The position numbers and the translations under genes were made by a program. A stretch of DNA of 64,000 nucleotides, taken from the NCBI GenBank assembly GCA_943788175.1, contig CALSPG010000001.1, positions 96,001 through 160,000 on the forward strand, read 5' to 3'. The notes below the pieces were generated by a model. It saw only the letters and a list, made by a program, of their open reading frames with translations, searched no databases and was not told the DNA's origin. The stretch is from an uncultured bacterium. GTDB lineage: Bacteria > Fidelibacterota > Marinisomatia > Marinisomatales > UBA1611. Below are positions 1 to 64,000 of the stretch, piece by piece (the first letter of the stretch is position 1; every line of letters starts with the position of its first letter).

Positions 1-2939
1 TATTCCTTACCAGAGACCTTCTATTTTGTATGTTCTTCCGAATAATATAGGAAACCTTTTAGGGACAGTTGAAGTACTTATGGATTGGAAAAAAAGAATG
101 GGATATGAAGTAAACTATATATCTAGTTCTAATATTGTGAATAACTCTAATAACCTTAAAGATTATATAGAGACTGCTTACGAAGGTTGGGATAATCCCC
201 CAGAATATGTTACTATCGTAGGCGATGCTGAGGGTAGCTACGATATACCAACGCATTTTGAAAATTGGAGTGGTTACAATGGAGAAGGTGACCATCCTTA
301 TGCCACACTAGTTGGAAATGATTTATTCCCGGAATTATTTGTTGGTAGGCTTTCTTTTGATAGTCAAAGCCATTTACAGACCATTATAAGTAAAACTGTT
401 AATTATGAATCAAACCCCTATATGGGTGAAAATTGGTTTAAAAGAGCATGTTTAGTTGGAGACCCTTCTACTTCAGGCGTTTCATGCATTATTACAAATA
501 ATAATATAAAAGAAGTTCTTCAAAATTATGGATATGAAGATATAAGAACTGTTTTTTCTGGGGATTTTCCTAGTCAGATGACTAGTAATCTTAATGATGG
601 AGTAGGGTTTTTTAATTACAGAGGTTTTTATGGCGTAAGTGGCTATACGAATGATGACCCTGGCTTGTCAAATAATGGTTTTATGCTTCCAATTGCCACA
701 GTCATTACCTGTGGAACGGGTTCTTTTGGTACTGAAGAATCATTGTCCGAGTCGTTTTTAAGAGCTGGAACTGCTTCAAACCCAAGAGCTGCAGTTGCTT
801 GTATCGGTACTGCAACACTGGGTACGCATACGATGTTTAATAATATGGTTGATATGGGTTTTTATCATGGCGCTATTGTTGAAAATATAAACTCAGTTGG
901 TGGTGCTCTTATGGCCGGTAAACTCTGGCTTTCTAGAGCATACCCTACGAACCCTAATCAATATGTTTCTACTTTTACTCATTGGAACAGCCTTATGGGT
1001 GATGCCTCTCTTCAAATGTGGACAGAATATCCTGAAATGCTAAATGTATCGCATTTGTATTCTCTGACAAAAGGTACCAATTTCATCGATTTTTCGCTTA
1101 CTAATAGTGGTGGCAACCCTGTGCAAGATGCTTGGGTAACAATCTACAAAGAAGGCTCTGTTTTAGAGTCTGGTTATAGTGATTCCAATGGATCAATTCG
1201 ATTAATGATTCCAATTGTTCAGGAAGGCGAGATTCTTGTAACAGTTACTAAAAAAAATCATTACCCATATCAAAGCTCTTTTCAAATCTACAATCCAGGT
1301 GCCAGTGTGAATATTTTTGGTGATAACATATCCCTAATTGAAAATGGAACTGGTTCTTCAAATGGGAATGGAGATGGAGAAATAAATTCTGGCGAAGTAG
1401 TAGACCTGATTATTCCTGTATCGAACTATGGTAATGCAAATGCTTCTCAAATTAGTGGTACTCTTTCTTCAGAAAATTCTAATGTTACAATTACAAATGA
1501 TACATTTTTTTACGGAGACCTAACATCAGGAGATGTTGTTAGTAACGATTCATCTCCGTTTACATTTAGCGTAAATAACGATGTGCATGATAATTCAAAT
1601 GTTAAGCTGTTGCTTACACTTACCAATAGTAATGGTTATTTGTCTACAGGCTATTTGGAGTTTTCTGTCTCAGGCAAAAATATTTATGCATCGAATATTG
1701 ATGTTTCTGGCAGTAGTCAAGATGTCTTGTCAGCCGGAGAAATATCAAATGTTCATATTCAATTACATAATATTGGCTCCACTATAGCACAAAATATTAC
1801 AGGTCAAATAACCTCATCATCTGGTGCAATAGAGATTATTGATAATTCCGCTACTTGGTCATCAATCAATCCAGGTGCCTATAGCTCTAGCTCAAACAGT
1901 GGGGATTCATTTATTATTAGTGCTCAAGAAGATGTTATTCCTGGGACCATCGCAAATTTAATTGTATCTCTAAGTTCGGATGATGGATACTCAGCCTCTT
2001 CAGTTATTACGATCCAAATTGGTATTCCGTCAGAAAATGATCCATTGGGACCAGATGAATATGGTTATTATATATATGATAGCGGAGATATTGACTATCT
2101 TATTGCACCATCTTATGATTGGATTGAGATAGATGATAGGTATGATGGAAATGGTACGTATTTAAACTCCCTAAGTGATAATGGCGATAATGGAGATGAT
2201 GTCCAGACAGTTTAGCCTACCTTTTAATTTTAGATTTTATGGCCAAGAATATGAAAGTCTAAGTATTTGTTCAAATGGATGGATATCTTTTGGCGCAACT
2301 GATTTAAGCTCATTTAGAAATTATCCTCTGCCAGGAGCTGGGGGACCAGGAAAGATGGTCGCTGTTTTTTGGGATGATTTAAAATTAACAAATTCAGGAA
2401 GAGTTTATACTTGGTATGACGAAATTAATAAATTGTTTATAGTTCAATGGTCAAGAGTTCGTACTTTCCAAAATAATACTTCAGAAACATTTCAAGTGAT
2501 TTTAAAAGATCCTATGTATCACACTACTCCTACTGGTGATGGCGAAATAGTGATACAATATTTAGATTTCAATAATGATACTAATGGAAGCTATAGTTGG
2601 AGTCAAATTCATGGTAACTATTGCACTGTAGGTATTGAAGATCATACAATGAAACGAGGATTACAGTATACTTTTAATAATTCATATGCTGATGCAGCTA
2701 TGCCTTTATCAGATGGAACTGCGATTTTAATTACCACCCGTGGAAGTGAACTGCGTTTAGATGGTGATTTAAATACTGATGGAATGATTGATGTGAATGA
2801 TCTTCTTATTCTTATAGATCATATCGTTGTAGACCAAACAAATTTTAACCCATACCTAGCAGATATAAATTCTGATGGAATGGTGAATATTTTGGATATG
2901 GTAAGGCTTATTCAAATTGTAATGGGTTACGATCAGTAA
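1..2939 (+). CDS. Gingipain-like peptidase C25 family protein with Ig-like repeats, a NIDO-like domain and a C-terminal dockerin; 5'-truncated by the window, with one apparent frameshift at ~2211-2213
   Basis: C25 motifs (YVTIVGD, GDHPY, PELFVGRLS, VITCGTG, SLMGDASL). The frame is open back to base 2. Removing one T in 'cag aca gTTT agc cta cct' joins ORF 26..2215 to ORF 2175..2939 (DDVQTV-SLPFNFRFYG), matching the uninterrupted paralog at 14032. It ends in duplicated GDLNxDG..D / ADINxDG.VNILD dockerin repeats. Confidence 0.85.
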
Positions 2940-2960
2940 TTTTAACTGAGTCTTGCGGGT

Positions 2961-4145
2961 ATGCTAATTTCGCCCTTATTGATTCTTGGTTTTCTAGCTA
3001 CCCTTTTAATCATTGCCGGCCTACTAGAATTTAAATACCATCAAACAAGCTTATCCGGTATTCCAATTAGAATTCATGTAAACGGTACCAGAGGAAAATC
3101 AAGCGTCACTCGTCTTATAGCTGCAGGGTTAAGAGCTGGAGGAAAACGTACATTTGCCAAAACAACAGGCACGGCACCTAGAGTAATTGATTCTAAAGGA
3201 ATCGATAGAATTATCCATAGATTAAGAAAACCCTCTATTGGTGAGCAAGTAAGATTGCTTAAATATTTTTCTGATGAAAAACCTGATGTGGTTGTAATGG
3301 AATGTATGGCAGTTCAACCTCAATATCAGTGGATCTCTGAACATCAGATGGTAAAATCAGATATTGGGGTTATTACGAATGCAAGGCCAGATCACTTAGA
3401 TGAAATGGGGCCAACAGAAGTGGATGTTGTAAAATCATTATGTAATTCAATTCCTGTAGGTGGTGTTCTTGTAACGGCTGAAAAAAAACACAAAAAAATC
3501 ATTAAAAAAGTTACGTATGACAATAACTCTGATTTTATTTTATCAGATGAAAATTCAATTTCAAATGAGTATATAAACAATTTTAAATACATCGAGCACC
3601 CTCAAAACATAGCAATCGCATTGGATGTGTGTGAAAAAATTAGGAATTGATAGAGACACAGCAATAGGAGGTATGCACCAAGTTCAACCAGATTTAGGTG
3701 CTTTGATTGTTTGGAAATTAATTGGTCAAAAAGGTTCATTGCAATTCGTAAATGGAATGGCTGCAAATGACCCCGTATCGACATTGCAAATATGGAAATT
3801 TGTAATTGATAGGTATCCTACCAAAAGTGCAACGGCGGTATTTTTTAATTCAAGAGATGACCGCCCTATACGTACAAAACAAATGTTAGAACTCACGTTT
3901 GAAGAAATTCGACCTGAATATTTAATTGTCAGAGGTGATAAGATCGAAGCAAAAATAAACAAGCTTAAACACCACTCGCCTGAAACTATTGTTATAAATA
4001 TTCTCTATTGACGAGAAGCCTGATGTTGTTAGTAAAGCGATATTAAATTGCCTGATGATTCAATTATTTACGCAATTGGTAACCAAGTAGGAAGTTGGGC
4101 AAGAGATATTAGAAGATTTAGCCAGGAATAGAAGTAATTGGTTGA
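2961..4145 (+). CDS. capB: Poly-gamma-glutamate synthase CapB/PgsB (Mur-ligase fold), interrupted by several single-base indels
   Basis: N-terminal TM helix, then HVNGTRGKSSVTRLIAAGLR, KTTG, ECMAVQP, TNARPDHLDEMGP, AANDP and NSRDDR. The C-terminal 'IYAIGNQVG' motif is readable in another frame at ~4065-4092. Directly upstream of capC. Confidence 0.92.
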
Positions 4146-4582
4146 AATTAGCATTGGGTTAGGAATTATTCTAAGCTTAGTATTGTCAGAAGCTCTAGGC
4201 GTCACAGCTGGTGGGATTATTGTGCCAGGTTATATAGCTTTATTTTTACATCAACCAGTTCAGGATATTCTCAACTTTTTTTGTAGCTATTTTGGTTTTA
4301 GGAATAATAAAAATTTTAAGCAAAATTATGTTCTTATATGGAAAAAGGAGAATTGTACTTGCACTGATCCTTGGTTTTTTCTTCGGCTATTTATCTAGAA
4401 CGTTGTATGTTGATTCGGAAAGCATAAAAAGTGTTGCTGTTATAGGTAATATTATACCTGGCCTTATTGCAAATTGGATGGATAGACAAGGTGTGACGCG
4501 CACAATTTCAGTTGTTATTCTTACAGCTGTCATTGTAAAGCTGATGGTGATGATATTATTTGGAGGAGCAATCTTTGAATAA
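4138..4582 (+). CDS. capC: Poly-gamma-glutamate biosynthesis membrane protein CapC/PgsC; one apparent frameshift at ~4264
   Basis: GVTAGGIIVPGYIAL, LYGKRR and IGNIIPGLIANWMDRQG motifs. ORFs 4138..4398 and 4292..4582 join if one G is removed from 'cagGata'. Confidence 0.92.
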
Positions 4583-5729
4583 TTACAAACAAAATCCATT
4601 CATTCCTGCAATTCAAAAAACATCCACTCTCTTAATTTTGTCTCTTATAGCAATGGTTGCCTTTATAATTTCATTAAAGAGTACCATCATAGAGGTATCA
4701 TCTTCATACGATACGAAAGTTAAAGCTGCTTCTCTAATGAAAAAATCAATGAATGTATTGAAGTCTAATAGAATGGTTTCTAGTGTTTTTATTGATGATG
4801 AAAATGACCCGAATGAAACCGGATTAGTTGGAAGTCCATTCAGTCTGATAACTACTGACGAAGGTGATTTAGACGCGAAACTCACAACATTAGATCCAAA
4901 CTTTTCTGCAGGTATGGTCGAACTGATGGTTCAAGTCGGCATAGAAAAAAATGACACTGTAGCGGTCCTTTTAACTGGGTCTATGCCAGGTGGAAATATT
5001 GCAGTCCTTACTGCATTGAAAGCACTTGGCGCTTATTCTGTTGTCATTACATCTGTTGGAGCATCACAATGGGGTGCAAATCATATTGATTTTACTTGGC
5101 TTGATATGGAAAAAATACTTTATGAAGAAAATTTAATTCTAAATAGAAGTATAGCTGCATCCATTGGCGGACGAAATGATATGGGTAGATTACTTAGTCC
5201 TGAAGGAAGAAATATTATTAATAAAAATATTTCAAAGCATGGGTTACCAATAATTAAAAAAAGTAGATTGGCTGATAACATAAGTCATAGAATGAAACTT
5301 TTTAATAATATCGCGAAAATAGATAATTATAGTGCAATGATAAATGTCGGAGGTGGTGTAGCAAGCTTGGGTACAAGTTTTAATTCAAAATTACTTCCTG
5401 CAGGCATTGTAAATAGATCTGATGTCCAAAGTATTTCATTGCAGGACGGTGGAATAGAAGGTGTTTTATCAAAATTTTCAAAAAACGACATTCCGGTTTT
5501 ACATGTATTAAACATTAAATCATTAACAGAAAAACTTGGAATGCCTTTTGCTCCAATACCTGTTCCTGAGGTTGGTGTGGGTACTTTATATGCTGTTGAA
5601 AAATATAACGTATTTGTTGCCTTCGTCTGCTTAATCGTCTTATGTAGTGCAGTTTTTGTAGTTGGTTATCAAAGTAAAAAAGAAATAAAGGAGCATCTCA
5701 TAAATCATGAGCCAGATAGTTTACTATAA
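4575..5729 (+). CDS. pgsW: Poly-gamma-glutamate system protein (PgsW type)
   Basis: DPNETGLVG..S.ITT..G.L.AK.TT..PNF, TGSMPG, SVGASQWGAN and INVGGG motifs, with N- and C-terminal TM helices. Follows capBC. TTG start at 4575 with GGAGG at 4562-4566. Confidence 0.85.
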   Translation: MNNYKQNPFIPAIQKTSTLLILSLIAMVAFIISLKSTIIEVSSSYDTKVKAASLMKKSMNVLKSNRMVSSVFIDDENDPNETGLVGSPFSLITTDEGDLDAKLTTLDPNFSAGMVELMVQVGIEKNDTVAVLLTGSMPGGNIAVLTALKALGAYSVVITSVGASQWGANHIDFTWLDMEKILYEENLILNRSIAASIGGRNDMGRLLSPEGRNIINKNISKHGLPIIKKSRLADNISHRMKLFNNIAKIDNYSAMINVGGGVASLGTSFNSKLLPAGIVNRSDVQSISLQDGGIEGVLSKFSKNDIPVLHVLNIKSLTEKLGMPFAPIPVPEVGVGTLYAVEKYNVFVAFVCLIVLCSAVFVVGYQSKKEIKEHLINHEPDSLL

Positions 5730-6585
5730 GTTAATTTTTATCTCGTTGTTCTTTATTTGTGAATCTACTGCGTTTGCAAAATTATTGAGACCATCAAAGA
5801 ATCGAGACCAGAAAGAAATTCTTGTCATAAACTCAAAAAGAAGAGTTTATTATCCAATTAAACAAGAAGGTCTTGTTTATCAGATTAATGGCCCTGTAAG
5901 GACGGAATTTATTAGTAGGTATCCAGTACTAAAGAAAAAGAAAAGGAGTCACAGTTTTAACTATGTTATTGTACTTAACCAAAAAGACACCATTAACGTC
6001 AATCATCGATACAAAGTGCAATCTCCTGTGCGCTCTGTTCAGCACCCAAAACATAGATACACTTTTTCTGGAAACTATTTTATTAACCTGCCTAAAGGAA
6101 ACCATACGGTAGAAATTCTTCAAAATAAAGATTTAAAGTACCCTGTTCTTCTTCGGCTATTATCGAAAGAATTTGAAACCCCAAAGAAAGATCAAGAAAT
6201 ATTAGTTCCTATGGTTCATAAGAATAATGTGGATATTGAATTAGATGGAAAAAATCTAAAATATTTTGAATGTAGTAAAAATATACCTTTGCAGATAGAA
6301 GCATACGGTCCAAAGATCTTAAGAATTATTAGTAGATTAGAGTTTACAGAAAAAATGGGAGCACAGGAATCTTATAGAATTCACGTAAAAAGTGAAAAAA
6401 AAGTGGTTGGAACTTATTTTTTTAATACTGAAAGGTCTGGATCTTCAAAAATTAAAAATCGGTCAGATAAAGTACCTGGCAAATGGCGAAGTTGTGAAAT
6501 TAAAGTACCAAAAGGTAATCATAATTTTTCTATTGAAGTTTTTGATGAGGGAAAAACAGCTCTTACGCGTTTTATGTTATACTAA
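5707..6585 (+). CDS. Secreted, Lys/Arg-rich hypothetical protein with two internal repeats
   Basis: Signal peptide ending AFA. The pattern GP....ISR ... PKGNH occurs twice. Overlaps both neighbours. Confidence 0.7.
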   Translation: MSQIVYYKLIFISLFFICESTAFAKLLRPSKNRDQKEILVINSKRRVYYPIKQEGLVYQINGPVRTEFISRYPVLKKKKRSHSFNYVIVLNQKDTINVNHRYKVQSPVRSVQHPKHRYTFSGNYFINLPKGNHTVEILQNKDLKYPVLLRLLSKEFETPKKDQEILVPMVHKNNVDIELDGKNLKYFECSKNIPLQIEAYGPKILRIISRLEFTEKMGAQESYRIHVKSEKKVVGTYFFNTERSGSSKIKNRSDKVPGKWRSCEIKVPKGNHNFSIEVFDEGKTALTRFMLY

Positions 6586-7613
6586 TGCGATTTTTAATTA
6601 TACTTAAAATACTATATATTTTTTGCTCTGCTAACGGCTCAACGCCTATCGACTTAAGTTTGAGTTATCAAGGTGGGTACGATGATAATGTAATGAGATT
6701 TTCTAAAAAAGAAATTTCAGATGCTTCGTCTAATATTAAATACCTTGGTGGTTCAAAAACTTTTGATAGTTATATTAATAAAATTCAATTTGGTTTTAAT
6801 AAAACATTATATGCAAAAAATAACAAAGAGGTGCTTTATAATTCATCTGTGGCTTTGTCCGATTATGTCCATAATTCGAACAAAGACTATTGGTCAGGTA
6901 ACATATCTGTAAAATATAAATGGGGGTCATACCGAAATCTAAAATACTCTTTAAGACATCTTAATAGTTACTATTTACGTCATTATATTGATAGAGACTT
7001 ATCCTTAAATGAATTGAAATCATGCAGCTTCACAGATAACGATCAAAATGTGTCGATTTCAAATAGAATCAATAAGAGAAATTGGTATATCATTAGTTTT
7101 GGTTTTCTTCAAAGGTATTATGATAAACCATTCACAGAATTTGACTTAAATATCTATTATGCTAAAGTAAAGATAAATAAAAAAATAAAAAGATATGGTA
7201 CAATTTCTTTTCAAGTAAATCGAGGTTTCGCTGATAATGTGACTTTTACAAAAACTGGTATTTCAAGTGATTTTGACCGTTCATATGAATCTATTGAATG
7301 GTATATGCCTATAAAAATAAACAGCCCGGTACCTATGATTGAGAATTTTGGTTTTTCATTTAGACAAGAACTAAGATATTATAATGCAGAAGCTGTAAAT
7401 GATGTTTTACATGCAGGTAGAGATCACGTAGATAATAAATTGGACTTTTGGTTCAATAAGAGTCTAAAAGAAAATCTTGATGTCGTATTTAGTGTTCGTT
7501 TTCGATCAAGAGAAACAGGGTCATCATATAGCTGGGTTCGTGATCTAAAGAGTTTTAAACAAATGCAGTTATGGTGTAAAATTAAATGGGGTTTTTCCTA
7601 TGATAATTATTAA
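6585..7613 (+). CDS. Putative outer-membrane beta-barrel protein
   Basis: Signal peptide, GYDDNV near the N-terminus, alternating amphipathic strands rich in aromatic residues, and an aromatic C-terminus (KIKWGFSYDNY). Confidence 0.6.
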   Translation: MRFLIILKILYIFCSANGSTPIDLSLSYQGGYDDNVMRFSKKEISDASSNIKYLGGSKTFDSYINKIQFGFNKTLYAKNNKEVLYNSSVALSDYVHNSNKDYWSGNISVKYKWGSYRNLKYSLRHLNSYYLRHYIDRDLSLNELKSCSFTDNDQNVSISNRINKRNWYIISFGFLQRYYDKPFTEFDLNIYYAKVKINKKIKRYGTISFQVNRGFADNVTFTKTGISSDFDRSYESIEWYMPIKINSPVPMIENFGFSFRQELRYYNAEAVNDVLHAGRDHVDNKLDFWFNKSLKENLDVVFSVRFRSRETGSSYSWVRDLKSFKQMQLWCKIKWGFSYDNY

Positions 7614-8652
7614 AAAAGTTAATTTTTTATTAATAGTTCTATTGTTGTTCTCATGCATGGAACCAAATGATGAGGGTCTTTGGTCTGTTGATCAAATAAG
7701 TGTTTTTAATACCCAAGGATTCTGTAGAGGCGTTTCTGTCGAAGAAAATATAGCCTATATTGCCTCTGGGCAAGCTGGGGTCCAAGTTTGGAATTTAGAA
7801 ACTGGAGACGCATTGCATGAATATTTGGGTTATTCACAAGATGGCTCTTACATTGAATTTGATGATATATCAATTGTAAAAAGAGATGGAGCTAATAATT
7901 TAATATTCGTTACTGAATCAAATAAAAAAGTAAAAGTTTTCTTTTTTGATGATAGTAGTGATTTTGTTTATAGGAACGAAATCATGAGTGATCGCACAAA
8001 AGACTATGTTTCATTTCCAACTGCTGGAGGTGGTTTTACTATGTATGTTGCTGATAATGATGATGGTCTCAAATGGGGAACATATAGGTCAGATACTACA
8101 ACCATATTCAATCTTGAGATAATAAATTGGATGCCAACTGCTGGTGGAGAAATTTCTACGGATGGAAAGCCGTTAGGCATCGATAGTAATGGTGAAAATT
8201 TAGTAGCTATGGCGGTAGATCAGTTAGGTGTAGAATTTTACAATCTTATTTTTAACCAATCTATTGAAAATGCTGGAGGGGAACCTGTTTTTCTTTCCAG
8301 GTTTGACTTAGGTGGTAATGCAGAACAAGTAAAATTAGTCGATAACGGAGCATATATATCAGTAGATGATTTCGGAGCATATTTTATAGAAAAAGAGTCA
8401 ATTTTATCTGGTGATGGTGAAGCTATTCATTTTGCAGAAGGCCTCACGGTTGATCACATTTCTATCAAAGATGATATAGCAGTATTAAGCATTGGATCTA
8501 AAGGTATTGCTCTTTATGATATTTCTGATATCCATAATCCTAAAGCAAAAGGAATTTTTGATGTTGGTTACACATACAAAACTGAATTCTGGGATGAATA
8601 CATTTTAATTTGTACTAGATCAGGTTTAAAAACTGCAAAAATAAATATTTAA
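7600..8652 (+). CDS. Lipoprotein with LVIVD-like beta-propeller repeats
   Basis: Lipobox LLFSC. Repeats such as IAYIASGQAGVQVWNL and IAVLSIGSKGIALYDISDIHNP. Confidence 0.7.
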   Translation: MIIIKKVNFLLIVLLLFSCMEPNDEGLWSVDQISVFNTQGFCRGVSVEENIAYIASGQAGVQVWNLETGDALHEYLGYSQDGSYIEFDDISIVKRDGANNLIFVTESNKKVKVFFFDDSSDFVYRNEIMSDRTKDYVSFPTAGGGFTMYVADNDDGLKWGTYRSDTTTIFNLEIINWMPTAGGEISTDGKPLGIDSNGENLVAMAVDQLGVEFYNLIFNQSIENAGGEPVFLSRFDLGGNAEQVKLVDNGAYISVDDFGAYFIEKESILSGDGEAIHFAEGLTVDHISIKDDIAVLSIGSKGIALYDISDIHNPKAKGIFDVGYTYKTEFWDEYILICTRSGLKTAKINI

Positions 8653-8677
8653 CATTTCAACGGAGATTAACAAATCA

Positions 8678-11600
8678 ATGAAGATTCGAGTTTTATTATT
8701 TTTTCTTACAATTTTTTCTTTGAGAGCTGAACAATTCACTTTCGATAATGCATCTCCAATTAGGCAAGGTGTTCATGTCGAATGGTATCGAACAGTCGTT
8801 CCCTCTCTCAATGGCTCTGCCATTTTCGTGTGGTCAGATACTCGATTTGGTATGCGCAATGTATTTGCTCACAAAATAGATAAAAATGGAAACCTATTGT
8901 GGGGTGAGGCAGGGACAGTTGTTACGAATTTACCTGGGAGGCAGGAAGACCCTGTATCAATTGAAGACGGCAATGGTGGCGCGTTCATTGCTTGGGTTGA
9001 CTATAGATTTGATGACGCTGGCGATATTTTTATCCAGCATGTAAACAATGATGGTTCAATATTGATGGATCCTAATGGAGTGGCATTAGCTCAGTTTCAA
9101 GGTCAGCAGATTTCCATAAACATGTGCACAGATAGTCTTGGTGGCGTTTTTGTAACTTGGCAAGATAAACGCGGAGGCGTTGATGATGATATCTATGGTA
9201 CTCACGTTGATAGCAATTATAATATCATTGAACCCGGAATAGGTGTTCCTATTGTAGTGCAGGGTGGAACTCAATCAGCCAAAAGCATTGAGTATGCAGG
9301 AAACAATGAGGCTTTTATTTGTTGGTCAGATTCTAGGCAAGGTGAAAATATTGATATTTACGGACAAAGATTAGATATGACTATGTCACCACTGTTTCAA
9401 GAAGATGGTATTCCTATTGCTAGTACTTCCGGGTTGGAAACTAGGCCACGTACAACCTTTGTAAATAATACAACTTCAATTGTGACTTGGAAGTTTGGCG
9501 ATGAAAATGGCAGAATATTATTTCAGTTTGTTGACCAAAATGGACTTGTTTTTACTAACTCAAAACCTGTTTCTGAGTATGATGCTATTCAAACTGGGCC
9601 AAGGCTAAAAAGAGGTAGTCAGGGCGACGTATTTTTGTCTTGGAAAGATTTACGTTTTGATCCTGTAGATGGTGATATTTTTATGCAAAAAATTAATGAA
9701 GATGGTGATGTGGAATGGGGCGATGGTATTCAGGTTGATTTAACAGACGGTGTTAATTTTAGCGGAAGATTTTCTGCAAATAATGTTGGCGGATTTGATA
9801 TATTTTGGGAGAAAGGTGTTTTTCCAAATGTTGATATCTTGTTTCAAAGTTTTAACTCGAACGGTCAGCCTCAGAGTGATATGCCAATTATTGTTACTAG
9901 TGATGAGGGTTACCAGTTCGCGCCCAATATCATTAGTGGTTCAAGTGATAGTGTATTTGTAGTTTATGCTGATCAAGGAAATGGTAGCATAGATTTAAAA
10001 GTTAATTACTACAAAGGTGTCAATTCGCTTTTCGAAACTGGTGGATTGCTTGCCGTTAAAGGGTTAGATGGTGATATTAAATATAATGTTGGATACCCAA
10101 TTGATGATGAAAAAATAGTTTTAGTTTGGGAAGATAATAGAGCAAGTAAGAAAATTTATGCAAATGTCATTAGCGCAGGAGAATTATCGCACTTAAATGG
10201 AAAACAACTCTCATTTTCTGACAACTCTTCAACTGAAATTGATTTGTCCAGTCCGTTTATGATAAACGCATCTAATTATGTTTATACTGCAACCTTCGAT
10301 GCCACCGGAACACCGAAAAAGATTAGAATAAATAAATTAAATGCTAACCTGGAAAATGTTTGGGATCAAAGTGGCGTTTCCCTCAATCCTGAGAATGATC
10401 AACGGAACGCTCATTTGGTAGATCTCGGGATGCAGGGCGTTGGTGTTTTTTGGTCAGAGAGTAGATCTTTTTTAAGTGGTTTTGATATATTTTTTCAATC
10501 GCTAAATAATAATGGAGAAAGTCAGCTGAATGCCGGGGGTATTGCCGTAGCAGAGTCAAATGGAGATGATTATATCCAAAGTATACTGCCAACGCCTGAT
10601 GGAAATTTTCTTATTTTTTGGGTAGAAGAAGTTTGGCCAGCATCAAGATTAAAGTATACTAAAGTAGATGCAGGTGGGTCTACATCTATTGGTTGGCCTC
10701 CAAATGGCTATAGTCTTAGTAATCAAACTATAGGGGCAAATAACTTATCTGTTAAATCAATATCTGAAACCAGCGGTGTGCTTGCAGTTTGGAATCAAGA
10801 GGGGAATTTTAGTGATATTTATGCCCAAAAAATTAATTGGAATGGTCAAACAGAATGGGACGATAACGGTGTGGCAATAAGTATAGAGGACAATGATCAA
10901 TCTGCGATATCTTTTGATATTGATCAACCAGGTCAAACAGCATTTATTGTATGGGAGGATTATCGTAATGGTACTGATTATAACGTTGTTGGTAGAGAGT
11001 TAAACCTTGTTTCAGGTGCTATGAATCAAATCGATGTCTTTTTTACATCTGATACAACCAACCAACAAAAGCCGCTGGTGAAATCAGTTGCGGCAGGAGA
11101 ATATATTATTGTCTGGGAGGATGGTAGAGGATATTACAATGATGACCCGCTTTTAATAAATGGTGTTGATCTTTATGGTTCAGCGTATGTTGTTGGCTCT
11201 GGAAGAACAACAGGTATAGATGGCATTCCAATATCTGTTGAATATCATGGTCAAAAAAATCCTAGGATTACTAAATATAGTGGCGAAGACTATCTTCTTC
11301 ATTGGATTGATCTTAGAAGTTCAGGGAAGGAGGACCTTGCTAATTATTATGCTAAAATTATTAGAAGGACAGGTATTCTCAGCTCTAAAAATGAAGAATT
11401 TGATATAAATATTCCAAATAGTTTTGAGATTCAATCTGTATACCCAAATCCATTTAATGGTAAAGTTAAATTTGATTTTACCATCGACACTCCTCAATTA
11501 GTGACATTCAATGTCTATGACATTACTGGGAAAATGATTGTTGATGAATTAATAATAGGCGGTGCAAGAGGTTATCATCAAATTTCTTGGGATGGAAAAA

Positions 11601-11695
11601 ATAAATATGGTGATTTGGTTTCAAGTGGAGTTTATTATTACACATTTACACTGCAAGAGAAGATTGTAAAAGGTAAACTGACTTATTTAAAGTAA
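8678..11695 (+). CDS. Secreted repeat (probable beta-propeller) protein with a T9SS type-A/FlgD-Ig C-terminal domain
   Basis: Signal peptide. Many W.D.R...DI(Y/F).Q..(D/N)..G repeats. C-terminal YPNPFN...VYDITG...WDGKN..G..VSSGVY...KLTYLK. Confidence 0.8.
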   Translation: MKIRVLLFFLTIFSLRAEQFTFDNASPIRQGVHVEWYRTVVPSLNGSAIFVWSDTRFGMRNVFAHKIDKNGNLLWGEAGTVVTNLPGRQEDPVSIEDGNGGAFIAWVDYRFDDAGDIFIQHVNNDGSILMDPNGVALAQFQGQQISINMCTDSLGGVFVTWQDKRGGVDDDIYGTHVDSNYNIIEPGIGVPIVVQGGTQSAKSIEYAGNNEAFICWSDSRQGENIDIYGQRLDMTMSPLFQEDGIPIASTSGLETRPRTTFVNNTTSIVTWKFGDENGRILFQFVDQNGLVFTNSKPVSEYDAIQTGPRLKRGSQGDVFLSWKDLRFDPVDGDIFMQKINEDGDVEWGDGIQVDLTDGVNFSGRFSANNVGGFDIFWEKGVFPNVDILFQSFNSNGQPQSDMPIIVTSDEGYQFAPNIISGSSDSVFVVYADQGNGSIDLKVNYYKGVNSLFETGGLLAVKGLDGDIKYNVGYPIDDEKIVLVWEDNRASKKIYANVISAGELSHLNGKQLSFSDNSSTEIDLSSPFMINASNYVYTATFDATGTPKKIRINKLNANLENVWDQSGVSLNPENDQRNAHLVDLGMQGVGVFWSESRSFLSGFDIFFQSLNNNGESQLNAGGIAVAESNGDDYIQSILPTPDGNFLIFWVEEVWPASRLKYTKVDAGGSTSIGWPPNGYSLSNQTIGANNLSVKSISETSGVLAVWNQEGNFSDIYAQKINWNGQTEWDDNGVAISIEDNDQSAISFDIDQPGQTAFIVWEDYRNGTDYNVVGRELNLVSGAMNQIDVFFTSDTTNQQKPLVKSVAAGEYIIVWEDGRGYYNDDPLLINGVDLYGSAYVVGSGRTTGIDGIPISVEYHGQKNPRITKYSGEDYLLHWIDLRSSGKEDLANYYAKIIRRTGILSSKNEEFDINIPNSFEIQSVYPNPFNGKVKFDFTIDTPQLVTFNVYDITGKMIVDELIIGGARGYHQISWDGKNKYGDLVSSGVYYYTFTLQEKIVKGKLTYLK

Positions 11696-11725
11696 GTTAT
11701 TAAGTAAATTGTATTTATTGCTATT

Positions 11726-14053
11726 ATGAATGTATTTAAGAGTATAATTCTGTACATATTTTTATGGGGATTTGTTTCTTCGCAGTCCCTAGATGAAAGA
11801 TATCACTCTTATCCTGAAATTTTATCATTAATTGATTCATTGTCGAACGTCGAAGAATACCAAAGCATACTTTTAGTTGATACTATTGGATATTCTTCTT
11901 TAGAAAATATTCCAATTGTTGCTGTTAAAATATCAGATAATGTTAACATTAAAGAAGATGAGCCTAGAGTATTGTTTGTCGGTCAGGTTCATGCTGAAGA
12001 AGTATTAGGAATTGAAGTAATCCTAAGTTTAATGAATGATCTTTTGGACCCAAGACCTGAAGAATATAATCACATGAATATTTTAAAATCCTATTTAGAA
12101 GTTTGGTTGATTCCATCTGCAAATCCGGATGGTCTTGGAGTGGTGCATGAAGGTCTTGATTTAACATTTAGAAAAAATAAGACTGATTTTTCCCCAGGAG
12201 GTCTTGACCCTAATGGTATATTCGATTTTGAACCATCGATTGGTAATGATGTAGATGGTGTCGATTTGAATAGAAATTTTGGATTTAATTGGACATTTGG
12301 TGATACTTTTTTAGTTTTTGACGAGACAGATTATGGTTCTCATTATGATTATTATCGAGGGCCTGCACCATTTTCTGAGAGCGAGGCAGTCGCAATTCGT
12401 GACTTAGCACTTCAGCATGATTTTGTTTTTTCAATTGTATGGCATAGTTCTAGGTCAGGTAGATTATCTGAGAAGGTTTTTACATCCTGGAATTGGGAGG
12501 GTGCTAAGCCTTCACCAGATCTAGATTTGATGAAAGGAGTTGCAGACACGTTCTCTGGTTTGATGGAGAAAGAGGATGGTACGGGTAGTTATCTATCAGT
12601 CTTAAGTGGATCAAGGAATGGTAAACTCCATGATTGGTTTTATAGAGAAACCGGTTGTATTCAGTATTTAGTGGAGTGTGGAACTTCAAACCTACAGCCA
12701 GATAGCTTATTAATTGAAAGTACAGTTAGTAGAACGAAACCTGCGATGATTTATCTAATGGATAGAACCATTGGTTACAATACGGATGCTGGGCAAGCTA
12801 CTGGTATCATTTATGATGCAAATACAAATGCCCCTATTCATGGGGTAGAAATTAAAATCGAAGAACACTCAGGTTCTGTATTAAAACCGAGGTTAACAAA
12901 TGAATTTGGGCGTTACAGACGTATTTTAGATGCAGGAACGTATCATCTAAATATCTCAAAAAAAGGATATCTTCCTATTCGGCAATCAATTACAACAAAT
13001 AACAGTGGCATCACTGAAGCAGATTTTTCCCTAATCCAGGCGCCTTTACATTCAGTAAGAATAGATTTAGATAATGGACTGACTGGGAATCTACCATACG
13101 AAGTAAAGTGTCTTGTAATTAGTGAGAACGATACAGATACTCTATTGTTAGATGATTCATACCTTGACTTAATATTGCCTGAGGGTCTTTATAAATTGGT
13201 TATTAATCCATCTATTGGGACACCTTGGGAAAAGAAGTTGTATATTGATCAGAATTATAATTTTGTTGTACCAATGGGTACTGCAACTAGTTATGATCTT
13301 AGCCAGAATTGGAATGAGTGGTCAGCCGATCAAGATAGTTGGCACATCGTAAATAATAATTTATTATCACAGTCAAATATCTATTATGACAATAACGATT
13401 CGCTTCAAATATTACAAAAAATAAGTTCTCCACTTTATGATATCTCTGGAAAAAATAGAGTTACATTTAAAATAGTTCACCAATATGAGACAGAATGGGA
13501 TCATGATTCAGTAGGTGTTTCAATTTATGATGCTAACGAAACTTTATTATATAGAGATGGTTGGAGTGGCCATAAGTGGGGTAATTATGTTTCTAATTAC
13601 TTTAGTATTACTAATAATCAAGGGTATTATGACTCATTGAGATTGGTGTTATGGTTTAAAACTGACCAAACAGTTAATTATCGTGGATGGGATATAATTA
13701 GTTTCACAATGTATGCATTGGATGATGCATTTTTGTCAGTTGAAGAAATTTCATCTAATACTCTGCCTCAGATTAATTTTAATTTTCAAGGTGTTTTCCC
13801 CAACCCCTCGTTTGGGAAAATGAGTTTAGATGTCCGATCTTGGCAAGGTGGTTCTGCGAAGGTAAAAGTGTATAATATATTAGGTCAACAATTGTATGAA
13901 AGAAAAACTGAGGTTTTAAGAAAAGGTAGTTTCTTTCTTAATTTAGACTTTAGAGATTTTAACTATGCTCCAGTAAGTTCTGGAATGTTCTTTGTTGAAA
14001 TTGAATCAAATAATCAGAAAGTAATTCGAAAATGCATCATATTAAAAAATTAG
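11726..14053 (+). CDS. Secreted M14 zinc carboxypeptidase with a carboxypeptidase regulatory domain and a T9SS-like CTD
   Basis: HAEE (HxxE), NPDG, RKN, GVDLNRNF, PFSESE, VWHS and VECG motifs. C-terminal FPNP...VYNILGQ...SSGMFF. Confidence 0.88.
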   Translation: MNVFKSIILYIFLWGFVSSQSLDERYHSYPEILSLIDSLSNVEEYQSILLVDTIGYSSLENIPIVAVKISDNVNIKEDEPRVLFVGQVHAEEVLGIEVILSLMNDLLDPRPEEYNHMNILKSYLEVWLIPSANPDGLGVVHEGLDLTFRKNKTDFSPGGLDPNGIFDFEPSIGNDVDGVDLNRNFGFNWTFGDTFLVFDETDYGSHYDYYRGPAPFSESEAVAIRDLALQHDFVFSIVWHSSRSGRLSEKVFTSWNWEGAKPSPDLDLMKGVADTFSGLMEKEDGTGSYLSVLSGSRNGKLHDWFYRETGCIQYLVECGTSNLQPDSLLIESTVSRTKPAMIYLMDRTIGYNTDAGQATGIIYDANTNAPIHGVEIKIEEHSGSVLKPRLTNEFGRYRRILDAGTYHLNISKKGYLPIRQSITTNNSGITEADFSLIQAPLHSVRIDLDNGLTGNLPYEVKCLVISENDTDTLLLDDSYLDLILPEGLYKLVINPSIGTPWEKKLYIDQNYNFVVPMGTATSYDLSQNWNEWSADQDSWHIVNNNLLSQSNIYYDNNDSLQILQKISSPLYDISGKNRVTFKIVHQYETEWDHDSVGVSIYDANETLLYRDGWSGHKWGNYVSNYFSITNNQGYYDSLRLVLWFKTDQTVNYRGWDIISFTMYALDDAFLSVEEISSNTLPQINFNFQGVFPNPSFGKMSLDVRSWQGGSAKVKVYNILGQQLYERKTEVLRKGSFFLNLDFRDFNYAPVSSGMFFVEIESNNQKVIRKCIILKN

Positions 14054-17000
14054 TCTTTTTTATTTTCTTTATAAGCCTTTCATTATCAGGCGATAGGCAC
14101 TTTAGAGGTATGAATAAAAATGAAGTCCTACGATCAAAAATCCCAATTAGTTTTAGACATCAAGTAATGCAGGGATATGATGTCTTACCTCAACAACTTT
14201 CTGTAAATAGAGGATCATATTTGATAATTGCTAGAGAAGGGTTAGTGCAACAAGGATACGTTGAAGTTTTCGCAGAGTTTAAAAAAACACAAGGTTTTAA
14301 TGTTTATATTGTTTCCCTCTCAGATTCTGAATTAGATGTAAATAGTGTCCAAAATCATATTACGGAGCACTTTACAGCAGACCCAATGCTTGAATATGTT
14401 CTGCTTATTGGAGATGTTGATGGTTTCGCAGAAATACCGTCATATTACTACGGACCAGAAAATGATGTAACAGATCAAAAATACACCCATATTTTAGGAG
14501 ACGATTACATCCCAGACTTGTTTATTGGAAGAATTTCTATAGACTCGGCTTATGAATTAGCTGTGATAATGTTAAAAACAATTGCCTATGCTAGAGAGCC
14601 TCTTGCTTATGACCAAAATTGGCTTGATCGAGCACTTGTAGTAGCTGGCAACTATGCTAATTCTCCTCCAATTCCGATAACTCCCAAGTGGACATCTTCT
14701 TGGCTTCGAGATGAGTTATTGAACTTAGGATATAACTCAGTGGATACAGTTTTCTATCCTCCTATTCAGCAAGGTGCTCCTTATATTACAGAAATAATCA
14801 ATAATGGTGTAGGTTTAGTTAATTATAGGGGCTGGGGAGATGCAAATGGCTGGCATTATCCAGAATTTCATGCTGATGATGTAAATGGCTTAAATAATGG
14901 TTGGTTAACACCTGTTTTTATGAGTTACGTTTGCAACTCAAATGATTTTGCTAATAGTGTAGACCCGTGTTTTGCTGAAGCTATATTAAGGGGAGGTACT
15001 ACAAGTAATCCAAAAGGTGGTGTCGCTTTTATAGGTCCATCCGATTTACACACTAGTACTAAATATAATAATGTAATAAATGCTTCAATGTATGATGCGA
15101 TGATTAATTATGATGTTCTCGAGTTGGGCCCTGCTTTGATGGCTGGGCAGTTTGGGCTTGTTAAAGAATTTCCAAACCAGGACGAACCGGGAGAAGCTCA
15201 AGAATTTTATTTTCACGTTTATAATATTTTAGGTGATCCTTCGCTCCAAGTTTACTTAGATACTCCTGATACTTTTCTTATCGAGGCAGATGAAGTTTCG
15301 TTCAAAGACGGTTACTTAAACGTTAAGGTTACATCATCAGACGGTACACCAGTTAAAGAAACTGTTATAGCTGTTATAAAAGATGGCCAGATTTTATCTA
15401 AAGGGATTACTTCAGATAGTGGATATTATATTGATAATATAAATATAGATAACCAAAGTAATATTGATATTTATGCAAATAAAGCTGGCTTCATTCAGGG
15501 GCATATCTCTAAATCAATAAATAATGAAAATAGTTCAGGTTTAAGAATAAAAAAAATATACTCATCTAATGAACTTGAATCTGGTATTAATTCTTTTGGA
15601 AGTGTAATTGATTTAAATATTCAATTTTTAAATTCTTCTTTTAACACTTTTGAAAGTAGTGATGCTGTAATTAATTTTTCTCAAGGGTTAACACCGTCGA
15701 GTTCTTCTTTTTCATTACCTAGAATATCAAGTGGTGATTCGGCTATTGTCTCCGTAAGTAGTTTGCAGATTCATGGTAGCGGCAGCGAGTATTACATAGA
15801 TGGCACTATCCTAAATCAAAATGGGGATGAATTATTTAATATTGGATTGAAAATCGAACCTGTAAATATTTTAGCTTCTATTGTTAATCAAGATGTATCT
15901 GTTTTATCTGAATTTAGTCCTCAAATTGAAATAAATAATTACTCTGCATCAAAGTATGAAGATGTAAAAATAATACTTCAAACTTTATCGGAAGGTTCTG
16001 AAATTATAAATAATGGCAACGTGAGTTTGAGTCATAATGTTGAGCCCTTTTCTAGCGAAGTGTTTCAAACAGATTACAGTGTTAATGTTGGAAACATATC
16101 TTCTGGAAGTACAGTGACAATTTTGCTTCAATTAAAAAAATTAGATTCAACTTTTTTTAGTCAAAAGTTAGAGTTTGAAATTGCTTCTGAATTTCAAAAT
16201 TTCCCTGTTTCTCCTAACGATTACGGTTATTGGGCATATGACAATACAGATACTGAATATGAACAAAAGCCCTCTTTTGATTGGATCGAACTAGACCCTT
16301 CCTTTGGTGGCGATGGCGCAACTGAATATTTATTGGATGATGATGATCACGTTGATGTTCAACTTCCTTTTCAAGTTAAATATCATGGTGAATACTATAA
16401 TGAATTGACGATTAATTCAAATGGTTGGGCATCTTTGGTTCCATGTGATATTGATTATTTTTGGAACATGTCTATCCCCTCATTTATGAGCCCTAAAGCG
16501 ATGCTAGCTCCATTTTGGGATGATCTTGAGGTTGTAGGTGAAGATTGGATTAGAGTGTACACAAAGCATGATGCTCTTCAAGGGAAGTTTATCATTGAAT
16601 GGTCAAGGGCTTTAAATGGTTATGATGAATTAACAAAAGAAACTTTTGAAATCATTATTTATGATACAAATTCAATGTCAACAGCATCGGGTGACAATGT
16701 GATTGAGTTTCAATATTTAGAAATAGATGATGTAGATGTTACCAAAAATTATTCTACGGTCGGTATACAATCCCCTCAAAACAATGATGGTTTGTCTATG
16801 GTTTTTAACAATAATTATACTCCAGGCGCAACGAGCTTAGTTGATAGTACTGTTATCAGGTTCACAACTGACGCACCAGATTCATACATATCACCATTAG
16901 GTGTAGATGAAAAGATTTTGATTCCTGAAAACTTTATTATCGGTAAGTTATATCCGAATCCATTCAATCCTAGAGTAAATATTGATTTAAAAGTAGTGGA

Positions 17001-17205
17001 AAACGGTAAAGTTACTATATCTGTTTTTGATATGAGGGGAAGAGTTGTTGATGAGATTCATTCAGGGATATTAGTTTCTGGAAATCATCATTTTTCATGG
17101 GATGGAAAAACATACAACAATCAACTGGCTAGTTCAGGTGCCTATTTTTTGGTTGTCTCAAATGGAACAAACAAGCAATTCAAAAAAATGTTGCTTTTAA
17201 AATAA
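14032..17205 (+). CDS. Second gingipain-like peptidase C25 family protein, with a NIDO-like domain and a T9SS type-A/FlgD-Ig CTD
   Basis: YVLLIGDVD, TDQKY, PDLFIGRIS, YVCNSNDF and YNILGDPSL motifs. C-terminal YPNPFN...WDGK...ASSGAY...KMLLLK. Confidence 0.88.
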   Translation: MHHIKKLVFFIFFISLSLSGDRHFRGMNKNEVLRSKIPISFRHQVMQGYDVLPQQLSVNRGSYLIIAREGLVQQGYVEVFAEFKKTQGFNVYIVSLSDSELDVNSVQNHITEHFTADPMLEYVLLIGDVDGFAEIPSYYYGPENDVTDQKYTHILGDDYIPDLFIGRISIDSAYELAVIMLKTIAYAREPLAYDQNWLDRALVVAGNYANSPPIPITPKWTSSWLRDELLNLGYNSVDTVFYPPIQQGAPYITEIINNGVGLVNYRGWGDANGWHYPEFHADDVNGLNNGWLTPVFMSYVCNSNDFANSVDPCFAEAILRGGTTSNPKGGVAFIGPSDLHTSTKYNNVINASMYDAMINYDVLELGPALMAGQFGLVKEFPNQDEPGEAQEFYFHVYNILGDPSLQVYLDTPDTFLIEADEVSFKDGYLNVKVTSSDGTPVKETVIAVIKDGQILSKGITSDSGYYIDNINIDNQSNIDIYANKAGFIQGHISKSINNENSSGLRIKKIYSSNELESGINSFGSVIDLNIQFLNSSFNTFESSDAVINFSQGLTPSSSSFSLPRISSGDSAIVSVSSLQIHGSGSEYYIDGTILNQNGDELFNIGLKIEPVNILASIVNQDVSVLSEFSPQIEINNYSASKYEDVKIILQTLSEGSEIINNGNVSLSHNVEPFSSEVFQTDYSVNVGNISSGSTVTILLQLKKLDSTFFSQKLEFEIASEFQNFPVSPNDYGYWAYDNTDTEYEQKPSFDWIELDPSFGGDGATEYLLDDDDHVDVQLPFQVKYHGEYYNELTINSNGWASLVPCDIDYFWNMSIPSFMSPKAMLAPFWDDLEVVGEDWIRVYTKHDALQGKFIIEWSRALNGYDELTKETFEIIIYDTNSMSTASGDNVIEFQYLEIDDVDVTKNYSTVGIQSPQNNDGLSMVFNNNYTPGATSLVDSTVIRFTTDAPDSYISPLGVDEKILIPENFIIGKLYPNPFNPRVNIDLKVVENGKVTISVFDMRGRVVDEIHSGILVSGNHHFSWDGKTYNNQLASSGAYFLVVSNGTNKQFKKMLLLK

Positions 17206-17215
17206 GAAATTAATC

Positions 17216-17470
17216 ATGATAAATAATAGCTCTGCAATTACAATATATTCAACTTCTTGGTGCGGTCCTTGCGCAAGTGCGAAAAGACTACTTAAAGAAA
17301 AGGGGTTTTCCTTTGATGAAGTAGATATTGAAGAAAAAGGAATGACGCGTGAGGATCTTTATGAAAAAACTGGCGGGCGTACAGTTCCTCAAATAGTTGT
17401 TGATGGAAAAACAATCGGTGGTTACGATAACTTATTAGAGTTAGAATCAGATGGAATGTTGATAGTTTGA
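17216..17470 (+). CDS. Glutaredoxin (GrxC-like)
   Basis: WCGPC, TVPQI and IGGYD motifs; 84 aa. Confidence 0.9.
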   Translation: MINNSSAITIYSTSWCGPCASAKRLLKEKGFSFDEVDIEEKGMTREDLYEKTGGRTVPQIVVDGKTIGGYDNLLELESDGMLIV

Positions 17471-18404
17471 TAGCTGATTATTTAAATAGGCTAAGGGTTT
17501 CAATCATTTTTGGAACCCTTTTTTTATGCCTAAGTTGTGTTAGTCAAGCTCCAACCGTATGGTTTTTGAGAGATTTGCAGTCGCTTGACGCCAATATAAT
17601 GAATACAGTCCAGTGGTTAAAGATTGAAAAAAGCAATTTTAAATTTTTGAATAAATCTATTAAGAAGAAGTTAAATCTTTTTAGAAAAACTAATTTTTTA
17701 GTATTTCAAAAAATTGAAATAGAAATCAATAGTATTGAAAAAAATATAAAAAATATTGAGGCAAACCTCACAAAGCAAAAAAAATTGGCTAGACGAATAA
17801 AAAAAAGACCAAAACTAAAAATATTTGAGGCCTATGATAACAAAGAGACTAAAAGGCTTCCATTTCTTGGAAAAGAAAAGGAAACTGGTTTAAAGAATAG
17901 TAAATCAAAAACGGTTTTAAAAATTTTAGAGTCTTTGGCAAAAAACAGTTCTTTAATCATTGTAAATCAAGCGGCTTATAATAGCTCCTTAAATAACCTA
18001 ATTAAGTTTTTTAAGAAAGAAAAATACGACCTTGTTTTTATAAGGAAAGAAATAGAAGAATATAAATACACTATCAAAGAGTTAACTATTCAGCGAAAAC
18101 AACAAAATATTCTTTTGGAGAAATTAATTTTCAAGCTAAATGATGCTCTTCTTGTTAGTAAAAAATCTTCTTATACTTTAAACCTTTTAGATATAAGTCA
18201 AAATATTCAAAACTATAATAATAAGATGGATAAATTTGAATATTTTGTTAATAACTTAGTTGATATTGGTGGTAAAGAGTGCCGCGGGTTAGTTTATTTA
18301 AAAAAAATGGCCATAAAAAAGAATATCAAAAAAAATATGAGATGGGTCTCATTGACTATAAAACTACCTTGAGTGAAATACCAAAGTTAATTTCATCAAT
18401 TTAG
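17467..18404 (+). CDS. Basic coiled-coil hypothetical protein, possibly a lipoprotein; probable indel in the A-run at 18300-18307
   Basis: Lipobox-like LCLSC and a helical Lys-rich sequence. One added A extends the frame (NGHKKEYQKKYEMG...LISSI) to a TAG at 18402-18404, which abuts the convergent gene's stop. Confidence 0.55.
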
Positions 18405-20105
18405 TTAGTTAAGCACAGTAACCTTTTTCACTTGTCTTTTTTTTTCACCTTTAATTTCTATAAAATAAATTCCGCTTGATACTTTCTTGCCGTGCCTATT
18501 TTTTAAATTCCATTCAAATGATTTTTCTTCAGACTCTAATAGTAATAGACTCTTATTTAGGATTGTTTGTCCGAGAATATTATAAATATTGATTTTGACA
18601 TTTTGAGTAACTGATGAAATTAGTTTCGTTGTAAATTTATCATTTTGGCTTATATAAGGATTTGGGTAATCATTATTAACATTAAAATCTTCAGTTTTTC
18701 CTGGGCCAATAGATAAGCTATAAGACCAACTGTTCTGATTTTGACTCTGAGTATTTATTAATAAACTTGCCCATTCTAACTTTGTTCCAGGATCAATATT
18801 TAAATCATTTCCCATTTTAATAGTCCAGTTTTCTCCATTTTGGTATTTCAAGATAACAGCGCTGAAAATATCTTCCTCAAACCCGTTGTCTACGTCAATC
18901 TTGATTTTTGCAGGTGCAAGTAAATCAATTTTAAAATAGTTAGCAGCGTTTTTACTGATCGCGTTTTGCGTATAATTGACAGTGTTATTTTCAAAGCTAA
19001 GTTGAGCAATTTCTAGTGGTCCAGTTACTGGGTAGGTATTAGCTTCTTCATATGTAAATGGGAAAGCATTTGGATGGCTTGACATTATTCGATTCGCTAT
19101 CCTCATATTATTTATAGCGCTATTAAAACTAGATCCAACTTCTTCAAGAGCTGAATTTATTGATACAAAACTAATATCATTTACTGAGTTAGCAGCATAG
19201 CGAGAATTCTCCCATATGTTTTTTATTAAATCAGGTCCTCCTAGGTGCTCTTCTAAATATTGAAAAAAAATAAAAGAGCCATACATATGAGTGGATTCAT
19301 CATCTATTGTTTTACTTGAATTTTGAAACCAAGAAGGCATATATCTATAATGGTCATTAATATCATCGTATATTTTGTCTTCTGACCATACGGCTGTTGC
19401 TTCCATTAGCCAAAACCGCTCGTAGCAGTTATAAGAAAATTGAATGGCATGGAAAAATTCATGAGCAGCAGTTACTTTAATATTGTCAATTTCGCTTAAG
19501 TTCTGGAAACTTGAGCCATTATAATTATTCCGCATTTTTATATAGCTCCCACAACTAGTGTTAGATTCATTTATAAAAGAGGTCGTGTATGTTAGTGCAA
19601 AATAATTTGGAGGTAAGTTATTAATGAAAATATTATATTTCTCAATATTTGAGTTTTGGTTATTGTTAAATATTAAATCATAGTTTAAAGAATCTTTAAA
19701 ATATGAATGAACATATTCGAAAATCGCACCCATATTTTCTGCGTAATCTGGGACACTATTACTATCTAAATCTTCTTCATCAATAGCATTGATACTTGAT
19801 GCATCTAAATCATAATGAATGTTAAAATGTTCAGTTTCATAAATAGACTCCATCACATGTGGTGTTAATACTTTTAATTCATTATTGACGACTTTTATAT
19901 TTAAATCTTTTAACAAGTTTTCTTCTCTATCTGATATTGGCAGAGAGTTATTTCTTAATATGTTGTTGATGTGATGTGAAGCATGTATGTATTCTTTATC
20001 GATATTAATTAAGGCTTCCCAAGAATCCTTTATAGCCTTTTGCCTGCAAAAACATATGTTAAGGGATAAGATAATCCAGAAGAATCTTAGTTTAGAGTTT
20101 TTCAT
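18405..20105 (-). CDS. Secreted zinc metalloprotease (MXAN_6640-like) with a T9SS-like CTD
   Basis: TEHFNIHY, VTAAHEFFHAIQF and WLMEATAVWSED motifs. C-terminal YPNPY...IYNILGQ...VSSGIY. Confidence 0.82.
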   Translation of the reverse strand: MKNSKLRFFWIILSLNICFCRQKAIKDSWEALINIDKEYIHASHHINNILRNNSLPISDREENLLKDLNIKVVNNELKVLTPHVMESIYETEHFNIHYDLDASSINAIDEEDLDSNSVPDYAENMGAIFEYVHSYFKDSLNYDLIFNNNQNSNIEKYNIFINNLPPNYFALTYTTSFINESNTSCGSYIKMRNNYNGSSFQNLSEIDNIKVTAAHEFFHAIQFSYNCYERFWLMEATAVWSEDKIYDDINDHYRYMPSWFQNSSKTIDDESTHMYGSFIFFQYLEEHLGGPDLIKNIWENSRYAANSVNDISFVSINSALEEVGSSFNSAINNMRIANRIMSSHPNAFPFTYEEANTYPVTGPLEIAQLSFENNTVNYTQNAISKNAANYFKIDLLAPAKIKIDVDNGFEEDIFSAVILKYQNGENWTIKMGNDLNIDPGTKLEWASLLINTQSQNQNSWSYSLSIGPGKTEDFNVNNDYPNPYISQNDKFTTKLISSVTQNVKINIYNILGQTILNKSLLLLESEEKSFEWNLKNRHGKKVSSGIYFIEIKGEKKRQVKKVTVLN

Positions 20106-20201
20106 CTTCCTGAAAAATATCTTTGTTTTTTATCCGAATGAAAAGACCCATCAGAATAATTACTATTGCCCAAATTAAAGAAAAATAGATTAAATAAGAG
20201 T

Positions 20202-20831
20202 TCAATTATTTGTCCAAGATTTATTTATAAAATATGACAATATAAGAGTTATAATTCCCGCCTCGACATTAATTTTCGTATCTTTGTCATTAATCAATGA
20301 TGCTATAGAATACCCACTAGCTAAAATAAATAGCCAAGATTTAGATCGTGCAAATAGATTGTCAAACTCTCTCACTTTATTCGTTTTAGTATTCGCAAGA
20401 ATAACTGAGTTGAAATTGTCAAGAGAGTAATGGAGGTGAGCATTTAACAAGTTTTTTTGATTTCGGTTATAAAATTCGAATGAATCTACTCGTTTTTTTA
20501 ATCTTAATCCGATTTGGGTACTGTTACTGCTTATAATTGGTTGAAAATCAAGTATTGGTAAGTTGAAAGTTGTCTCCTGCTCAAGTTTGAGTGTGTCGGA
20601 TAAAATGTTATGTAGAGTAAAATAGAACCATTGATTATCTGATTGCCAAGCGTATACTGAATCAGATGATATAGGCTCTATAAATTTAAACTCTACAATT
20701 ATGCCATTTTCTTTTTCTTCAAATTCTATATTAGTTAAGACATTACTACAAAAACTACTATCATATGCAAATATCAAAACTATCAAACATAATTGAATTA
20801 TTTTAAGATGTTTTTGAATCAACCTCTTCAT
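20202..20831 (-). CDS. Hypothetical envelope protein (AMIN-like N-terminal part, C-terminal TM segments)
   Basis: The likely ATG is at 20831 (MKRLIQK, followed by a hydrophobic stretch); hydrophobic C-terminus. Confidence 0.5.
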   Translation of the reverse strand: MKRLIQKHLKIIQLCLIVLIFAYDSSFCSNVLTNIEFEEKENGIIVEFKFIEPISSDSVYAWQSDNQWFYFTLHNILSDTLKLEQETTFNLPILDFQPIISSNSTQIGLRLKKRVDSFEFYNRNQKNLLNAHLHYSLDNFNSVILANTKTNKVREFDNLFARSKSWLFILASGYSIASLINDKDTKINVEAGIITLILSYFINKSWTNN

Positions 20832-21012
20832 CCGGTCTGGTTTTATTTGTAATAAATAAATGAAAAATAAAATAAGACCCAAGCCATAAGGGAACAATAC
20901 CTAGTAGTATTAATGATTTTTTTAGATCTGTGAAAAAAGGAATGATTATTAATATTATTCCAGCAAGAATTGCAAAAAGGGGAGGAAGTAATTCTTTTTT
21001 GTTCATGATCAT
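20803..21012 (-). CDS. Small two-TM membrane protein
   Basis: 69-aa ORF with two hydrophobic helices, overlapping the start of the next gene. Confidence 0.5.
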   Translation of the reverse strand: MIMNKKELLPPLFAILAGIILIIIPFFTDLKKSLILLGIVPLWLGSYFIFHLFITNKTRPDEEVDSKTS

Positions 21013-21114
21013 GCTTAAATATTTACAAATTATTTATGATAATACTAGTTCTAATTACAGGTTGTTCCTTCAAAAATAATGAGGTTAATTTATATTACAA
21101 TTTATTAGAGTCAA

Positions 21115-22695
21115 TTGACAAAAATATTCCACATATCTTTTTTGTTTGTACTTGTTTCTTTTCTTCAGTCACAAAGTTACACTTCAACCAGTGTCCAAGG
21201 GGCTTTTGGAGCGGTTACGATTGATGGAAAAATATGGAATCAGATTGCTCTAAGGCCCATAATTCCTATTGGTAAGGTAACACTTGCTCTGGATATAGTA
21301 TTTTATATTGATCAGGATGGCAATATTCATGATGATGAGTGGGATTTTTCAAATGGAAAGAATTCAAAAAATTCAATCATAGATAAAATATATTATGTTC
21401 GTTATGGTAAAAAATGGGAACCCTTTTATTTCCAAATTGGAGCTTTAGAAAATGTGACAATAGGTCAAGGTATCCTCGTTAATAGATATTCGAATACTAT
21501 CTTATATCCGCAATTAAGAAAAGTCGGGATGGAATTAAAGTTCAAAACATATGGTTTGGATTTCTATGCCTTTACTAACGATTTTAAGGAAAACTTGGGC
21601 TTAGCGGGTTTTCGAGTGTCTAAAAAACTTATGAATAGTATAAATATTGGAGGGTCCTTTGTGACTGATCGAAATCAATATTTAGGATTAAGAGATCGAG
21701 ATGATGACGGACGCCCTGACCTGGTTGACGATTTTCCTAATGATCCAGGTTTTTGGCTAGATACTGATGGTGATGGACTTGCGGATGGCATACCTGAAGA
21801 ATTGGACATTGATGGGGATGGAGTGACAGATACTCTTGATAGTGATGTTCCTGGTTGGAATTTGGATACTTCTTTTGTCCTAGACACTGAAATAATTAGA
21901 AAACCTGAACCTCTTAATGTGAAAGAAAAAGAAAGATCGATTTTTGCTGTTTCCTTAGATGCCTCTAAAACTATTTTAGTCGAAAAAAATATGAATGTTA
22001 CGGTTTATGCTCAATATGCTACATTAATTGGTGAGACTATTGATCCAATAACGAAAGCTAGCACTACATTAGGAAATGGTTTAATACCATTAGGGTTGTC
22101 CGTTAAACTTGGTCCTGCGAGATTTAATTTTGAATATAGAATGATGCCTTCAGGAAAATTTGAATTTGGATATTGGGATAGATCATATGAAATAGAGAGG
22201 GCGACTTTTTCTGCTTCAAATGCTTCTATGATGCCTGGGGTGAAAACAGGTGAAATTATTACGAAAGATAGTAAGTTGGGAAAATTTGGAAAACAAAAAG
22301 GTTATTTTTCTACGCTGAGCCTTGATCTAGGCGAACTAATTGGTTCTTCATTATCCTATCAAAACCTTTTTGGAGAACAATGGAGTAATTACGATAACAA
22401 TTTTATTAAAGATCGCAATCAAAGTTTTATCGCTAGCATTGGATTGAAAAAACCAATTAGTAAAATCACTAGCGCTAGATGGTATTACCAACAACGAAAT
22501 GTTCCTAATCCATTTAATTTTAAATATACAGAAAGTACTATATCAGGTTATCGAGTTGGAATAAAACTCGGAAATGGTATGATACTAAATTACATTTTTA
22601 GGCAGTCTTTTCGAGATATAGATGGTGATGGTGATGTAAATGGAAAAGAAGAGACTATTAACATGACAAGCATTGAGACTAGTTTCTCATTTTAA
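21115..22695 (+). CDS. Putative outer-membrane protein with inserted thrombospondin type-3-like Ca-binding repeats
   Basis: Signal peptide, DRDDDGRPD/DTDGDGLAD/DIDGDGVTD repeats, amphipathic beta strands and a terminal Phe (ETSFSF). Confidence 0.65.
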   Translation: MTKIFHISFLFVLVSFLQSQSYTSTSVQGAFGAVTIDGKIWNQIALRPIIPIGKVTLALDIVFYIDQDGNIHDDEWDFSNGKNSKNSIIDKIYYVRYGKKWEPFYFQIGALENVTIGQGILVNRYSNTILYPQLRKVGMELKFKTYGLDFYAFTNDFKENLGLAGFRVSKKLMNSINIGGSFVTDRNQYLGLRDRDDDGRPDLVDDFPNDPGFWLDTDGDGLADGIPEELDIDGDGVTDTLDSDVPGWNLDTSFVLDTEIIRKPEPLNVKEKERSIFAVSLDASKTILVEKNMNVTVYAQYATLIGETIDPITKASTTLGNGLIPLGLSVKLGPARFNFEYRMMPSGKFEFGYWDRSYEIERATFSASNASMMPGVKTGEIITKDSKLGKFGKQKGYFSTLSLDLGELIGSSLSYQNLFGEQWSNYDNNFIKDRNQSFIASIGLKKPISKITSARWYYQQRNVPNPFNFKYTESTISGYRVGIKLGNGMILNYIFRQSFRDIDGDGDVNGKEETINMTSIETSFSF

Positions 22696-22697
22696 AT

Positions 22698-25292
22698 ATG
22701 AAATCATCAGATATAAGAAAATCATTTATAGAGTTCTTTCAGCAAAAAGATCATAAGTTTATAAGAAGCGCTCCAGTTGTTCCAATCGGCGACCCAACTC
22801 TTTTATTTACAAATGCTGGGATGAATCAATTCAAACCTATTTTTCTTGATGAATCTAAGCCTAACTATCCACGAGCCGTTAATAGTCAAAAGTGTATTAG
22901 AGTAAGTGGAAAACACAACGATCTTGAAGAAGTTGGTATTGATACCTTTCATCATACCTTTTTTGAAATGCTAGGTAATTGGTCTTTTGGAGATTATTAC
23001 AAAAGTGAGGCTATAAAATGGGCCTGGGAATTATTAACTGAAGTTTGGGGTTTAGATAAAAATAGACTCTGGGTAACTGTATACAAAGACGATAAAGAAG
23101 CTTATGACCTTTGGCTAAATAACACTGATATTAAAAAAGATCGTGTACTCTGGTTCGGTAAGAAAGAAAATTTTTGGGAGATGGGTGAGACTGGTCCATG
23201 TGGACCGTGTTCAGAGATTCATTACTTTATTGGTGATGATTTATCTAATCAGTCAAAAGAAGGTGTCAATAGAGCAGATGAATATTGGGAATTATGGAAT
23301 TTAGTATTTATTCAAAATGAGCGTTTAGCTGATGGTTCATTAATAAACTTATCTCAAAGTCATGTTGATACTGGAGCTGGTTTAGAACGAATTACAAGCG
23401 TTATTCAAGGAAAAACGAGTAATTATGAAACAGATCTTTTTCAGCCAATCATTAAAGAATTGGAATCAAGTTCTGAATGTAAATATGTGGACAATCCAGT
23501 ACCTTTTCAGGTTATAGCGGACCACATACGAATGCTTTGTTTCTCAATCGCTGATGGTGCTTTACCCTCGAATGAAGGCAGAGGATATGTCCTAAGACGA
23601 ATTTTAAGACGTGCCTCGAGGTTTGGGCGAGTACTTAAGCTTGAAAAACCTTTTTTGCATAAAATTGTTCCTTCTGTTTGCAACCTAATGGGAGATGCTT
23701 ATCCAGAATTAAAAGAGAAAAGTACTCACATAAAGCTAGTTATAGGAACAGAAGAAACTCTTTTTAATCAAACTCTTGATAGAGGTATTACTCATTTAGA
23801 AAAACTGATGAGTGGTCTCAAAAGTGGTAAAACTATTTTAGGTAGCGATGCTTTCAAACTCTATGACACTTATGGGTTTCCTCTTGATTTAATAGAGCTA
23901 ATAGCAAGGGAAAAAAATATTGATGTTGACGAAGAAGGATTTCATCTTGAAATGGCAAAGCAAAAAGATAAAGCCAGGCAAGCGGGAAACTTTAAATTGA
24001 AAGAAAAAAGTATTGATTGGATAGAGCTTTTAAAAGGAAAAGGCTCTGAATTTGTTGGTTATGAATATCTAGAAACTAGCTCTAGAGTTTTAAAGTATTC
24101 AGAAATCGAAGATGGTTTTATACTTGTGCTTGATAAAACACCCTTCTATCCAGAGTCTGGTGGCCAAATCGGTGATAGAGGTAAAATCTCATTTGAGGGT
24201 ATAGATTTAAATGTAATTGATGTTCAGAAGCATAATGACATGATAATTCACTTATGTAAAGGTGTAGTTTTAGATTGGAGTAAGGTCGTAAGTGTTCAAT
24301 GTGTCGTCAATGATTTTCATAGATCAAGTGTAAAAAGAAATCATACTGCTACGCATTTATTGCACGCTGCTTTAAAAAAAGAATTAGGGGACCAAGTTCA
24401 GCAAGCAGGTTCATTGGTACACCCAAATTATTTAAGATTTGACTTAACATATTTTGAAAAAATTACAGGGGATCAAATAAGAAACATTGAAAATATTGTT
24501 AATAGACAAATTCTATTAAATAGTGCTTTAAACACTTCAGTTAAAGCATATGATGAAGCTATTAGTAGTGGCGTAGTTGCCCTTTTTGGTGAAAAATATG
24601 GTGACAATGTTAGAGTTGTATCAACCGGTAAATTTTCAAATGAACTTTGTGGCGGAACTCATGTTAATAGCACTGGTGATATAGGATTATTTAAAATAAC
24701 AGAAGAATCATCATTAGCATCTGGTGTGAGACGCATTGTTGCTGTTACCGGCACCACTGCAATTGAACTATTTCAAAACCAAGCTGATTTAATATTTAAT
24801 ATGCAAAGAATGTTGAATTGTAAGGAAGAAGAGTTACCTGATAGAATTAGTCAATTATATCAAGATAAAAAATCGTTAGAGAAAAAAATAAAGGAGTTAA
24901 ACCAATCAGATGATTCAGATATTATTGCCTGGGTAAATAAAGCAAGTAAAGTTGGTGATTATATTTTTGTAATTGAATTATTGAGTATTGAAGGTGCTGA
25001 TGAATTAAAGCGTGTAGGGGATCGACTTATCTCTGAAATTAAAAGCGGTATTGGTGTTTTATTTAACAATGCAAATGATAAACCCTCAGCTGTTGTTGTC
25101 GTCAGTGAAGATTTAGTTCATAAAAAAATAAACGCTGGAATTTTAGCTAAGGAAATAGGCTCTTATATGGGCGGCGGTGGTGGTGGAAAACCTCAAATTG
25201 CGACAGCAGGAGGTCGTCAATTTGGTGTTGTTGAAAAAGCTATTATCAAGACAGAAAAATTAATTTTAAAAGTTTTAAACAAGGAGCTGTAA
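22698..25292 (+). CDS. alaS: Alanine--tRNA ligase
   Basis: DPTLLFTNAGMNQFK, HHTFFEMLGNWSFGDY, the editing motifs HTATH and ELCGGTH, and GGGGG at the C-terminus. Confidence 0.99.
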   Translation: MKSSDIRKSFIEFFQQKDHKFIRSAPVVPIGDPTLLFTNAGMNQFKPIFLDESKPNYPRAVNSQKCIRVSGKHNDLEEVGIDTFHHTFFEMLGNWSFGDYYKSEAIKWAWELLTEVWGLDKNRLWVTVYKDDKEAYDLWLNNTDIKKDRVLWFGKKENFWEMGETGPCGPCSEIHYFIGDDLSNQSKEGVNRADEYWELWNLVFIQNERLADGSLINLSQSHVDTGAGLERITSVIQGKTSNYETDLFQPIIKELESSSECKYVDNPVPFQVIADHIRMLCFSIADGALPSNEGRGYVLRRILRRASRFGRVLKLEKPFLHKIVPSVCNLMGDAYPELKEKSTHIKLVIGTEETLFNQTLDRGITHLEKLMSGLKSGKTILGSDAFKLYDTYGFPLDLIELIAREKNIDVDEEGFHLEMAKQKDKARQAGNFKLKEKSIDWIELLKGKGSEFVGYEYLETSSRVLKYSEIEDGFILVLDKTPFYPESGGQIGDRGKISFEGIDLNVIDVQKHNDMIIHLCKGVVLDWSKVVSVQCVVNDFHRSSVKRNHTATHLLHAALKKELGDQVQQAGSLVHPNYLRFDLTYFEKITGDQIRNIENIVNRQILLNSALNTSVKAYDEAISSGVVALFGEKYGDNVRVVSTGKFSNELCGGTHVNSTGDIGLFKITEESSLASGVRRIVAVTGTTAIELFQNQADLIFNMQRMLNCKEEELPDRISQLYQDKKSLEKKIKELNQSDDSDIIAWVNKASKVGDYIFVIELLSIEGADELKRVGDRLISEIKSGIGVLFNNANDKPSAVVVVSEDLVHKKINAGILAKEIGSYMGGGGGGKPQIATAGGRQFGVVEKAIIKTEKLILKVLNKEL

Positions 25293-25300
25293 ATCATATT

Positions 25301-25717
25301 ATGTCTAATCAGAAAATAAATGAAAGAAAACCTATTCGTGAACTCATTCAAACTGATAATGCGCCCAATGCTGTTGGAACATACAGTCAAGCAGTTTCTG
25401 CGGGTGGTTTTTTGTATACTTCTGGTCAAGTTGGAATTAATCCGCTTACTGGTGAAATGGTTTCTGGCAATACAAAAGAGCAATGTCTTCAAGTTCTAAA
25501 AAATATTTTAGCTATTCTTGAGGCAAGAAATCTTTCTTTGGTAAATATTGTTAAGCTCAATGTGTTTTTAAAAGATTTGAATGACTTTGGTGACTTAAAT
25601 GATACTTTTGTTGATTTCTTTGGCAATACAAATTTCCCTGCAAGGTCAACTATTGAAGTAGCTGGTTTACCGCTTGGAGCCAGAGTAGAGATTGATTGTA
25701 TCGCAGTAGAGGGTTAA
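25301..25717 (+). CDS. ridA: RidA/YjgF family reactive-intermediate deaminase
   Basis: APNAVGTYSQAV, SGQVG, PARSTIEV and LPLGARVEID motifs. Confidence 0.93.
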   Translation: MSNQKINERKPIRELIQTDNAPNAVGTYSQAVSAGGFLYTSGQVGINPLTGEMVSGNTKEQCLQVLKNILAILEARNLSLVNIVKLNVFLKDLNDFGDLNDTFVDFFGNTNFPARSTIEVAGLPLGARVEIDCIAVEG

Positions 25718-26136
25718 TGAGTTCTAAATCCTTATTTTTTTCATTATTGCTATCTTATAATCTTAATGCCCAAATTAACGAAGTAGATTCAACATTGATT
25801 AAAAATTCTCGGCAAGCCTTTCTCTTTTCACTTGTTCCAGGCGGTGGTCAATTTTATAACCAGAAATACATTAAAGGTTCTTTAGTCATGGGCCTGGAAA
25901 CTTTGGCATTTTATTCATGGTTAGAAAATTCAAAAATTTATAAAAATTATGATTCTGATATATATTCTCTTAGGCAAAACAGATATCTTGAAAAGCGAAA
26001 TAAATATGCCTGGTGGGTAATATTCCTTTATTTTTACAGCATGATTGATGCGATGGTTGATGCGCATTTGAGTCCATTTGATGATATAATGAGTACATCT
26101 ATTGATGATGTAGGAGGAGAAGACAATGAAAAATAA
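25717..26136 (+). CDS. DUF5683-like membrane/secreted protein
   Basis: SLVPGGGQFYN...KG and DAMVDAHL motifs. The ATG overlaps the ridA stop. Confidence 0.7.
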   Translation: MSSKSLFFSLLLSYNLNAQINEVDSTLIKNSRQAFLFSLVPGGGQFYNQKYIKGSLVMGLETLAFYSWLENSKIYKNYDSDIYSLRQNRYLEKRNKYAWWVIFLYFYSMIDAMVDAHLSPFDDIMSTSIDDVGGEDNEK

Positions 26137-27526
26137 TAGAGAGCAATGGGGGTCTAGACTTGGCTTTATTTTAGCAGCTTCTGGTTCTGCTGTTGGACTT
26201 GGTAATATTTGGAAATATCCTCATATGGCTGGACAAAATGGTGGTGCTGCTTTTACGATAGTCTATTTGATTTGCATACTTATAGTTGGATTACCAGTAT
26301 TGTTGGGAGAATTGGCCATCGGCCGTAATACACAATTAAGCCCTGTCGGTGCATTTAAGAAACTTTCAAATGCATCTTATTGGAAATGGGTAGGGTTTCT
26401 TGGAGTTTCATCAGCTTTTGTGATATTATCTTTCTATGGTGTAGTAGGTGGTTGGACTTTAAGATATACGTTTTTTTCTTTGTTCGGTGGTTTTGATGCA
26501 CTTTCAGGGAATTCAGATTCTTCCGCAAAAATATTTAGTCTTTTTGTGAGCAATGATATAAATCCAATTTTTTGGCTAATTCTATTCATGTCATTATGTA
26601 TGTTTATAATTATTAAAGGAGTTAAATCTGGTATTGAACAAGCTGCAAAGATCATGATGCCAATCATTATTGTTATACTCATTCTTTTAGTCATTAAAGG
26701 TTTAAGTCTTGAAGGAGGTAAGAAAGGATTAAAATTTCTTTTTATGCCTAAATTTTCAGATCTAACTCCATCAAGCATCGTTATGGCGCTTGGCCATGCT
26801 TTTTTTACTTTAAGTCTGGGTATGGGTACAATGATAACATACGGTAGTTATTTAGGTAAAAATCAAAACCTTATTAGTTCTGCACTTTGGGTAATAATAC
26901 TAGATACTATTATCGCTATGTTGGCCGGGACTGCTATTTTCACAATAGTATTTGCAATGGGTGCAGATCCAAGCTCAGGTCCAGGTCTTATTTTTGAAGT
27001 ACTGCCCACTATCTTTCCGCAAATTGGTGGTGGAGTCATATGGGGCACATTGTTCTTCTTTATTTTATTTATGGCCGCTTTAACATCGGCAGTATCAATA
27101 CTAGAAGTAATAACATCATATTTTATTGATCAAAAAGGATGGACAAGAGAAAGGGCTACATTATCTTTTGGTATATTAATTACAATTGTAGGGATGTTTT
27201 GTTCTTTATCCATGGGCTCTTTTAATGATTTTAAGATTATTTTTAATATATCCTTTATGGATTTTCTCGATGAATTATCATCTAAGTATATGTTACCAAT
27301 TGGTGGAGCGCTTACAGCTCTTTTTATATTAAGTAAATGGTCTGTTAAAACATTTTTAGATGAAATACTTGTTGGCGTTCAAACTCGAAAATTTGATAAA
27401 GGGTTGCTTCTAAATTTTTTAAAAGTGCTTCTTATAGTTTCTTCTTTTATTGTCGGACTTATTATTCTTAATGAGCTTTTTGAACTTTTTTTTGGTTCTT
27501 CTCTGCAAAAAATAGCAGGTTTTTAA
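26126..27526 (+). CDS. Sodium-dependent transporter, NSS/SNF family
   Basis: REQWGSRLGFILAASGSAVGLGNIWKYP, FFTLSLGMG and GPGLIF motifs. Confidence 0.96.
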   Translation: MKNNREQWGSRLGFILAASGSAVGLGNIWKYPHMAGQNGGAAFTIVYLICILIVGLPVLLGELAIGRNTQLSPVGAFKKLSNASYWKWVGFLGVSSAFVILSFYGVVGGWTLRYTFFSLFGGFDALSGNSDSSAKIFSLFVSNDINPIFWLILFMSLCMFIIIKGVKSGIEQAAKIMMPIIIVILILLVIKGLSLEGGKKGLKFLFMPKFSDLTPSSIVMALGHAFFTLSLGMGTMITYGSYLGKNQNLISSALWVIILDTIIAMLAGTAIFTIVFAMGADPSSGPGLIFEVLPTIFPQIGGGVIWGTLFFFILFMAALTSAVSILEVITSYFIDQKGWTRERATLSFGILITIVGMFCSLSMGSFNDFKIIFNISFMDFLDELSSKYMLPIGGALTALFILSKWSVKTFLDEILVGVQTRKFDKGLLLNFLKVLLIVSSFIVGLIILNELFELFFGSSLQKIAGF

Positions 27527-27543
27527 CAAAAGGTTAATAAAAT

Positions 27544-28362
27544 ATGATTTTAGCTAGGGTTATTCCAAAAGATTCAAATTCGTTTAAAAAAAATAGAAAG
27601 AGAATGTCTTTCTTCGTTCAATTCGTTGATAAGTATAACATTTCATATTTGTTTGGTGTTTGGACTGCTACTATTGCTGGTTATGTTTATCTTTTAGGTA
27701 ATATTGATCGTTATAGCTACTGGGAATGGTCTGGATTACCTAATGGAGTTTTAAGGATACTTTTAAGTACATTATTTTTTTATAGTTTTTCTAGTTTTGG
27801 TTTCTGGCGTACTTCAAATAAGCGCTTGGAACAAGCAGCCCTCATTTATAATTCTTTTTTTTACTTCGCTTGTTTTATTTTGGGAAGTTTGAGTTTTAAT
27901 GTTTTGGAATTCAATTCTGTTGGCTACTTACCATACTTAGCTTTTATCATTTCAGGTGTTTTGATTTACGAGTTTAAAGTTTTATACAATTTAGAAAGTG
28001 GAAACTGGTCAGTTGATAGTTGGAACAAAAAGAATTCATATATGATAGCCGCTTTTATTTTAATGGTTTTTGCCACATTTCTTGGTTATGTCCTCGATGA
28101 CCCGATCATAAGTACTGTTGGAATTGTTTCTCTTTTTTTCCCGGCGGTGGTATTGATTTGGCCAAGTGATGTAAGACATATTAAACGTTTACAATTCTAT
28201 CCTCTTTTTACATTTGCAATGTTTACATGCGTTAGAGCACCATGGTTTTTTATAATACTAGCAATACTTTTCTTTTTCCTAAGATCAACTAATTATTTTA
28301 AATATGGAATAGTTTATCCTTCTTTTGGGGTACATCTAGAAGAAATAAATTCGGATGTATGA
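27544..28362 (+). CDS. Multi-pass membrane protein of unknown function
   Basis: About 7-8 hydrophobic helices; overlaps the downstream reductase start. Confidence 0.6.
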   Translation: MILARVIPKDSNSFKKNRKRMSFFVQFVDKYNISYLFGVWTATIAGYVYLLGNIDRYSYWEWSGLPNGVLRILLSTLFFYSFSSFGFWRTSNKRLEQAALIYNSFFYFACFILGSLSFNVLEFNSVGYLPYLAFIISGVLIYEFKVLYNLESGNWSVDSWNKKNSYMIAAFILMVFATFLGYVLDDPIISTVGIVSLFFPAVVLIWPSDVRHIKRLQFYPLFTFAMFTCVRAPWFFIILAILFFFLRSTNYFKYGIVYPSFGVHLEEINSDV

Positions 28363-29569
28363 TGCCATCATTGTGGGTGCTGGTCCAGCAGGATCTAGCG
28401 CAGCTATCTACTGTAATAAACTAGGTCTCAATACTTTATTATTGGATAAGTCTATATTCCCTAGAGATAAAATTTGTGGTGATGCTCTATCTGGGAAAAG
28501 TGTAAAAATCTTAGAAGAGTTAGATTTATTACAAGATTTAGATAAACTAGATGGCGCAATCGTTAATAGAATTATTTTTGGAAATCCAAATCATTCTGAA
28601 TGTGAATTGCATCTTAATAAAAGCTTAAATAAAAGGCATATTTCTCATGGTTTTGTAATCCCAAGAAAAATATTTGATAATTATTTATTTAAAAAAGCTA
28701 GTGATGTTTCTAATGTGGTAAGTGGTTTTAAAGTCGAAGATCTTATCTATGATAAAAGTCAAGTAGTTGGAGTTAAAGGGAAGTCTAATAAGGGAATACA
28801 TAAAAAATATTTTGGTAATATTGTTCTAGGCGCTGATGGACCTTACTCCATAGTTTCAAGAAGAACAGGGCTATATAATTCTGATATGAATTATACTGCA
28901 GTTGGGTTGAGATGTTATTATGAAAATGTTGAAGATTTAACGGATCAAATAGAACTTCATTATGTAAACGAGACTATTCCTGGATACTTTTGGATTTTTC
29001 CTGCTGGAAATAAAAAAGCAAATATTGGTGTTGGTTTACTAAAAAGTAGAGCAAAAAAAAAGAAGTACGACCTCCAACAAATAATGAAGCAAGTAATAAA
29101 TTCAAAAAATTTCAAGCATAGGTTTAAAAATTCAAATGCACTTGAAAAACCAAAAGGATGGAATCTACCATTCGGAAATACGAAAAGAGAAAACCACGGT
29201 AATGGTTTTTTGCTTCTTGGTGATGCTGCCGGGTTGGTTGATCCTTTCACTGGGGAAGGTATCGGTAATGCAATGGAATCAGGAAAAATAGCTGCAGATA
29301 TTGTGTTGAAAGCAAAAAAAATAAATAATTTTTCAAATCAAATTCTTTCAGAATATGACAAAGTACTTTGGGAATATTTAGGTAGTGAACTCAAAACTAG
29401 TACTCTATTATTAAAGTTAGCTCATTATAGAATTCTACTTAATTTTGTAATTGATAGGGCAAGCAGAAATAAAAATATAAAAAATATGATTTCAGGTATG
29501 CTTGCAGATGAAGTTCCTAAAACAGAATTATCAAATCCAATGTTCTATCTAAAAACATTATTTAGTTAA
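28355..29569 (+). CDS. Geranylgeranyl reductase family FAD oxidoreductase
   Basis: GAGPAG, FPRDKICGD, GADG, GYFWIFP and GDAAGLVDPFTGEGI motifs. Confidence 0.92.
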   Translation: MYDAIIVGAGPAGSSAAIYCNKLGLNTLLLDKSIFPRDKICGDALSGKSVKILEELDLLQDLDKLDGAIVNRIIFGNPNHSECELHLNKSLNKRHISHGFVIPRKIFDNYLFKKASDVSNVVSGFKVEDLIYDKSQVVGVKGKSNKGIHKKYFGNIVLGADGPYSIVSRRTGLYNSDMNYTAVGLRCYYENVEDLTDQIELHYVNETIPGYFWIFPAGNKKANIGVGLLKSRAKKKKYDLQQIMKQVINSKNFKHRFKNSNALEKPKGWNLPFGNTKRENHGNGFLLLGDAAGLVDPFTGEGIGNAMESGKIAADIVLKAKKINNFSNQILSEYDKVLWEYLGSELKTSTLLLKLAHYRILLNFVIDRASRNKNIKNMISGMLADEVPKTELSNPMFYLKTLFS

Positions 29570-29572
29570 GCT

Positions 29573-32380
29573 ATGAAGCAAACGGAATTATTAAAAAAGT
29601 TAAACCTATCTACTTACGTCGCATTAGATTTTGAGACAACTGGCTTAGACCCAGATTTTGACAGAGTTATCGAGGTTGCCGCTATTGTATTTAAAAATGG
29701 TAAACCTAAAAAAACATTCTCCACACTAGTAAATCCAGAAAAAAATATTTCACCTTTTATTACAAATATTACGGGTATATCTAATGCGATGGTCAACACT
29801 GCTCCAAAGGAATCTGAAATTATAAATGAATTAATGAAGACAATTGGTGATCATCCTATTGTTGCACATAACATTAAGTTTGATTTGAATTTTCTTACAA
29901 AATTATGTGTAAGGCATAATTATGATCTTCCAAAAAACACACTTTACGATACACTACAGTTGGCAAGATCAGTACTTTTTGACCATCCTGTTTTTAATCT
30001 TTCTGCTTTGTCCGAGTTTTATGGCCTTGATGCATCAGGGAGTCATAGAGCAGAAAAAGATACAGAAAATTGTGGGCAAATATTTTTACACCTGCTTGAT
30101 GAATTAATGTGTCATAATCTCGAGGAACTTTCTAGTGTCTTAGCCGTCTTAGATAAATATGAAGTTCCTAACAAGAAGCTTTATGTTGACGCAGCAAATA
30201 TTTTAATAAAGATTGGTGATCCTAAAGTTGCTTTGAAAAATAGATTAATTGACAGAGAGTCGGGGCATAGTATTTATGAATTTTCAGGGTCACAAAATAT
30301 TCAAAATTTGAGTGCCTCAGACGTATTTGGATCCAAAGGAGTGCTTTCAAAAAAATATGATTGGTTCGAAGACAGAGCAAATCAAGTAGAATATGCAAAT
30401 ACATGTGATAACATATTTGCTGGAAATGACTCTGGTGTCCTAGAAGCGGGAACAGGGTTGGGTAAGTCTATGGGGTATCTTTTTGCAGCGATTAAAAGAA
30501 AATACGAAACAGATAAAAGGGGCCCTGTTGTAATAGCCTGTAATACTAAACATTTACAAGATCAGTTATTCTATAAAGATTTGCCAAAATTATCGGAGGC
30601 ATTAGATACTTCCATCAAAGCATTACTAATTAAAGGAAGAAAAAATTATTTATGTAAAACACGGTTTGATTGGTTTATCAGTGATCGAAATACAATAGGT
30701 GTGGATGATATCGAGTCAGTGATACCAATACTCTTTTGGTTACATTATACTAGGTCTGGCGATTTGTCTGAATGTAATGGCTTTTTTAACTCTAGGAAAA
30801 CTTGGATTGTTTCTATGATTTGTAGCGATACCGGTTTTTGTACTGGGAATATTTGTAGTAAAAACCATGGATGTTTTTATGGTTCGATACGAAAGCAAAT
30901 GTATGAGGCTGATATACTTGTAGCAAACCATTCCTTATTGTTATCTGAAGCTAAGGTCCCTGGTATTTTACCTGAACACGATACTATCATCATAGATGAG
31001 GCTCATAATTTGGTAAAAGGAGGGTATGATCAATTTAAAATAAGTCTCGATTATAATAGTATAACCTCATTACTTAGATCGTTAAATCCTTCTAATCCTC
31101 GATCAAAAAGATGGAATAATATTTTGATGTCCATATCTGATAGCGAACCCTTATTGAAAAGTTTAAGAGAAAAGTTAATATTAGAACTAGATAGGGTTAA
31201 AAGTTCATTTATTGCCTTTATGAATGAGCTCGCAGTAAATAATGAATCTGAATTTGATATTAAAAAATCTTATCAAGAGCGACCAATTATTAACTCATTA
31301 ATAAAAGAATATTCTTCATTAACTCCAGAATTATCAAGCTTTTCTAACAGCTCTTACAAACTGTCCGTTTGTTTCAAAAATATAAGTAGTTTTGTTTTAA
31401 AACTTGATACAAATAGATCAAAATATACTTTTTTACATAGTATTCTTGAAAAAGGCTTAGAAAATATCAATGTTTTGAATGATTCAATAAGCTTACTAAC
31501 GGGTTCTCAAGATAATGATTGGGTTTATTGGAAAGAAGGGTATTATAATTCTAAAAAAGAATTAGACAGTGACCTTCAAGTCTCCTTACACGCTTCGAAA
31601 ATTGATATTTCAGAAGTCTTAAGACGAAGGTTGTATGATAAAAACGTAAACTTTATTTTAACCTCAGCTACAATAAAAGTAGAAAATTCATTTGATTATT
31701 TTTTACATAGAAATGGCCTCGAGAATTCTGCAAGTATAGTAACAAGAGAATATACAAGTCCTTTTTCTTACTACGATCAAGTAAAATACTATCAATATGG
31801 TGGATCTAGAGATATAACAAATGATATTGGACAACTAGCAGATCTTATTTATCATGTCCATAAGACTTATAAAAAAAGGACAATGGTTCTATTTACTTCT
31901 GTAAAAATGCTGGAGAATGTTTCGAAAAAAATAAAAGAAAGGTTAGGTGGTAATAAAATACCGCTTTTTGCTCAATCTAAGGGAGCTTCAAAGCCTTCGA
32001 TCATAAAAGGAATGCACTCAAATGATAATGCCTTGCTATTCGGAACAAATAGTTTTTGGGAAGGGGTTGATTTGCCTGGTGAATTATTAGAAATATTGAT
32101 TGTTGTTAAGCTTCCTTTTGATGTCCCATCTGATCCTCTTATAAAGTCTTATTCAAATCATTTAGACAAGAATGGTTATAATAGTTTTATGAACTTTACT
32201 ATTCCAGAATGCACTACAAGATTTAGACAAGGCTTCGGGCGACTTATTAGAACTACTTTTGATTCTGGCGTTTTTATCAGTCTTGATAATAGAATTATAA
32301 CAAAAAGGTATGGAGATGTTATTCTAAACAGTATACCAACTGATCCAGAAATTTTTACAGATTATCATTCAATTCGTTAG
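29573..32380 (+). CDS. dinG: DinG-family helicase with an N-terminal DEDDh (DnaQ-like) exonuclease
   Basis: DFETTG, AHN..FD and HRA..D exonuclease motifs. EAGTGLGKS, DEAH, FWEGVD and QGFGRLIR helicase motifs, plus a Cys cluster. Confidence 0.92.
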   Translation: MKQTELLKKLNLSTYVALDFETTGLDPDFDRVIEVAAIVFKNGKPKKTFSTLVNPEKNISPFITNITGISNAMVNTAPKESEIINELMKTIGDHPIVAHNIKFDLNFLTKLCVRHNYDLPKNTLYDTLQLARSVLFDHPVFNLSALSEFYGLDASGSHRAEKDTENCGQIFLHLLDELMCHNLEELSSVLAVLDKYEVPNKKLYVDAANILIKIGDPKVALKNRLIDRESGHSIYEFSGSQNIQNLSASDVFGSKGVLSKKYDWFEDRANQVEYANTCDNIFAGNDSGVLEAGTGLGKSMGYLFAAIKRKYETDKRGPVVIACNTKHLQDQLFYKDLPKLSEALDTSIKALLIKGRKNYLCKTRFDWFISDRNTIGVDDIESVIPILFWLHYTRSGDLSECNGFFNSRKTWIVSMICSDTGFCTGNICSKNHGCFYGSIRKQMYEADILVANHSLLLSEAKVPGILPEHDTIIIDEAHNLVKGGYDQFKISLDYNSITSLLRSLNPSNPRSKRWNNILMSISDSEPLLKSLREKLILELDRVKSSFIAFMNELAVNNESEFDIKKSYQERPIINSLIKEYSSLTPELSSFSNSSYKLSVCFKNISSFVLKLDTNRSKYTFLHSILEKGLENINVLNDSISLLTGSQDNDWVYWKEGYYNSKKELDSDLQVSLHASKIDISEVLRRRLYDKNVNFILTSATIKVENSFDYFLHRNGLENSASIVTREYTSPFSYYDQVKYYQYGGSRDITNDIGQLADLIYHVHKTYKKRTMVLFTSVKMLENVSKKIKERLGGNKIPLFAQSKGASKPSIIKGMHSNDNALLFGTNSFWEGVDLPGELLEILIVVKLPFDVPSDPLIKSYSNHLDKNGYNSFMNFTIPECTTRFRQGFGRLIRTTFDSGVFISLDNRIITKRYGDVILNSIPTDPEIFTDYHSIR

Positions 32381-32438
32381 TCTTTTTTTCAGAGGTTAAT
32401 TCTTTGTAATAGATGCTAACTTCATTCTAAATTAATCA

Positions 32439-33965
32439 ATGTCGACCCTTCGGATTACTAAAAAAACATTTACTTTTGAAGACTTTTCGCCATTGCTCAA
32501 TGGTCCTTTAAAAGTAGTATTAGATCGGTCCATTCCAAAAAAAGTAAAAAATTCCTATCAACAATTATTAAAGATACTCGCATCCGGTAAAATAGTTTAC
32601 GGTGTTAACACTGGATTCGGGAAATTGAGTAATATAAGAATCGATGAAGCAGATCAAGAAAAATTGCAATTAAACTTGGTTCGTAGTCACTCAGCAGGTA
32701 TAGGGGATTTTCTGGACATTGGAATTGTAAGAGTGGTTATGGCTTTAAAAGTATTGACTTATTCTCATGGCCATAGCGGTGTGCATCCGGAAACAGTAAG
32801 AAAGCTAGTTCAATTTTTAAATAATGATTTAGTTCCAGCTGTTCCTGAGAAAGGTTCCGTAGGTGCGAGTGGTGATTTAGCTCAATTAGCTCATATCGCT
32901 AGCTCGATTATTGGTGAAGGTCAAATCATTCAAGATGGAAAAGCTGTTTCTTCAAAAATTCTTTTAAATAAAATGAAAATTAACCCACTAGTATTACATC
33001 AAAAAGATGGCATTAGTTTGGTAAATGGTACTCAATTTTCTACAGCGATCGCAGTCAAAGCCTTAGCTAGTGGATTTAATATCCTTGATGCTGCAGACAG
33101 TATAAGCGCTTTATCTGTAGAAACAAGTTTATCAAGCAGAAATACATTTAACTCTGCCATACATAAACTTAAAAAGCACAAAGGTCAAATTATTTCTGCG
33201 AGTAATGTTTGGAAAATGACAGCTGGAAGTCAGATAGTTAACTTTCATAAAAATTGTGATGTCGTTCAAGATCCTTATAGCTTTAGATGTATTCCACACA
33301 TTCATGGTGCATGTAGAGATGCAATAGTTCAATCATCCGAGACTATTAACAATGAAATTAATAGCGTAAGTGACAACCCTTTGATTTTGAGCAATGGTGA
33401 CATTGGCTTCTCAGGTCATTTTCATGCTGAACATGTAGCAATAGCATTAGATCATATGAGCATAGCAACAGCAGAAATTGGAGCTGTCTCTGAAAGAAGA
33501 ATACATTATTTTATGAAAGGTGTAGAAGGGAAATTTCAACCTTTTCTTGCTAAAAACCCTGGAATAGAGTCAGGTTACATGATTGCTCATGTAACTGCAT
33601 CCGCGCTTGCTTCTGAAAATAAGACGTTAGCTCACCCTGCTAGTGTAGACTCACTGCCTACCTCAGGCGGTCAAGAAGACCATGTCAGTATGGCTCCATG
33701 GGCAGGTTCTAAGCTACTAACAATTCAAAAAAATGTACTTAACATACTAGCAATAGAGTTGTTAATAGCTAGTGCTTCATTTACTCTCTACCATTCAAAA
33801 CTGAAGCCAGGAAAGGGTACTAGTTTATTGTTAAAAAATATTCAAAATATAATTAATGCAAAAAAAGGCGACCGTTCATTAACAATCGAAATAAATAAGC
33901 TAAAAGATATTATTGAAAATGGAAAAATATTTAAAATACTAAAGAATAAAGGGTTATTGGAGTAG
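32439..33965 (+). CDS. hutH: Histidine ammonia-lyase
   Basis: YGVNTGFG, the MIO motif GSVGASGDL, QDPYSFRC and QEDHVSM. Confidence 0.93.
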   Translation: MSTLRITKKTFTFEDFSPLLNGPLKVVLDRSIPKKVKNSYQQLLKILASGKIVYGVNTGFGKLSNIRIDEADQEKLQLNLVRSHSAGIGDFLDIGIVRVVMALKVLTYSHGHSGVHPETVRKLVQFLNNDLVPAVPEKGSVGASGDLAQLAHIASSIIGEGQIIQDGKAVSSKILLNKMKINPLVLHQKDGISLVNGTQFSTAIAVKALASGFNILDAADSISALSVETSLSSRNTFNSAIHKLKKHKGQIISASNVWKMTAGSQIVNFHKNCDVVQDPYSFRCIPHIHGACRDAIVQSSETINNEINSVSDNPLILSNGDIGFSGHFHAEHVAIALDHMSIATAEIGAVSERRIHYFMKGVEGKFQPFLAKNPGIESGYMIAHVTASALASENKTLAHPASVDSLPTSGGQEDHVSMAPWAGSKLLTIQKNVLNILAIELLIASASFTLYHSKLKPGKGTSLLLKNIQNIINAKKGDRSLTIEINKLKDIIENGKIFKILKNKGLLE

Positions 33966-33968
33966 TAT

Positions 33969-35438
33969 ATGGAAAACAAAATAAAATTTAGGAAAGGATA
34001 TACATTTGATGATGTTTTACTAGTTCCTCAAAAATCAAAAGTTCTGCCTAAAGAGACTAATCTTAAAACTAGATTAACAAATAATATAAAATTAAATATT
34101 CCAATTATTAGTGCCGCGATGGATACTGTAACTGAGGAAGCCATGGCAATTGCAATGGCAAGGGAGGGTGGACTAGGCGTTATACATAAAAATTGTTCGA
34201 TTGAATTTCAAAAGTCCATGGTTGACAAAGTTAAGCGATCAGAAAGCGGTATGATATTAAAGCCTGTTACAGTAAGACCTAATCAAAACATAAATGATGC
34301 TAAAAAAATTATGTCTGAATTTAGAATAAGTGGTTTGCCCGTTGTGAAAGAAGATAAATTGGTAGGTATTATTACGAATAGAGATATTCGTTTTCAGATT
34401 GATGGAAATATGGAAGTCTCAGCATGCATGACTTCAGAAAATTTAATTACTGTACCCTTAGATACGTCCTTAGAAGATGCTGAAGAATTGTTACACAAGC
34501 ATAGAATTGAAAAGTTATTAGTTGTAAATGATTCAGGAGACTTAGCAGGGCTTATAACTGTTAAGGATATAAATAAGAAGCAGCAATATCCAGCCGCTTG
34601 TAAAGATAATAATGGAAGATTAAGAGTAGCTGCAGCTGTTGGAGTAGCTGGCGATACAAATGAGAGAGTAAAAGAGCTCATAGATGCAGAAGTTGATGCA
34701 ATTGTTGTTGATACTGCACATGGCCACTCAAGAGGTGTACTTGATACTATCTCCCAGTTAAAAGCACAACATTCCAATATCTCTATCATTGCTGGTAATG
34801 TAGCTACAGGTTATGGCGCAGAAGCGCTTATGGATGTTGGTGTTGATTGTGTTAAGGTAGGAATTGGTGCAGGGGCTAGCTGCACAACTAGAATAGTTGC
34901 CGGTGTAGGGGTTCCCCAATTGACTGCTATTCTCGATGCTGTAAATGTAGCAAAGAAAGCAAATATTCCTATAATTGCTGATGGTGGACTAAGATATAGC
35001 GGAGATATTGCAAAAGCATTGGCTGCTGGCGCAGATACAATTATGTTAGGGAGTGTTTTAGCTGGTATGGACGAAAGTCCTGGAGAGACTATATTGTATG
35101 AAGGGAGACAGTATAAAACTTTTAGAGGTATGGGCTCAATAGGAGCTATGGAAGAAGGAAGCGGTGATCGATACTTTCAGGAAGACACAGATAATAAAAA
35201 ATTAGTACCTGAGGGTATCGAAGGAATGGTACCGTTTCGTGGTCCAGTAAAAAACACTATACACCAACTAACTGGCGGTATCAGATCAGCAATGGGTTAT
35301 TGTGGTTCTAGAAATATTGGAGAATTTGGACAAAAATCTGAATTTATAGAGATTACATCAGCCGGCATAAGAGAAAGCCACCCTCATGAAGTAAGAATTG
35401 TGAAAGAGGCTCCTAACTATTCGCCTTCAGAAAGATAG
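33969..35438 (+). CDS. guaB: IMP dehydrogenase
   Basis: TFDDVLL, SAAMDTVT, a CBS domain pair, VGIGAGASCTTR and RGMGS. Confidence 0.99.
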   Translation: MENKIKFRKGYTFDDVLLVPQKSKVLPKETNLKTRLTNNIKLNIPIISAAMDTVTEEAMAIAMAREGGLGVIHKNCSIEFQKSMVDKVKRSESGMILKPVTVRPNQNINDAKKIMSEFRISGLPVVKEDKLVGIITNRDIRFQIDGNMEVSACMTSENLITVPLDTSLEDAEELLHKHRIEKLLVVNDSGDLAGLITVKDINKKQQYPAACKDNNGRLRVAAAVGVAGDTNERVKELIDAEVDAIVVDTAHGHSRGVLDTISQLKAQHSNISIIAGNVATGYGAEALMDVGVDCVKVGIGAGASCTTRIVAGVGVPQLTAILDAVNVAKKANIPIIADGGLRYSGDIAKALAAGADTIMLGSVLAGMDESPGETILYEGRQYKTFRGMGSIGAMEEGSGDRYFQEDTDNKKLVPEGIEGMVPFRGPVKNTIHQLTGGIRSAMGYCGSRNIGEFGQKSEFIEITSAGIRESHPHEVRIVKEAPNYSPSER

Positions 35439-35444
35439 AGTACT

Positions 35445-35699
35445 CTACTTTAATGAATTCAAATGACGAGTGATTTTAGATTTTCTTCTACCTGCTGTAT
35501 TTTTATGAATAAGACCTCTTCCAGATGCCTTATCAATGTAGCTAACGGCTGCAGTATACTCAACCTGGGCTTTTTCTTTATCAGTAGATTCTAAAACTCT
35601 TTTGATTTGCGTACGTAACCTAGACATGCTAGAAATATTTCTAGCTCTTCTCTTAATATCTTGACGCTCTCTTTTAATTTGTTGTGGATGTCTGTCCAT
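35445..35699 (-). CDS. rpsT: 30S ribosomal protein S20
   Basis: Basic 84-aa protein with IDKA..GLIHKNTA.RRKS. Confidence 0.95.
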   Translation of the reverse strand: MDRHPQQIKRERQDIKRRARNISSMSRLRTQIKRVLESTDKEKAQVEYTAAVSYIDKASGRGLIHKNTAGRRKSKITRHLNSLK

Positions 35700-35837
35700 T
35701 GTTTAAAATTCCTTTTTATTAAAGCCTTTAAAATTAACATAGAATGGTTTTTGTAGTCAATGAGCGATTTTTAATAAATTTAAGTATATGAAAAAGGTTA
35801 TAATTTAAAATTCGATAAAAATGAGTATCGGTAAAAA

Positions 35838-36776
35838 ATGAAAAAAGTTAATTATAAAGATATACTTAAAAATAATCATGTATCAATCTCGCGCGCTATT
35901 TCTTTGATTGAAAATGATGATAAAAGTGTATCATCTTTTTACGATCAGATTTATAAAAACTCTAATGAATCAATACGCATCGGAGTTACTGGTCCTCCAG
36001 GAGCAGGAAAAAGCACCTTAGTTGATAAATTTGTTTCACTTTTTTTATCTAAAAATTTTTCTGTCGGTGTGGTTGCTATAGATCCGAGTAGTCCCTTTAG
36101 TGGGGGTGCATTGTTAGGTGATAGGGTCAGAATGAGTAAATATTCAGAAAATAATAATGTTTACATAAGAAGTATGGGTAATCGAGGTGATCTTGGAGGT
36201 TTATGCAGAAAAGCTCGAGAAGCAGGTGATGTTTTGGCGGCAAGTGGTAAAGACATTATTATATATGAAACTGTGGGCGTGGGGCAGGCCGAACATGATA
36301 TTGTAAATGCTGCTGACTTTACAGTTGTGGTGCTTGTTCCTGAATCGGGTGATGAGGTGCAATTAATGAAAGCAGGAATAATTGAAATAGCAGATATTTT
36401 TGTTGTAAATAAAGCTGATAGGCCTGGTTCCAAGCGTATTGAGAGGACACTATCCGATACACTGCATAGTTTTAGTAAGCCTAATAGCTTTATCCCTTCA
36501 GTATTGAGCACTACGGCTAGTACAGGGGATGGGGTTGCATATGTACTTGATAAAATCCTTTCAGATATTAATGATTTTAAAAAAAATGATAAGTTTAAAA
36601 ATCGTCGTTTAGAAAGGTATAAGAATAGAATTAAAGACACTATATCTGAAAAATTAGAACAAGAATTCTGGACTGAAGATCAAGAAAAATTATTTAAAAA
36701 AATTACTGAATCAATTAATTCCCTTGAGAGTCCTCCAAGTGCAGTTGTAAAGAAGCTAATTTCAAACTTCAGTTAG
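35838..36776 (+). CDS. meaB: Methylmalonyl-CoA mutase-associated GTPase MeaB
   Basis: GVTGPPGAGKST, DPSSPFSGGALLGDRVRM, ETVGVGQ and NKAD motifs. Confidence 0.95.
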   Translation: MKKVNYKDILKNNHVSISRAISLIENDDKSVSSFYDQIYKNSNESIRIGVTGPPGAGKSTLVDKFVSLFLSKNFSVGVVAIDPSSPFSGGALLGDRVRMSKYSENNNVYIRSMGNRGDLGGLCRKAREAGDVLAASGKDIIIYETVGVGQAEHDIVNAADFTVVVLVPESGDEVQLMKAGIIEIADIFVVNKADRPGSKRIERTLSDTLHSFSKPNSFIPSVLSTTASTGDGVAYVLDKILSDINDFKKNDKFKNRRLERYKNRIKDTISEKLEQEFWTEDQEKLFKKITESINSLESPPSAVVKKLISNFS

Positions 36777-37531
36777 TGATTTTAGTGGATTCTGAGCAAA
36801 AGTCTATGAGTTTTATTGATCATCTTGAAGAATTAAGATGGAGAATAATTAAAACAATTTCATCCGTGATTTTGGGTGGTATAATAACCTTCTTTTTTAT
36901 CGATCTAATACTTAACCTACTTCTAAGGCCATTAGAAAATATAAATACTAATAATCCTATAAACTTGCAGGTTTTGTCAGTTCAAGGAATGTTTATTATT
37001 AAATGGACCATAGCCTTTATTGGCGGATTGGTTATTTCGGTACCGGTTATAACCTACCAAATATGGAAATTTATTGCTCCAGGTCTTTACGCTAATGAAA
37101 AAGGTTTTGTTTTACCACTGGTTGTATTTTCTTTTTTTTCTTTTTGTTCAGGTATTTTTTTTAGTTACGAGATACTAATACCATATTGTTTAAACTTTTT
37201 TGCTGGACTTTCAGGAGAAAATATTTTAAATAATTTTTCTATAAACCATTATTTTAGCTTTATTACCTGGCTTCTACTGGGGTGCGGTATTGTTTTTCAG
37301 TTGCCAGTAATCTCTTTTTTATTATCAACAATTGGTGTTTTGACTCCAGCTTTTATGAGACACTATAGGAGGCACTCTATTGTGGCTATTTTTATAGTAT
37401 CGTCTTTTATTACTCCACCTGATCCGGTCAGTATGGTGGTAATGGCTTTTCCACTTATTATTTTGTTTGAACTAAGTATTGGAGTGTCTTGGATGGTAAA
37501 TAAGACCAAAGGTTTTAAGAAAAATACATAG
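36776..37531 (+). CDS. tatC: Twin-arginine translocase subunit TatC
   Basis: HLEELRWR, FIAPGLY..EK, FQLP and ITPPDP motifs. Confidence 0.97.
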   Translation: MILVDSEQKSMSFIDHLEELRWRIIKTISSVILGGIITFFFIDLILNLLLRPLENINTNNPINLQVLSVQGMFIIKWTIAFIGGLVISVPVITYQIWKFIAPGLYANEKGFVLPLVVFSFFSFCSGIFFSYEILIPYCLNFFAGLSGENILNNFSINHYFSFITWLLLGCGIVFQLPVISFLLSTIGVLTPAFMRHYRRHSIVAIFIVSSFITPPDPVSMVVMAFPLIILFELSIGVSWMVNKTKGFKKNT

Positions 37532-37550
37532 TTAAATTTTATATCAGAAT

Positions 37551-38528
37551 ATGAATGAATTAGATAAAATAAAATTACCTATTGAAAAAGATATTATTGA
37601 GTTTTATAAAGAATTCAAAAATGCATTGGATTCAGATGTGAAGCTCATCAACTCTATTTCTGGTTATCTTGTTAAGAATAGAGGAAAGGCTATTCGACCT
37701 ACTCTGACTCTTCTCTGTGCTAGGTTATGTAATGAGCCTACTACTCACTCTTACAGAGCCGCTGCTATGATGGAATTATTACATGTTGCTACATTAATTC
37801 ATGACGATATTGTCGATGATGGCAAAATGAGACGCGGAAAACCATCTGTAAAACAAATATGGAAAAACAAAATATCTGTTTTAATGGGAGATTTTATTTT
37901 AGCTAAAGCGTTAATTAATATGGTCAATTTAAAGAATTTTGATGCGTTAGACCTAATTTCAAAGACGGCAGAAAAGTTGAGTGCTGGCGAAATCATGCAA
38001 ATTGAAAAAAGTTTAACTAGAAATATGTCTAAAGATTTTTATTACGAGATGATTAATCAAAAAACAGCTTCTTTAATATCAGCGAGTTGCGAACTTGGTG
38101 CTATTACTACGACCAATGACATGGCAGATAGAAAAGCCACCTTTTTATATGGAGATAATCTTGGGATGGCTTTTCAAATTAAAGATGATCTTTTTGATTT
38201 TTTAGGTTCAGAAAGTCAGACAGGGAAAGATGCTGGTGGAGATGTGAAAAAAAATATGATTACCTTGCCTTTAATTTTTTCGTTGGAGAACTCAACAAAA
38301 GCACAAAGTAAAAAATTAAAATCGCTTGTTCGATCTAAGAAAAAAACAAAAGCGAATTTAAAAGATATTAATGAAATGATTTCGGAATCAGGTGGTTTTA
38401 GATATGCAAACGGTAAACTTAATGAGTTTTCGGAAAAAGCTATTGATGCTATTCAAGGTTATGAAGAATCAGAAATAAAGAAATCGCTAACCCAATTGGT
38501 CTCATTTAATATCAAGCGTAAAAGGTAA
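37551..38528 (+). CDS. Long-chain trans-polyprenyl diphosphate synthase (IspB-like)
   Basis: GKAIRP, LIHDDIVD..MRRG, KTA and FQIKDDLFD motifs. Confidence 0.93.
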   Translation: MNELDKIKLPIEKDIIEFYKEFKNALDSDVKLINSISGYLVKNRGKAIRPTLTLLCARLCNEPTTHSYRAAAMMELLHVATLIHDDIVDDGKMRRGKPSVKQIWKNKISVLMGDFILAKALINMVNLKNFDALDLISKTAEKLSAGEIMQIEKSLTRNMSKDFYYEMINQKTASLISASCELGAITTTNDMADRKATFLYGDNLGMAFQIKDDLFDFLGSESQTGKDAGGDVKKNMITLPLIFSLENSTKAQSKKLKSLVRSKKKTKANLKDINEMISESGGFRYANGKLNEFSEKAIDAIQGYEESEIKKSLTQLVSFNIKRKR

Positions 38529-38529
38529 A

Positions 38530-39537
38530 GTGACTCTTTCTGGAAAAATTCTGGTTATTCGCTTTAGTTCAATTGGCGATATTGTTCTTACAACATCTTT
38601 TATAGCTACCTTAAAAAAAACTTTTCCAAATTTTGAAATTCACTACTTAACATTAGATAAATTCTCTTCAATTTTAGAATTTCATCCAGAAATTGATAGA
38701 GTAATTGAGCTAAATAGTAACTCAAATTTTAAGGAGTTGTTAGAATTTAATAAGTTTATAAAATCGTCAAATTATAATAAGGTTTTTGATTTACATGGCT
38801 CTATACGATCTAGACTAATTACTAAAGGTATCGGTCAAAGTATCTCAAGAGTAAAGAAGCCTAGATTTCTAAGATTTATTCTTTTTCAATTCCATATAAA
38901 CATGTTTCCCTTAAATTTTTCTGCTACGCACATGTATCACAATTGCTTGGAAGAGTATAAAAGTATAGAATTTCCAAAGACCTATTTAAGTGTTAGCGAT
39001 TTAGAACGAAAAAATGCAATTAGTTTTTTAAAAAAAAATAATGTCGAAGGGCGGTTTATTGCAATCGTGCCTGGTGCCGCTTGGCCTCAAAAACAATGGG
39101 GAGTAGCAAAATATAGCAAAGCAATAAATAAAATCATATCTAGATCCAATGAAAGTATTGTTCTGCTAGGAGGCGTAAAAGATAAAATTAATAACGAGAT
39201 TGAAAAAATAAATAATCAAGTAGTTAATTTGACTGGTAAGACAAATCTAAGACAGGCAATGTCTATATTATCTTTATCAGATACGGTTCTAGGTAGTGAT
39301 ACTGGCTTGGTCCATATAGCAGAAGCTCTCGGTAAATCTGTTAATATGATTTTAGGTCCGACAACTAAAGAGACAGGGGGTGGTGTTTCTTTGTCTTCTT
39401 CGAAGAATATTGAGACAGATTTATGGTGTCGTCCGTGCTCCCAAAATGGTAAAAAAAGTTGCTATAGGTCTAGCCAGCATTGTATGAATTTAATTTCTTC
39501 TGAAATTGCTGTTAAATCAGTTCTTGAAAGATTATAG
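38530..39537 (+). CDS. GT9 LPS heptosyltransferase-like protein
   Basis: IRFSSIGDIV, PGAAWPQKQW and DTGLVHIA motifs. Confidence 0.92.
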   Translation: MTLSGKILVIRFSSIGDIVLTTSFIATLKKTFPNFEIHYLTLDKFSSILEFHPEIDRVIELNSNSNFKELLEFNKFIKSSNYNKVFDLHGSIRSRLITKGIGQSISRVKKPRFLRFILFQFHINMFPLNFSATHMYHNCLEEYKSIEFPKTYLSVSDLERKNAISFLKKNNVEGRFIAIVPGAAWPQKQWGVAKYSKAINKIISRSNESIVLLGGVKDKINNEIEKINNQVVNLTGKTNLRQAMSILSLSDTVLGSDTGLVHIAEALGKSVNMILGPTTKETGGGVSLSSSKNIETDLWCRPCSQNGKKSCYRSSQHCMNLISSEIAVKSVLERL

Positions 39538-39538
39538 A

Positions 39539-40822
39539 ATGAATATAGTATTGTTTGTCATCTATAATATATTTTTGTACCCTGCTTTTTTATTTACAAT
39601 TCTCATACTTTCAATATTTAATAAAAAAATCAGAAAAGGTTTTACCGGGCGGATTGGAGTAGTTAAATATTTAAAGCAATACTTTAATAAAAGTAATATA
39701 TATAATAATATTATGTGGTTTCACTGTTCTTCTTATGGTGAGTATTTACAGGCCGAACCAGTAATTAATAATTTGAAAAATAAAAATAAAAAGACAATAA
39801 TTTTAGTTAGCTTTTTTTCACCAAGTGGATATTTTAATACTCATAATCAAAATATAGATTGTAAAATCTTTATGCCATTTGATTTCTATTGGACGATTAA
39901 TTCTGTGTTTGATATTGTAAACCCGACTGCTATAGTGCTAGCAAATAATGATTTATGGTTTAATTTTTTATGGGTTGCGAAAAGAAGATCAATTAAAACA
40001 TTTTTATTTGGAGCTCAATCCAAAAAATTTTTTAATAATAAATTCTCATTCACCTACTATTTTTACAAACCAATCTATTCCTGGTTTACAAAAATATTTG
40101 TGATTAATGAAGATGATTTTATTTCTATTAAAAAATATGTCTGTTTTTCGAATACAAAAAATATAATAGTTACTGGAAATCCTAGATTTGATCAGGTAAT
40201 TAACAGCTCTAGTAAAATTAATGCTTCAAAAAAAGTTAAAATCGAAAAAAGGGAAAATATATTTATTCTTTCTAGTATGCACAAAGAAGATCGCAACATG
40301 TTTTTGTCGCAAACAATTTCATTTATTAAAGAATTTAATGATATAAAAATTATTTGGGCTTCACATGAGCCTAGTGAGCAAGAAAATAGATATCTAAGTA
40401 ATGTATTTAAAAGAAATAATCTGAGTGTAAAAATAATAGAATCATTAAATGATATTGATGGCGTTGGTTCAAAAGTGACAATAGTGAATACTGTTGGTAT
40501 TTTGTCTGAATTATATTGGAAATCCAAACTTGCATATATTGGTGGTGGCTTTTCTTCTGGTGTCCACAATCTTATGGAACCTGCAATCGCAGGTATCCCT
40601 ACTATATTTGGTCCAAATTATAAAAAATTTAAAGAGGCTATAGAAATTGTCGGTCTTCATGCTGGGCATAGTATTAAAAAAAGATTAGATTTTAAAAATC
40701 TAATTACAAGTTACCTTTTGGATGAAAAAAAAATAATCATTGCTGGAAAGGCTGCAACAGAAATCGTCTTTGCTCACTCTGGAGCATCAATAAAAATTGC
40801 AGATCAAATTTGCATTAAATAG
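39539..40822 (+). CDS. waaA: Kdo transferase
   Basis: WFHCSSYGE, SFFSPSG, PFD, GGGFSSGVHNLMEPA and FGPN motifs. Confidence 0.9.
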   Translation: MNIVLFVIYNIFLYPAFLFTILILSIFNKKIRKGFTGRIGVVKYLKQYFNKSNIYNNIMWFHCSSYGEYLQAEPVINNLKNKNKKTIILVSFFSPSGYFNTHNQNIDCKIFMPFDFYWTINSVFDIVNPTAIVLANNDLWFNFLWVAKRRSIKTFLFGAQSKKFFNNKFSFTYYFYKPIYSWFTKIFVINEDDFISIKKYVCFSNTKNIIVTGNPRFDQVINSSSKINASKKVKIEKRENIFILSSMHKEDRNMFLSQTISFIKEFNDIKIIWASHEPSEQENRYLSNVFKRNNLSVKIIESLNDIDGVGSKVTIVNTVGILSELYWKSKLAYIGGGFSSGVHNLMEPAIAGIPTIFGPNYKKFKEAIEIVGLHAGHSIKKRLDFKNLITSYLLDEKKIIIAGKAATEIVFAHSGASIKIADQICIK

Positions 40823-40834
40823 AAACAAGATTGT

Positions 40835-41419
40835 ATGAGCAAAATAACAGAAATAAAAAAGCAGTATATGAATAACCCTTCAAAGGTTTTAACGTTAGCT
40901 AATACAATCAGTTTGTTAAGAGCGGCAGCCGCAATACCCATTATTTATACTCTAAATTATCCAGAACTTAGAGCAGTCACGGCGGGAATAGTGATACTTG
41001 CAATACTTTCAGATGCATTAGATGGATATTTTGCTAGAAAGGCTGGTGAAGTAACTCATGTTGGGATGTGGCTAGATCCGATTGCTGATTTTATCGTTAT
41101 AACTTCTATTGTTCTATTTTTAGTTATAATGGAAATCTTTCCACTTTGGTTTTTTTGCTTTTATATTATTAGACACTTTATGATTGCAGTTCCAGCGCTA
41201 TATTTTGTAAATACTGGTCAATACATATTGCACTCCAACTGGTGGGGAAAATGGACAACTGGCATTACAACCTTGACTGTTTTTCTTCACATTTTTGAGT
41301 TTCCTGATATATGGTGGCTAAAGCCATTTACATTATACTCTGCCCTAGTGCTTGCATTAATTAGTTGGCTAATTTATTATCGAGATTATTATAATGTTTT
41401 AAGGGGGAGAGATGCTTAA
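40835..41419 (+). CDS. CDP-alcohol phosphatidyltransferase
   Basis: ANTISLLR and SDALDGYFAR...G..LDPIAD motifs. Confidence 0.92.
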   Translation: MSKITEIKKQYMNNPSKVLTLANTISLLRAAAAIPIIYTLNYPELRAVTAGIVILAILSDALDGYFARKAGEVTHVGMWLDPIADFIVITSIVLFLVIMEIFPLWFFCFYIIRHFMIAVPALYFVNTGQYILHSNWWGKWTTGITTLTVFLHIFEFPDIWWLKPFTLYSALVLALISWLIYYRDYYNVLRGRDA

Positions 41420-42302
41420 TCGTTTATTTAGCGCATTAGAGAATACTCGCTCATCAATATCAAATGCTTTTAAAGGTTTATCTGGAAATAATATATCTGA
41501 TGACAATATTGAGCAAATTGAAGAGAAATTGCTTCTAGCTGACATTGGTTTTGACACTGTTGAAAATATTATTAAAATTATTAGAAAATTCAAAAATGAT
41601 AATTTTTTGAATGAAATTAAAAATTATCTTCTTACAGAGTTACCTCAAAAACAAAAATTAGTGGATGACGAATCATTTCCATTAATTATTATGCTAGTGG
41701 GGGTTAATGGGACTGGCAAAACTACGAGCGCTGCAAAGTTAGCTAAGTTGTACAAAGACCTCGGTAGTAATGTTACCTTAGTTGCTGCTGATACTTATAG
41801 AGCTGCAGCGATAGAACAATTAAGAGTATGGTCGAAAAGGGCTAATACGACATTGGTTTACAATGAAAAAGCGACTGAACCGTCTGCTGTTCTTTTTGAT
41901 GGTCTGACATCAGCTTTATCAAATCATTCTGATATAGTCATAGTTGATACGGCAGGGCGGTTGCATACATATGAAAACTTAATGAGTGAGCTCGAAAAAA
42001 TGTACAGGATATCAACAACTAGATTTCCGCAATTTAAAGTTAAAAATATTATTACTATTGATTCGCTTTTAGGGCAAAATTCAATAGTGCAGGCTGAGGA
42101 GTTTAATAAGCATGTCCCACTTGATGGTGCTATTTTGACTAAATTGGATGGTACTGCTAAGGGAGGAATAGTTTTTTCATTGCACAAAAAATTAAACTTA
42201 CCTGTTCAGTACATTGGAGTGGGTGAGGGTTTATCGGATATTGAGGTCTTTGATCCTGAAAAATATATCGATGGTCTTTTTGGAATTGAAAATAATAAAT
42301 AG
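41412..42302 (+). CDS. ftsY: SRP receptor FtsY
   Basis: GVNGTGKTT, DTYRAAA, DTAGR and TKLDGTAKGG motifs. Confidence 0.98.
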   Translation: MLNRLFSALENTRSSISNAFKGLSGNNISDDNIEQIEEKLLLADIGFDTVENIIKIIRKFKNDNFLNEIKNYLLTELPQKQKLVDDESFPLIIMLVGVNGTGKTTSAAKLAKLYKDLGSNVTLVAADTYRAAAIEQLRVWSKRANTTLVYNEKATEPSAVLFDGLTSALSNHSDIVIVDTAGRLHTYENLMSELEKMYRISTTRFPQFKVKNIITIDSLLGQNSIVQAEEFNKHVPLDGAILTKLDGTAKGGIVFSLHKKLNLPVQYIGVGEGLSDIEVFDPEKYIDGLFGIENNK

Positions 42303-42311
42303 AAAGTCAAA

Positions 42312-43596
42312 ATGGAAAAAGTAGTTAACTTAATCAGCCTAGGCTGTGCAAAAAACCTCGTTGATTCTGAGATACTTCTTGGCGGCATCAATAAATCTGA
42401 ATTAACTATAACAAAGAATCCTGAAGAAGCTGATACAATTATTGTTAATACATGTGGGTTTTTAGATATAGCTCGAGAAGAATCAGTTGATACTATTTTA
42501 CAAGCAGCCGAGCTTAAAAAAACAGGAAAACTTAGCGAACTCGTCGTTATGGGCTGTTTGTCTGAAAGGTATCCTGAAGAAGTTGCAGCAGAAATACCGG
42601 AAATCGATCGAATCTTCGGTAGTAATGATCATCGGCAGATAATATCTTTTTTGACTGGGAAAGATTTCGCAAAAGATGACCCCATGTTTTTTCGGTCATT
42701 AATGACTCCAAATCATTATGCTTATATAAAAATTGCTGAGGGATGTGATAATGCATGCTCATTCTGTAGTATACCGATTATGCGTGGTCTGCAGAAGAGC
42801 CGTAGTATACCAGCTATTATGGATGAAGCAACCAGGCTGGCTAGTAATGGTACAAAAGAATTATTAGTCATTGCTCAGGATTCAACCTCATACGGTTGGG
42901 ACCTTGAGAAAAAAGTATATTTAAGTGACCTTTTAAAAGAGCTTAATACGATCGACGAAATAGATTGGATAAGAGTGCACTATGCTCATCCAGCCCATTT
43001 ATCTCAAAGAATCATTGATGCGATTGCGGATTGTGACAAAGTATGTAATTATCTAGATATGCCTGTGCAGCATGCATCAGATGATATTTTAAAATCAATG
43101 AAGAGAGGATTAAATCAGGAGGGCATTAGAAATAGAATCTCTAGATTGAGATCAGCAGTTCCGCACATTGCTATTCGAACAACTCTAATTGTAGGCTATC
43201 CAGGTGAAACGGAAGCTCATTTTAACGAGCTTTATAATTTTGTAGATGAAATGCAATTTGACCGATTAGGTGCTTTTACTTATTCTGAGGAAGAAGGTAC
43301 TACTGCAGAAGTCTTTAGAGGATAATGTGTCCAGAGAAACAAAAAATGAGAGAAAAAATAAAATTGTAGAGTTGCAACATGGAATTAGCTTAGAGAAAAA
43401 TGAAGCATTTATTGGGAAAACTATGAAAGTTTTGGTTGATCAATGTGAGAATAATATTGGGGTTGGAAGAACAGAATTTGATTCTCCAGAAATCGATAAT
43501 ATTGTGCAAATCAATGGTAAGGTAAAAAAAGGAGAATTTGTAAATGTGAAAATTGAAAAAGTCAATGAATTCGAACTCATAGGAAAGCCATTATAA
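42312..43596 (+). CDS. rimO: Ribosomal protein S12 methylthiotransferase RimO; one apparent frameshift at ~43314-43316
   Basis: SLGCAKNLVDSE, NTCGF and CDNACSFC motifs. The TRAM-like C-terminus (GRTEFDSPEID) lies in ORF 43270..43596 and joins if one T is removed. Confidence 0.95.
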
Positions 43597-43606
43597 AATA
43601 TTTAGT

Positions 43607-44863
43607 GTGATTTCAGTTAAGGAAAAAAAAAGGTTAAGTAAGCTTTCTAAATTATTATACATAGCTAGTAAAAAAATAAAAATATTGAGGCACATAGCCT
43701 GGCCTTTAGAAGTTAAAAACAAGTTCTTTAAAGAAAGTTGTCAAAAACTTCCTGTTCATACTTATCCCTTACATGATGATTCTGAATTAAAACTTATACT
43801 AAATGAAACAGATAAATATTTTGGTGATACTTTATATGACTCTTGGTTAAAAACAAAAGCTAAAGAAATTAAAAAAAATTCTGCATTACTAAAAGCATGT
43901 GGTACTAAAGAATTTTTTAATATCTCCTCTGATATATATGGATTACCATCAACCCCAATCCATGACAATGTTACAAAACCAATTAATCTTTCTAATCAGT
44001 TTGAAAATATAATTGGTGCCATTAAAAATAGTAAAATCAAATTAAAACCAAGCCCTTCTTTAAGTTCAAGTCAGGTTGCGAAAAAAATAGATGATAAAGT
44101 AAAATTGTACTTTAATGAACATGCACCTCAGGTTAAATTAGTCAAAAACCTGTCAGCGAAAGCGACAGCAACCTCAAAATACATTAGAATTCGCGAAGGT
44201 AGTGAGTTTGATCAAGCAGATATTAATCAACTCTTAAATCATGAAGCATATATACATGTTGCGACCACTATAAACGGTAGAAAACAGAACAATATGAAAA
44301 TTTTAGGCGCGAATTATGGCTCTGTTACTAAAACTCAGGAAGGTTTAGCCGTTTTTTCTGAGTTCATATCTGGTTCAATTGATGTTGATAGACTTAAACG
44401 AATTTCAGACCGTACAATAGCAATCCAGATGGCCATTGAGGGTGCAGATTTTATTGATGTCTATAATTATTTCATAAAAGAAGGAGTATCAATGGACCAA
44501 GCTTTTGAAAACAGTAGAAGAGTTTTCAGAGGAGGTCTCCTAGCCGGTGGTGCTCCATTTACAAAAGATTTAGTTTATTTAGATGGTTTCATCAGAGTAT
44601 TCAACTTTCTTCGAAGCGCTATCTCATTAGGGAAAATTGAATGTATTGAACTTTTATTCTCGGGAAAAATGGATTTAGATGATATGCCAGTAATATATGG
44701 TCTATACAAGGATGGTCTTATTCGTAAACCTGATTTTATTCCACCTTGGGCAAATAACTTGAATTATCTTATTTGCTTTTTTTCTGTTTCAATGTTTATA
44801 GAAGATATTAATTATAGTAATGTTTCTAAACATTATGATTTATTACTTAATAGTATTAATTAA
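43607..44863 (+). CDS. DUF1704 / QEGLA-motif metallopeptidase (MATCAP-like)
   Basis: HEAYIH (HExxxH), TQEGLAVFSE, RVFRGG and FTKDLVYLDG motifs. Confidence 0.88.
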   Translation: MISVKEKKRLSKLSKLLYIASKKIKILRHIAWPLEVKNKFFKESCQKLPVHTYPLHDDSELKLILNETDKYFGDTLYDSWLKTKAKEIKKNSALLKACGTKEFFNISSDIYGLPSTPIHDNVTKPINLSNQFENIIGAIKNSKIKLKPSPSLSSSQVAKKIDDKVKLYFNEHAPQVKLVKNLSAKATATSKYIRIREGSEFDQADINQLLNHEAYIHVATTINGRKQNNMKILGANYGSVTKTQEGLAVFSEFISGSIDVDRLKRISDRTIAIQMAIEGADFIDVYNYFIKEGVSMDQAFENSRRVFRGGLLAGGAPFTKDLVYLDGFIRVFNFLRSAISLGKIECIELLFSGKMDLDDMPVIYGLYKDGLIRKPDFIPPWANNLNYLICFFSVSMFIEDINYSNVSKHYDLLLNSIN

Positions 44864-46714
44864 ATTATTTCTTTTATTTTTTCTATCATTTTTTGAAACT
44901 CTTGTTCATCAAATAATCTTGTTAAGAAAACTATTTTTCCATTTTTATCAATCACTACATTTCTAGTAATTCCAGCATTTACGTGCGCAAATTTTGAAAA
45001 GTGTTTCGCACCCGGGTCTAAAGCAATTGGGTATGTAATACCTGTCTTTCTCTTGAAAGCTTTCACGACTTCGATAGGTTCATCTCGATCTATACCTATC
45101 AAAACGAAGTCATCGTTTTTAAATTTTTGCCAGACGTCATTCTCGAGGTGAGGCATCTCTCTAATACATACAGAACACCAGCTAGCTGTAAACTGAAGTA
45201 CGACTACCTTTCCAAGGTAGTCAGATAGTTGTACATTTGTATCATTGATTAAGTCTAAAGATAAATCAGGAGCGGTATCTCCAATTGAGACAATATAACC
45301 TCTTTCATCGTATCCATTTCTGTTAATTGCCCTTTTAAAAGCTAAACTTCCATTTCTTAGTTTTCTTATTTGAGTATTAAAATCAACTTCGTAAAGGCCA
45401 AACTTCATGGAGTACCCTTCCGCCCATTCAAAATTATCCATCAATGACCAATAAAAATAACCTTGAATATCCATTCCATCATCTATAGACTTGTTTAAAG
45501 CATATAAATATCTATTAATAAAAGTTTCTCGTCGATCATCTTTATCATCAGCTATTCCATTTTCAGTTACTATAATGGGTATGTTAAGCTTACTTATATC
45601 ATTCAAAGCTTTATAAAAACCTTCAGGGTAGATTGAATATGGCATATCTGTTTGGATATCTTGCTTTCTTTTTTCGAAGGTAAATGGAGACGTTGGACTT
45701 AGGTGTCCTTTAACATGCCACCTAGAATAATAGTTTAAGCCTATAAAGTCTGCTGAACCAATAGCATTTGAATTTGAATCTGATATGTTTACCATTCCCG
45801 GTAAATAAAAATTAAACTTTCCATTTAAAAATAAATCAATCGTACTATTAGTAAAAATATCATTCAAAATTTTACTAAAATACCAATCAAGTAAATGCCA
45901 TCTTCTTAAAGGGTCAAATTGAGTAATGTTTTTAACCAAACCTATCTGAGCAATCTCACCATTTTCTAGCCCTTTTAAATGATGAAATGCCTTTATATGA
46001 GTAAATAATAAATTTCGCATCACAATTCCAGCGAGTTTTGGATCTTTTTTCCCCGGAGGGAAAACACCATAGAAATAACCTTGAGAGACGTAGACGGCAG
46101 GTTCATTAATTGTGCACCAGTATTTAACAATATCTGATAAATGATTAAAAACAATTTCAGAAAATTCAATAAAATGATCGATGTTTTCTTCTTTTTCAAA
46201 CCCACCTAGTTTTTCAAACCATATTGGGTTTGTGAAGTGATGCAAAGTAACAACAGGAGTTAGCCCAGAATCAATTAGTGCTATACATACATCACGATAG
46301 TGATCTAATGCATTTTCATCAATTAATCCTTCTTTTGGTACTATTTTACTCCATTCAACGGAAAACCTATATGCATTTACTCCTAGTTCTTTCATTAAAG
46401 AAATATCATCTCTGTACATATCCCAATGGTTGGCTGCCTCGCCAGATTTATCATTGTTATGTATATTAGATTTGCCGTTTTGGTTTAAACTATTTTCCCA
46501 TTCATACCAGTTGTTATTTGTATTGTTTCCTTCGACTTGGTGGGCTGCAGTAGATGTTCCCCATATGAAGTTTTCAGGAAAAAACATTTTTTCTGTATTT
46601 ATTTTATCCCAGTTCCATTGTTGGTCAGGGTGTTTTATATTGAGGTAACCTATTATAGTAAACCAAACAATTAGTGGACAGTATGATGAACTTAATGAAT
46701 GATTTAGAAATCAA
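44860..46714 (-). CDS. Glycoside hydrolase family 1 fused to a C-terminal TlpA/AhpC-TSA thioredoxin-like domain; probable N-terminal membrane anchor with a one-base indel near 46677
   Basis: [32 protein letters not shown] and WSLMDNFEW motifs, then GDTAPD...[15 protein letters not shown]. The frame stays open upstream of the 46587 ATG through a hydrophobic [11 protein letters not shown] stretch. A TTG at 46714 overlaps the upstream gene's TGA. Confidence 0.88.
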
Positions 46715-47664
46715 ATATTAAATCCTTTTTCTTTCATCCAATCATCATTTGGAAACTTTGTCATATAGTTACGAATGCCATCTGCTAGAACAACAAGGCA
46801 ATTTTGTCCTTTTTTAAGATTGGAAGCTGCTTGCAATGCTGCAACCATAGTTGCCCCACAAGAACCGCCACAGAGTAGTCCTTCTTCTTTTATAATTCTT
46901 CTGGCCATAATGAAAGATTCTTCATCTTTTGTTTTTATGTATCGATCTACTAAACTATTATCTAAAACATCTGGAAAAAAATCATAACCTATGCCTTCGA
47001 CTAAATAAGAACTAATTTCATCTCCACCGCCTAAAATAGAACCTTCTGGATCAGCACCAACAATTGATATATGAGGTATCTTTTCTTTTAACCTTTTTGC
47101 TACGCCTGTTATAGTTCCGCCTGTTCCTACAGACATAACTACCATATCAAGATTATCAGAAAAGTCTTTAATAATTTCTTCAGCAGTACCATAATAATGT
47201 GCATCAGGGTTTGCCGGGTTAGAATATTGATCTAAAATGTGAGAATTCTCCAATTCGCTATTAAGCTTTTTCGCAACTGAAATATGACTTTCAGGGTCAC
47301 TTGATAAAGCTTCAGTTGGTGTTCGAACAATTTTTGCACCTAATGCCTCAATAGCAATTTGTTTTTCTTGACTCATTTTTTCTGGCATGATAATAATACA
47401 TTTATATCCTTTTACAGCAGCAGCAAGAGCAATTCCTTGGCCAGTATTTCCAGAAGTAGGCTCAATTAAAGTATCTCCAGGCTTAATTCTGCCAGACTTT
47501 TCGGCTTCTTCAACCATATTCCATCCTATTCTGTCCTTAATAGAACCACCGGGGTTAAAAAACTCACATTTAGCATATACGTTGCAGTCTAGATTTTTCG
47601 CAATTTTATTTATTTTCACTATTGGAGTGTCTCCAATAGTGCTCAAAACATTATCATGTATCAT
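46711..47664 (-). CDS. Cystathionine beta-synthase-like PLP enzyme (catalytic core only)
   Basis: [36 protein letters not shown] and RNYMTKF motifs. Confidence 0.9.
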
Positions 47665-47759
47665 TTATTTATATTATTTGGTTAAAAATTTGTTCTATAT
47701 TAGTTAATACTCTTCACAATATAAATGTCTTCTTTCTAAAATTATACAACCAAACTATT

Positions 47760-49235
47760 ATGGTTAATCAATCGCATAAACTTAGTGGCCCATTTTTAAT
47801 AGAGCTAAAAAATAAATTTCGAGAAATAGCTGGGTCAGATAATAAAATTGATAGATTAGAGTTTAAAGATAGTCTAGTAATTGAAAACGAAAATATTATT
47901 AATCGCATATTTGATATTTTTGATAAAGATGAAAATAATCTTTTAGATATAAATGAATTTATTAATGGTATTGAAACTTTAATTAAAAGCACTAATGCTC
48001 AAAAAATAAAATTTGCTTTTGATATACATGACTTTGATGGAAGCGGAGATATCGATAAAGATGAATTAAAAATATTGATAAAAAACATTCTTATTGAAAA
48101 CAACTTAGATTTTGATACAAATCAAGTTGATTTGATTGTTGATGAATTTTTTAGGTATGGGGATATTGATAAGAATGGAAGAATTGATTTTAATGAGTTT
48201 TTAAACTTAATAAAAAAATATCCTGATTTAATAAATAGTCTAGCTGCTAACCCTGTAGCATGGTTTAGAAGTAATAAGTCAAGGAAAGATTATGAAACTA
48301 CTAAGAAGGTTGTTTCAAAAATTAGTAGGGTACAAGTTCAAAATTTAAATGTATTGCAATGGCTCTTAGTCCCAAGGTTGATATATTTTTATAATATTAT
48401 TATAAATCGAAATAAGAACAATGAATTGATTTCTATTAAATCTTTAAAAATTTTACCCGAAAAAAATATATCGTTTTCATTTAATAAACCTAGCTGGTTT
48501 AAGTTTCAAGCAGGTGATTATGTATATATAAATTGTCCCTGGGTTTCAAGTTTGCAGTGGTATCCTTTTAATATAATAAGCTCTACGAATGATAATTCAG
48601 TACTGTTAAATATTAAGGCAGAAGGGGCGTGGCCCCAAAAAATATATAATAAAACATTATCTATGTTGAGTAATAAAAATGTTGAAAATCTGAAAATAAG
48701 AATTGACGGCCCATTTGGATCATCGAGTGATAGAATTTTACAATCTGAAAATTTAATAATTATTGCAGAAGATATGGGCGTGGCAAAATTTGCATCTGTT
48801 CTTCAAGATATCTATCATAGAACAAAATCAAATCAAATTCATTCTAGAGTAAAAACTCTTAATTTTATTTGGCTTTGTAGTGAAGGTAATTATTTTGAAT
48901 GGTTTAAAAAAATGCTTCAAGAATTAGATAAGAGTTTTAATATAGACAACTTTAATTATAGTATTTATTTTTTGAATAGAAATGCATCCGATTTGCCAAG
49001 AGACATGCTCTACGTCTCTAAGGATGTTTTTAAAAAAGAATTTAAAATTAATCTATTACCCGGTCTTAAAAACAAATATCATATCGGTACTCCGTCATTA
49101 CAAAAAAAATTATCTGATATTATTTCAGAGCAAGGTAATGGAAAGTTTGATTTGTTTTTTGCAGGATCTAGAAAAATAAAGACAAAAATAAAATCTGCTT
49201 GTAAAGAATTAGGTATAAACTTTAATAATAGTTAA
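47760..49235 (+). CDS. NOX5-like protein: four EF-hands joined to a NOX dehydrogenase domain, lacking the heme transmembrane domain
   Basis: EF loops AGSDNKIDRLEF, DKDENNLLDINEF, DFDGSGDIDKDEL and DIDKNGRIDFNEF. Dehydrogenase motifs AGDYVYINCP.VS.LQWYPF, IDGPFG, FASVL and FIWLC....FEWF. Confidence 0.85.
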   Translation: MVNQSHKLSGPFLIELKNKFREIAGSDNKIDRLEFKDSLVIENENIINRIFDIFDKDENNLLDINEFINGIETLIKSTNAQKIKFAFDIHDFDGSGDIDKDELKILIKNILIENNLDFDTNQVDLIVDEFFRYGDIDKNGRIDFNEFLNLIKKYPDLINSLAANPVAWFRSNKSRKDYETTKKVVSKISRVQVQNLNVLQWLLVPRLIYFYNIIINRNKNNELISIKSLKILPEKNISFSFNKPSWFKFQAGDYVYINCPWVSSLQWYPFNIISSTNDNSVLLNIKAEGAWPQKIYNKTLSMLSNKNVENLKIRIDGPFGSSSDRILQSENLIIIAEDMGVAKFASVLQDIYHRTKSNQIHSRVKTLNFIWLCSEGNYFEWFKKMLQELDKSFNIDNFNYSIYFLNRNASDLPRDMLYVSKDVFKKEFKINLLPGLKNKYHIGTPSLQKKLSDIISEQGNGKFDLFFAGSRKIKTKIKSACKELGINFNNS

Positions 49236-49246
49236 TAGTATAATTT

Positions 49247-49284
49247 ATAATTGGGAGGAGAGTTTATTCTCTCCTCCCAATTAT
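49247..49284. terminator. Bidirectional intrinsic terminator between convergent genes
   Basis: Perfect 16-bp inverted repeat ATAATTGGGAGGAGAG-tttatt-CTCTCCTCCCAATTAT with AT-rich flanks, lying between the two stop codons. Confidence 0.85.
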
Positions 49285-49292
49285 TTAATAGA

Positions 49293-49730
49293 TTATTTAA
49301 TTGATATTAATCTATTATTTGGTTTTTCTTCTTCTGCTTTAGGTATTGTAATAATAAGAGTCCCATCTTTAAAATTTGCTGATATCTTATCTTCTATTAT
49401 CGATTGTGGCAGTTTAAAAGATCTAGCGAATTTCCCAACTTTACGCTCACTGTAATGATAGTCATCGTTATCCTCTTCGTTATCTAGCTTTTTATCCCCT
49501 TTAATTATGAGAATATTTTCTTCTACCTTAGCCTCAATATTACTTTTTTTAACTCCCGGCATATCTGCAACTAAAATATATGATTTGCTATTCTCTTTTA
49601 TGTCTACTAATGGTTGCCATTCATTGTTATAAACCTCCTTGTCGTTTACATTATAGGTCGCATTATCTAATATATTTGGCATTCTATTTAAAAATGATAC
49701 TGGTTTATATCTCCAATTAACTATGTTCAT
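49293..49730 (-). CDS. Hsp20/alpha-crystallin small heat-shock protein
   Basis: PLVDIKE, ADMPGV, ER..GKFARSFKLP and A.FKDGTL.ITIPK motifs; GGAG RBS upstream. Confidence 0.97.
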   Translation of the reverse strand: MNIVNWRYKPVSFLNRMPNILDNATYNVNDKEVYNNEWQPLVDIKENSKSYILVADMPGVKKSNIEAKVEENILIIKGDKKLDNEEDNDDYHYSERKVGKFARSFKLPQSIIEDKISANFKDGTLIITIPKAEEEKPNNRLISIK

Positions 49731-49773
49731 TTTAGTCTCCTTTGATTGATTATGTTTATATTATCTTTTTAAT

Positions 49774-49790
49774 TGCAATCTACATGCCAA
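49774..49790 (-). promoter_or_regulatory. Sigma-54 (-24/-12) promoter for hsp20
   Basis: The minus strand reads TTGGCATGTAGATTGCA, with exact GG-N10-GC spacing, about 45 nt upstream of the hsp20 ATG. Confidence 0.72.
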
Positions 49791-49952
49791 TACAAATTGT
49801 TATCTTTATTAGTTATTTTTTATGACAAATTGTCTTATAATTAATTTTTTTACATTTTTAACATGACATTATTGCATTAAAGTGGCTAAAATGAATCTTC
49901 TGATTGCATTGTGGAGTCGAATAGTAGTTTGTAAATTATGTATATATAATTA

Positions 49953-51200
49953 ATGAAAGTTTACAAAGTGAATGAATTAGCAATTTTTGGTGGAAATCCT
50001 ATAAGAAAGGAATCTTTTCCTGTTTGGCCGCGAGTTACTCCTGAGATGAAAGATAGCCTAATCGATACTTTTGAAAACCAATCATGGGGTGTTGGCAGTG
50101 AAACTATAGATCTCTTCAATGCCGAGTTTGCAAAAATGCAAGATGCTAAATTCGCATTGTCAATTCATTCTGGGACATCTGCAATTTGGATATGCTTGAA
50201 AGCTGCTGGTATTGAAGCTGGTGATGAAGTCATTCTTCCATCATACACTTTTATCGCTACCGCTACAGCAGTGGTTTTAGCGAATGCTGTTCCTGTTTTC
50301 GCAGATATTGATTTAGAAACTGGAAACATAAATCCTGTTTCTGTTCAAAGTTTAATAACGAGTAAAACCAAGGCAATTATTCCAGTTCATACTGGGGGAT
50401 CTCCAGCTGACTTAGTTAGTCTTATTGATATATCTAAAAAACATAATATTCCAATAATTGAAGATGCTGCGCAGGCGCATGGATCTATGCTAAATGGTAA
50501 TAAAGTGGGTGCTATAGGTCTAGGCGGAATATTTAGTTTTCAAACGTCTAAAAATATGAGTGCTGGTGAGGGTGGGGCAATCGTTAGTAATGATGAGTCA
50601 TTTATTGATGCATGCTTTTCTTATCATAATTGCGGGCGAGTTAGAAATGGTAAATGGTATGAACATTATCGAATGGGAAGTAATTTACGGATGAGTGCTC
50701 TAAACGCTGCGATTCTATTACCACAAATAAAATCTATGGATCGAGATTTTCTGCTCAGAGAAAGAAGTCGTAAAATAATAGATGATGGCATTGATAATAT
50801 TGATGGGTTAGTGCCCTTAAAACAGATTCAAGGGACTAAATCATCGAACCATATTTATATAATTCGTTATCAAAAAGAAAAATTCCATAACATTTCAAGA
50901 GAAGTCTTTTTCAAAGCTATGCAAGCTGAAGGAGTATACACTTACAAGGGTTGGTCACCGCTATATAAAGAGCCATTGTTTTCTATAAATCCGAAGGAAT
51001 ACCCATGGTTAGAGAATATTGATTATAATAGTTTATTTCATGACAACACGGAAGTGTTCGCTCAAGAGCAAGCTGTCTGGTTGAGGCAAAATCATTTGAT
51101 TGGCACAGATAATGATTTAGAAGATATTATTAATGCTTTTGAAAAAGTGACCACTGAAATGCGTAAAAAACCAGATAGATTTAAAAATATTATTACATAA
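49953..51200 (+). CDS. DegT/DnrJ/EryC1/StrS family PLP aminotransferase
   Basis: SGTSA, GDEVILPSYTF.AT, IEDAAQAHG and FSFQTSKNMSAGEGG motifs. Confidence 0.93.
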   Translation: MKVYKVNELAIFGGNPIRKESFPVWPRVTPEMKDSLIDTFENQSWGVGSETIDLFNAEFAKMQDAKFALSIHSGTSAIWICLKAAGIEAGDEVILPSYTFIATATAVVLANAVPVFADIDLETGNINPVSVQSLITSKTKAIIPVHTGGSPADLVSLIDISKKHNIPIIEDAAQAHGSMLNGNKVGAIGLGGIFSFQTSKNMSAGEGGAIVSNDESFIDACFSYHNCGRVRNGKWYEHYRMGSNLRMSALNAAILLPQIKSMDRDFLLRERSRKIIDDGIDNIDGLVPLKQIQGTKSSNHIYIIRYQKEKFHNISREVFFKAMQAEGVYTYKGWSPLYKEPLFSINPKEYPWLENIDYNSLFHDNTEVFAQEQAVWLRQNHLIGTDNDLEDIINAFEKVTTEMRKKPDRFKNIIT

Positions 51201-51212
51201 AAGGATTAAAGA

Positions 51213-52655
51213 ATGAGAGATGAAATTAATTTAAAATCATTATTAGACGCTGTTAATGTTCCTGCAGATTGGGTGGGGATTAGGGAAGTGTATGAATCAA
51301 ATACTCCTAGAATGATTAGGGATGGTATTCCAGTCTCAAATGGACATTATTCTACTCATGGTATAATGGTAGAAGTCCTTGTTAATGGTCAATTTGGTTA
51401 TTTCGGTACGCCTGACCTTAGTAAGAAAGGAATTGAAGAGGCTTCAAACAAAGCATATTTCCAAGCGGAAGCTGCTTCAAAATATGCTTTACATCGATTT
51501 ACAGATGATGTAAGGCCGAAAAGTGTTGGTAAATATTCATCTGAATTTGAAAAAGACCTTAGAGATATTAGTGCTAAAGATATAAATATTATGTTGCTTG
51601 ACGCATGTAATGCCTTAAAAGTATCTGAGAAAATAGTTAGTGCTAGTGCACTTGCAAATGTAATTGAAAGTAACTTTCATTTTGTAAGTTCAAATGGTAG
51701 TGACGTTGTTCAAGATTTTTTAATGTTAGAATTTGACCTATCGGCTACTGCAGTAGATGGTGCAAATCAACAAACTCGCACTTTTGGAGGTATGAGAGGA
51801 ACTTGTCGACAAACAGGGAAAGAATTTTTAGATAATATTGAAATATTAGCTCAGGCTAATAAGATAGGAAATCAGGCTATTGAGTTGCTATCAGCAGACG
51901 AAACACCTTCTGGAGAAATGGACATTGTCATTGCGCCAGACCAAATGATGCTCCAAATACATGAAAGTATTGGCCATGCATTAGAAGTAGATAGAATTTT
52001 AGGTGATGAAAGAAATTATGCTGGTTGGAGCTTTGTTAAACTTGAAGATTTTGGAAAAATGCAATATGGTTCTAAGCATATGAATATAACATTTGACCCA
52101 ACGGTATCTTCTGAATTTGCATCATATGCATTTGATGATGGAGGCCTAAAAGCTGAAAGGGAATATTTAATTAAGGATGGTTTACTTGTTAGGGGTCTTG
52201 GAGGAAAAGAGAGTCAGGTTCGGTCAGGTTTAGAAGGAGTCGCTAATTTTCGTGCTAGCTCTTGGAATAGAGCACCTATAGATCGAATGGCAAACATAAA
52301 CCTAGAGCCAGGAGAGTCATCTTTTGATGAAATAATTGGCAGTGTCGAAAAAGGAATTTATGTAGAAAGTAATCGATCGTGGAGTATTGATGATTACAGA
52401 AATAAATTTCAATTTGGTTGCGAGTATGGTAAGCTGATTGAGAACGGGAAGCTGACAAAAACGATAAAAAACCCTAATTACAGAGGAATAAGTAATCCAT
52501 TCTGGAATAGTTTAAAGATGGTAGGTAATGGTGATACATATGGTATATATGGCACTCCTAATTGTGGTAAGGGTGAACCTAATCAAGTTATTAGAGTTGG
52601 ACATGCATCACCTTTATGTTTGTTCGAAAATATACAAGTATTTGGAGGTGCTTAA
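51213..52655 (+). CDS. tldD: TldD family metalloprotease subunit
   Basis: HESIGHALE, FDDGG, RMANINLEPG and CGKGEPNQ motifs. Confidence 0.92.
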   Translation: MRDEINLKSLLDAVNVPADWVGIREVYESNTPRMIRDGIPVSNGHYSTHGIMVEVLVNGQFGYFGTPDLSKKGIEEASNKAYFQAEAASKYALHRFTDDVRPKSVGKYSSEFEKDLRDISAKDINIMLLDACNALKVSEKIVSASALANVIESNFHFVSSNGSDVVQDFLMLEFDLSATAVDGANQQTRTFGGMRGTCRQTGKEFLDNIEILAQANKIGNQAIELLSADETPSGEMDIVIAPDQMMLQIHESIGHALEVDRILGDERNYAGWSFVKLEDFGKMQYGSKHMNITFDPTVSSEFASYAFDDGGLKAEREYLIKDGLLVRGLGGKESQVRSGLEGVANFRASSWNRAPIDRMANINLEPGESSFDEIIGSVEKGIYVESNRSWSIDDYRNKFQFGCEYGKLIENGKLTKTIKNPNYRGISNPFWNSLKMVGNGDTYGIYGTPNCGKGEPNQVIRVGHASPLCLFENIQVFGGA

Positions 52656-52657
52656 GG

Positions 52658-53980
52658 ATGGAAAATCAATTTAAAACAATATCAAAAACTCTATTTTCTT
52701 TAATTAACAAAGATGAAGTGCTAACGGTCTCTTTTACTGGAGAGGAAAGTCAATTTATCAGATTGAATAATGCTAAAATTAGACAAACAGGGTTGGTGAA
52801 TGATGCAGATATTAATTTAAAAATGATATCAAATGGCACTACTTGTACGGGAAGTTTTACTTTATCAGGAAATGATAGTTTTGACTTACGTCGAGCAAAA
52901 TCAGAAATCGAAAGAATGCGTATTGAGGTGAGTCAGATTCTAAAGGATCCATACGTAACTATGCCTTCAGAACTAGGCTCGAGTCATGAAACCAAACACT
53001 CAAATGGACTTAGCTTTGAAAATGCGGTAGATGCAATTATGCCTTGTGTTCAAGGGGTAGACTTCGTTGGTATCTTATCTAATGGAAGGATGTATAGAGG
53101 AAATGCGAATTCTCTGGGTCAAGAACATTGGTTTGAAACTGAATCTTTTAGTCTCGATTTTTCGCTAGTTGCAAAAAACCATCAAATGGTCAAAGGCACT
53201 TTTGCTGGAACAGATTGGAACCAGAATAATTTTGAATTGTATCTAGATCAATCAAAAAAGAAATTAAAAATGATGGAACTAAAACCTGTAAAGATAGATA
53301 CAGGTAATTATAAAGCCTGGTTCGAGCCTGCTGCTGTTTCTGATTTTATTAACATGTTTTCTTGGAATGGTATTAGTGAGGCAAGTATTCAGCAAGGCTG
53401 TAGCGGTTTTGGTAGAATGAGAAATGAAAATATTAAATTATCTTCAAAATTTTCGATTTCAGAAGATTTCTCTCTGGGCTTGGTCCCTAAATTTAACTCA
53501 AATGGAGAAGTGTCAGTTGATAAGGTACCAATTATTAGCTCTGGAGAACTTAAGAACACGCTAGTGAGTTCAAGAACGGCCTCAGAATATGGTCAGGTTA
53601 GTAATCATGCAGAGCCTGGAGAACATTTAAGATCTCCCTCAATGGCGCCTGGGGAATTAAATCGTAATGATATTTTAAAAGAAATTGATAAAGGTTTGTA
53701 TCTATCAAATATTCATTACTTAAACTGGAGCGACAATTCAAAAGGCAGAATCACAGGATTGACTAGGTATGCTTGTTTTTGGGTCGAAAGTGGTGAAATT
53801 GTTGGTCCAATTAATACAATGAGATTTGATGATTCCTTCTATAATTATTTTGGTGATAGTTTAGTACAGGTTGGAAAAGAAACAGAATTCATTCCTAGTA
53901 CAAGTACCTACGGAAACAGAGAAATGGGAGGGACTACATGCCCAGGTATTTTAGCTGATTCTTTTGCACTTACTCTTTAA
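52658..53980 (+). CDS. TldE/PmbA family subunit
   Basis: Follows tldD, has a PmbA/TldD-type C-terminus (TGLTRYACFWVESGEIV.PI..MRFDDS) and no HExxxH motif. Confidence 0.85.
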   Translation: MENQFKTISKTLFSLINKDEVLTVSFTGEESQFIRLNNAKIRQTGLVNDADINLKMISNGTTCTGSFTLSGNDSFDLRRAKSEIERMRIEVSQILKDPYVTMPSELGSSHETKHSNGLSFENAVDAIMPCVQGVDFVGILSNGRMYRGNANSLGQEHWFETESFSLDFSLVAKNHQMVKGTFAGTDWNQNNFELYLDQSKKKLKMMELKPVKIDTGNYKAWFEPAAVSDFINMFSWNGISEASIQQGCSGFGRMRNENIKLSSKFSISEDFSLGLVPKFNSNGEVSVDKVPIISSGELKNTLVSSRTASEYGQVSNHAEPGEHLRSPSMAPGELNRNDILKEIDKGLYLSNIHYLNWSDNSKGRITGLTRYACFWVESGEIVGPINTMRFDDSFYNYFGDSLVQVGKETEFIPSTSTYGNREMGGTTCPGILADSFALTL

Positions 53981-53982
53981 TA

Positions 53983-55083
53983 ATGGTTATGATTTTTGAT
54001 TTAATTTATTTTTTTTTAGGATTTGCTGTCGGGGGATCTATTGTTTGGTATCTACGACAAAAAGAGCTTGATGCTACAAAGCAAAATCAGGATGAATTGA
54101 AAAAAAGTTTTAGTGACTTATCAAATGAGGTCTTAATTGATAGTCAAAAGATTTTCCTAGATCTAGCAGAATCAAGGTTTTCATCATTATTAGACAGCTC
54201 CGGGAATCAGTTAGATAAGAAAAAAGAACTTATTGATACAAGCCTTAAAGAAATGAAAGAAAGATTAAACAGCCTTTCCGAAAATACGGTTGCGCTTAAA
54301 TCGCAAATGGAAGAATCTCGTAAGACTGTAGGTGATCTTTCAGATACTACATCTAGGCTACGTCAAATATTGTCTAGTTCCCAAGCCAGAGGCCAATGGG
54401 GGGAAAGAATGGTTGAGGATATATTAAACTTTATTGGACTCAAAGAAGGTATTAATTTCAAGCAACAGTCGCAAACGGGTAACAATAGGCCAGACTTTAC
54501 TTTTTTTTTACCAGATAAAAAAATTATTAATATGGACGTCAAATTTCCACTGTCTCATTATGAAAAGTATATCAAAGTTGATAGTGATTCTGAAAAAGAA
54601 TTAGAGAAAAAAGCTTTTTTAAAAGACGTTAGGAATAGAATTAAAGAGGTTTCTGATCGATCTTATATTGATCCGGAAGGTGGAACTGTTGATTACGTTT
54701 TATTATTTATACCAAATGAAAGTATTTATTCTTTTTTAAATCAAGAAGATGATTCTTTAATTGATTTTTCTTTAGAAAGAAAAATCATCCTATGCTCTCC
54801 GATAACGCTTTATGCTATACTTTCCTTGGTTCGTCAAGCGGTGTCAAATTTTGCTATGGAACAAAAAGCGGGGGAGATGCAAGTGTTGGTTGGTGTCTTT
54901 AGAAAACAGTGGGAGCAGTACAAATCAAAAATTAATGCAATGAGTAATTCACTGAGTGCTCTAACAAACCATTACGAAGAACTTAGAGGCCCTCGATTAA
55001 GGGGGCTTGAAAAACCAATGGATAAGATATCTGAATTGCAATTAGGCAATAACAATCAACTATTGAAAAAAGAAGACACTTAG
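53983..55083 (+). CDS. rmuC: DNA recombination protein RmuC
   Basis: N-terminal TM helix, coiled coil, and RGQWGE, RPDF, DVKFP and LFIPNE motifs. Confidence 0.93.
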   Translation: MVMIFDLIYFFLGFAVGGSIVWYLRQKELDATKQNQDELKKSFSDLSNEVLIDSQKIFLDLAESRFSSLLDSSGNQLDKKKELIDTSLKEMKERLNSLSENTVALKSQMEESRKTVGDLSDTTSRLRQILSSSQARGQWGERMVEDILNFIGLKEGINFKQQSQTGNNRPDFTFFLPDKKIINMDVKFPLSHYEKYIKVDSDSEKELEKKAFLKDVRNRIKEVSDRSYIDPEGGTVDYVLLFIPNESIYSFLNQEDDSLIDFSLERKIILCSPITLYAILSLVRQAVSNFAMEQKAGEMQVLVGVFRKQWEQYKSKINAMSNSLSALTNHYEELRGPRLRGLEKPMDKISELQLGNNNQLLKKEDT

Positions 55084-55084
55084 T

Positions 55085-55510
55085 ATGAAATTGAATATTT
55101 CTATATATTTTATCATTATATTGCTTGGCGGTTGCGTAGAGCCACCAGATTATGATGATGGACTTCTTGAAAATATTCCAGCCATTATTAATGCCGACGA
55201 TTATTTTTCTTTGAGTTTATATGCGGAAAACCACACCAAAAATTATAATTGGAATTTAGGTTTTAGTTCAACTGTCGAAGACACTCTTCTTACTTCCCTA
55301 ATTATTAAAAACTACTTAGGGTCAGCTGCAGATTCATCAACTTTAATTCTTTATAACACTAATGAAGCAGAAATTTTTAATATTTTGTTAAATGGAGAGA
55401 CCACTTCAATTAGTGAAATATCTATGGAGTACATAGGTAATCCTCATAGATTAGAACTTATTTCTAATAAATTAAATTGTTCGCTTGAATTACAGCTTAT
55501 AAGGCAATAA
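55085..55510 (+). CDS. Hypothetical lipoprotein
   Basis: Lipobox LGGC. Confidence 0.6.
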   Translation: MKLNISIYFIIILLGGCVEPPDYDDGLLENIPAIINADDYFSLSLYAENHTKNYNWNLGFSSTVEDTLLTSLIIKNYLGSAADSSTLILYNTNEAEIFNILLNGETTSISEISMEYIGNPHRLELISNKLNCSLELQLIRQ

Positions 55511-55514
55511 TTGT

Positions 55515-58490
55515 TTAATCTTCCCAAACGGGACAGGCTAAGTATTTATAATCGCACCAATTACAATGGTTCCCTTTTTTTGGATTAAAATCTTTTTTTC
55601 GTATACCTTTCGATACTTCTATTATTTTTTGTTCTGTATCACGTAATTCATCAATAGAAAAAGCATGTTCTTTTATTGGGTCTTCAAAATCTCTCAAAAA
55701 GTAAAGTTTTGATATTTCAGGTATCCCTCTTAGAACTAAATCTTCTGTTTGCTCCAAAAATAAGGAATAGATTGCTAGCTGTAGACTAGTTTTTGCTTTG
55801 GTTGAAGATTTACTTGTTTTGTAATCCGTAATAACTATTCCATCCTCTTTATCAAGCCTATCAATAGTACCAGCTATGGTAATGTCATTTAATTGAAAGG
55901 TAAAGTTTAGCTCAGTAGCAATTACATTTGGAGGAGACTTGCTAATATTTTTTACATAATGAGTTAACATTTCAATACCCTGAGTTTTGAATTTTTCCTC
56001 TCTGATTTTATATTCAAACATCCCACTTTGCCATTCTTCATTTAACAGTCTAAGAGCTCGCTGCTCATTAAGATTTTTATCCTTTTCATGAAAGCGCTGT
56101 AATACTTTGTGAATAATATTACCAAAAACTAATTCTGGTTTACTTGAAGTTTGTGGAATTTTATCAATTTTGGACATTCTATATTTTAATGGGCATGCTA
56201 AATATGTCTCTATAGCGCTGGCTGATAAACTTATTTGATTAGGAATTTCAGGTGTGAATGTAGTTTTTAAATCACTCTTTAGCTGTTGATGTAATTCTGA
56301 GTTGTCTAAAACATAGTTTTCATTATTTTCGTATTTGTCGATAATCGATAAAATATTAGCAAGTTCTTTGATGATAGCGTATTGGTTTTCAGATAATGCA
56401 TCCTGCATCATTTTGGAATACTTTATTTTCAACTCTGAACGTAAAATATGTTTGTCTTCTTGATTATTCGTTGTTTTTTTATCCATTATTTCTTCGGGTA
56501 GTTCCTTTACAAATTTAGATGTGGCCTTTGTTGGAGCGAGAATATACAGCAAGTTTTTAGCTCTAGTGATAGCAACATAAAACAATCTTCGTTCTTCTTG
56601 ATAATGGTGTTCTTTAGGCGATAAATCTGTATAATTTTCATAATTTAGTAATATATCAGGTGGGTTTTTTATTTTCTTTTCTGATTTAAAATTTAGCGGA
56701 AAACTAGCAGATCGTTGAAATGGTAAGAATACTATTTCAAATTCACCACCTTTGACACCGTGTACTGTATTAATAGTAACGGCATCATAGTCTTTATTAA
56801 TTGCTGGCTCTAAGGATGGTAGGCCACCAGAGGTCATTATATCTTCAAGGAATCTATTAAACCTGAATATATTATCATTTTTCTTATTATTGGTATTGTT
56901 TGAGAATTTTTGAGCATTAGATATAATAGAGCTGATATTTAATATTTCATATTGATCTTGGAGTAAATATCTTCGAGATTTATTCTTTAGAATTTTTAAT
57001 TTTTCACATAATTCCCAAACAATTTCTCCAGCGGATCTTTTATGAGCTATCCTTTTAAAATATTCGATTATTAAAGTGATTTCATTAATGAATTTTGAAG
57101 CTTTATCAGTTTTTATAGTCTCGCTATTTAATCCTGATTTATTTTCTTCCCAAGATTTATTAAAAAAAATATGAGCGTTTTCATACCCACTTTTATTTTT
57201 TAATATTCTAAATAGAGCAATCTCATAATATTTACCTTTTGCTATTAGTTGAATCCATGCAAGCAAGTCCTTAACTTGAGCAATATTAAATAAGTTTCTT
57301 TTCGATGAACGATTTGGAATTCCTAAAGAGTTTAAGTGGTCAATAATTTGGATTGACTGCTGATGAGTTCTGCATAGGATTGCCATTTCTTTGTACGGAA
57401 AGTCTTTTTTTAATTGGTTAATTTTATCAGAAATGAATGTTATTTGATCATTTTTCTCGCCGTTAAAAAGGACTGGTTTTATTTCACTTAATGTAGAATT
57501 TGACCAAAGTGATTTTTCTTTTCTCTCTTTATTGTTTTTAATAGAGTGGTTAGCTAAATCTAGAATAGGCTGAGATGATCTATAATTCGTTTCTAGAGTA
57601 ATCGTTTTATATTGATTATTCGATTTATAAGTATTTTCAAATGTCGATATATTGAATGCATTTGCTCCTCTAAAACTGTATATCACTTGATCATCATCAC
57701 CAACAACTGTAATTGATTCATTTTTTCCTGATATGAGTCTAGCTATTTCATTTAATGCATAGTTATTATCTTGAAACTCATCAATAATGATGTGTTTAAA
57801 CTTGTTTCTGACATCATTAAGCACTGCTTTGTCATTTTTTAAAGAGTTGTAAGCATCTTTTATCATGTCATTATAGTCAATAAAATTGTTTTCTTTTTTC
57901 CATTTTTGAAAAATGGGATAAATACGTAATAGGTCTTTTAGTTGAAAGAACAATTCTTGATTATTTTCATAAAATTTTTCAAGATTTTCATAATCAATTG
58001 TCTTTATATCTATTAATTCATCTCTTATTCTATTAAAAAAAGGTATAAAACTTTCAATAACAGCAGCTTTTGGGTTAAGAGAAAACTCATCAGATAACAG
58101 AGGATAAAAATCATCATAACGCTCAAGTAACATGTGGACAGCTTCACTCTGATCTATAAGGATAGAAGCGGTAGCGTTATTTCTAAAAAAATCTTTCATT
58201 AGTTTATAACAGAATGAATGAAACGTTCCAATAAACATGGGATGGACTTTTTGTCCTACTTTGTTAAGAAGTCTGAATTTTAATTCATTGGCTGCTTTTT
58301 CTGTGTACGTAATTGTAAGAATATTTTTTGGATCAACATTGTATTTTTGAATCATATATACAATTCGATTTTCTAAGGTGAATGTTTTTCCAGTGCCAGC
58401 TCCTGCAATTATCATCAGAGGTGCAAGAGGATGTTTTATAGCCTCGAGTTGTTTTGGATTTGCAATTTCTAATATTTTATTTAAATGCAT
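55515..58490 (-). CDS. UvrD/PcrA-type SF1 helicase fused to a C-terminal PD-(D/E)XK nuclease with an Fe-S staple (AdnB/AddA-like)
   Basis: AGAGTGKT, DEFQD, VGDDDQ.IYSFRGA, NYRS and EERRLFYVAITRA motifs. Nuclease: SASAI.TY.ACP, GTIDR, DYKT, QLAIY and CNWCDYKYLAC. Confidence 0.92.
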   Translation of the reverse strand: MHLNKILEIANPKQLEAIKHPLAPLMIIAGAGTGKTFTLENRIVYMIQKYNVDPKNILTITYTEKAANELKFRLLNKVGQKVHPMFIGTFHSFCYKLMKDFFRNNATASILIDQSEAVHMLLERYDDFYPLLSDEFSLNPKAAVIESFIPFFNRIRDELIDIKTIDYENLEKFYENNQELFFQLKDLLRIYPIFQKWKKENNFIDYNDMIKDAYNSLKNDKAVLNDVRNKFKHIIIDEFQDNNYALNEIARLISGKNESITVVGDDDQVIYSFRGANAFNISTFENTYKSNNQYKTITLETNYRSSQPILDLANHSIKNNKERKEKSLWSNSTLSEIKPVLFNGEKNDQITFISDKINQLKKDFPYKEMAILCRTHQQSIQIIDHLNSLGIPNRSSKRNLFNIAQVKDLLAWIQLIAKGKYYEIALFRILKNKSGYENAHIFFNKSWEENKSGLNSETIKTDKASKFINEITLIIEYFKRIAHKRSAGEIVWELCEKLKILKNKSRRYLLQDQYEILNISSIISNAQKFSNNTNNKKNDNIFRFNRFLEDIMTSGGLPSLEPAINKDYDAVTINTVHGVKGGEFEIVFLPFQRSASFPLNFKSEKKIKNPPDILLNYENYTDLSPKEHHYQEERRLFYVAITRAKNLLYILAPTKATSKFVKELPEEIMDKKTTNNQEDKHILRSELKIKYSKMMQDALSENQYAIIKELANILSIIDKYENNENYVLDNSELHQQLKSDLKTTFTPEIPNQISLSASAIETYLACPLKYRMSKIDKIPQTSSKPELVFGNIIHKVLQRFHEKDKNLNEQRALRLLNEEWQSGMFEYKIREEKFKTQGIEMLTHYVKNISKSPPNVIATELNFTFQLNDITIAGTIDRLDKEDGIVITDYKTSKSSTKAKTSLQLAIYSLFLEQTEDLVLRGIPEISKLYFLRDFEDPIKEHAFSIDELRDTEQKIIEVSKGIRKKDFNPKKGNHCNWCDYKYLACPVWED

Positions 58491-58553
58491 ATCGAAAAAT
58501 ATGAATTAATTTTTTAACCTTTTCTAACTTTATAGGTCTAATTAAATAATGAT

Positions 58554-59078
58554 ATGCTTAGTGATAACGAATTAATTGAAAAATTTCAAAATGGTGATGA
58601 CAAAGCATTCAATAAACTTATTCAAAATAATTTAAATAATGTATTCGGTTTTTTTATGAAAATTACAAGAGATGAAATGGCAGCAGAAGATTTAGCACAG
58701 GATGTTTTTATGAAATTATATAAAAATCTTAAAAAATTTAGACATGATTCAAATTTTTCCACATACCTATACAGAATTAACACCAATACCGCAAATTCAT
58801 GGATTACAAGAAATAAATGGAAGAACTTATTACATCTAGACCAAGCACCAGACAGAGGTGAGTATGATCAAGTAAATGAAGCTGAGTGGGAGCGAAAGGA
58901 ACTTTGGGAGTCTATTTCTAAGTTGCCAAAAAAGCAAAGAAAGGTCGTTATCTTAAGGCTAACTAATTCGTTGTCTTTCCGTGAAATATCAAATATTACC
59001 GGCATGAAAGAAGGGACAGCTAAAGTTAACTTTCATCATGCGTTAAAAAAGTTAAAAGAGGATCTGATCGATGAATAG
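58554..59078 (+). CDS. ECF RNA polymerase sigma factor
   Basis: SDNELI...GDDKAF, AEDLAQDVF, FSTYLYRI and LP..QR...LSFREI motifs. Confidence 0.93.
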   Translation: MLSDNELIEKFQNGDDKAFNKLIQNNLNNVFGFFMKITRDEMAAEDLAQDVFMKLYKNLKKFRHDSNFSTYLYRINTNTANSWITRNKWKNLLHLDQAPDRGEYDQVNEAEWERKELWESISKLPKKQRKVVILRLTNSLSFREISNITGMKEGTAKVNFHHALKKLKEDLIDE

Positions 59079-59463
59079 TCTTGAAAAAAAACTTTCAAAA
59101 TTATCTAGTTTTAAAATAAATAAAATAGATTCATCAAATTTTATATCATCATTAAGAAATAGACAAAGAATTGAGTCATTAAGAAAAAAAAGATTTCAGT
59201 CCGGAATTAGAGGGTTGGCTTTTGTGACTCTAATTTCGTTCATTACTTCACTTCAATTAGATGACACTAATTATCATTATGATAACTTTAATATTGTTTC
59301 CTATTATCAAGACTTCGATAATGAGATTTTTAATATTAACGATATTCTTGTTGAGGTAGATGAAATTGATTTCGGACTGTTTCTTATTGAAGAAACAGTT
59401 GATATTGGCATTAGTGAATTGATTTATTACAATAGTTTTTTAATTGAAGATGTAGAAGGGTAA
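59071..59463 (+). CDS. Putative anti-sigma factor (single TM)
   Basis: Overlaps the sigma factor stop. Basic N-terminus, one TM helix and an acidic C-terminus. Confidence 0.55.
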   Translation: MNSLEKKLSKLSSFKINKIDSSNFISSLRNRQRIESLRKKRFQSGIRGLAFVTLISFITSLQLDDTNYHYDNFNIVSYYQDFDNEIFNINDILVEVDEIDFGLFLIEETVDIGISELIYYNSFLIEDVEG

Positions 59464-59471
59464 ATGGCTTT

Positions 59472-60011
59472 ATGAAAATAGTATTTTTAATTTTAGTATT
59501 TGGTCTAGCAAAAGACACCTACTCGCAACGGGCAGAGGTTGCTGAGACTGAACTTGACTCTGCCTTTAATCTAGATAATAGAAAAGAGATGGAGTCTATG
59601 ATGATATGGAAGTTGACTAGCGAGCTTGACTTAGAGGTCGAGCAAGCAGAAAAGTTTTTTCCTAGATTTCGAAAGCATCGAAAAGAGATAGAGACTTTAA
59701 GAAAAAAAGACCGTTTATTGGCAAAGTCAATTAAACTAAGCATTTCTCAAAATAAAAAACTGATGCAATCTGAAGTTGTAAAAATGATTAAAGAATCTTC
59801 TTCTTTTAGGAAAAAAATGGCTGATAAGGAAGAAGACTTTTTAATAAAATCTGGAGATATACTTAATCCCAAGCAACAGGCTAAACTTGGAATTTTTAAA
59901 CATAAAATGTTGCGCGAGCTAAAAGGCGGTATAAATAAAAAACGCTCTCGAGGTGGTAAAAGAAAATTTGGTAATGAAAGAAAAAATAATAAAAGAGGAT
60001 TTTGGAAATAA
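59472..60011 (+). CDS. Spy/CpxP-like helical periplasmic protein
   Basis: Signal peptide, LTSELDLEVEQAEKF and ILNPKQQAKL (LTxxQ-like) motifs. Confidence 0.6.
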   Translation: MKIVFLILVFGLAKDTYSQRAEVAETELDSAFNLDNRKEMESMMIWKLTSELDLEVEQAEKFFPRFRKHRKEIETLRKKDRLLAKSIKLSISQNKKLMQSEVVKMIKESSSFRKKMADKEEDFLIKSGDILNPKQQAKLGIFKHKMLRELKGGINKKRSRGGKRKFGNERKNNKRGFWK

Positions 60012-61051
60012 TGAAGAAAGAAAAAATTATTAAAGTATTAAATGTTCTGCTATTTGTTGCCGTTATTTTTAACGGTTGCGTAAATCTGAAAAATGATTCT
60101 GAAAATGATAAGAGCGAATTAATGAGACTCTTAGATGAGGACACAGCAGTAGGAATTGACGGTTATGATGATCAAGGTGTAGTTGATATAGAGTTTGATA
60201 ATGGTCTTGAATCTATTGGAATGGCAAGAATTACTGAAGATACATTAAAGTATGGTGAGGGTTATCGGATACGGTTTGGTAGGCAAATAATTAGTAGAGA
60301 AAGATCAGTAGAGTTTAATGTTGACGGTGATACTGCAATTGGATTGATTAGTTACAATTTAAATGGGATTTTTAGAGTTTTGGTAAAAGATACTTCCAAT
60401 TTAGAAATTATTGATTCTATGAGTTTCTCAAAAAACTTTGAGTCTTTAATGACTAGAAAAGTAAAATTCTTTAAATTGTCTGATAATAGCAATCCTAATG
60501 GTTATAGGTGGAAAATAGCGGCTATTACTCCAATCACTGGTAGCTCGGGGAATAAAGTATCTATTTCTTCTTTGAATATTTTTTCAATAGAAACTTTAAT
60601 AAATGATGATGGCGAGAGTTCATATAATCAAAGAGAATTACTGTTTTCAATGAATTCAGATGATTCTGGCGATTTGTATTTAGATAGAGAAAACTTGCCT
60701 ACATTTAATGCGTTTCAACAAATAATGATAAAAGTCGATGTTGAAAATTTTGGTCCTGAACATGCTCTTGATTCTTTGGGTGTAGGTGAGTGGGTTATGC
60801 ATCGTTTTGGTAGAAACTCTTCCCAGCGAGGAAGACGTAAATTAAATGATAGAGGGGTAGCATCTGATAGCGTGGAAAATGATAATATCCATACTGCTAT
60901 TTGGCGTTTGCATGGACCTGGATTTGGTAGAGATTCACGAACATTTAGATCTTTTTTTAATACTATTGATTTAGCTACCATATTTGTAGAAAGTAGTGAT
61001 TATAACAACGTTACCTGGTCGATTCCTTACAAAGTAACTAGGCAGAATTAG
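60011..61051 (+). CDS. Hypothetical lipoprotein
   Basis: Lipobox FNGC; the ATG overlaps the upstream TAA. Confidence 0.65.
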   Translation: MKKEKIIKVLNVLLFVAVIFNGCVNLKNDSENDKSELMRLLDEDTAVGIDGYDDQGVVDIEFDNGLESIGMARITEDTLKYGEGYRIRFGRQIISRERSVEFNVDGDTAIGLISYNLNGIFRVLVKDTSNLEIIDSMSFSKNFESLMTRKVKFFKLSDNSNPNGYRWKIAAITPITGSSGNKVSISSLNIFSIETLINDDGESSYNQRELLFSMNSDDSGDLYLDRENLPTFNAFQQIMIKVDVENFGPEHALDSLGVGEWVMHRFGRNSSQRGRRKLNDRGVASDSVENDNIHTAIWRLHGPGFGRDSRTFRSFFNTIDLATIFVESSDYNNVTWSIPYKVTRQN

Positions 61052-61054
61052 ATT

Positions 61055-61145
61055 TTAGTTAATATTACCACGCTCTAATCAGTTTAAAATAATATTATTG
61101 TCGATAACATTATTTGCACATAGAGCGTAGTAGCTATTGACCTAA
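61055..61145. other. Imperfect ~90-nt rod-like inverted repeat upstream of serC
   Basis: ACGCTCTA (61070-61077) pairs with TAGAGCGT (61121-61128). The stem extends outward to 61055/61145, with an inner stem at 61087-61098/61104-61115. Confidence 0.55.
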
Positions 61146-61196
61146 TGTGCTGATTTTATCAAATTTTAGATATAATATTATCAATTTATTAGAAAT

Positions 61197-62282
61197 TTGA
61201 AGAAAATATATAATTTTAGTGCAGGACCAGCCTGCTTACCTGAACAAGCTATAAGCTCTTCAATAGAATCGATAAAAAACTTTAAACAATCAGGAATGAG
61301 CCTATTAGAAATGAGCCATCGCTCCGTTCCGGTTGTAGATTTATTTGAAGAAACTACAAATAACATTATTGAGCTCTTAAATATTCCTAAAAATTATAGT
61401 GTTCTTTGGCTGCAAGGTGGTGCATCATTACAATTCTCGATGGTTCCTATGAATCTTTTACCTCTAGCAGGCTCAGCAGATTATATTGACACTGGTTCTT
61501 GGTCTGCAAAAGCGATTATAGAATGCGAAAAATTTGGTAAAGCCAATGTAATAGGTAGTAGTAAAGAGGCTACTTACTCTTTTATACCTAAAGATGTGCA
61601 AATTTCTTCAAGTTCTTCTTATTTGCACATTACAAGTAATAATACTATCTACGGTACACAATACAAAAATTTCCCGGAAATAAATAATGATAATACATTA
61701 TTAGTAGCTGACATGAGTTCTGATATATTATCAAAGACAATAGATATATCGAAATTTGGTTTAATTTATGCAGGAGCTCAAAAAAATATCGGGCCGGCTG
61801 GTGTGACCTTAGTTATAATAAGATCGGACCTTTTAAAACTAAAATATAGAGATATACCCACCATGATGAGTTACAGCACACATGCGTCTAAGGACTCTAT
61901 GTTTAATACACCACCTGTGTTTTCAGTTTGCGTTGTGAATGAAACGTTGAAATGGCTAAAGCAACTAGGCGGTTTGGATTCAATGGCTAATATTAATGAA
62001 CTGAAAGCAGGTCTGCTTTACGAAGAGATTAATAGAAATACTTTATTTAAAAGCCCTATCAATGAAGAAGACCGGTCTTTAATGAATGTTTCATTTATAT
62101 TTGATAATAATAAAATTGACGATAAAGTATTTTTAGACTTTTGCCTTGCAAGAGGGTTAACAACTTTAAAAGGTCATCGATCTGTAGGTGGGTTTAGAGC
62201 TTCAATTTACAATGCTATGCCCCAAAAAGGTGTAGAAGTCCTTATTGAAACAATGCAAGAATTCGAAAATAGATATTCTTGA
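61197..62282 (+). CDS. serC: Phosphoserine aminotransferase
   Basis: NFSAGPA, EMSHRS, LQGGASLQF, AGAQKNIGPAG and GHRSVGGFRASIYNA motifs. Confidence 0.98.
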   Translation: MKKIYNFSAGPACLPEQAISSSIESIKNFKQSGMSLLEMSHRSVPVVDLFEETTNNIIELLNIPKNYSVLWLQGGASLQFSMVPMNLLPLAGSADYIDTGSWSAKAIIECEKFGKANVIGSSKEATYSFIPKDVQISSSSSYLHITSNNTIYGTQYKNFPEINNDNTLLVADMSSDILSKTIDISKFGLIYAGAQKNIGPAGVTLVIIRSDLLKLKYRDIPTMMSYSTHASKDSMFNTPPVFSVCVVNETLKWLKQLGGLDSMANINELKAGLLYEEINRNTLFKSPINEEDRSLMNVSFIFDNNKIDDKVFLDFCLARGLTTLKGHRSVGGFRASIYNAMPQKGVEVLIETMQEFENRYS

Positions 62283-62385
62283 TTAATTTTTTATCGAATA
62301 TTTCAGGATATTTAATTATAGACCAATATTATTAAAAACGAGCCTTATGGTTATCCTATTTTTTTATGCAGAATTATACTAGAAA

Positions 62386-62994
62386 CTATTGAGTCTTAAT
62401 TACTCCCTTTTCTACAAGTTTATCTAGTTTTGGTTTTATTACAAAAACACAGTAAGGCTGATTAGGGTTGTTTTCATAATAGTCATTATGATAATCTTCG
62501 GCATCGGAGTAATTATAAATTTCTGCTATTTCTGTGACAATTTTATCTTTCCAATATCCTGATTTATCAGCTTCTATTTTTGACTCGTTAGCCAACTTCT
62601 TCTGCTCCTCATTATGATAATAGATTACGGATCTGTATTGGGTGCCTGTATCATTACCTTGTCTATTAAGAGTCGTTGGGTCATGAGCTTGCCAGAAGAT
62701 ATTTAATATTTGTTTGAATGAAATGATTTTTTTATCATATTCTATTTTAGCAACTTCTGCATGTCCAGTTTTTCCGGTGCAAATTTCTTTGTAGGTAGTA
62801 CTTTTAGATTTACCTCCAGCATATCCTGGTGTTACAGATATTACGCCATCGATTCTTTGGTATACTGCTTCAACACACCAAAAACAACCGCCCCCTAATG
62901 TAGCTAATCCTGTTTCAGTCATTTTTTGTCCTTTAATAAATGAAAAAAATATAAATGTAATAATTAAAAAATAATTTATTTTGGTATTAACCAT
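62386..62994 (-). CDS. msrA: Peptide-methionine (S)-S-oxide reductase with an N-terminal signal-like sequence
   Basis: GGGCFWCVE, TGHAE, HDPTTLNRQGNDTGTQYRS and AEDYH motifs. Confidence 0.97.
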   Translation of the reverse strand: MVNTKINYFLIITFIFFSFIKGQKMTETGLATLGGGCFWCVEAVYQRIDGVISVTPGYAGGKSKSTTYKEICTGKTGHAEVAKIEYDKKIISFKQILNIFWQAHDPTTLNRQGNDTGTQYRSVIYYHNEEQKKLANESKIEADKSGYWKDKIVTEIAEIYNYSDAEDYHNDYYENNPNQPYCVFVIKPKLDKLVEKGVIKTQ

Positions 62995-64000
62995 ATATCA
63001 GTTCCATAAAAATCACCTTTCCTATTACGAATTTTAATTTTTTTCTCTTGTACCCTGTAATTATTTGTAGGTGCATTTACTTTAATCATTAAAAAGCCAG
63101 TATCTTTAACAGCTATCGCAAATTTTCCTTTTATGCCTGTAATCCTTCCCCCTTTTTCTTCTGGATATTTATTTATTGTTGGTGATTTATAAAGTGACCT
63201 TTTTGTGGGTAGCCTATTGCCATCATCCCAAGTTTCACCATCGATTAGATTTATTAATCTAGTTTGACTTCCACCATTCCTAGGTGTCTGCGAACCATAG
63301 ATTCTTACTTCTGCACCTAAAATCGGTTTACGTGTTTTGTAATCTCTCACAGTTCCAAATACTAAAGAATTATCTAGCTTTTCTTGTGGCAAATACCTCG
63401 GGAGATTCTCAGTTTCTAGAGGGTTTGAAATATAGTTTTTTTGTATAATTCCAAGGTTTTCATATTGGCCATAACTAGGAACATAACATTTTGAAGGGTT
63501 AATATTTATAGAATCATTTAGGAGAATTTTTATAAATCTCTTTGAGTCTAGGTTAAACTCATATGAATTTATTTGAATTCTTTCTAGTTCATATGACTGG
63601 TGTTTATTTTCATGGGCAATGTAAATTATATGTCCTTTATTAAAGTATGATTTAGTTTTATTTAAAATTAAATCATCAGCTTGCTTATCATACATTTCGG
63701 ACGATTCTAAGGTAACTACATAATCACCTGTCCCATCAACAGAATAATGTTTTATTCTTAAAAAATGAGGTCCAGGTAGTAGTGGAAGCTTCATCATGAA
63801 ATTATTACTATCTCTACTATTATCATCTGAAGATATTAGCTGTCCAGCATTATCAAATATTTCGGCATATATATCAGTTTCACCTAAAGATTTTGTAAGT
63901 ACAGTTATTGGATATTTAAGGTCAAATCTGAAAATATCTACATCTCCGCCAAGCTCAATAATACCAGATGAAGAACTACCCATTTTTATTTTTGTTGATG
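62976..64000 (-). CDS. C-terminal part of a protein with a PPC-like domain and a carboxypeptidase-regulatory-like domain (5'-truncated by the window)
   Basis: GDVDIFRF...TDIY.EIFD..GQLISSDDNS and FGTVRDYKTRKPILGAEVRI motifs. The frame is open to the window edge. Confidence 0.6.
   Translation of the reverse strand, partial: STKIKMGSSSSGIIELGGDVDIFRFDLKYPITVLTKSLGETDIYAEIFDNAGQLISSDDNSRDSNNFMMKLPLLPGPHFLRIKHYSVDGTGDYVVTLESSEMYDKQADDLILNKTKSYFNKGHIIYIAHENKHQSYELERIQINSYEFNLDSKRFIKILLNDSININPSKCYVPSYGQYENLGIIQKNYISNPLETENLPRYLPQEKLDNSLVFGTVRDYKTRKPILGAEVRIYGSQTPRNGGSQTRLINLIDGETWDDGNRLPTKRSLYKSPTINKYPEEKGGRITGIKGKFAIAVKDTGFLMIKVNAPTNNYRVQEKKIKIRNRKGDFYGTDIWLIPK

Follow-up and report, generated by a model that had tools for sequence, protein, structure and literature searches.

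We identified a set of five genes, capB-capC-pgsW-X-Y, that is kept across many diderm phyla and lies within a ten-gene run in the window (the whole stretch of DNA analysed, 64,000 nucleotides). The product of this core is very probably a poly-gamma-glutamate (PGA)-type polymer. We give even chances to the broader reading that the locus constitutes a synthase-coupled PGA export and surface-fastening system of diderms, in which C25 cysteine enzymes with an altered active site (RG-C25) would stand in place of CapD.

Organization of the gene cluster

The first-pass annotation had described ten co-oriented genes that overlap or lie close together, and all ten were present (Table 1), with gaps of at most 30 bp. 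C25a starts 667 bases 5' of the window. The two C25 genes had also been taken to bracket the block, which did not hold, since the co-oriented run extends past both of them. Upstream lies a co-oriented type IV pilus cluster whose end is 12 bp from the ten-gene block, and downstream of C25b are a glutaredoxin gene and one more ORF in the same orientation. A link to the pilus cluster was considered and rejected, as the adjacency was found only in the window's own order and not in other classes or phyla.

Table 1. Genes of the ten-gene run, with positions in the window
Gene	Position	Strand	Description
C25a	1..2939	+	RG-type C25 clan-CD cysteine enzyme; propeptide, Ig/NIDO-like domains, C-terminal dockerin
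capB/pgsB	2961..4145 (end approximate)	+	poly-gamma-glutamate synthase, membrane anchor at N-terminus
capC/pgsC	4138..4582	+	membrane subunit
pgsW	4560..5729	+	TIGR04332; hydrophobic segment at each end, probable periplasmic body
X	5707..6585	+	basic, secreted; pair of CBM-like jelly-roll domains; putative guide in the periplasm
Y	6585..7613	+	outer-membrane beta-barrel, 14-stranded, CymA/OmpG-like, conserved Arg/Lys; proposed exit channel
Z	7600..8652	+	acidic lipoprotein, lipobox LFSC; homologues are LVIVD-repeat propellers
P	8678..11695	+	repeat protein, probable propeller, T9SS-type CTD; accessory
M14	11726..14053	+	zinc carboxypeptidase, carboxypeptidase T-like, with CTD; accessory
C25b	14032..17205	+	second RG-type C25, with CTD; accessory copy

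The identities proposed for capB, capC and pgsW were borne out by family matches. The N-terminal part of the window PgsB scored 292.8 bits against TIGR04012 (cut-off 222.7), and the intact ortholog in genome G003 scored 417 bits. The two halves of the window PgsC scored 49 and 66 against TIGR04011, and the intact G003 ortholog scored 123 (cut-off 96). PgsW, whose gene adjoins capBC, matched TIGR04332 with 290 bits (cut-off 100). The two C25 enzymes and the M14 enzyme were likewise confirmed, as were the CTDs on the genes at 8678, 11726 and 14032 (each above the TIGR04183 cut-off), the dockerin that C25a has instead, and the basic character of X and Y (pI 9.9 and 9.4). M14 retains the zinc ligands and the catalytic Glu. 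The genome contains SprA_N and several PorV-family genes, which are T9SS components, and 84 CTD-like ORFs. Searches by sequence gave no convincing PDB relative for PgsW or P.

In the window assembly, C25a (broken at 2211), capB and capC each appear as two ORFs. The same seven indels were absent from all four runs compared, and relatives carried intact ORFs of 1203 aa (C25a), 393 aa (capB) and 147 aa (capC), indicating that the three genes only look split, through assembly errors, and ruling out true frameshifts or pseudogenes. Two RNA runs, X15 and X16, gave contigs over all 30 bins with flat depth and records of up to 71 kb, which suggests that their material was likely DNA. A promoter scan performed at chance level (82 matches vs 85 in shuffles), and terminator-like matches (15 vs 8 in shuffles) lay mostly within ORFs.

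Conservation of the core and the accessory genes

Within the window's own order, the run from capB to P was intact in 20 of 20 loci, and C25a lay directly 5' of capB in 19 of them. At the phylum level, the X-Y-Z module was found in 35 of 40 further loci (X undetected in one), and in nine loci (families f23, f28 and f31) C25a was relocated 3' of Z, with varying flanks. In other phyla, scored on six-frame translations because some loci were high-GC, Y was present in 67/68 loci, Z in 44/62 and C25 in 44/65, whereas P was found in 4/51 and M14 in 4/37; in all such counts kin are not independent, and one locus set was ranked with a W-X fusion query. The expectation that the peptidase and barrel genes are syntenic with capBC-pgsW thus stood for Y, X, the lipoprotein and C25, but not for P and M14. 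The neighbourhood survey had been set beforehand as the refuting test, and it brought no refutation: the linkage of X, Y, Z and C25 survived the rearrangements. The conserved unit is not the ten-gene block, and the propeller-CTD protein P, M14 and C25b are lineage extras. P is single-copy in the genome and occurs in Marinisomatota and Cloacimonadota.

Among 96 X/Y loci, also counted on six-frame translations, 13 had a minimal capBC-W-X-Y block without Z and RG-C25, 82 carried a lipoprotein gene 3' of the barrel and 31 a membrane acyltransferase gene. Z co-occurred with RG-C25 among these loci. pgsW was carried by 82 of 201 sampled Marinisomatota genomes and 93 of 101 sampled Cloacimonadota genomes; a search for cultured carriers returned MAG names only.

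X and Y as a candidate export route

Outside pgsW-carrying genomes, X and Y were nearly absent. Y occurred in 79 of 201 Marinisomatota genomes, 78 of them pgsW-positive, and X in 4 of 301 Bacteroidota genomes, every time beside pgsW. Fusions of X and Y (P0174, L151, L133, L135 and L167) and of PgsW and X (P0241, in three records, L135 and L168) were detected, and the P0241 fusion retained a signal-like segment before X. A pI above 9 was found for 91% of 106 full-length X representatives.

Structures were predicted for X and Y only. Compared with the cellulose-synthase B subunit (BcsB), X gave a Z of 8.1, which is within the generic jelly-roll range. The Y model contained 14 strands (pLDDT 89) and resembled CymA (Z 23.3, rmsd 3.3, 288 aligned) and OmpG (Z 21.3) more than the export barrels PgaA (Z 14.8), BcsC (13.0-13.4) and AlgE (11.1), so that its best fold matches are uptake channels. 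Across 55 Y orthologs, nine columns were at least 80% Arg/Lys, but nine conserved acidic columns were also present. In the Atlas, X fell into unnamed clusters only, and Y had BBP2_2 and SlipAM leads on fewer than half of the members (19% in the SlipAM cluster). The predicted folds and the observed linkage suggest that X and Y are likely an export route, the outward direction being our reading of them.

The altered active site of the RG-type C25 enzymes

The gingipains of the cluster had been called atypical, and the departure proved to be a specific change common to all 74 cluster-linked C25s, which have Y-R-G-x where gingipain has Y-T-G-H. Alignment to RgpB showed that the catalytic His is gone, the Cys is kept and an Arg stands at the S1 base. 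The His211 column contained E (28 rows), W (25), Y (14), F (4) and L (1), with two of the 74 rows unparsed (both Y-R-G-W by eye). The nucleophilic Cys aligned to the RgpB Cys in a PF01364 match and was visible in 74 of 74 linked rows (72 by regular expression), and the column of Asp163, the S1 residue behind gingipain's Arg specificity, held no Asp in the 74 rows, in a gappy region. In the accessible text of one report (PMC9559808), the S1 base of RgpB is formed by Thr209, and Asp163 acts as charge anchor. The motif with a candidate substitute His read THT in 49 rows, TST in 9, SHT in 5 and TDT in 5, which rules out an invariant substitute. With this alternative His varying, no residue could be named as general base, and the enzyme may be catalytically dead.

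Both unlinked C25 paralogues in the window's own genome keep G-H. The RG types formed one branch (SH-aLRT 94) in a quick tree that retained 8 Bacteroidota rows, most having been removed at random, and excluded L112 (masked), L173, L174 and L175. Against the PorU profile NF033707, a Bacteroidales homologue (L107) scored 74 (cut-off 420), and neither the G003 C25a nor either window C25 gave a match.

C25 enzymes of any type were present in 179 of 201 Marinisomatota genomes. By contrast with this general occurrence, RG-C25 followed pgsW: 78 genomes had both, 4 pgsW only, 6 RG only and 113 neither, and the corresponding numbers in Cloacimonadota were 90, 3, 2 and 6. With at most 11 candidates scored per genome, strong RG matches occurred in 3 of 301 Bacteroidota genomes, all with X-Y-Z loci, and no RG match was found in G323 and G233. 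These two negatives and the 13 minimal loci indicate that RG-C25 is not needed in the minimal system. RG paralogues numbered up to 15-20 per genome, many of them unlinked, which exceeds the need of one pathway step.

We also examined CapA and CapD-like gamma-glutamyltranspeptidases (GGT). The claimed absence of capA and capD was upheld in that no CapA (PF09587) was found in the genome, which is 92% complete, and no GGT in the cluster; one GGT gene lies on another contig, unlinked to the cluster. A CapD-like GGT was found in 0/96 X/Y loci. In ten loci lacking X and Y, GGT was present in eight and RG-C25 in none, and such loci contained catabolic-looking genes (GGT, AstE and racemase). Some loci encode a fusion of a CapA domain with a T9SS CTD.

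Proposed mechanism and alternative explanations

We propose that CapB and CapC, as members of their families, would polymerise glutamate with ATP at the inner membrane. Since CapA is missing and CapA resembles the epimerase MslH, the chain may be homochiral L-PGA. PgsW, which hydropathy suggests is anchored at both ends, would take the chain on the periplasmic side; the basic X would steer the polyanion to Y, and the chain would exit through the arginine-bearing 14-stranded barrel. At the surface, RG-C25s, exported via the CTD or held by dockerin, would substitute for CapD. The Arg at the S1 base and the loss of Asp163 would allow a glutamyl P1 to be accepted, the retained Cys would form an acyl-enzyme, and loss of the hydrolysis-aiding His would favour passing the chain on to an amine acceptor, which may lie on or close to the lipoprotein Z. 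In Marinisomatota, the accessory M14 may trim chain ends and the accessory P may bind or scaffold. RG-C25 probably acts on the polymer, and the chance that it does so as a transpeptidase falls slightly short of even. A more far-reaching version, which we regard as doubtful, is that the His-less, arginine-rewired gingipains are a gamma-glutamyl transpeptidase unrelated to CapD and that, in many FCB-group and other diderm bacteria, a PGA coat made via CapBC-PgsW-X-Y as a dedicated channel across the envelope is covalently coupled by them to the surface and to secreted proteins, RG-C25 included. If true, PGA would be a protein-anchoring scaffold, as A-LPS is for PorU (presumably PG0026) in Porphyromonas.

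Export through X and Y could also be combined with a tethering role for RG-C25, which would bind PGA or hold a long-lived Cys acyl adduct and thereby become fixed to the coat along with its passenger domains, giving a protein-PGA surface layer. The loss of His without an invariant substitute is consistent with this, as are the separate canonical G-H C25s, the 84 CTD-like ORFs and the RG paralogues (at most 15-20 per genome), which are of very unequal lengths, often unlinked and almost confined to pgsW genomes. However, an RG copy directly 5' of capB in several phyla, together with the loci without GGT, suits a pathway enzyme, and the propeptide is retained; we consider tethering unlikely. A release-and-salvage role, with RG-C25 and M14 cutting surface PGA, Y and X importing the oligomers and PGA exiting otherwise, appears more improbable still. 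The nearest folds of Y are oligosaccharide uptake channels, the catalytic residues of M14 are intact, and the X/Y-less loci have their catabolic-looking GGT, AstE and racemase genes, but X and Y track the synthase and not the peptidases, being without C25 or M14 in 13/96 loci, and X is fused to PgsW in some genomes. Loss of the His, which assists deacylation according to the accessible text of PMC10882967, also disfavours hydrolysis.

It is very unlikely that CapBC-W attaches gamma-glutamyl chains to one particular carrier (some lipid or lipoprotein, or protein Z), with Y as a Slam-like translocon for it instead of a free-polymer channel. The SlipAM lead and the frequency of the lipoprotein and acyltransferase genes point that way; against it, Y exists without Z, PgsB and PgsC score above the equivalog cut-offs, and a DAPI-stained matrix around Cloacimonadota was interpreted as PGA in the accessible part of a preprint (10.1101/2025.11.11.687785). 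The least probable explanation, to which we give hardly any weight, is that the capBC-pgsW operon is unremarkable and that general synteny maintains its neighbours in a CTD-rich genome. The continuation of the run into pilus and glutaredoxin genes and the abundance of CTD-like ORFs agree with it, and P, M14 and C25b may be cases of it, but for X, Y, Z and C25a it is already largely refuted by the cross-phylum linkage, the set-preserving rearrangements, the fusions, the co-loss and the common RG signature.

Under the preferred export-and-fastening reading, the block supplies concrete candidate genes for an outer-membrane PGA route. How the full-length chain is exported is incompletely understood even in Bacillus, as stated in the accessible text of a 2026 review (PMC13721041), and the literature searched yielded no description of an outer-membrane PGA route or of this gene block. 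A new C25 chemistry, acidic-P1 specificity without the catalytic His, is also predicted, and both route and chemistry are testable with single purified proteins. Marinisomatota are common marine bacteria, and the results bear on their cell surfaces and those of Cloacimonadota, on how particles and flocs form and on gamma-PGA secretion from Gram-negative production hosts.

Comparison with known systems

The PgsB and PgsC equivalogs are common to this locus and to Bacillus PgsBCA(E)/CapBCADE. The Bacillus system has CapA and CapD, and the GGT CapD anchors PGA in B. anthracis, according to the accessible text of PMC13721041 and PMC3815933; here the genome lacks a detectable CapA and the cluster a GGT, and PgsW, X, Y, Z and RG-C25 occur in a diderm host. 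A Cloacimonadota operon described as 'CapB, CapC, PgsF' (10.1101/2025.11.11.687785) has the same three core genes, PgsF probably corresponding to pgsW. In its accessible text, that account leaves the periplasmic protein, barrel, lipoprotein and C25 unnamed, and its Fig. S12 may show the neighbours.

The operons for cellulose (BcsABC), PNAG (PgaABCD) and alginate each combine an inner-membrane synthase, a periplasmic guide and an outer-membrane barrel, as does this one, and the X-Y fusions add a guide-barrel likeness to synthase-dependent exopolysaccharide secretion. Unlike those systems, this one would make a polyamide and has a 14-stranded CymA/OmpG-like barrel and a basic guide with a pair of jelly rolls; a domain search of the window proteins found no TPR. 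The C25 fold, propeptide, nucleophilic Cys and CTD are shared with the gingipains RgpB and Kgp and with PorU. RG-C25 differs from gingipain in the replacement of His211 by F, W, Y, E or L, of Thr209 by Arg, and in an Asp163 column without Asp. For a transpeptidating C25 enzyme, PorU provides the precedent (accessible text of PMC4560394).

The gene block and its surroundings

The first-pass annotation had described ten co-oriented, tightly spaced genes, and all ten were found in the window in one orientation with close spacing. NCBIfam profiles assigned PgsB, PgsC and the pgsW family in the cluster, and Pfam profiles detected two C25 peptidases (C25a and C25b), one M14 peptidase, three CTDs and one dockerin, the latter on C25a. 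The other products are a basic secreted protein (X), a barrel (Y), an acidic lipoprotein (Z) and a CTD-bearing repeat protein (P). C25a, capB and capC were each read as two ORFs in this assembly (2.27 Mb, 12 contigs, completeness 92%), the close homologues of which, where named, belong to Marinimicrobia. Since the seven breaking indels were missing from all four sequencing runs alike and the ORFs are unbroken in relatives, these breaks are assembly errors. pilC, upstream of C25a, also appears frameshifted.

In line with the annotation's statement that capA is not here, none was found in the 92% complete genome. The claimed absence of capD held for the cluster, which contains no GGT, but the genome carries one GGT elsewhere. 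It also contains SprA, several PorV-family genes, four C25s, 84 CTD-like ORFs, seven dockerin matches and two short cohesin ORFs. The co-oriented run continues upstream into type IV pilus genes (by motif, pilA, pilT, pilM, secretin, pilB, pilC and prepilin peptidase) and downstream into a glutaredoxin gene. Pfam and NCBIfam scans of the following 301 aa ORF gave no match.

Features around the block and in related loci (L, fetched locus; G000, the genome of the window; C, contig)
Feature	Location	Strand	Remark
Type IV pilus-like cluster	G000 C1:80348-95320		just upstream of window; ends 12 bp 5' of C25a; labels from sequence motifs, not family scan
Basic 301 aa ORF	window 17467-18372	+	3' of glutaredoxin; fast-evolving among relatives
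MXAN_6640-family HExxH metalloprotease with CTD	window 18405-20105	-	convergent with cluster; position kept in close families
Sites listed with dockerin/cohesin observation	G000 C8:83301, C7:291948
CapA (PGA_cap) domain in X-Y-Z loci	L211:4627-7662, L210:18185-20000, L114, L170
Second capB-capC-pgsW locus type, without X, Y, Z	L070:6011-13775, L071:160-9330, L060, L075, L076, L213-L217
HGSNAT-like membrane acyltransferase	L107:14343-15479, L123:14446-15558, L210:6894-8108
Z fused to FGE-sulfatase-like domain	L133:13585-15990		weak PorK/GldK match

Substituted active sites in the linked C25 peptidases

Alignment of C25a with RgpB showed N-Y-R-G-F where gingipain has N-Y-T-G-H; the Cys is kept, and the Asp163 position lacks Asp. 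The cluster's C25s had been called atypical, which was borne out by Y-R-G-x plus Cys in all 74 cluster-linked copies from several phyla (hereafter RG-C25), whereas the genome's two unlinked paralogues retain G-H. RG-C25s share a downstream T-[H/S/D]-T motif, the His of which is not invariant. A quick tree built from 89 rows placed the 69 RG rows together with one unclassified row on a single branch (SH-aLRT 94, unstarred). RgpB has Thr209 at the base of its S1 pocket and holds the P1 Arg through Asp163 (PMC9559808), and the gingipain His helps deacylation (PMC10882967). From Arg at the Thr209 position and the loss of Asp163 and His, we infer that the RG-C25 pocket may be charge-reversed for glutamate, with impaired hydrolysis.

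Conservation of the block

pgsW was present in 49 of 61 relatives. All 20 fetched loci of relatives contained capB-capC-pgsW-X-Y-Z-P; C25a immediately preceded the set in 19, and M14 and C25b were both present in 15. Across the Marinisomatota sample, pgsW occurred in 82 of 201 genomes. Among 40 further phylum-level loci, whose flanking genes vary between groups, 35 carried the X-Y-Z module (with no X detected in L092), nine of them with C25a 3' of Z (families f23, f28 and f31). The remaining five were devoid of all three genes and contained GGT and AstE/AspA.

A GTDB genome scan gave at least 549 confirmed stretches, the best 80 of which were kept for analysis. Their record titles included Bacteroidota, Ignavibacteria, Cloacimonadota, Zixiibacteriota, Eisenbacteria, Acidobacteriota, Krumholzibacteria, Fermentibacteria, Fibrobacteraceae and others. 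Among these 80, loci with enough flank contained X in 71/72 (a count biased by the PgsW-X fusion query), Y in 67/68, Z in 44/62 and a C25 in 44/65. The proposed linkage to capBC-pgsW recurs across phyla for X, Y, Z and a C25, and only rarely for M14 (4/37) and P (4/51). In an unbiased Bacteroidota sample, 8 of 301 genomes had pgsW; three contained X-Y-Z and RG-C25, one contained X-Y only, and the others, plus a second locus in G231, lacked X and Y.

The surveyed loci fall into three grades: capB-capC-pgsW with GGT/AstE; capB-capC-pgsW-X-Y; and RG-C25 with capB-capC-pgsW-X-Y-Z. The window is of the third grade plus lineage extras.

Co-occurrence of RG-C25 with the synthase genes

RG profiles matched 84 of the same 201 Marinisomatota genomes: 78 had RG and pgsW, 4 pgsW only, 6 RG only and 113 neither, counts in which related genomes are not independent and a gene missing from a MAG is not proven absent. 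Three pgsW-only genomes had GGT-type loci, which the fourth (G114) resembles; the RG-only genomes comprised two weak matches near 1e-31, G004 (interrupted by the end of a contig), G101, G082 and G122. Since C25s of any kind occurred in 179/201 genomes, it is specifically the RG type that goes with pgsW. Strong RG matches were found in 3/301 Bacteroidota genomes, all with X-Y-Z loci; weak matches occurred in four others, the readable motifs being of the G-H type. Among 101 Cloacimonadota genomes, 90 had both, 3 pgsW only, 2 RG only and 6 neither; RG and pgsW were often physically unlinked, with up to 20 RG paralogues. RG-profile matches numbered 20 in G577 and 15 in G633.

X or Y was present in 96 of the 101 loci that had flanks of 5.5 kb or more on each side. 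These 96 contained RG-C25 in 76 and Z in 82, with concordant Z and RG status in 88, and GGT or AstE in none. The ten classifiable loci without X/Y had GGT in eight, AstE in all and RG in none.

Proteins X and Y

The X model has two jelly-roll domains (pLDDT 86), and its best natural structural matches were CBMs at a generic level (Z about 8-9). The family comprises 524 clusters at 50% identity, with pI > 9 in 91% of 106 full-length representatives. The Y model is a 14-stranded barrel (pLDDT 89) whose closest structural matches were CymA (Z 23.3) and OmpG (Z 21.3). An alignment of 55 Y orthologs contained nine columns of at least 80% Arg/Lys plus nine acidic columns, and 82/123 homologues end in Y, F or W.

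X occurred in 4/301 Bacteroidota genomes, adjoined by pgsW in each, and Y in 79/201 Marinisomatota genomes, 78 of them pgsW-positive; in the other, G101, a fragmented assembly, Y adjoins an RG-C25. X-Y fusions were found in protein P0174 and loci L151, L133, L135 and L167, and X-PgsW fusions in protein P0241 (three records), L135 and L168; the latter are weaker evidence, as a signal-like segment is retained.

Variant loci

The second locus type contains GGT, AstE/AspA and a racemase-like gene, sometimes with DUF6305, DctM, FGase-CTD or AAT-CTD. An HGSNAT-like acyltransferase, whose substrate may be the polymer or its acceptor, was present in 31/96 X/Y loci, mostly 3' of Z and often followed by a 290-420 aa protein. 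Z proteins similar in length to the L133 fusion occur in L135, L136, L138 and L167. In several Marinisomatota families (L061-L064, L084, L158) P, M14 and C25b carry a dockerin instead of the CTD; together with the dockerins and cohesins of the window's genome, this suggests an alternative surface-sorting tag.

Because no CapA, which resembles the epimerase MslH (PMC8179263), was found, there is a hint that any PGA (poly-gamma-glutamate) made here is an L-homopolymer. A CapA domain occurs in four loci; the one scanned in full (L211) encodes a fusion of this domain with PKD and a T9SS CTD, a putative secreted, epimerase-like protein.

Proposed route and comparison with known systems

The best-supported reading, to which we give about an even chance, is that CapBC would synthesize PGA, PgsW and X would pass it on to Y as its way out, and RG-C25 would fasten it to the surface, standing in for CapD. 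The analysis establishes family membership, linkage, fusions, co-loss, predicted folds and active-site substitutions; the identity of the polymer, the direction of transport and the chemistry of the C25s are inferred. The many RG paralogues favor a different role for RG-C25, as a PGA-tethering module building a protein layer, which we consider possible at roughly one chance in five. Release and salvage of PGA, with Y as an importer, is unlikely, and slightly more so is glutamylation of a carrier then exported by a Slam-like Y. That the genes are neighbors by chance is very improbable for the block, although P, M14 and C25b may plausibly be such neighbors.

In the available portions of the Cloacimonadota literature, PGA operons (10.1101/2025.11.11.687785) and dockerin-bearing C25s (PMC8542988) are mentioned separately, and no description of the block was found in the literature covered, which excludes most subscription journals. 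The block is a real, broadly conserved PGA-system variant, unpublished as far as searched; it provides a specific hypothesis for export and a prediction for the enzyme that can be put to a sharp test. Its C25s do not class with active-dyad gingipains or with PorU, and the block differs from Bacillus-type Cap/Pgs in missing both CapA and an in-operon CapD. Although its putative export parts gave only generic fold matches to those of synthase-dependent secretion systems, the block would work in a similar way.

Follow-up and report, generated by a model that had tools for sequence, protein, structure and literature searches.

Gene organization of the locus

The window, which is the whole 64,000-nucleotide stretch of DNA analysed here, begins with a run of forward-strand genes in which two C25 gingipain-like proteins occur together with genes for poly-gamma-glutamate synthesis (Table 1). 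The first of them (C25#1) comprises a C25-like domain with the motif NYRGF, an Ig-like region, a NIDO-like domain and a dockerin, which takes the C-terminal place instead of a T9SS sorting domain; its Propeptide_C25 is located upstream of the window. The second (C25#2) consists of a signal peptide, a C25-like domain (residues 63-406), a NIDO-like region and a type A T9SS sorting domain (TIGR04183 / PF18962; residues 973-1054), and a Pfam scan detected no Propeptide_C25 domain in it. Between the two, the M14 carboxypeptidase is intact and retains its zinc ligands and catalytic Glu, while the model of the predicted beta-barrel (pLDDT 89.8) has CymA and OmpG as top PDB matches, with TM about 0.5. 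A lenient Pfam scan of the cluster proteins without a known family gave nothing usable, and Pfam and NCBIfam scans found no GGT-type (CapD-like) domain in P0001, P0002 or the cluster.

Table 1. Coordinates of genes and active-site features in the window
Feature	Position	Strand	Remarks
C25#1 gene (P0001)	1..2939	+	residues from about 228 on fall inside the window
P0001 frame	2..2215	+	true start 680 nt upstream of the window
NYRGF of C25#1	614..628	+	NYRG = 614-625
Arg207 of C25#1	620-622	+	RgpB Thr209 position
Phe209 of C25#1	626-628	+	RgpB His211 position
Cys237 of C25#1 (ITCGTG)	710..712	+	aligned with RgpB Cys244
TLGTHTMFNN loop of C25#1	815..844	+	His of THT 827-829; aligned with RgpB S1-lid loop
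pgsB (poly-gamma-glutamate synthase)	2961..4011	+	TIGR04012, 292.8 and 90.9 bits; apparent split
pgsC	4138..4582	+	TIGR04011; apparent split
Poly-gamma-glutamate system protein	4560..5729	+	TIGR04332; hydrophobic segment at each end
Conserved cluster protein	5707..6585	+	signal peptide; matches no known family
Predicted 14-strand outer-membrane beta-barrel	6585..7613	+	structure prediction
Conserved cluster protein	7600..8652	+	lipoprotein-like N-terminus
1005-aa repeat protein	8678..11695	+	T9SS C-terminal sorting domain
M14 carboxypeptidase	11726..14053	+	T9SS sorting domain
C25#2 gene (P0002)	14032..17205	+	1057 aa
NYRGW of C25#2	14821..14835	+	NYRG = 14821-14832
Arg266 of C25#2	14827-14829	+	RgpB Thr209 position
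Trp268 of C25#2	14833-14835	+	RgpB His211 position
Cys301 of C25#2 (YVCNSN)	14932..14934	+	aligned with RgpB Cys244
SDLHTSTKYNN loop of C25#2	15040..15072	+	His340 (LHT) = 15049-15051; aligned with RgpB Asp281-Asp292

Three of these genes appear broken. C25#1 is apparently split at 2211 into two ORFs (2..2215 and 2175..2939), with a stop at 2213-2215, and pgsB and pgsC are each apparently split as well. Compared with the window, contigs of four sequencing runs, from four studies, all show the same seven single-base indels. Base 2211 is absent from them, which leaves a single 978-aa frame of C25#1 in the window, and when the contig indels are applied pgsB becomes a 398-aa frame and pgsC a 152-aa frame. 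Errors of the assembly account for the frameshifts in all three genes, and reading them as pseudogenes was rejected because the contigs of all four runs give whole frames.

Active-site residues of the two C25 proteins

Both proteins belong to the C25 family according to Pfam (PF01364; E-values 1.9e-55 and 2.3e-45 in the two), and phmmer aligned them to RgpB of Porphyromonas gingivalis with E-values of 1.1e-26 (P0002) and 6.6e-22 (P0001). The predicted structure of C25#2 (pLDDT 96) has RgpB (1cvr) as its top Foldseek match, with TM 0.83 and rmsd 2.9. An earlier note on this DNA had claimed that the catalytic His is replaced in both proteins, that the nucleophile Cys is retained and that each has a His in a later loop, and the phmmer alignments to PDB chains bore out all three points. 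RgpB NYTGHG (Thr209-Gly210-His211, residue numbers counted on chain 1cvr_A) pairs with NYRGWG in P0002 and NYRGF in P0001, RgpB DVACVNGDF, which contains Cys244, pairs with SYVCNSNDF and VITCGTGSF respectively, and the loops that carry the later His align with the S1-lid loop of RgpB. This loop includes Gln282-Trp284, according to a review (PMC4357240).

Compared with the gingipains RgpB and Kgp (MEROPS C25; PDB 1cvr, 4ief, 4rbm, 5mun), the two proteins share the fold, the position of the Cys and common framework motifs, and resemble them further by the homologous prodomain of C25#1 and the T9SS sorting domain of C25#2. The differences lie in the active site and the setting: the prodomain bait loop is acidic instead of Arg/Lys, the S1-lid Trp284 position is Thr or Ser in the relatives that lack the His, and a NIDO-like module and a pgsBC cluster accompany the C25 domain.

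The proteins also share a C25-related domain with PorU, the T9SS sortase, which catalyses transpeptidation at the cell surface instead of simple hydrolysis. An identity of P0001 or P0002 with PorU was rejected, as neither matches NF033707; the genome's own PorU is a different gene, on contig C6 (583 bits to NF033707), and has the canonical INYIGHG His motif together with the Cys. The same genome also encodes C25 peptidases of the ordinary kind and a large number of T9SS peptidases.

A clade of C25 proteins without the catalytic His

The family has 6818 matching representatives at E<=1e-3, of which the best 150 were listed, and 450 at E<=1e-30. Residues were typed in 328 relatives, drawn from at least six phyla and not independent of one another. 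The column of RgpB His211 is occupied by Trp (219), Tyr (63) or Phe (26) and by His in 0 of 328 sequences, while the Arg in the Thr209 column and the Cys in the Cys244 column are each retained in 327 of 328. One copy, P0225, is the sole exception, in which Arg, Cys and the Thr/Asn of the loop are all lost together. A limited tree placed the His-less sequences in one clade, and the NYRG pattern is kept across the whole family, so it is not a matter of chance. Thus the subfamily proposed in the earlier note is a large and real group, characterized by loss of the catalytic His, a near-absolute Cys and an Arg that precedes the former His position by two residues. We found no paper on a C25 family without the catalytic His among the titles and abstract openings searched.

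The Cys is conserved across paralogues of about 30% identity, above almost any other residue. A disulfide was considered as the cause of the conservation of Cys301 and rejected, because its possible partner, Cys313, is conserved in no more than 266 of 328 sequences. Among the residues that mark an active C25 peptidase, the family has the Cys and lacks both the His and an equivalent of Glu152. The column of Glu152 holds Tyr (161), Pro (50) or Phe (19) and no acid, where indels make the alignment approximate.

The S1-lid-aligned loop follows the motif [ST]-x-[TS]-[RK]-x-N-[ND] in the family. Its His is found at position 342 in 209 of 328 sequences and at position 340 in 64, and no His exists anywhere in positions 338-344 in 57. 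In any single column of the domain, His accounts for at most about two thirds of the rows. The proposal that a relocated His serves as general base is not supported in the form in which it was made, and as a rule for the family it was rejected, since no His column is invariant and the loop His is missing from those 57 sequences; likewise no other candidate base is invariant.

Putative S1 pocket and prodomain

Our spatial statements on the pocket are based on the alignment to RgpB and on reviews. According to a review (PMC9559808), the S1 pocket of RgpB has Thr209 at its base, and by alignment the invariant Arg would be placed there. The column of Asp163, the acid at the bottom of S1 in Arg- and Lys-specific gingipains, contains Pro (137), Thr (47) or Cys (23) and no acid. 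With Arg at the S1 base and Asp163 gone, the charge of the pocket would be reversed, and therefore the pocket should bind a carboxylate; a carboxylate-binding pocket is thus predicted for the family of both proteins.

The prodomain was compared as well. Propeptide_C25 (PF08126) is recognized with E 4.6e-11 in C25#1 itself and 4.5e-23 in an intact orthologue, and the family prodomain profile aligns to the prodomains of RgpB and Kgp with E-values of 1e-26 and 3e-31. In RgpB the prodomain loop plugs the S1 pocket with Arg126, and the aligned loop of the His-less family appears acidic: Asp and Glu make up 27% of it against a background of 13.5%, at least one acid is present in it in 87 of 95 sequences, and the consensus Glu coincides with RgpB Arg126 and with a Kgp Lys. 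The loop alignment is uncertain, and just 35 of 95 sequences have an acid in the exact column of Arg126. A review states that this loop corresponds to substrate specificity in gingipains (PMC4138498).

Linkage to pgsBC

In Marinimicrobia, one or two His-less C25 genes are present at 29 of 40 pgsB loci, and all C25 ORFs at the pgsB loci of this phylum are of the YRG type (43 of 43). In other phyla, searched with a 14-sequence alignment as query, pgsB lies within 10 kb of the C25 gene in 53 of 80 loci, or 40 of 52 where the flank is adequate. When the C25 gene is unlinked from pgsB, pgsB is present elsewhere in 9 of 10 such genomes, and 38 of 43 genomes of the phylum with a strong C25 match have pgsB over the cut-off. 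The association with capBC/pgsBC, which had been put forward as a check, is therefore very strong, within the phylum, across phyla and in genomes where the genes are unlinked.

The clusters contain two or three His-less C25 paralogues, and the shared neighbourhood comprises pgsB, pgsC, TIGR04332, three unknown genes, a CTD protein, M14 and the His-less C25. The linkage shows a shared process and says nothing on which molecule is bound or cut. We found no published link between C25 and polyglutamate in the literature searched; for Cloacimonadota, a dockerin-bearing C25 peptidase and CapBC are both mentioned, separately, in the excerpted text of PMC8542988.

Possible functions of the His-less C25 proteins

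The tentative explanation we prefer, which we rate a little below an even chance, is that the His-less gingipain-fold clade forms the surface part of a diderm pgsBC synthesis and export cluster and acts on the polymer through its Cys. The Arg pocket may hold the carboxylate of a glutamyl residue in the exported chain, and the Cys thiolate, with its thiol pKa lowered by the Arg, would attack the gamma-amide bond, leading to cutting, sizing or transfer. The proton could come from a non-canonical source, either the loop His, in members that have one, or the alpha-carboxylate of the substrate. The sorting tail of C25#2 and the dockerin of C25#1 would position the proteins at the surface beside the M14 exopeptidase, in a role comparable to that of CapD or PgdS in Bacillus.

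CapD of Bacillus anthracis and the polyglutamate hydrolases PgdS/PghP process or anchor exported poly-gamma-glutamate and are encoded beside capBC/pgsBC; CapD belongs to the gamma-glutamyltranspeptidase type and uses a Thr as its nucleophile. The likeness of the C25 pair to these enzymes concerns the proposed role only, with no relation in sequence or fold, and a CapD-like role would be an analogy. A more far-reaching form of the explanation, which is speculative and on balance doubtful, is that these proteins constitute a new clan CD enzyme class without a catalytic His, in which an Arg-tuned Cys, perhaps aided by the substrate alpha-carboxylate, cuts or transfers gamma-glutamyl chains at the cell surface, as the diderm counterpart of the step in which CapD sizes or anchors a polyglutamate capsule.

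Alternatively, the proteins may be non-catalytic pseudo-peptidases, whose Arg pocket binds the polyanionic polymer and anchors or organises a polyglutamate layer while M14 does the chemistry; we regard this as possible, yet rather unlikely. To our knowledge, no clan CD peptidase functions without the His, and for this reason a protein that has lost both His and Glu152 would classically be taken for a pseudo-enzyme. Here the equivalents of His211, Glu152 and Asp163 are all missing and no substitute base is conserved, and the large non-catalytic modules (NIDO-like, Ig-like, dockerin and sorting domain) and the multiple paralogues per cluster fit a scaffold. However, a Cys kept almost without exception, also in sequences without a possible disulfide partner, would be superfluous for a binder, the sole copy that lost it lacks the Arg too, and C25#1 retains a zymogen-type prodomain. 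Pseudo-caspases and pseudo-orthocaspases, whose caspase-like fold lacks a complete His-Cys dyad, have usually lost the Cys too, whereas the His-less C25 proteins keep it almost invariably and gain a new invariant Arg.

An ordinary role in proteolysis seems improbable. A Glu/Asp-specific protease, accepting an acidic P1, could mature cluster proteins or feed the cell instead of acting on polyglutamate, which would agree with a positive S1 base, an acidic prodomain loop and a genome rich in ordinary C25 and T9SS peptidases. But such a protease leaves it unexplained that the family occurs only together with pgsBC, even when unlinked, and the missing His is equally problematic for it. Finally, that decay or a sequencing artefact has left the locus dead in this genome is hardly credible: three apparent gene splits between 2200 and 4400 of the window would suggest it, but the same seven indels in the contigs of four runs restore whole frames and NYRG is kept in hundreds of intact relatives.

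Implications

Hundreds of sequence clusters now named “C25 family cysteine peptidase” or “gingipain domain protein” are not ordinary His-Cys proteases, which means that peptidases are overcounted in marine SAR406 and related lineages. A Cys and an Arg that are both nearly invariant in a caspase-like fold suggest either an undescribed clan CD chemistry or a specific polyglutamate receptor. For the way in which outer-membrane bacteria export, size and hold poly-gamma-glutamate, the literature searched contains no described answer, and the pgsBC cluster offers concrete candidates for these steps in diderm bacteria, which are open to expression and assay.

Two C25 genes without the catalytic histidine

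The source genome (2.27 Mb, 12 contigs), whose near protein relatives are labelled Candidatus Marinimicrobia or Neomarinimicrobiota in their source records, carries four C25 paralogues: its own PorU, the T9SS sortase (NF033707 at 583 bits, INYIGHG and the Cys), a canonical, dockerin-bearing one (NYTGHG and VACVNG), and two His-less ones, C25#1 (P0001) and C25#2 (P0002). The motifs NYRGF and NYRGW and the retained Cys, which the earlier note had read from the DNA, are present in these two genes where it placed them. We ran phmmer against PDB chains, and it turned out that Asn-Tyr-Thr209-Gly-His211-Gly of RgpB, a gingipain of Porphyromonas gingivalis, pairs with NYRGWG in P0002 and NYRGF in P0001, while Cys244 pairs with Cys301 and Cys237 respectively (RgpB numbering was counted on chain 1cvr_A and agrees with excerpts of PMC4357240 and PMC9559808). 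The AlphaFold model of P0002 residues 60-430 (72-row alignment, pLDDT 96) has RgpB as its top PDB match (TM 0.83, rmsd 2.9 Å), followed by the gingipain Kgp. Motif positions, alignment to RgpB and fold of the model therefore confirm the loss of the His. The His-less proteins bear export signals (sorting domain, dockerin, signal peptides), and in nearly all family members the alignment places a NIDO (nidogen-like) module, marked by a highly conserved set of motifs, C-terminal to the C25-like domain.

The gene cluster in the window

Between C25#1 and C25#2 lie, in order, pgsB, pgsC, TIGR04332 "poly-gamma-glutamate system protein", three conserved genes without assigned family, a T9SS cargo gene and an M14 gene. 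A beta-barrel is predicted in the gene trio; among PDB structures it comes closest to the outer-membrane channels CymA and OmpG at TM about 0.5, so the resemblance holds only at the level of barrel architecture, and further matches include AlgE and an outer-membrane barrel for polysaccharide export (4y25). It is a candidate for the outer-membrane exit of the polymer. Aligned to carboxypeptidase T, the M14 protein retains HxxE, the second His and the catalytic Glu, with the zinc ligands kept.

In the window as given, P0001 stops at 2215, and pgsB and pgsC each look split. Contigs from four public runs (four studies) each span 1900-4700 in one piece, and an identical set of 7 single-base indels within 2.1 kb (2211, 3634, 3996, 4044, 4092, 4138 and 4265) sets all four apart from the window. 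Once these are applied, C25#1 has a frame of 978 aa within the window, pgsB one of 398 aa and pgsC one of 152 aa, lengths like those of intact relatives. Since the indels are shared and restore the frames, the breaks are most likely assembly errors, and other stretches of this assembly may carry similar ones. The actual C25#1 has about 1200 aa, with prodomain, C25-like domain, Ig-like region, NIDO-like domain and dockerin.

Features of the C25-pgsBC cluster and adjoining genes
Feature	Window position	Strand	Basis
C25#1 (P0001), C25 domain	2..2215, 5' end open	+	ORF + domain search
NIDO-like module of C25#1	2175-2939	+	alignment consensus
Predicted 14-strand beta-barrel, 342 aa, unannotated	6585-7613	+	confident structure prediction
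T9SS cargo protein, 1005 aa	between barrel-containing gene trio and M14		
M14 carboxypeptidase with T9SS sorting domain	11726-14053	+	domain search
C25#2 (P0002), 1057 aa, with C25 domain	14032..17205	+	ORF + domain search
NIDO-like module of C25#2	16300-17000	+	alignment consensus
Glutaredoxin, directly 3' of C25#2	17216-17470	+	
Lys-rich 301-aa protein, no known family, after glutaredoxin	17467-18372	+	
MXAN_6640-family HExxH putative metalloprotease with T9SS sorting domain, adjoining the cluster downstream	18405-20105	-	

A conserved clade of the C25 fold

In a full scan of 1.84 billion cluster representatives, HMMER detected 6818 relatives with E<=1e-3, of which 450 reach E<=1e-30. Of the best 150 of the 6818, 148 cover the motif, with His at that position in none and Arg in 147, and the Cys is present in 145 of the 146 covering its column. 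The exception in Arg, P0225, is the sole Cys-less member among those seen and has lost a loop Thr and the Asn too; gene decay or poor sequence quality may account for this. We then pooled representatives with the ORFs of fetched loci into 328 rows, which are not mutually independent. In P0002 numbering, Arg266 and Cys301 are each kept in 327 of 328 rows, Thr/Ser341 in 317, Thr/Ser343 in 318, Asn346 in 321 and Asn/Asp347 in 325, while position 268, the former His, is W in 219, Y in 63, F in 26, L in 6, G in 5, A in 3, others in 6 and His in none. A FastTree tree was made from a random subsample comprising 100 rows of the family, both His-less proteins of this genome and 15 C25 domains of the phylum Marinimicrobia/Fidelibacterota that have the His (without PorU, which did not align, and without Porphyromonas sequence; root arbitrary). 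All 102 His-less tips group together in it as a single clade (support 0.90). The subfamily proposed in the earlier note is thus a clade of the C25 fold in which the His is missing and the Cys and Arg are invariant. The note would have taken an unconserved Cys, together with no His near it, as the mark of a pseudo-enzyme; the Cys is conserved.

The note had further suggested the His of TLGTHT (P0001) or SDLHT (P0002) as a possible relocated general base. This loop aligns with the S1-lid loop of RgpB, a place from which a His might reach into the active site. Its position varies across the 328 rows (342 in 209, 340 in 64, 339 in 78), and 57 have no His across 338-344 (e.g. DLDTDT, DLYTST); His makes up at most about two thirds of any column of the domain. 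The lid position of the loop stands, and the His, being variable or absent, cannot serve as the essential base of the family.

Association with pgsB

Among 151 sampled genomes of the phylum, 45 have pgsB over the cut-off. C25 genes (1-2 per flank) occur at 29 of 40 fetched pgsB loci, where each of the 43 C25 ORFs is of the YRG type. Of the 11 loci without C25, five (L039-L043) are small and have a divergent pgsB, four (L028, L029, L033, L044) are truncated where their contigs end, one (L027) stops at the M14 gene and one (L034) has C25 genes farther along the same contig. Conversely, the P0002 domain has a strong match (E<=1e-60) in 43 genomes. In 38 of these pgsB passes its cut-off, in two it is present as fragments at contig ends, and three have contigs ending inside the cluster; seven genomes have pgsB but no strong match (six with divergent pgsB, one cut by a contig end). 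The weaker C25 matches fetched are all canonical xYxGHG (14 of 14). The cluster takes two main gene-order forms in the phylum, and M14 is a regular member.

The divergent pgsB-pgsC-TIGR04332 locus (L039-L043) is without surface-protein genes and His-less C25. One clade (L139, L140, L141) carries three of the His-less paralogues within its cluster, of about 1500 aa (NYRGF), about 1044 aa (NYRGW) and about 1384-1416 aa (NYRGWLG), with the prodomain-bearing one at the far cluster end and not upstream of pgsB.

Outside the phylum, a scan with a 14-row alignment, one genome per species, gave 80 loci labelled Eisenbacteria, Krumholzibacteriota, Fibrobacteraceae, Gemmatimonadetes, WOR-3 and Stahlbacteria. 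All their 143 C25 ORFs have the YRG motif, at least two such ORFs occur at 60 of the 80 loci, pgsB lies within 10 kb at 53, and M14 is near only one. For the 52 loci with flanks of at least 7.5 kb, pgsB is found at 40, and at a further locus (L056) pgsC and TIGR04332 lie on the opposite side. In 10 of the other 11 genomes (all but that of L108), we searched for pgsB elsewhere and found it in nine (eight over the cut-off, one as two pieces), with no match in one genome, which may be incomplete. These counts come from relatives of shared ancestry and are not independent trials; linkage in several gene orders, together with co-occurrence when unlinked, is strong evidence for one process. The association with capBC/pgsBC that the earlier note predicted is borne out on both counts, and the partnership of the His-less clade with pgsBC is fixed.

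Predicted S1 pocket and prodomain

According to excerpts of PMC9559808, Val242 and Thr209 make up the S1 base of RgpB with their Cγ atoms, with Asp163 as charge anchor at the bottom, Trp284 as lid, and Gly210-His211 and Met288 lining the pocket; bonds to the P1 Arg come from Gln282 and Trp284 (excerpt of PMC4357240). In the His-less family, by contrast, the invariant Arg takes the Thr209 position and Thr or Ser that of Trp284, and, in segments with indels, Pro, Thr or Cys fills the Asp163 column and Tyr, Pro or Phe the Glu152 column. Because a negative anchor is lost and a positive residue gained, the S1 pocket should prefer a carboxylate, and we infer from these alignments that it is probably carboxylate-binding.

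The gingipain prodomain (PF08126) is kept in C25#1 and its relatives, and a profile of 45 family prodomains matches the solved ones of Kgp (E 3.1e-31) and RgpB (E 1e-26). Its consensus "P-v-q-p-d-e-e-e" aligns onto "PSKGVISR" of RgpB, in which the Arg is chain residue 107, i.e. Arg126, and onto "PHQPSMSK" of Kgp, in which the Lys presumably fills the same role. The RgpB inhibitory loop (Lys121-Tyr135) puts Arg126 into S1, and such a loop is said to match the substrate specificity of the enzyme (excerpt of PMC4138498). In 95 family prodomains the loop has 27% Asp+Glu, against 13.5% across the whole prodomain; 87 have at least one acid, 72 are net negative and two are solely basic. The column aligned exactly with Arg126 is acidic in 35 and that two earlier in 51, which suggests a trend, not a fixed residue, as the loop alignment is uncertain. 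The prodomain points the same way as a carboxylate-preferring pocket.

Functional reading

In the literature searched, no C25 proteins linked to polyglutamate genes were found, and titles and abstract openings held nothing on a family of C25 pseudoproteases without His. A Cloacimonadota paper mentions a dockerin-bearing C25 peptidase and CapBC, separately (PMC8542988).

The main rival reading, that the His-less C25 proteins are non-catalytic receptors of the polymer, seems less likely to us. Conservation of the Cys exceeds what structure would require, its loss is seen only along with that of the Arg, and a zymogen-type prodomain is retained, all of which favours enzymes. In conclusion, we tentatively propose, at a little under even chances, that the His-less C25 proteins are enzymes acting on the exported gamma-glutamyl polymer.

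Follow-up and report, generated by a model that had tools for sequence, protein, structure and literature searches.

The gene at positions 47760-49235 of the window (the whole 64,000-nucleotide stretch of DNA analysed, from an uncultured bacterium) encodes a 491-residue NOX5 paralogue that lacks TM1-TM5 and is kept under purifying selection; in its own lineage it is most likely a Ca2+ sensor or pseudo-dehydrogenase, and we give this reading as a whole a probability of about one half. The product has probably become either a sensor of calcium or a modified soluble flavoprotein, and its likely function, as far as can be read from the sequence, is that of a calcium switch whose dehydrogenase (DH) domain has been remodelled and may no longer be catalytic. 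The original prediction of a NOX5-derived protein with a deleted haem membrane domain and rewired cofactor motifs is borne out by HMM searches, PDB comparison, fold and phylogeny. The gene and its parts are as follows.

47760..49235, + strand: whole gene, TM-less NOX5 paralogue (EF-hand plus dehydrogenase-like domain); translation, Pfam, PDB phmmer, AF2, Foldseek
47826..47861, + strand: EF-hand 1 loop, residues 23-34, IAGSDNKIDRLE, non-canonical at positions 1 and 3; sequence, NOX5 alignment
47922..47957, + strand: EF-hand 2 loop, residues 55-66, DKDENNLLDINE, canonical; sequence, with D55, D57, D63 and E66 invariant
48030..48065, + strand: EF-hand 3 loop, residues 91-102, DFDGSGDIDKDE, canonical; sequence, Pfam EF-hand_6 at 83-108
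48162..48197, + strand: EF-hand 4 loop, residues 135-146, DIDKNGRIDFNE, canonical; sequence, Pfam EF-hand_1 at 127-153
48219..48269, + strand: pre-TM1 remnant, residues 154-170, YPDLINSLAANPVAWFR; colinear with the segment preceding NOX5 TM1
48270..48350, + strand: variable linker, predicted disordered, residues 171-197, at the place of TM1-TM5; pLDDT, alignment
48351..48401, + strand: TM6 remnant helix, residues 198-214, VLQWLLVPRLIYFYNII; aligns to human NOX5 372-390 and to Marinimicrobia NOX5 from 364
48429..48728, + strand: FAD-binding-type beta-barrel, residues 224-323; FAD_binding_8 75.1 bits, csNOX5 DH TMt 0.80-0.87
48561-48572, + strand: YPFN replacing HPFT, residues 268-271; motif table
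48747..49202, + strand: NAD-binding-type Rossmann-like subdomain, residues 330-481, strongly remodelled; NAD_binding_6
48765..48788, + strand: degenerate nucleotide loop AEDMGVAK replacing GAGIGVTP, residues 336-343; motif table

The reading frame is intact, as had been predicted, and runs on the + strand from an ATG start through 491 codons to a stop. The Pfam scan gave the expected domains, namely EF-hand_7, EF-hand_6 and EF-hand_1 (best stretches at residues 81-153), FAD_binding_8 at 224-323 (E 5.8e-21, 75.1 bits) and NAD_binding_6 at 330-481 (E 6.1e-15, 56.1 bits), and no match to Ferric_reduct (PF01794) even at E<=1. The full-length Marinimicrobia paralogue scores 44.7 bits for PF01794, and the six-helix ferric-reductase TM domain with two haems is absent from the 491-residue protein. 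With a TM-helix threshold of 1.6 over 19-residue Kyte-Doolittle windows, no TM helix was found, the maximum being 1.28 at 197-215. The AF2 model (pLDDT 78.3, pTM 0.75) retrieved human NOX5 with Foldseek at E 2.4e-21 and csNOX5 DH structures at TMt 0.80-0.87. Its best whole-model TM-score, which concerns a predicted EF/DH arrangement, is 0.58 to human NOX5 8U85, the first of four coordinate sets in PMC11088703, where the pre-reaction state is the first of four maps. A homodimer prediction with two copies scored 0.00, which gives no answer and speaks neither for nor against self-association.

Comparison with PDB chains by phmmer placed human NOX5 (6sz5_B) as the top match (E 1.6e-56) and also matched the csNOX5 DH (E 5.8e-44). 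The human alignment consists of three colinear blocks, in which residues 17-172, 197-298 and 304-488 correspond to NOX5 14-169, 372-475 and 510-714, respectively, and human residues 170-371 have no counterpart. The predicted colinearity of the N-terminal part with the NOX5 four-EF-hand domain is found in the first block, and the predicted absence of the bis-His haem helices in the unmatched region and the missing Ferric_reduct domain. Similarly, residues 16-170 align to 8-162 of full-length Marinimicrobia NOX5 (45% identity) and 200-478 to 364-647 (27%), so that 29 residues stand where the full-length protein has about 201.

Both flanks of the deletion have left traces. The pre-TM1 remnant can be aligned up to residue 169 of human NOX5 and residue 162 of the Marinimicrobia full-length protein, and its N164, P165 and W168 are invariant in the family alignment. 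In human NOX5, the preTM1 helix is described as capping the NADPH pocket (PMC11088703). The linker has a pLDDT below 50 over 171-201, and its columns are poorly conserved and variable in length. The TM6 remnant is hydrophobic yet under the TM threshold (maximum 1.28) and is modelled as a helix over 198-214 at low confidence (pLDDT about 55, AF2). Its presence had been correctly anticipated; its spacing had not, as it begins about 30 residues after the EF/pre-TM1 block rather than about 25. The WLLVPRLIY motif of this remnant is near-invariant in 56 TM-less proteins and variable in 35 full-length ones.

The Ca2+-binding residues are well preserved. The N-terminal region is a NOX5-type four-EF-hand regulatory domain, according to Pfam and its colinearity with human NOX5 14-169. 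EF2, EF3 and EF4 have canonical 12-residue loops, with Asp, Asn or Ser at positions 1, 3 and 5 and Glu at position 12, and Pfam scores are above the cut-offs; the prediction of at least three near-canonical loops therefore holds. EF1 aligns to IAGEDGEISLQE of human NOX5, which is likewise non-canonical. Across 22 family sequences the liganding Asp and Glu residues are invariant or nearly so: D27, D31 and E34 of EF1; D91, D93, G96, I98, D99 and E102 of EF3; and D135, D137, I142 and E146 of EF4 are all invariant, and D143 is nearly so.

The fold of the DH domain is retained, and most of its NOX-specific cofactor and regulatory residues are replaced. Comparison of 56 TM-less proteins with 35 full-length relatives reproduced all five motif alterations noticed at the outset (YPFN, NIKAEGAWP, AEDMGVAKF, GTPSL and FFAGS). 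Of 41 DH positions conserved at >=90% in the full-length proteins, the TM-less ones keep 14, have switched 2 and have lost 25; among the 25 positions of the NAD subdomain conserved in full-length proteins, 16 are no longer conserved and 1 is switched. The nucleotide-loop Pro, found in 35/35 full-length proteins, is Lys or Arg in 56/56 TM-less ones. Absence of this loop proline is also known from some genuine FNR-type flavin reductases, such as E. coli Fre. The central loop Gly is present in 100% of the 35 full-length and 88% of the 56 TM-less proteins; it is lost in the protein's own subclade (AEDMGVAK), being D338 in the 491-residue protein, and in that subclade two acidic residues occupy the sites of pyrophosphate-binding glycines. 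The Arg of GRP occurs in none of the TM-less variants listed, and the Cys of CGP is kept in 6/56, the motif having become SGP or AGS. The 491-residue protein itself reads AEDMGVAK, GTP and AGS and terminates in NNS, without an aromatic; it thus lacks the NADPH-subdomain signature of GxGxxP, GRP, CGP and a C-terminal aromatic. In agreement with this remodelling, NAD_binding_6 scores 56.1 bits, versus 121.7 in full-length Marinimicrobia NOX5.

The FAD subdomain has kept its fold and Pfam domain, with a slightly reduced FAD_binding_8 score (75 versus 92 bits in full-length Marinimicrobia NOX5). The His of HPFT, found in 35/35 full-length proteins, is kept in only 3/56 TM-less ones and is Tyr or Phe in the other 53, the 491-residue protein reading YPFN. 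In human NOX2, a His338Tyr change depletes FAD. On the other hand, the flavin-facing W267, P269, F270, W291 and the DGPxG motif survive, and in the TM-less family the Pro-Phe pair of HPFT shows little or no variation. Deep-branching TM-less members have the loop GAGxG[IV][ST][KR], in some cases the His of HPF, and a C-terminal Phe or Tyr. Positions conserved in the TM-less family only are the N-terminal MxNxSxKLxGPFL, the WLLVPRLIY motif, Y256, N258, Q349, D350, Y378 and K384. Below-threshold NCBIfam matches were obtained to LuxG (30.7, cut-off 340) and Fre-type models (25.1, cut-off 230; NF005963, NF052252). Two aspartates of the REFBD segment (csNOX5 D611 and D631) are described as needed for Ca2+ activation of csNOX5 (PMC7317449). 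They are not conserved in the TM-less family: the first is present in the 491-residue protein (SDLP) and variable across the family, the second is Asn in this protein and Asp in fewer than half of the 56.

Homologues with the same deletion, a search for which had been proposed, are numerous. About 60 protein clusters of 484-499 residues share the architecture at identities down to 38%; in the family search 62 of 65 matches have the EF-DH architecture or fragments of it, and PF01794 appears only in the 3 weakest. The EF-DH gene is carried by 31 genome loci (species-level), 13 of which are annotated as Marinimicrobia or Neomarinimicrobiota. Of the families represented among 301 sampled genomes of the phylum, f1 (20/24) and f18 (1/2) gave matches and the others none. 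Most of the 31 loci share the same gene neighbourhood, and a PALP gene adjoins the EF-DH gene in 25/32 sources (the 31 loci and the window's own), the other 7 being cut by contig ends. The region contains genes for KdtA-like, FtsY, radical SAM, MATCAP/DUF1704, GH1-redoxin, PALP enzyme, Hsp20, DegT, TldD/PmbA, RmuC and helicase-nuclease proteins. Since all of it is syntenic housekeeping DNA, the neighbourhood tells little about function.

Full-length NOX5 proteins of 662-663 residues with PF01794 and canonical motifs occur in three genomes of sister genera (G209, G218 and G241), one of which, G218, holds both the full-length and the TM-less form; a further genome (G047) has a full-length-type NOX5 cut at a contig end.

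Locus L032, 3007-4995, - strand: full-length Marinimicrobia NOX5
Locus L033, 3029-5020, - strand: full-length Marinimicrobia NOX5
Locus L034, 2967-4958, + strand: full-length Marinimicrobia NOX5

Cyanobacteria, correctly named at the outset as the best-known source of bacterial NOX5, are thus not its only one. In the tree, the TM-less proteins (24 rows) come together in a single clade (SH-aLRT 100, stem length 1.08), nested in a group that has 97% support and also contains full-length NOX5 of Marinimicrobia and of cyanobacterial type, and the full-length Marinimicrobia NOX5 is likely the source of the TM-less paralogue. Derivation by loss assumes that the root lies outside the long TM-less stem, as the pre-TM1 and TM6 remnants suggest. 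Between full-length proteins, identity is higher in the DH than in the EF domain (53 versus 48% and 45 versus 37%). TM-less and full-length proteins are 26-29% identical in the DH and 41-43% in the EF domain, and members of the TM-less family 31-33% and 52-54%, respectively. The proposed dN/dS check (NG86) gave 0.133, 0.119 and 0.124 for three pairs, at least one of them within the degenerate subclade, with 0.07-0.255 by domain; these values are far from neutral decay.

These data bear directly on the possibility that the gene is decaying or was created by the assembly, through a recent internal deletion of NOX5 or a chimeric join at about 48260-48350. Such a reading could draw on the protein's subclade having the most degenerate motifs of the TM-less family and on a frameshift that splits the EF-DH gene in 1/31 loci (L031). 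A unique decaying allele is, however, ruled out by the deletion shared with relatives, at the same architecture and length in about 60 clusters and 31 species-level genomes, together with a dN/dS of 0.12-0.13 in every pair, the degenerate subclade included. A misassembly is ruled out by independent DNA contigs that bridge 48260-48350 without indels: two contigs from two other studies, X6 (47300-49744) and X8 (47300-49592), differ by 6-10 substitutions only, and the gene stretch is contained in sequencing runs of 9 studies. Decay and artefact are accordingly refuted, and we give them practically no weight. Parts of the gene, among them 48228-48524 and 48117-48349, are also represented in contigs of two metatranscriptome-labelled runs of one study; since DNA can occur in such libraries, they are no proof of transcription. 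Runs that share few words with the stretch (X17-X20) are left out of this evidence.

Regarding function, NOX enzymes are defined by a cytosolic dehydrogenase coupled to a haem-bearing membrane domain. Production of superoxide from NADPH by NOX5 relies on the haems (PMC7317449, PMC11088703), and with the haem membrane domain missing, neither superoxide formation by the usual route nor electron transfer across the membrane to O2 is possible for the protein. A split NOX, as proposed originally, would restore this route: EF-DH would dock through its TM6 remnant on a separate haem-b membrane protein of ferric-reductase type and rebuild a transmembrane oxidase or reductase, like E. coli Fre with MsrQ. 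The remnant is indeed hydrophobic and more conserved than TM6 of full-length NOX5, and the Fre/MsrQ precedent is cited in PMC11031084. The stand-alone ferric-reductase TM gene expected in this case was not found. PF01794 has no match in the window's own genome (92.2% complete, 12 contigs), whereas the same search was positive in 5/14 control genomes; the Marinimicrobia full-length NOX5 TM domain matched nothing there at E<=1, in a search run without a positive control; and no conserved membrane-protein neighbour was seen across the loci compared. The haem-partner searches covered PF01794 and the Marinimicrobia NOX5 TM domain. The split NOX is not supported, since no haem membrane partner was found in a 92%-complete genome; this completeness and the missing control mean that its odds are lowered, not brought to zero, and we consider it very improbable.

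A better-founded alternative, though one still less probable than our preferred reading, is that the protein has remained an enzyme, i.e. a soluble or peripheral-membrane, Ca2+-gated NAD(P)H:flavin (or quinone, or ferric-chelate) reductase. In this case NAD(P)H would be oxidised by the DH alone, free flavin or some other acceptor would take up the electrons, and the motif changes would mark a shift in donor or acceptor preference, with catalysis retained. The isolated S. pneumoniae NOX DH domain is reported in PMC11031084 to be a flavin reductase that uses NADPH or NADH, with FAD as co-substrate, and the Pro-Phe pair, invariant or nearly so here, stacks on the isoalloxazine in SpNOX (PMC11031084). 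DGPxG, W267 and W291 are also retained, the loop still reads xxGxG in most TM-less members, the deep branches share with NOX and FNR an aromatic residue at the C-terminus, and the sub-threshold matches to LuxG (30.7 bits) and Fre (25.1 bits) point in the same direction. Furthermore, a same-strand SDR gene lies downstream in 8/32 sources and an NADPH-dependent FMN reductase gene in 7/32; as genus g2 has both at this locus but no EF-DH gene, this adjacency is weak evidence. On the other hand, all NOX NADPH-contact signatures are altered family-wide (Pro in 0/56, the GRP Arg in no listed variant, Cys in 6/56), the HPFT His is Tyr or Phe in 53/56, the NAD_binding_6 score is half that of the full-length paralogue, and the protein's own subclade has acidic residues for two pyrophosphate-binding glycines and no C-terminal aromatic.

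The balance may differ between branches. Because flavin-facing residues, the FAD_binding_8 score and the loop Gly survive, flavin/NAD(P)H chemistry is plausible for most TM-less members, and a modified reaction may persist in deep branches, since these keep GAGxG, some His and the C-terminal aromatic. In the subclade of the 491-residue protein, canonical NAD(P)H binding has probably gone (AEDMGVAK, AGS, no C-terminal aromatic), which leaves the protein itself perhaps with some flavin/NAD(P)H chemistry in a non-canonical mode; a Ca2+ sensor or pseudo-dehydrogenase appears most likely for this subclade. Taken alone, the sequence fits both a Ca2+ sensor or pseudo-enzyme and a Ca-regulated flavoprotein with a new partner. 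The boldest version of the preferred reading is a NOX-derived pseudoenzyme, its EF and DH module repurposed as a bacterial Ca2+ transducer that, under Ca2+ control, exposes the TM6 remnant and the N-terminal motif to a protein partner or a membrane, with redox activity vestigial or absent in its own lineage; we put it forward tentatively, as a rather unlikely one.

A Ca2+ sensor or pseudo-dehydrogenase could have arisen as follows. TM1-TM5 and the two haems would have been lost once, in the ancestor of one Marinimicrobia (SAR406) family, and purifying selection would have acted on the TM-less paralogue ever since. What is left is the cytosolic portion of NOX5, with the four-EF-hand domain, pre-TM1, the cytosol-proximal end of TM6 and the FAD/NAD-type DH fold. 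Ca2+ binding to the EF domain may alter its docking on the DH-like domain, as in NOX5, and the output would no longer be haem reduction but a Ca2+-dependent change in the DH-like domain and the TM6-remnant helix. Once exposed, this hydrophobic helix might bind a membrane surface or a partner.

Compared with known systems, the 491-residue protein shares the four-EF-hand domain (41-45% identical), pre-TM1, the C-terminal end of TM6 and the FAD_binding_8/NAD_binding_6 fold with csNOX5 of Cylindrospermum stagnale (PDB 5O0X for the DH, 5O0T for the TM) and with full-length Marinimicrobia NOX5; common to these enzymes and the TM-less family are also DGPxG, the Pro-Phe of HPFT and a number of Trp and Gly residues. 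Where they have about 200 residues, forming TM1-TM5 with the haem-ligating His, the 491-residue protein has a 29-residue linker predicted to be disordered. GxGxxP of NOX5 corresponds to xxxxGxx[KR] in the TM-less family and CGP to SGP or AGS, the GRP Arg is gone, and the family has its own conserved N-terminal and TM6-remnant motifs but no conserved REFBD aspartates. Human NOX5 (PDB 6SZ5, 8U7Y, 8U85-8U87) is the best PDB sequence match, with a colinear EF domain that includes the non-canonical EF1; its TM domain with haems and its canonical cofactor motifs are both missing here. SpNOX-DH and E. coli Fre resemble the protein in being NOX/FNR-type DH modules without a covalently attached haem domain, although SpNOX-DH is an engineered fragment rather than a natural gene and Fre has no EF-hands. 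As to mechanism, a flavin reductase that works in soluble form has a precedent in SpNOX-DH (PMC11031084). A four-EF-hand domain is also found in calcineurin B and CBL proteins (PDB matches, E 1e-14 to 1e-18); its EF domain is closest to that of NOX5, not to calmodulin-like sensors, and unlike in calmodulin-like or calcineurin-B-like sensors it is fused to its presumed target domain.

The TM-less family represents a natural, long-lived NOX5 without the haem domain, in which the Ca2+ residues are intact and the cofactor pocket is rebuilt. It is a candidate case of an oxidase turned sensor or pseudoenzyme, and a natural experiment on which regulatory parts of NOX5 (EF, pre-TM1, TM6 end, DH) work alone; a tractable comparison is offered by sister genera, and one genome, in which the full-length and the TM-less form co-exist. 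SAR406 is a widespread and abundant ocean lineage and, to our knowledge, candidate multi-EF-hand Ca2+-responsive proteins are rather few in bacteria. EF-DH would be one of these few, and SAR406 would have a dedicated cytosolic Ca2+ sensor if the pseudoenzyme reading were true. None of the papers listed in the literature searches describes TM-less NOX5, or NOX5 in Marinimicrobia/SAR406. The supplementary alignments of NOX evolution papers (PMC3591440, PMC9421330) might include TM-less NOX5 sequences.

Within 47500-49900, the terminator scan returned 0 terminators and the promoter scan 21 promoter-like sites versus 19.3 expected, which is uninformative. With scan matches this near chance expectation, a TTCACA-18-TAAAAT arrangement was observed at 47713-47742, directly upstream of the ATG.

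The EF-DH gene encodes a NOX5-like protein in which EF-hands are followed by a dehydrogenase (DH) domain, without the haem-carrying transmembrane (TM) domain:
47760-49235 (+): EF-DH gene, uninterrupted 491-aa open frame.
The intact frame had been predicted from the sequence alone, and the expected domain content was recovered with Pfam, namely several EF-hand families, FAD_binding_8 (residues 224-323; E 5.8e-21, 75.1 bits) and NAD_binding_6 (residues 330-481; E 6.1e-15, 56.1 bits), with Ferric_reduct (PF01794) absent even at E<=1. Among all PDB chains, human NOX5 (6sz5_B) was the top match (E 1.6e-56), followed by the csNOX5 DH domain (5o0x; E 5.8e-44). In the alignment with human NOX5, nothing corresponds to some 200 NOX5 residues that lie between the EF domain and the end of TM6.

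Table. Colinear blocks in the PDB search
Block 1: EF-DH 17-172; human NOX5 14-169
Block 2: EF-DH 197-298; human NOX5 372-475
Block 3: EF-DH 304-488; human NOX5 510-714

No 19-residue window of the protein reaches the customary Kyte-Doolittle membrane threshold of 1.6 (peak 1.28 at 197-215); in a full-length relative, 24 windows reach it. An AlphaFold2 model built from a 22-sequence alignment (mean pLDDT 78.3, pTM 0.75) shows residues 171-201 as disordered and 198-214 as a low-confidence helix. In Foldseek, this model matched human NOX5 with E 2.4e-21, and csNOX5 DH with TMt as high as 0.87; the top whole-model score was that of 8U85 (TMq 0.58), the first of four coordinate sets in the relevant part of PMC11088703, where the pre-reaction map is likewise the first of four maps. 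By inspection, loops EF2, EF3 and EF4 are canonical, in line with the predicted minimum of three near-canonical loops; EF1 departs from the canonical form, like its NOX5 counterpart.

Homologs with the same deletion were found in number. Of 65 matches obtained against 5.8 billion protein clusters, 62 have the EF-DH architecture or are fragments thereof, PF01794 being confined to the three weakest. The family clusters are mostly 484-499 aa long, with identity down to 38%, and one source gives members the automatic label 'Ca2+-binding EF-hand superfamily protein/NAD(P)H-flavin reductase'. EF-DH proteins thus make up a conserved family, and the window's copy is no isolated case. When 1.84 billion representatives (of clusters made at 50% identity) were searched with a profile, only P0067 and P0069 among the best 150 matches were proteins of ~495 aa covering the whole profile in one stretch; the remaining strong matches there are shorter fragments, NOX5-like proteins of 630-690 aa matching in two stretches, and long multi-domain proteins. 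One-genome-per-species contigs encode EF-DH at 31 loci, with Marinimicrobia or Neomarinimicrobiota in 13 titles and 'bacterium' only in the others. In a 301-genome sample of the phylum, matches were restricted to 20 of 24 genomes of f1, the family of the window (its own genome left out), and one genome of family f18.

The original prediction had named two findings that would undo it: a unique, decaying allele with neutral dN/dS, and a misassembly at ~48260-48350. Neither was borne out. Nei-Gojobori dN/dS is 0.119-0.133 in three pairs among the window and relatives' loci L008 and L012, and since all three belong to the most motif-degenerate subclade, that subclade is also under purifying selection.

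Table. dN/dS by pair
Window vs L008: overall 0.133; EF 0.070, linker 0.155, FAD 0.079, NAD 0.255
Window vs L012: overall 0.119; EF 0.098, linker 0.092, FAD 0.134, NAD 0.132
L008 vs L012: overall 0.124; EF 0.096, linker 0.194, FAD 0.158, NAD 0.113

The EF-DH stretch is present in runs from 9 studies. One DNA contig covers 47300-49744 with 10 substitutions and a contig of another study covers 47300-49592 with 6, both without an indel, so the suspected junction is bridged. Purifying dN/dS, spanning contigs and a conserved family together exclude decay or assembly artefact for practical purposes. At a single locus of the 31, L031 (+), a frameshift splits the gene into 8001-9086 and 9076-9489. L027 carries an inverted neighbourhood repeat (8001-11369), with EF-DH, PALP and GH1 in succession on the + strand, and so looks like an assembly chimera.

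Within the phylum, open frames of 662-664 aa in genomes G209, G218 and G241 match the EF-DH profile at 15-182 and 198-493, with ~186 extra residues in between; a G047 copy is cut by the contig end. This full-length Marinimicrobia NOX5 matches PF01794 at 44.7 bits and carries WHPFT, HIRxVGSWT, ATGIGVTP, GRP, CGHP and a C-terminal ENF. Both forms occur in G218, and genus g2 has full-length NOX5 only, or neither. A 68-protein tree was computed from 492 shared columns, TM columns left out (IQ-TREE quick search), and rooted on six long NOX-like proteins (703-1046 aa), one of them probably human-type NOX5. The 24 TM-less rows form a single clade (SH-aLRT 100) whose stem is long (1.08); together with the full-length proteins of Marinimicrobia and the P0071 group, which is of cyanobacterial type, it falls within a larger group supported at 97%. 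Since this clade is nested and the EF-DH protein retains the pre-TM1 segment (154-170) and the TM6 end (198-216), the sequences indicate that TM1-TM5 were probably lost once from a full-length ancestor, a root on the TM-less stem being a formal alternative.

Sequence constraint has also shifted. In pairs of full-length NOX5, DH identity exceeds that of EF (53 vs 48%, 45 vs 37%, 53 vs 42%), whereas the order is reversed between TM-less and full-length proteins (DH 26-29%, EF 41-43%); within the TM-less family the values are 31-33% for DH and 52-54% for EF. When the 41 DH positions conserved at 90% or more in 35 full-length proteins were scored in 56 TM-less proteins, 14 were kept, 2 switched and 25 no longer conserved. 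All five motif changes originally named were reproduced in the motif alignment.

Table. Cofactor motifs
HPFT: full-length, HPFT 34/35; TM-less, YPFN 36/56, FPFN 10/56, His in 3/56
Pro of GxGxxP: full-length 35/35; TM-less 0/56, K or R there
Cys of CGP: full-length 35/35; TM-less 6/56
Arg of GRP: full-length, GRP 19/26 among the eight commonest variants listed; TM-less, none among the variants listed
C-terminal aromatic: full-length, Phe in each of the eight commonest endings listed (33/35); TM-less, Phe in the deep clade only

The loop central Gly, present in 100% of full-length and 88% of TM-less proteins, is Asp338 in the window protein, and the loop forms a series GAG, AAG, AEG, AED across the TM-less family. 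Judged by such motifs, the window's subclade is the furthest departure. Conserved in TM-less proteins only are an N-terminal MxNxSxKLxGPFL motif, N164, P165, Y256, N258, Q349, D350, Y378, K384 and F404; the TM6 remnant WLLVPRLIY is conserved there and variable in full-length proteins. The two REFBD aspartates, required for csNOX5 Ca2+ activation by mutagenesis as PMC7317449 describes in the part concerned, are not conserved in TM-less proteins.

Having neither haems nor a membrane span, the EF-DH protein cannot perform NOX chemistry. That it might be half of a split NOX, as was also proposed, is unlikely: searches of the window's 92%-complete genome turned up neither PF01794 nor a TM domain of NOX5 type. 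The DH fold is kept and its pocket rebuilt, and the Ca2+ ligands are under strict constraint. In NOX2, His338Tyr reportedly depletes FAD and Pro415His is said to abolish NADPH binding; the loop proline is reportedly missing from E. coli Fre. For the window lineage we favour, with a probability of about 0.5, a Ca2+ sensor whose DH domain is vestigial or non-canonical, in line with the sensor or pseudo-enzyme option of the original prediction. The EF domain would still be switched by Ca2+ against the DH-like domain, as relevant parts of PMC7317449 and PMC11088703 describe for NOX5, with an output presumably altered relative to NOX5. The main rival, judged less likely, is a soluble flavin reductase or diaphorase gated by Ca2+: in its favour, the Pro-Phe, Trp and DGPxG residues survive, and the isolated SpNOX DH domain has flavin reductase activity according to the part of PMC11031084 concerned.

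By ancestry the EF-DH protein is a NOX5 derivative, and because the defining haem TM domain was looked for and is absent, it is not a NOX by definition. We found no description of a TM-less NOX5, or of NOX5 in this phylum, in the papers searched, whose supplementary files may include some. The FRD-superfamily survey, as far as the relevant part of PMC3591440 describes, chose its sequences by the ferric-reductase domain as the core and thus probably did not pick up TM-less proteins. EF-DH is a clear, evolutionarily informative oddity of an abundant marine lineage, its function being proposed from sequence.

The gene lies in a shared order: GH1-redoxin fusion (-), PALP enzyme (-), EF-DH (+), Hsp20 (-), DegT, TldD/PmbA. 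PALP adjoins EF-DH in 25 of 32 sources, contig ends cutting the remaining 7, and the fusion, an unusual domain pairing, lies beside PALP in 27 of 32. Genus g2 has PALP, SDR, FMN_red and Hsp20 at the syntenic site, without EF-DH; in deep-branching genomes, SDR and NADPH-dependent FMN reductase genes lie between EF-DH and Hsp20. In genomes of related Marinimicrobia, an apparent operon ends with full-length NOX5.
Window 44860-46587 (-): 575-aa fusion, GH1 beta-glucosidase-type (3-425) and C-terminal AhpC/TSA-redoxin (435-553)
Window 43607-44863 (+): 418-aa protein, full-length MATCAP (PF08014) match (E 1.8e-110), QEGLA motif; shares 4 nt with the stop of the convergent fusion gene
L009 3909-4637 (+), L006 3668-4192 (+): SDR / NADPH-dependent FMN reductase genes, deep-branching genomes
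L041 496-1404 (-), L043 2413-3185 (+): SDR / FMN reductase genes, g2 without EF-DH; SDR apparently truncated to a 92-aa ORF in L043
L032 3007-7539 (-), L033 3029-7559 (-), L034 428-4958 (+): apparent operons ending in full-length NOX5

The products of the two genes ahead of NOX5 in these operons are multihaem proteins rich in CxxCH, the first 320 aa long with a Cytochrome_C554 match and the other ~490-510 aa long with Cytochrome_C7, c3 and MtrC-like matches; the stop of the second gene overlaps or abuts the NOX5 start. Electrons of bacterial NOX5 may pass to periplasmic cytochromes instead of O2. G+C is low throughout the window (1-64000; 0.27-0.37), the lowest 2-kb bin, 48001-50000 (0.267), spanning the bulk of the EF-DH gene and Hsp20, and GC skew is positive across most of the window, which is consistent with a single replichore.
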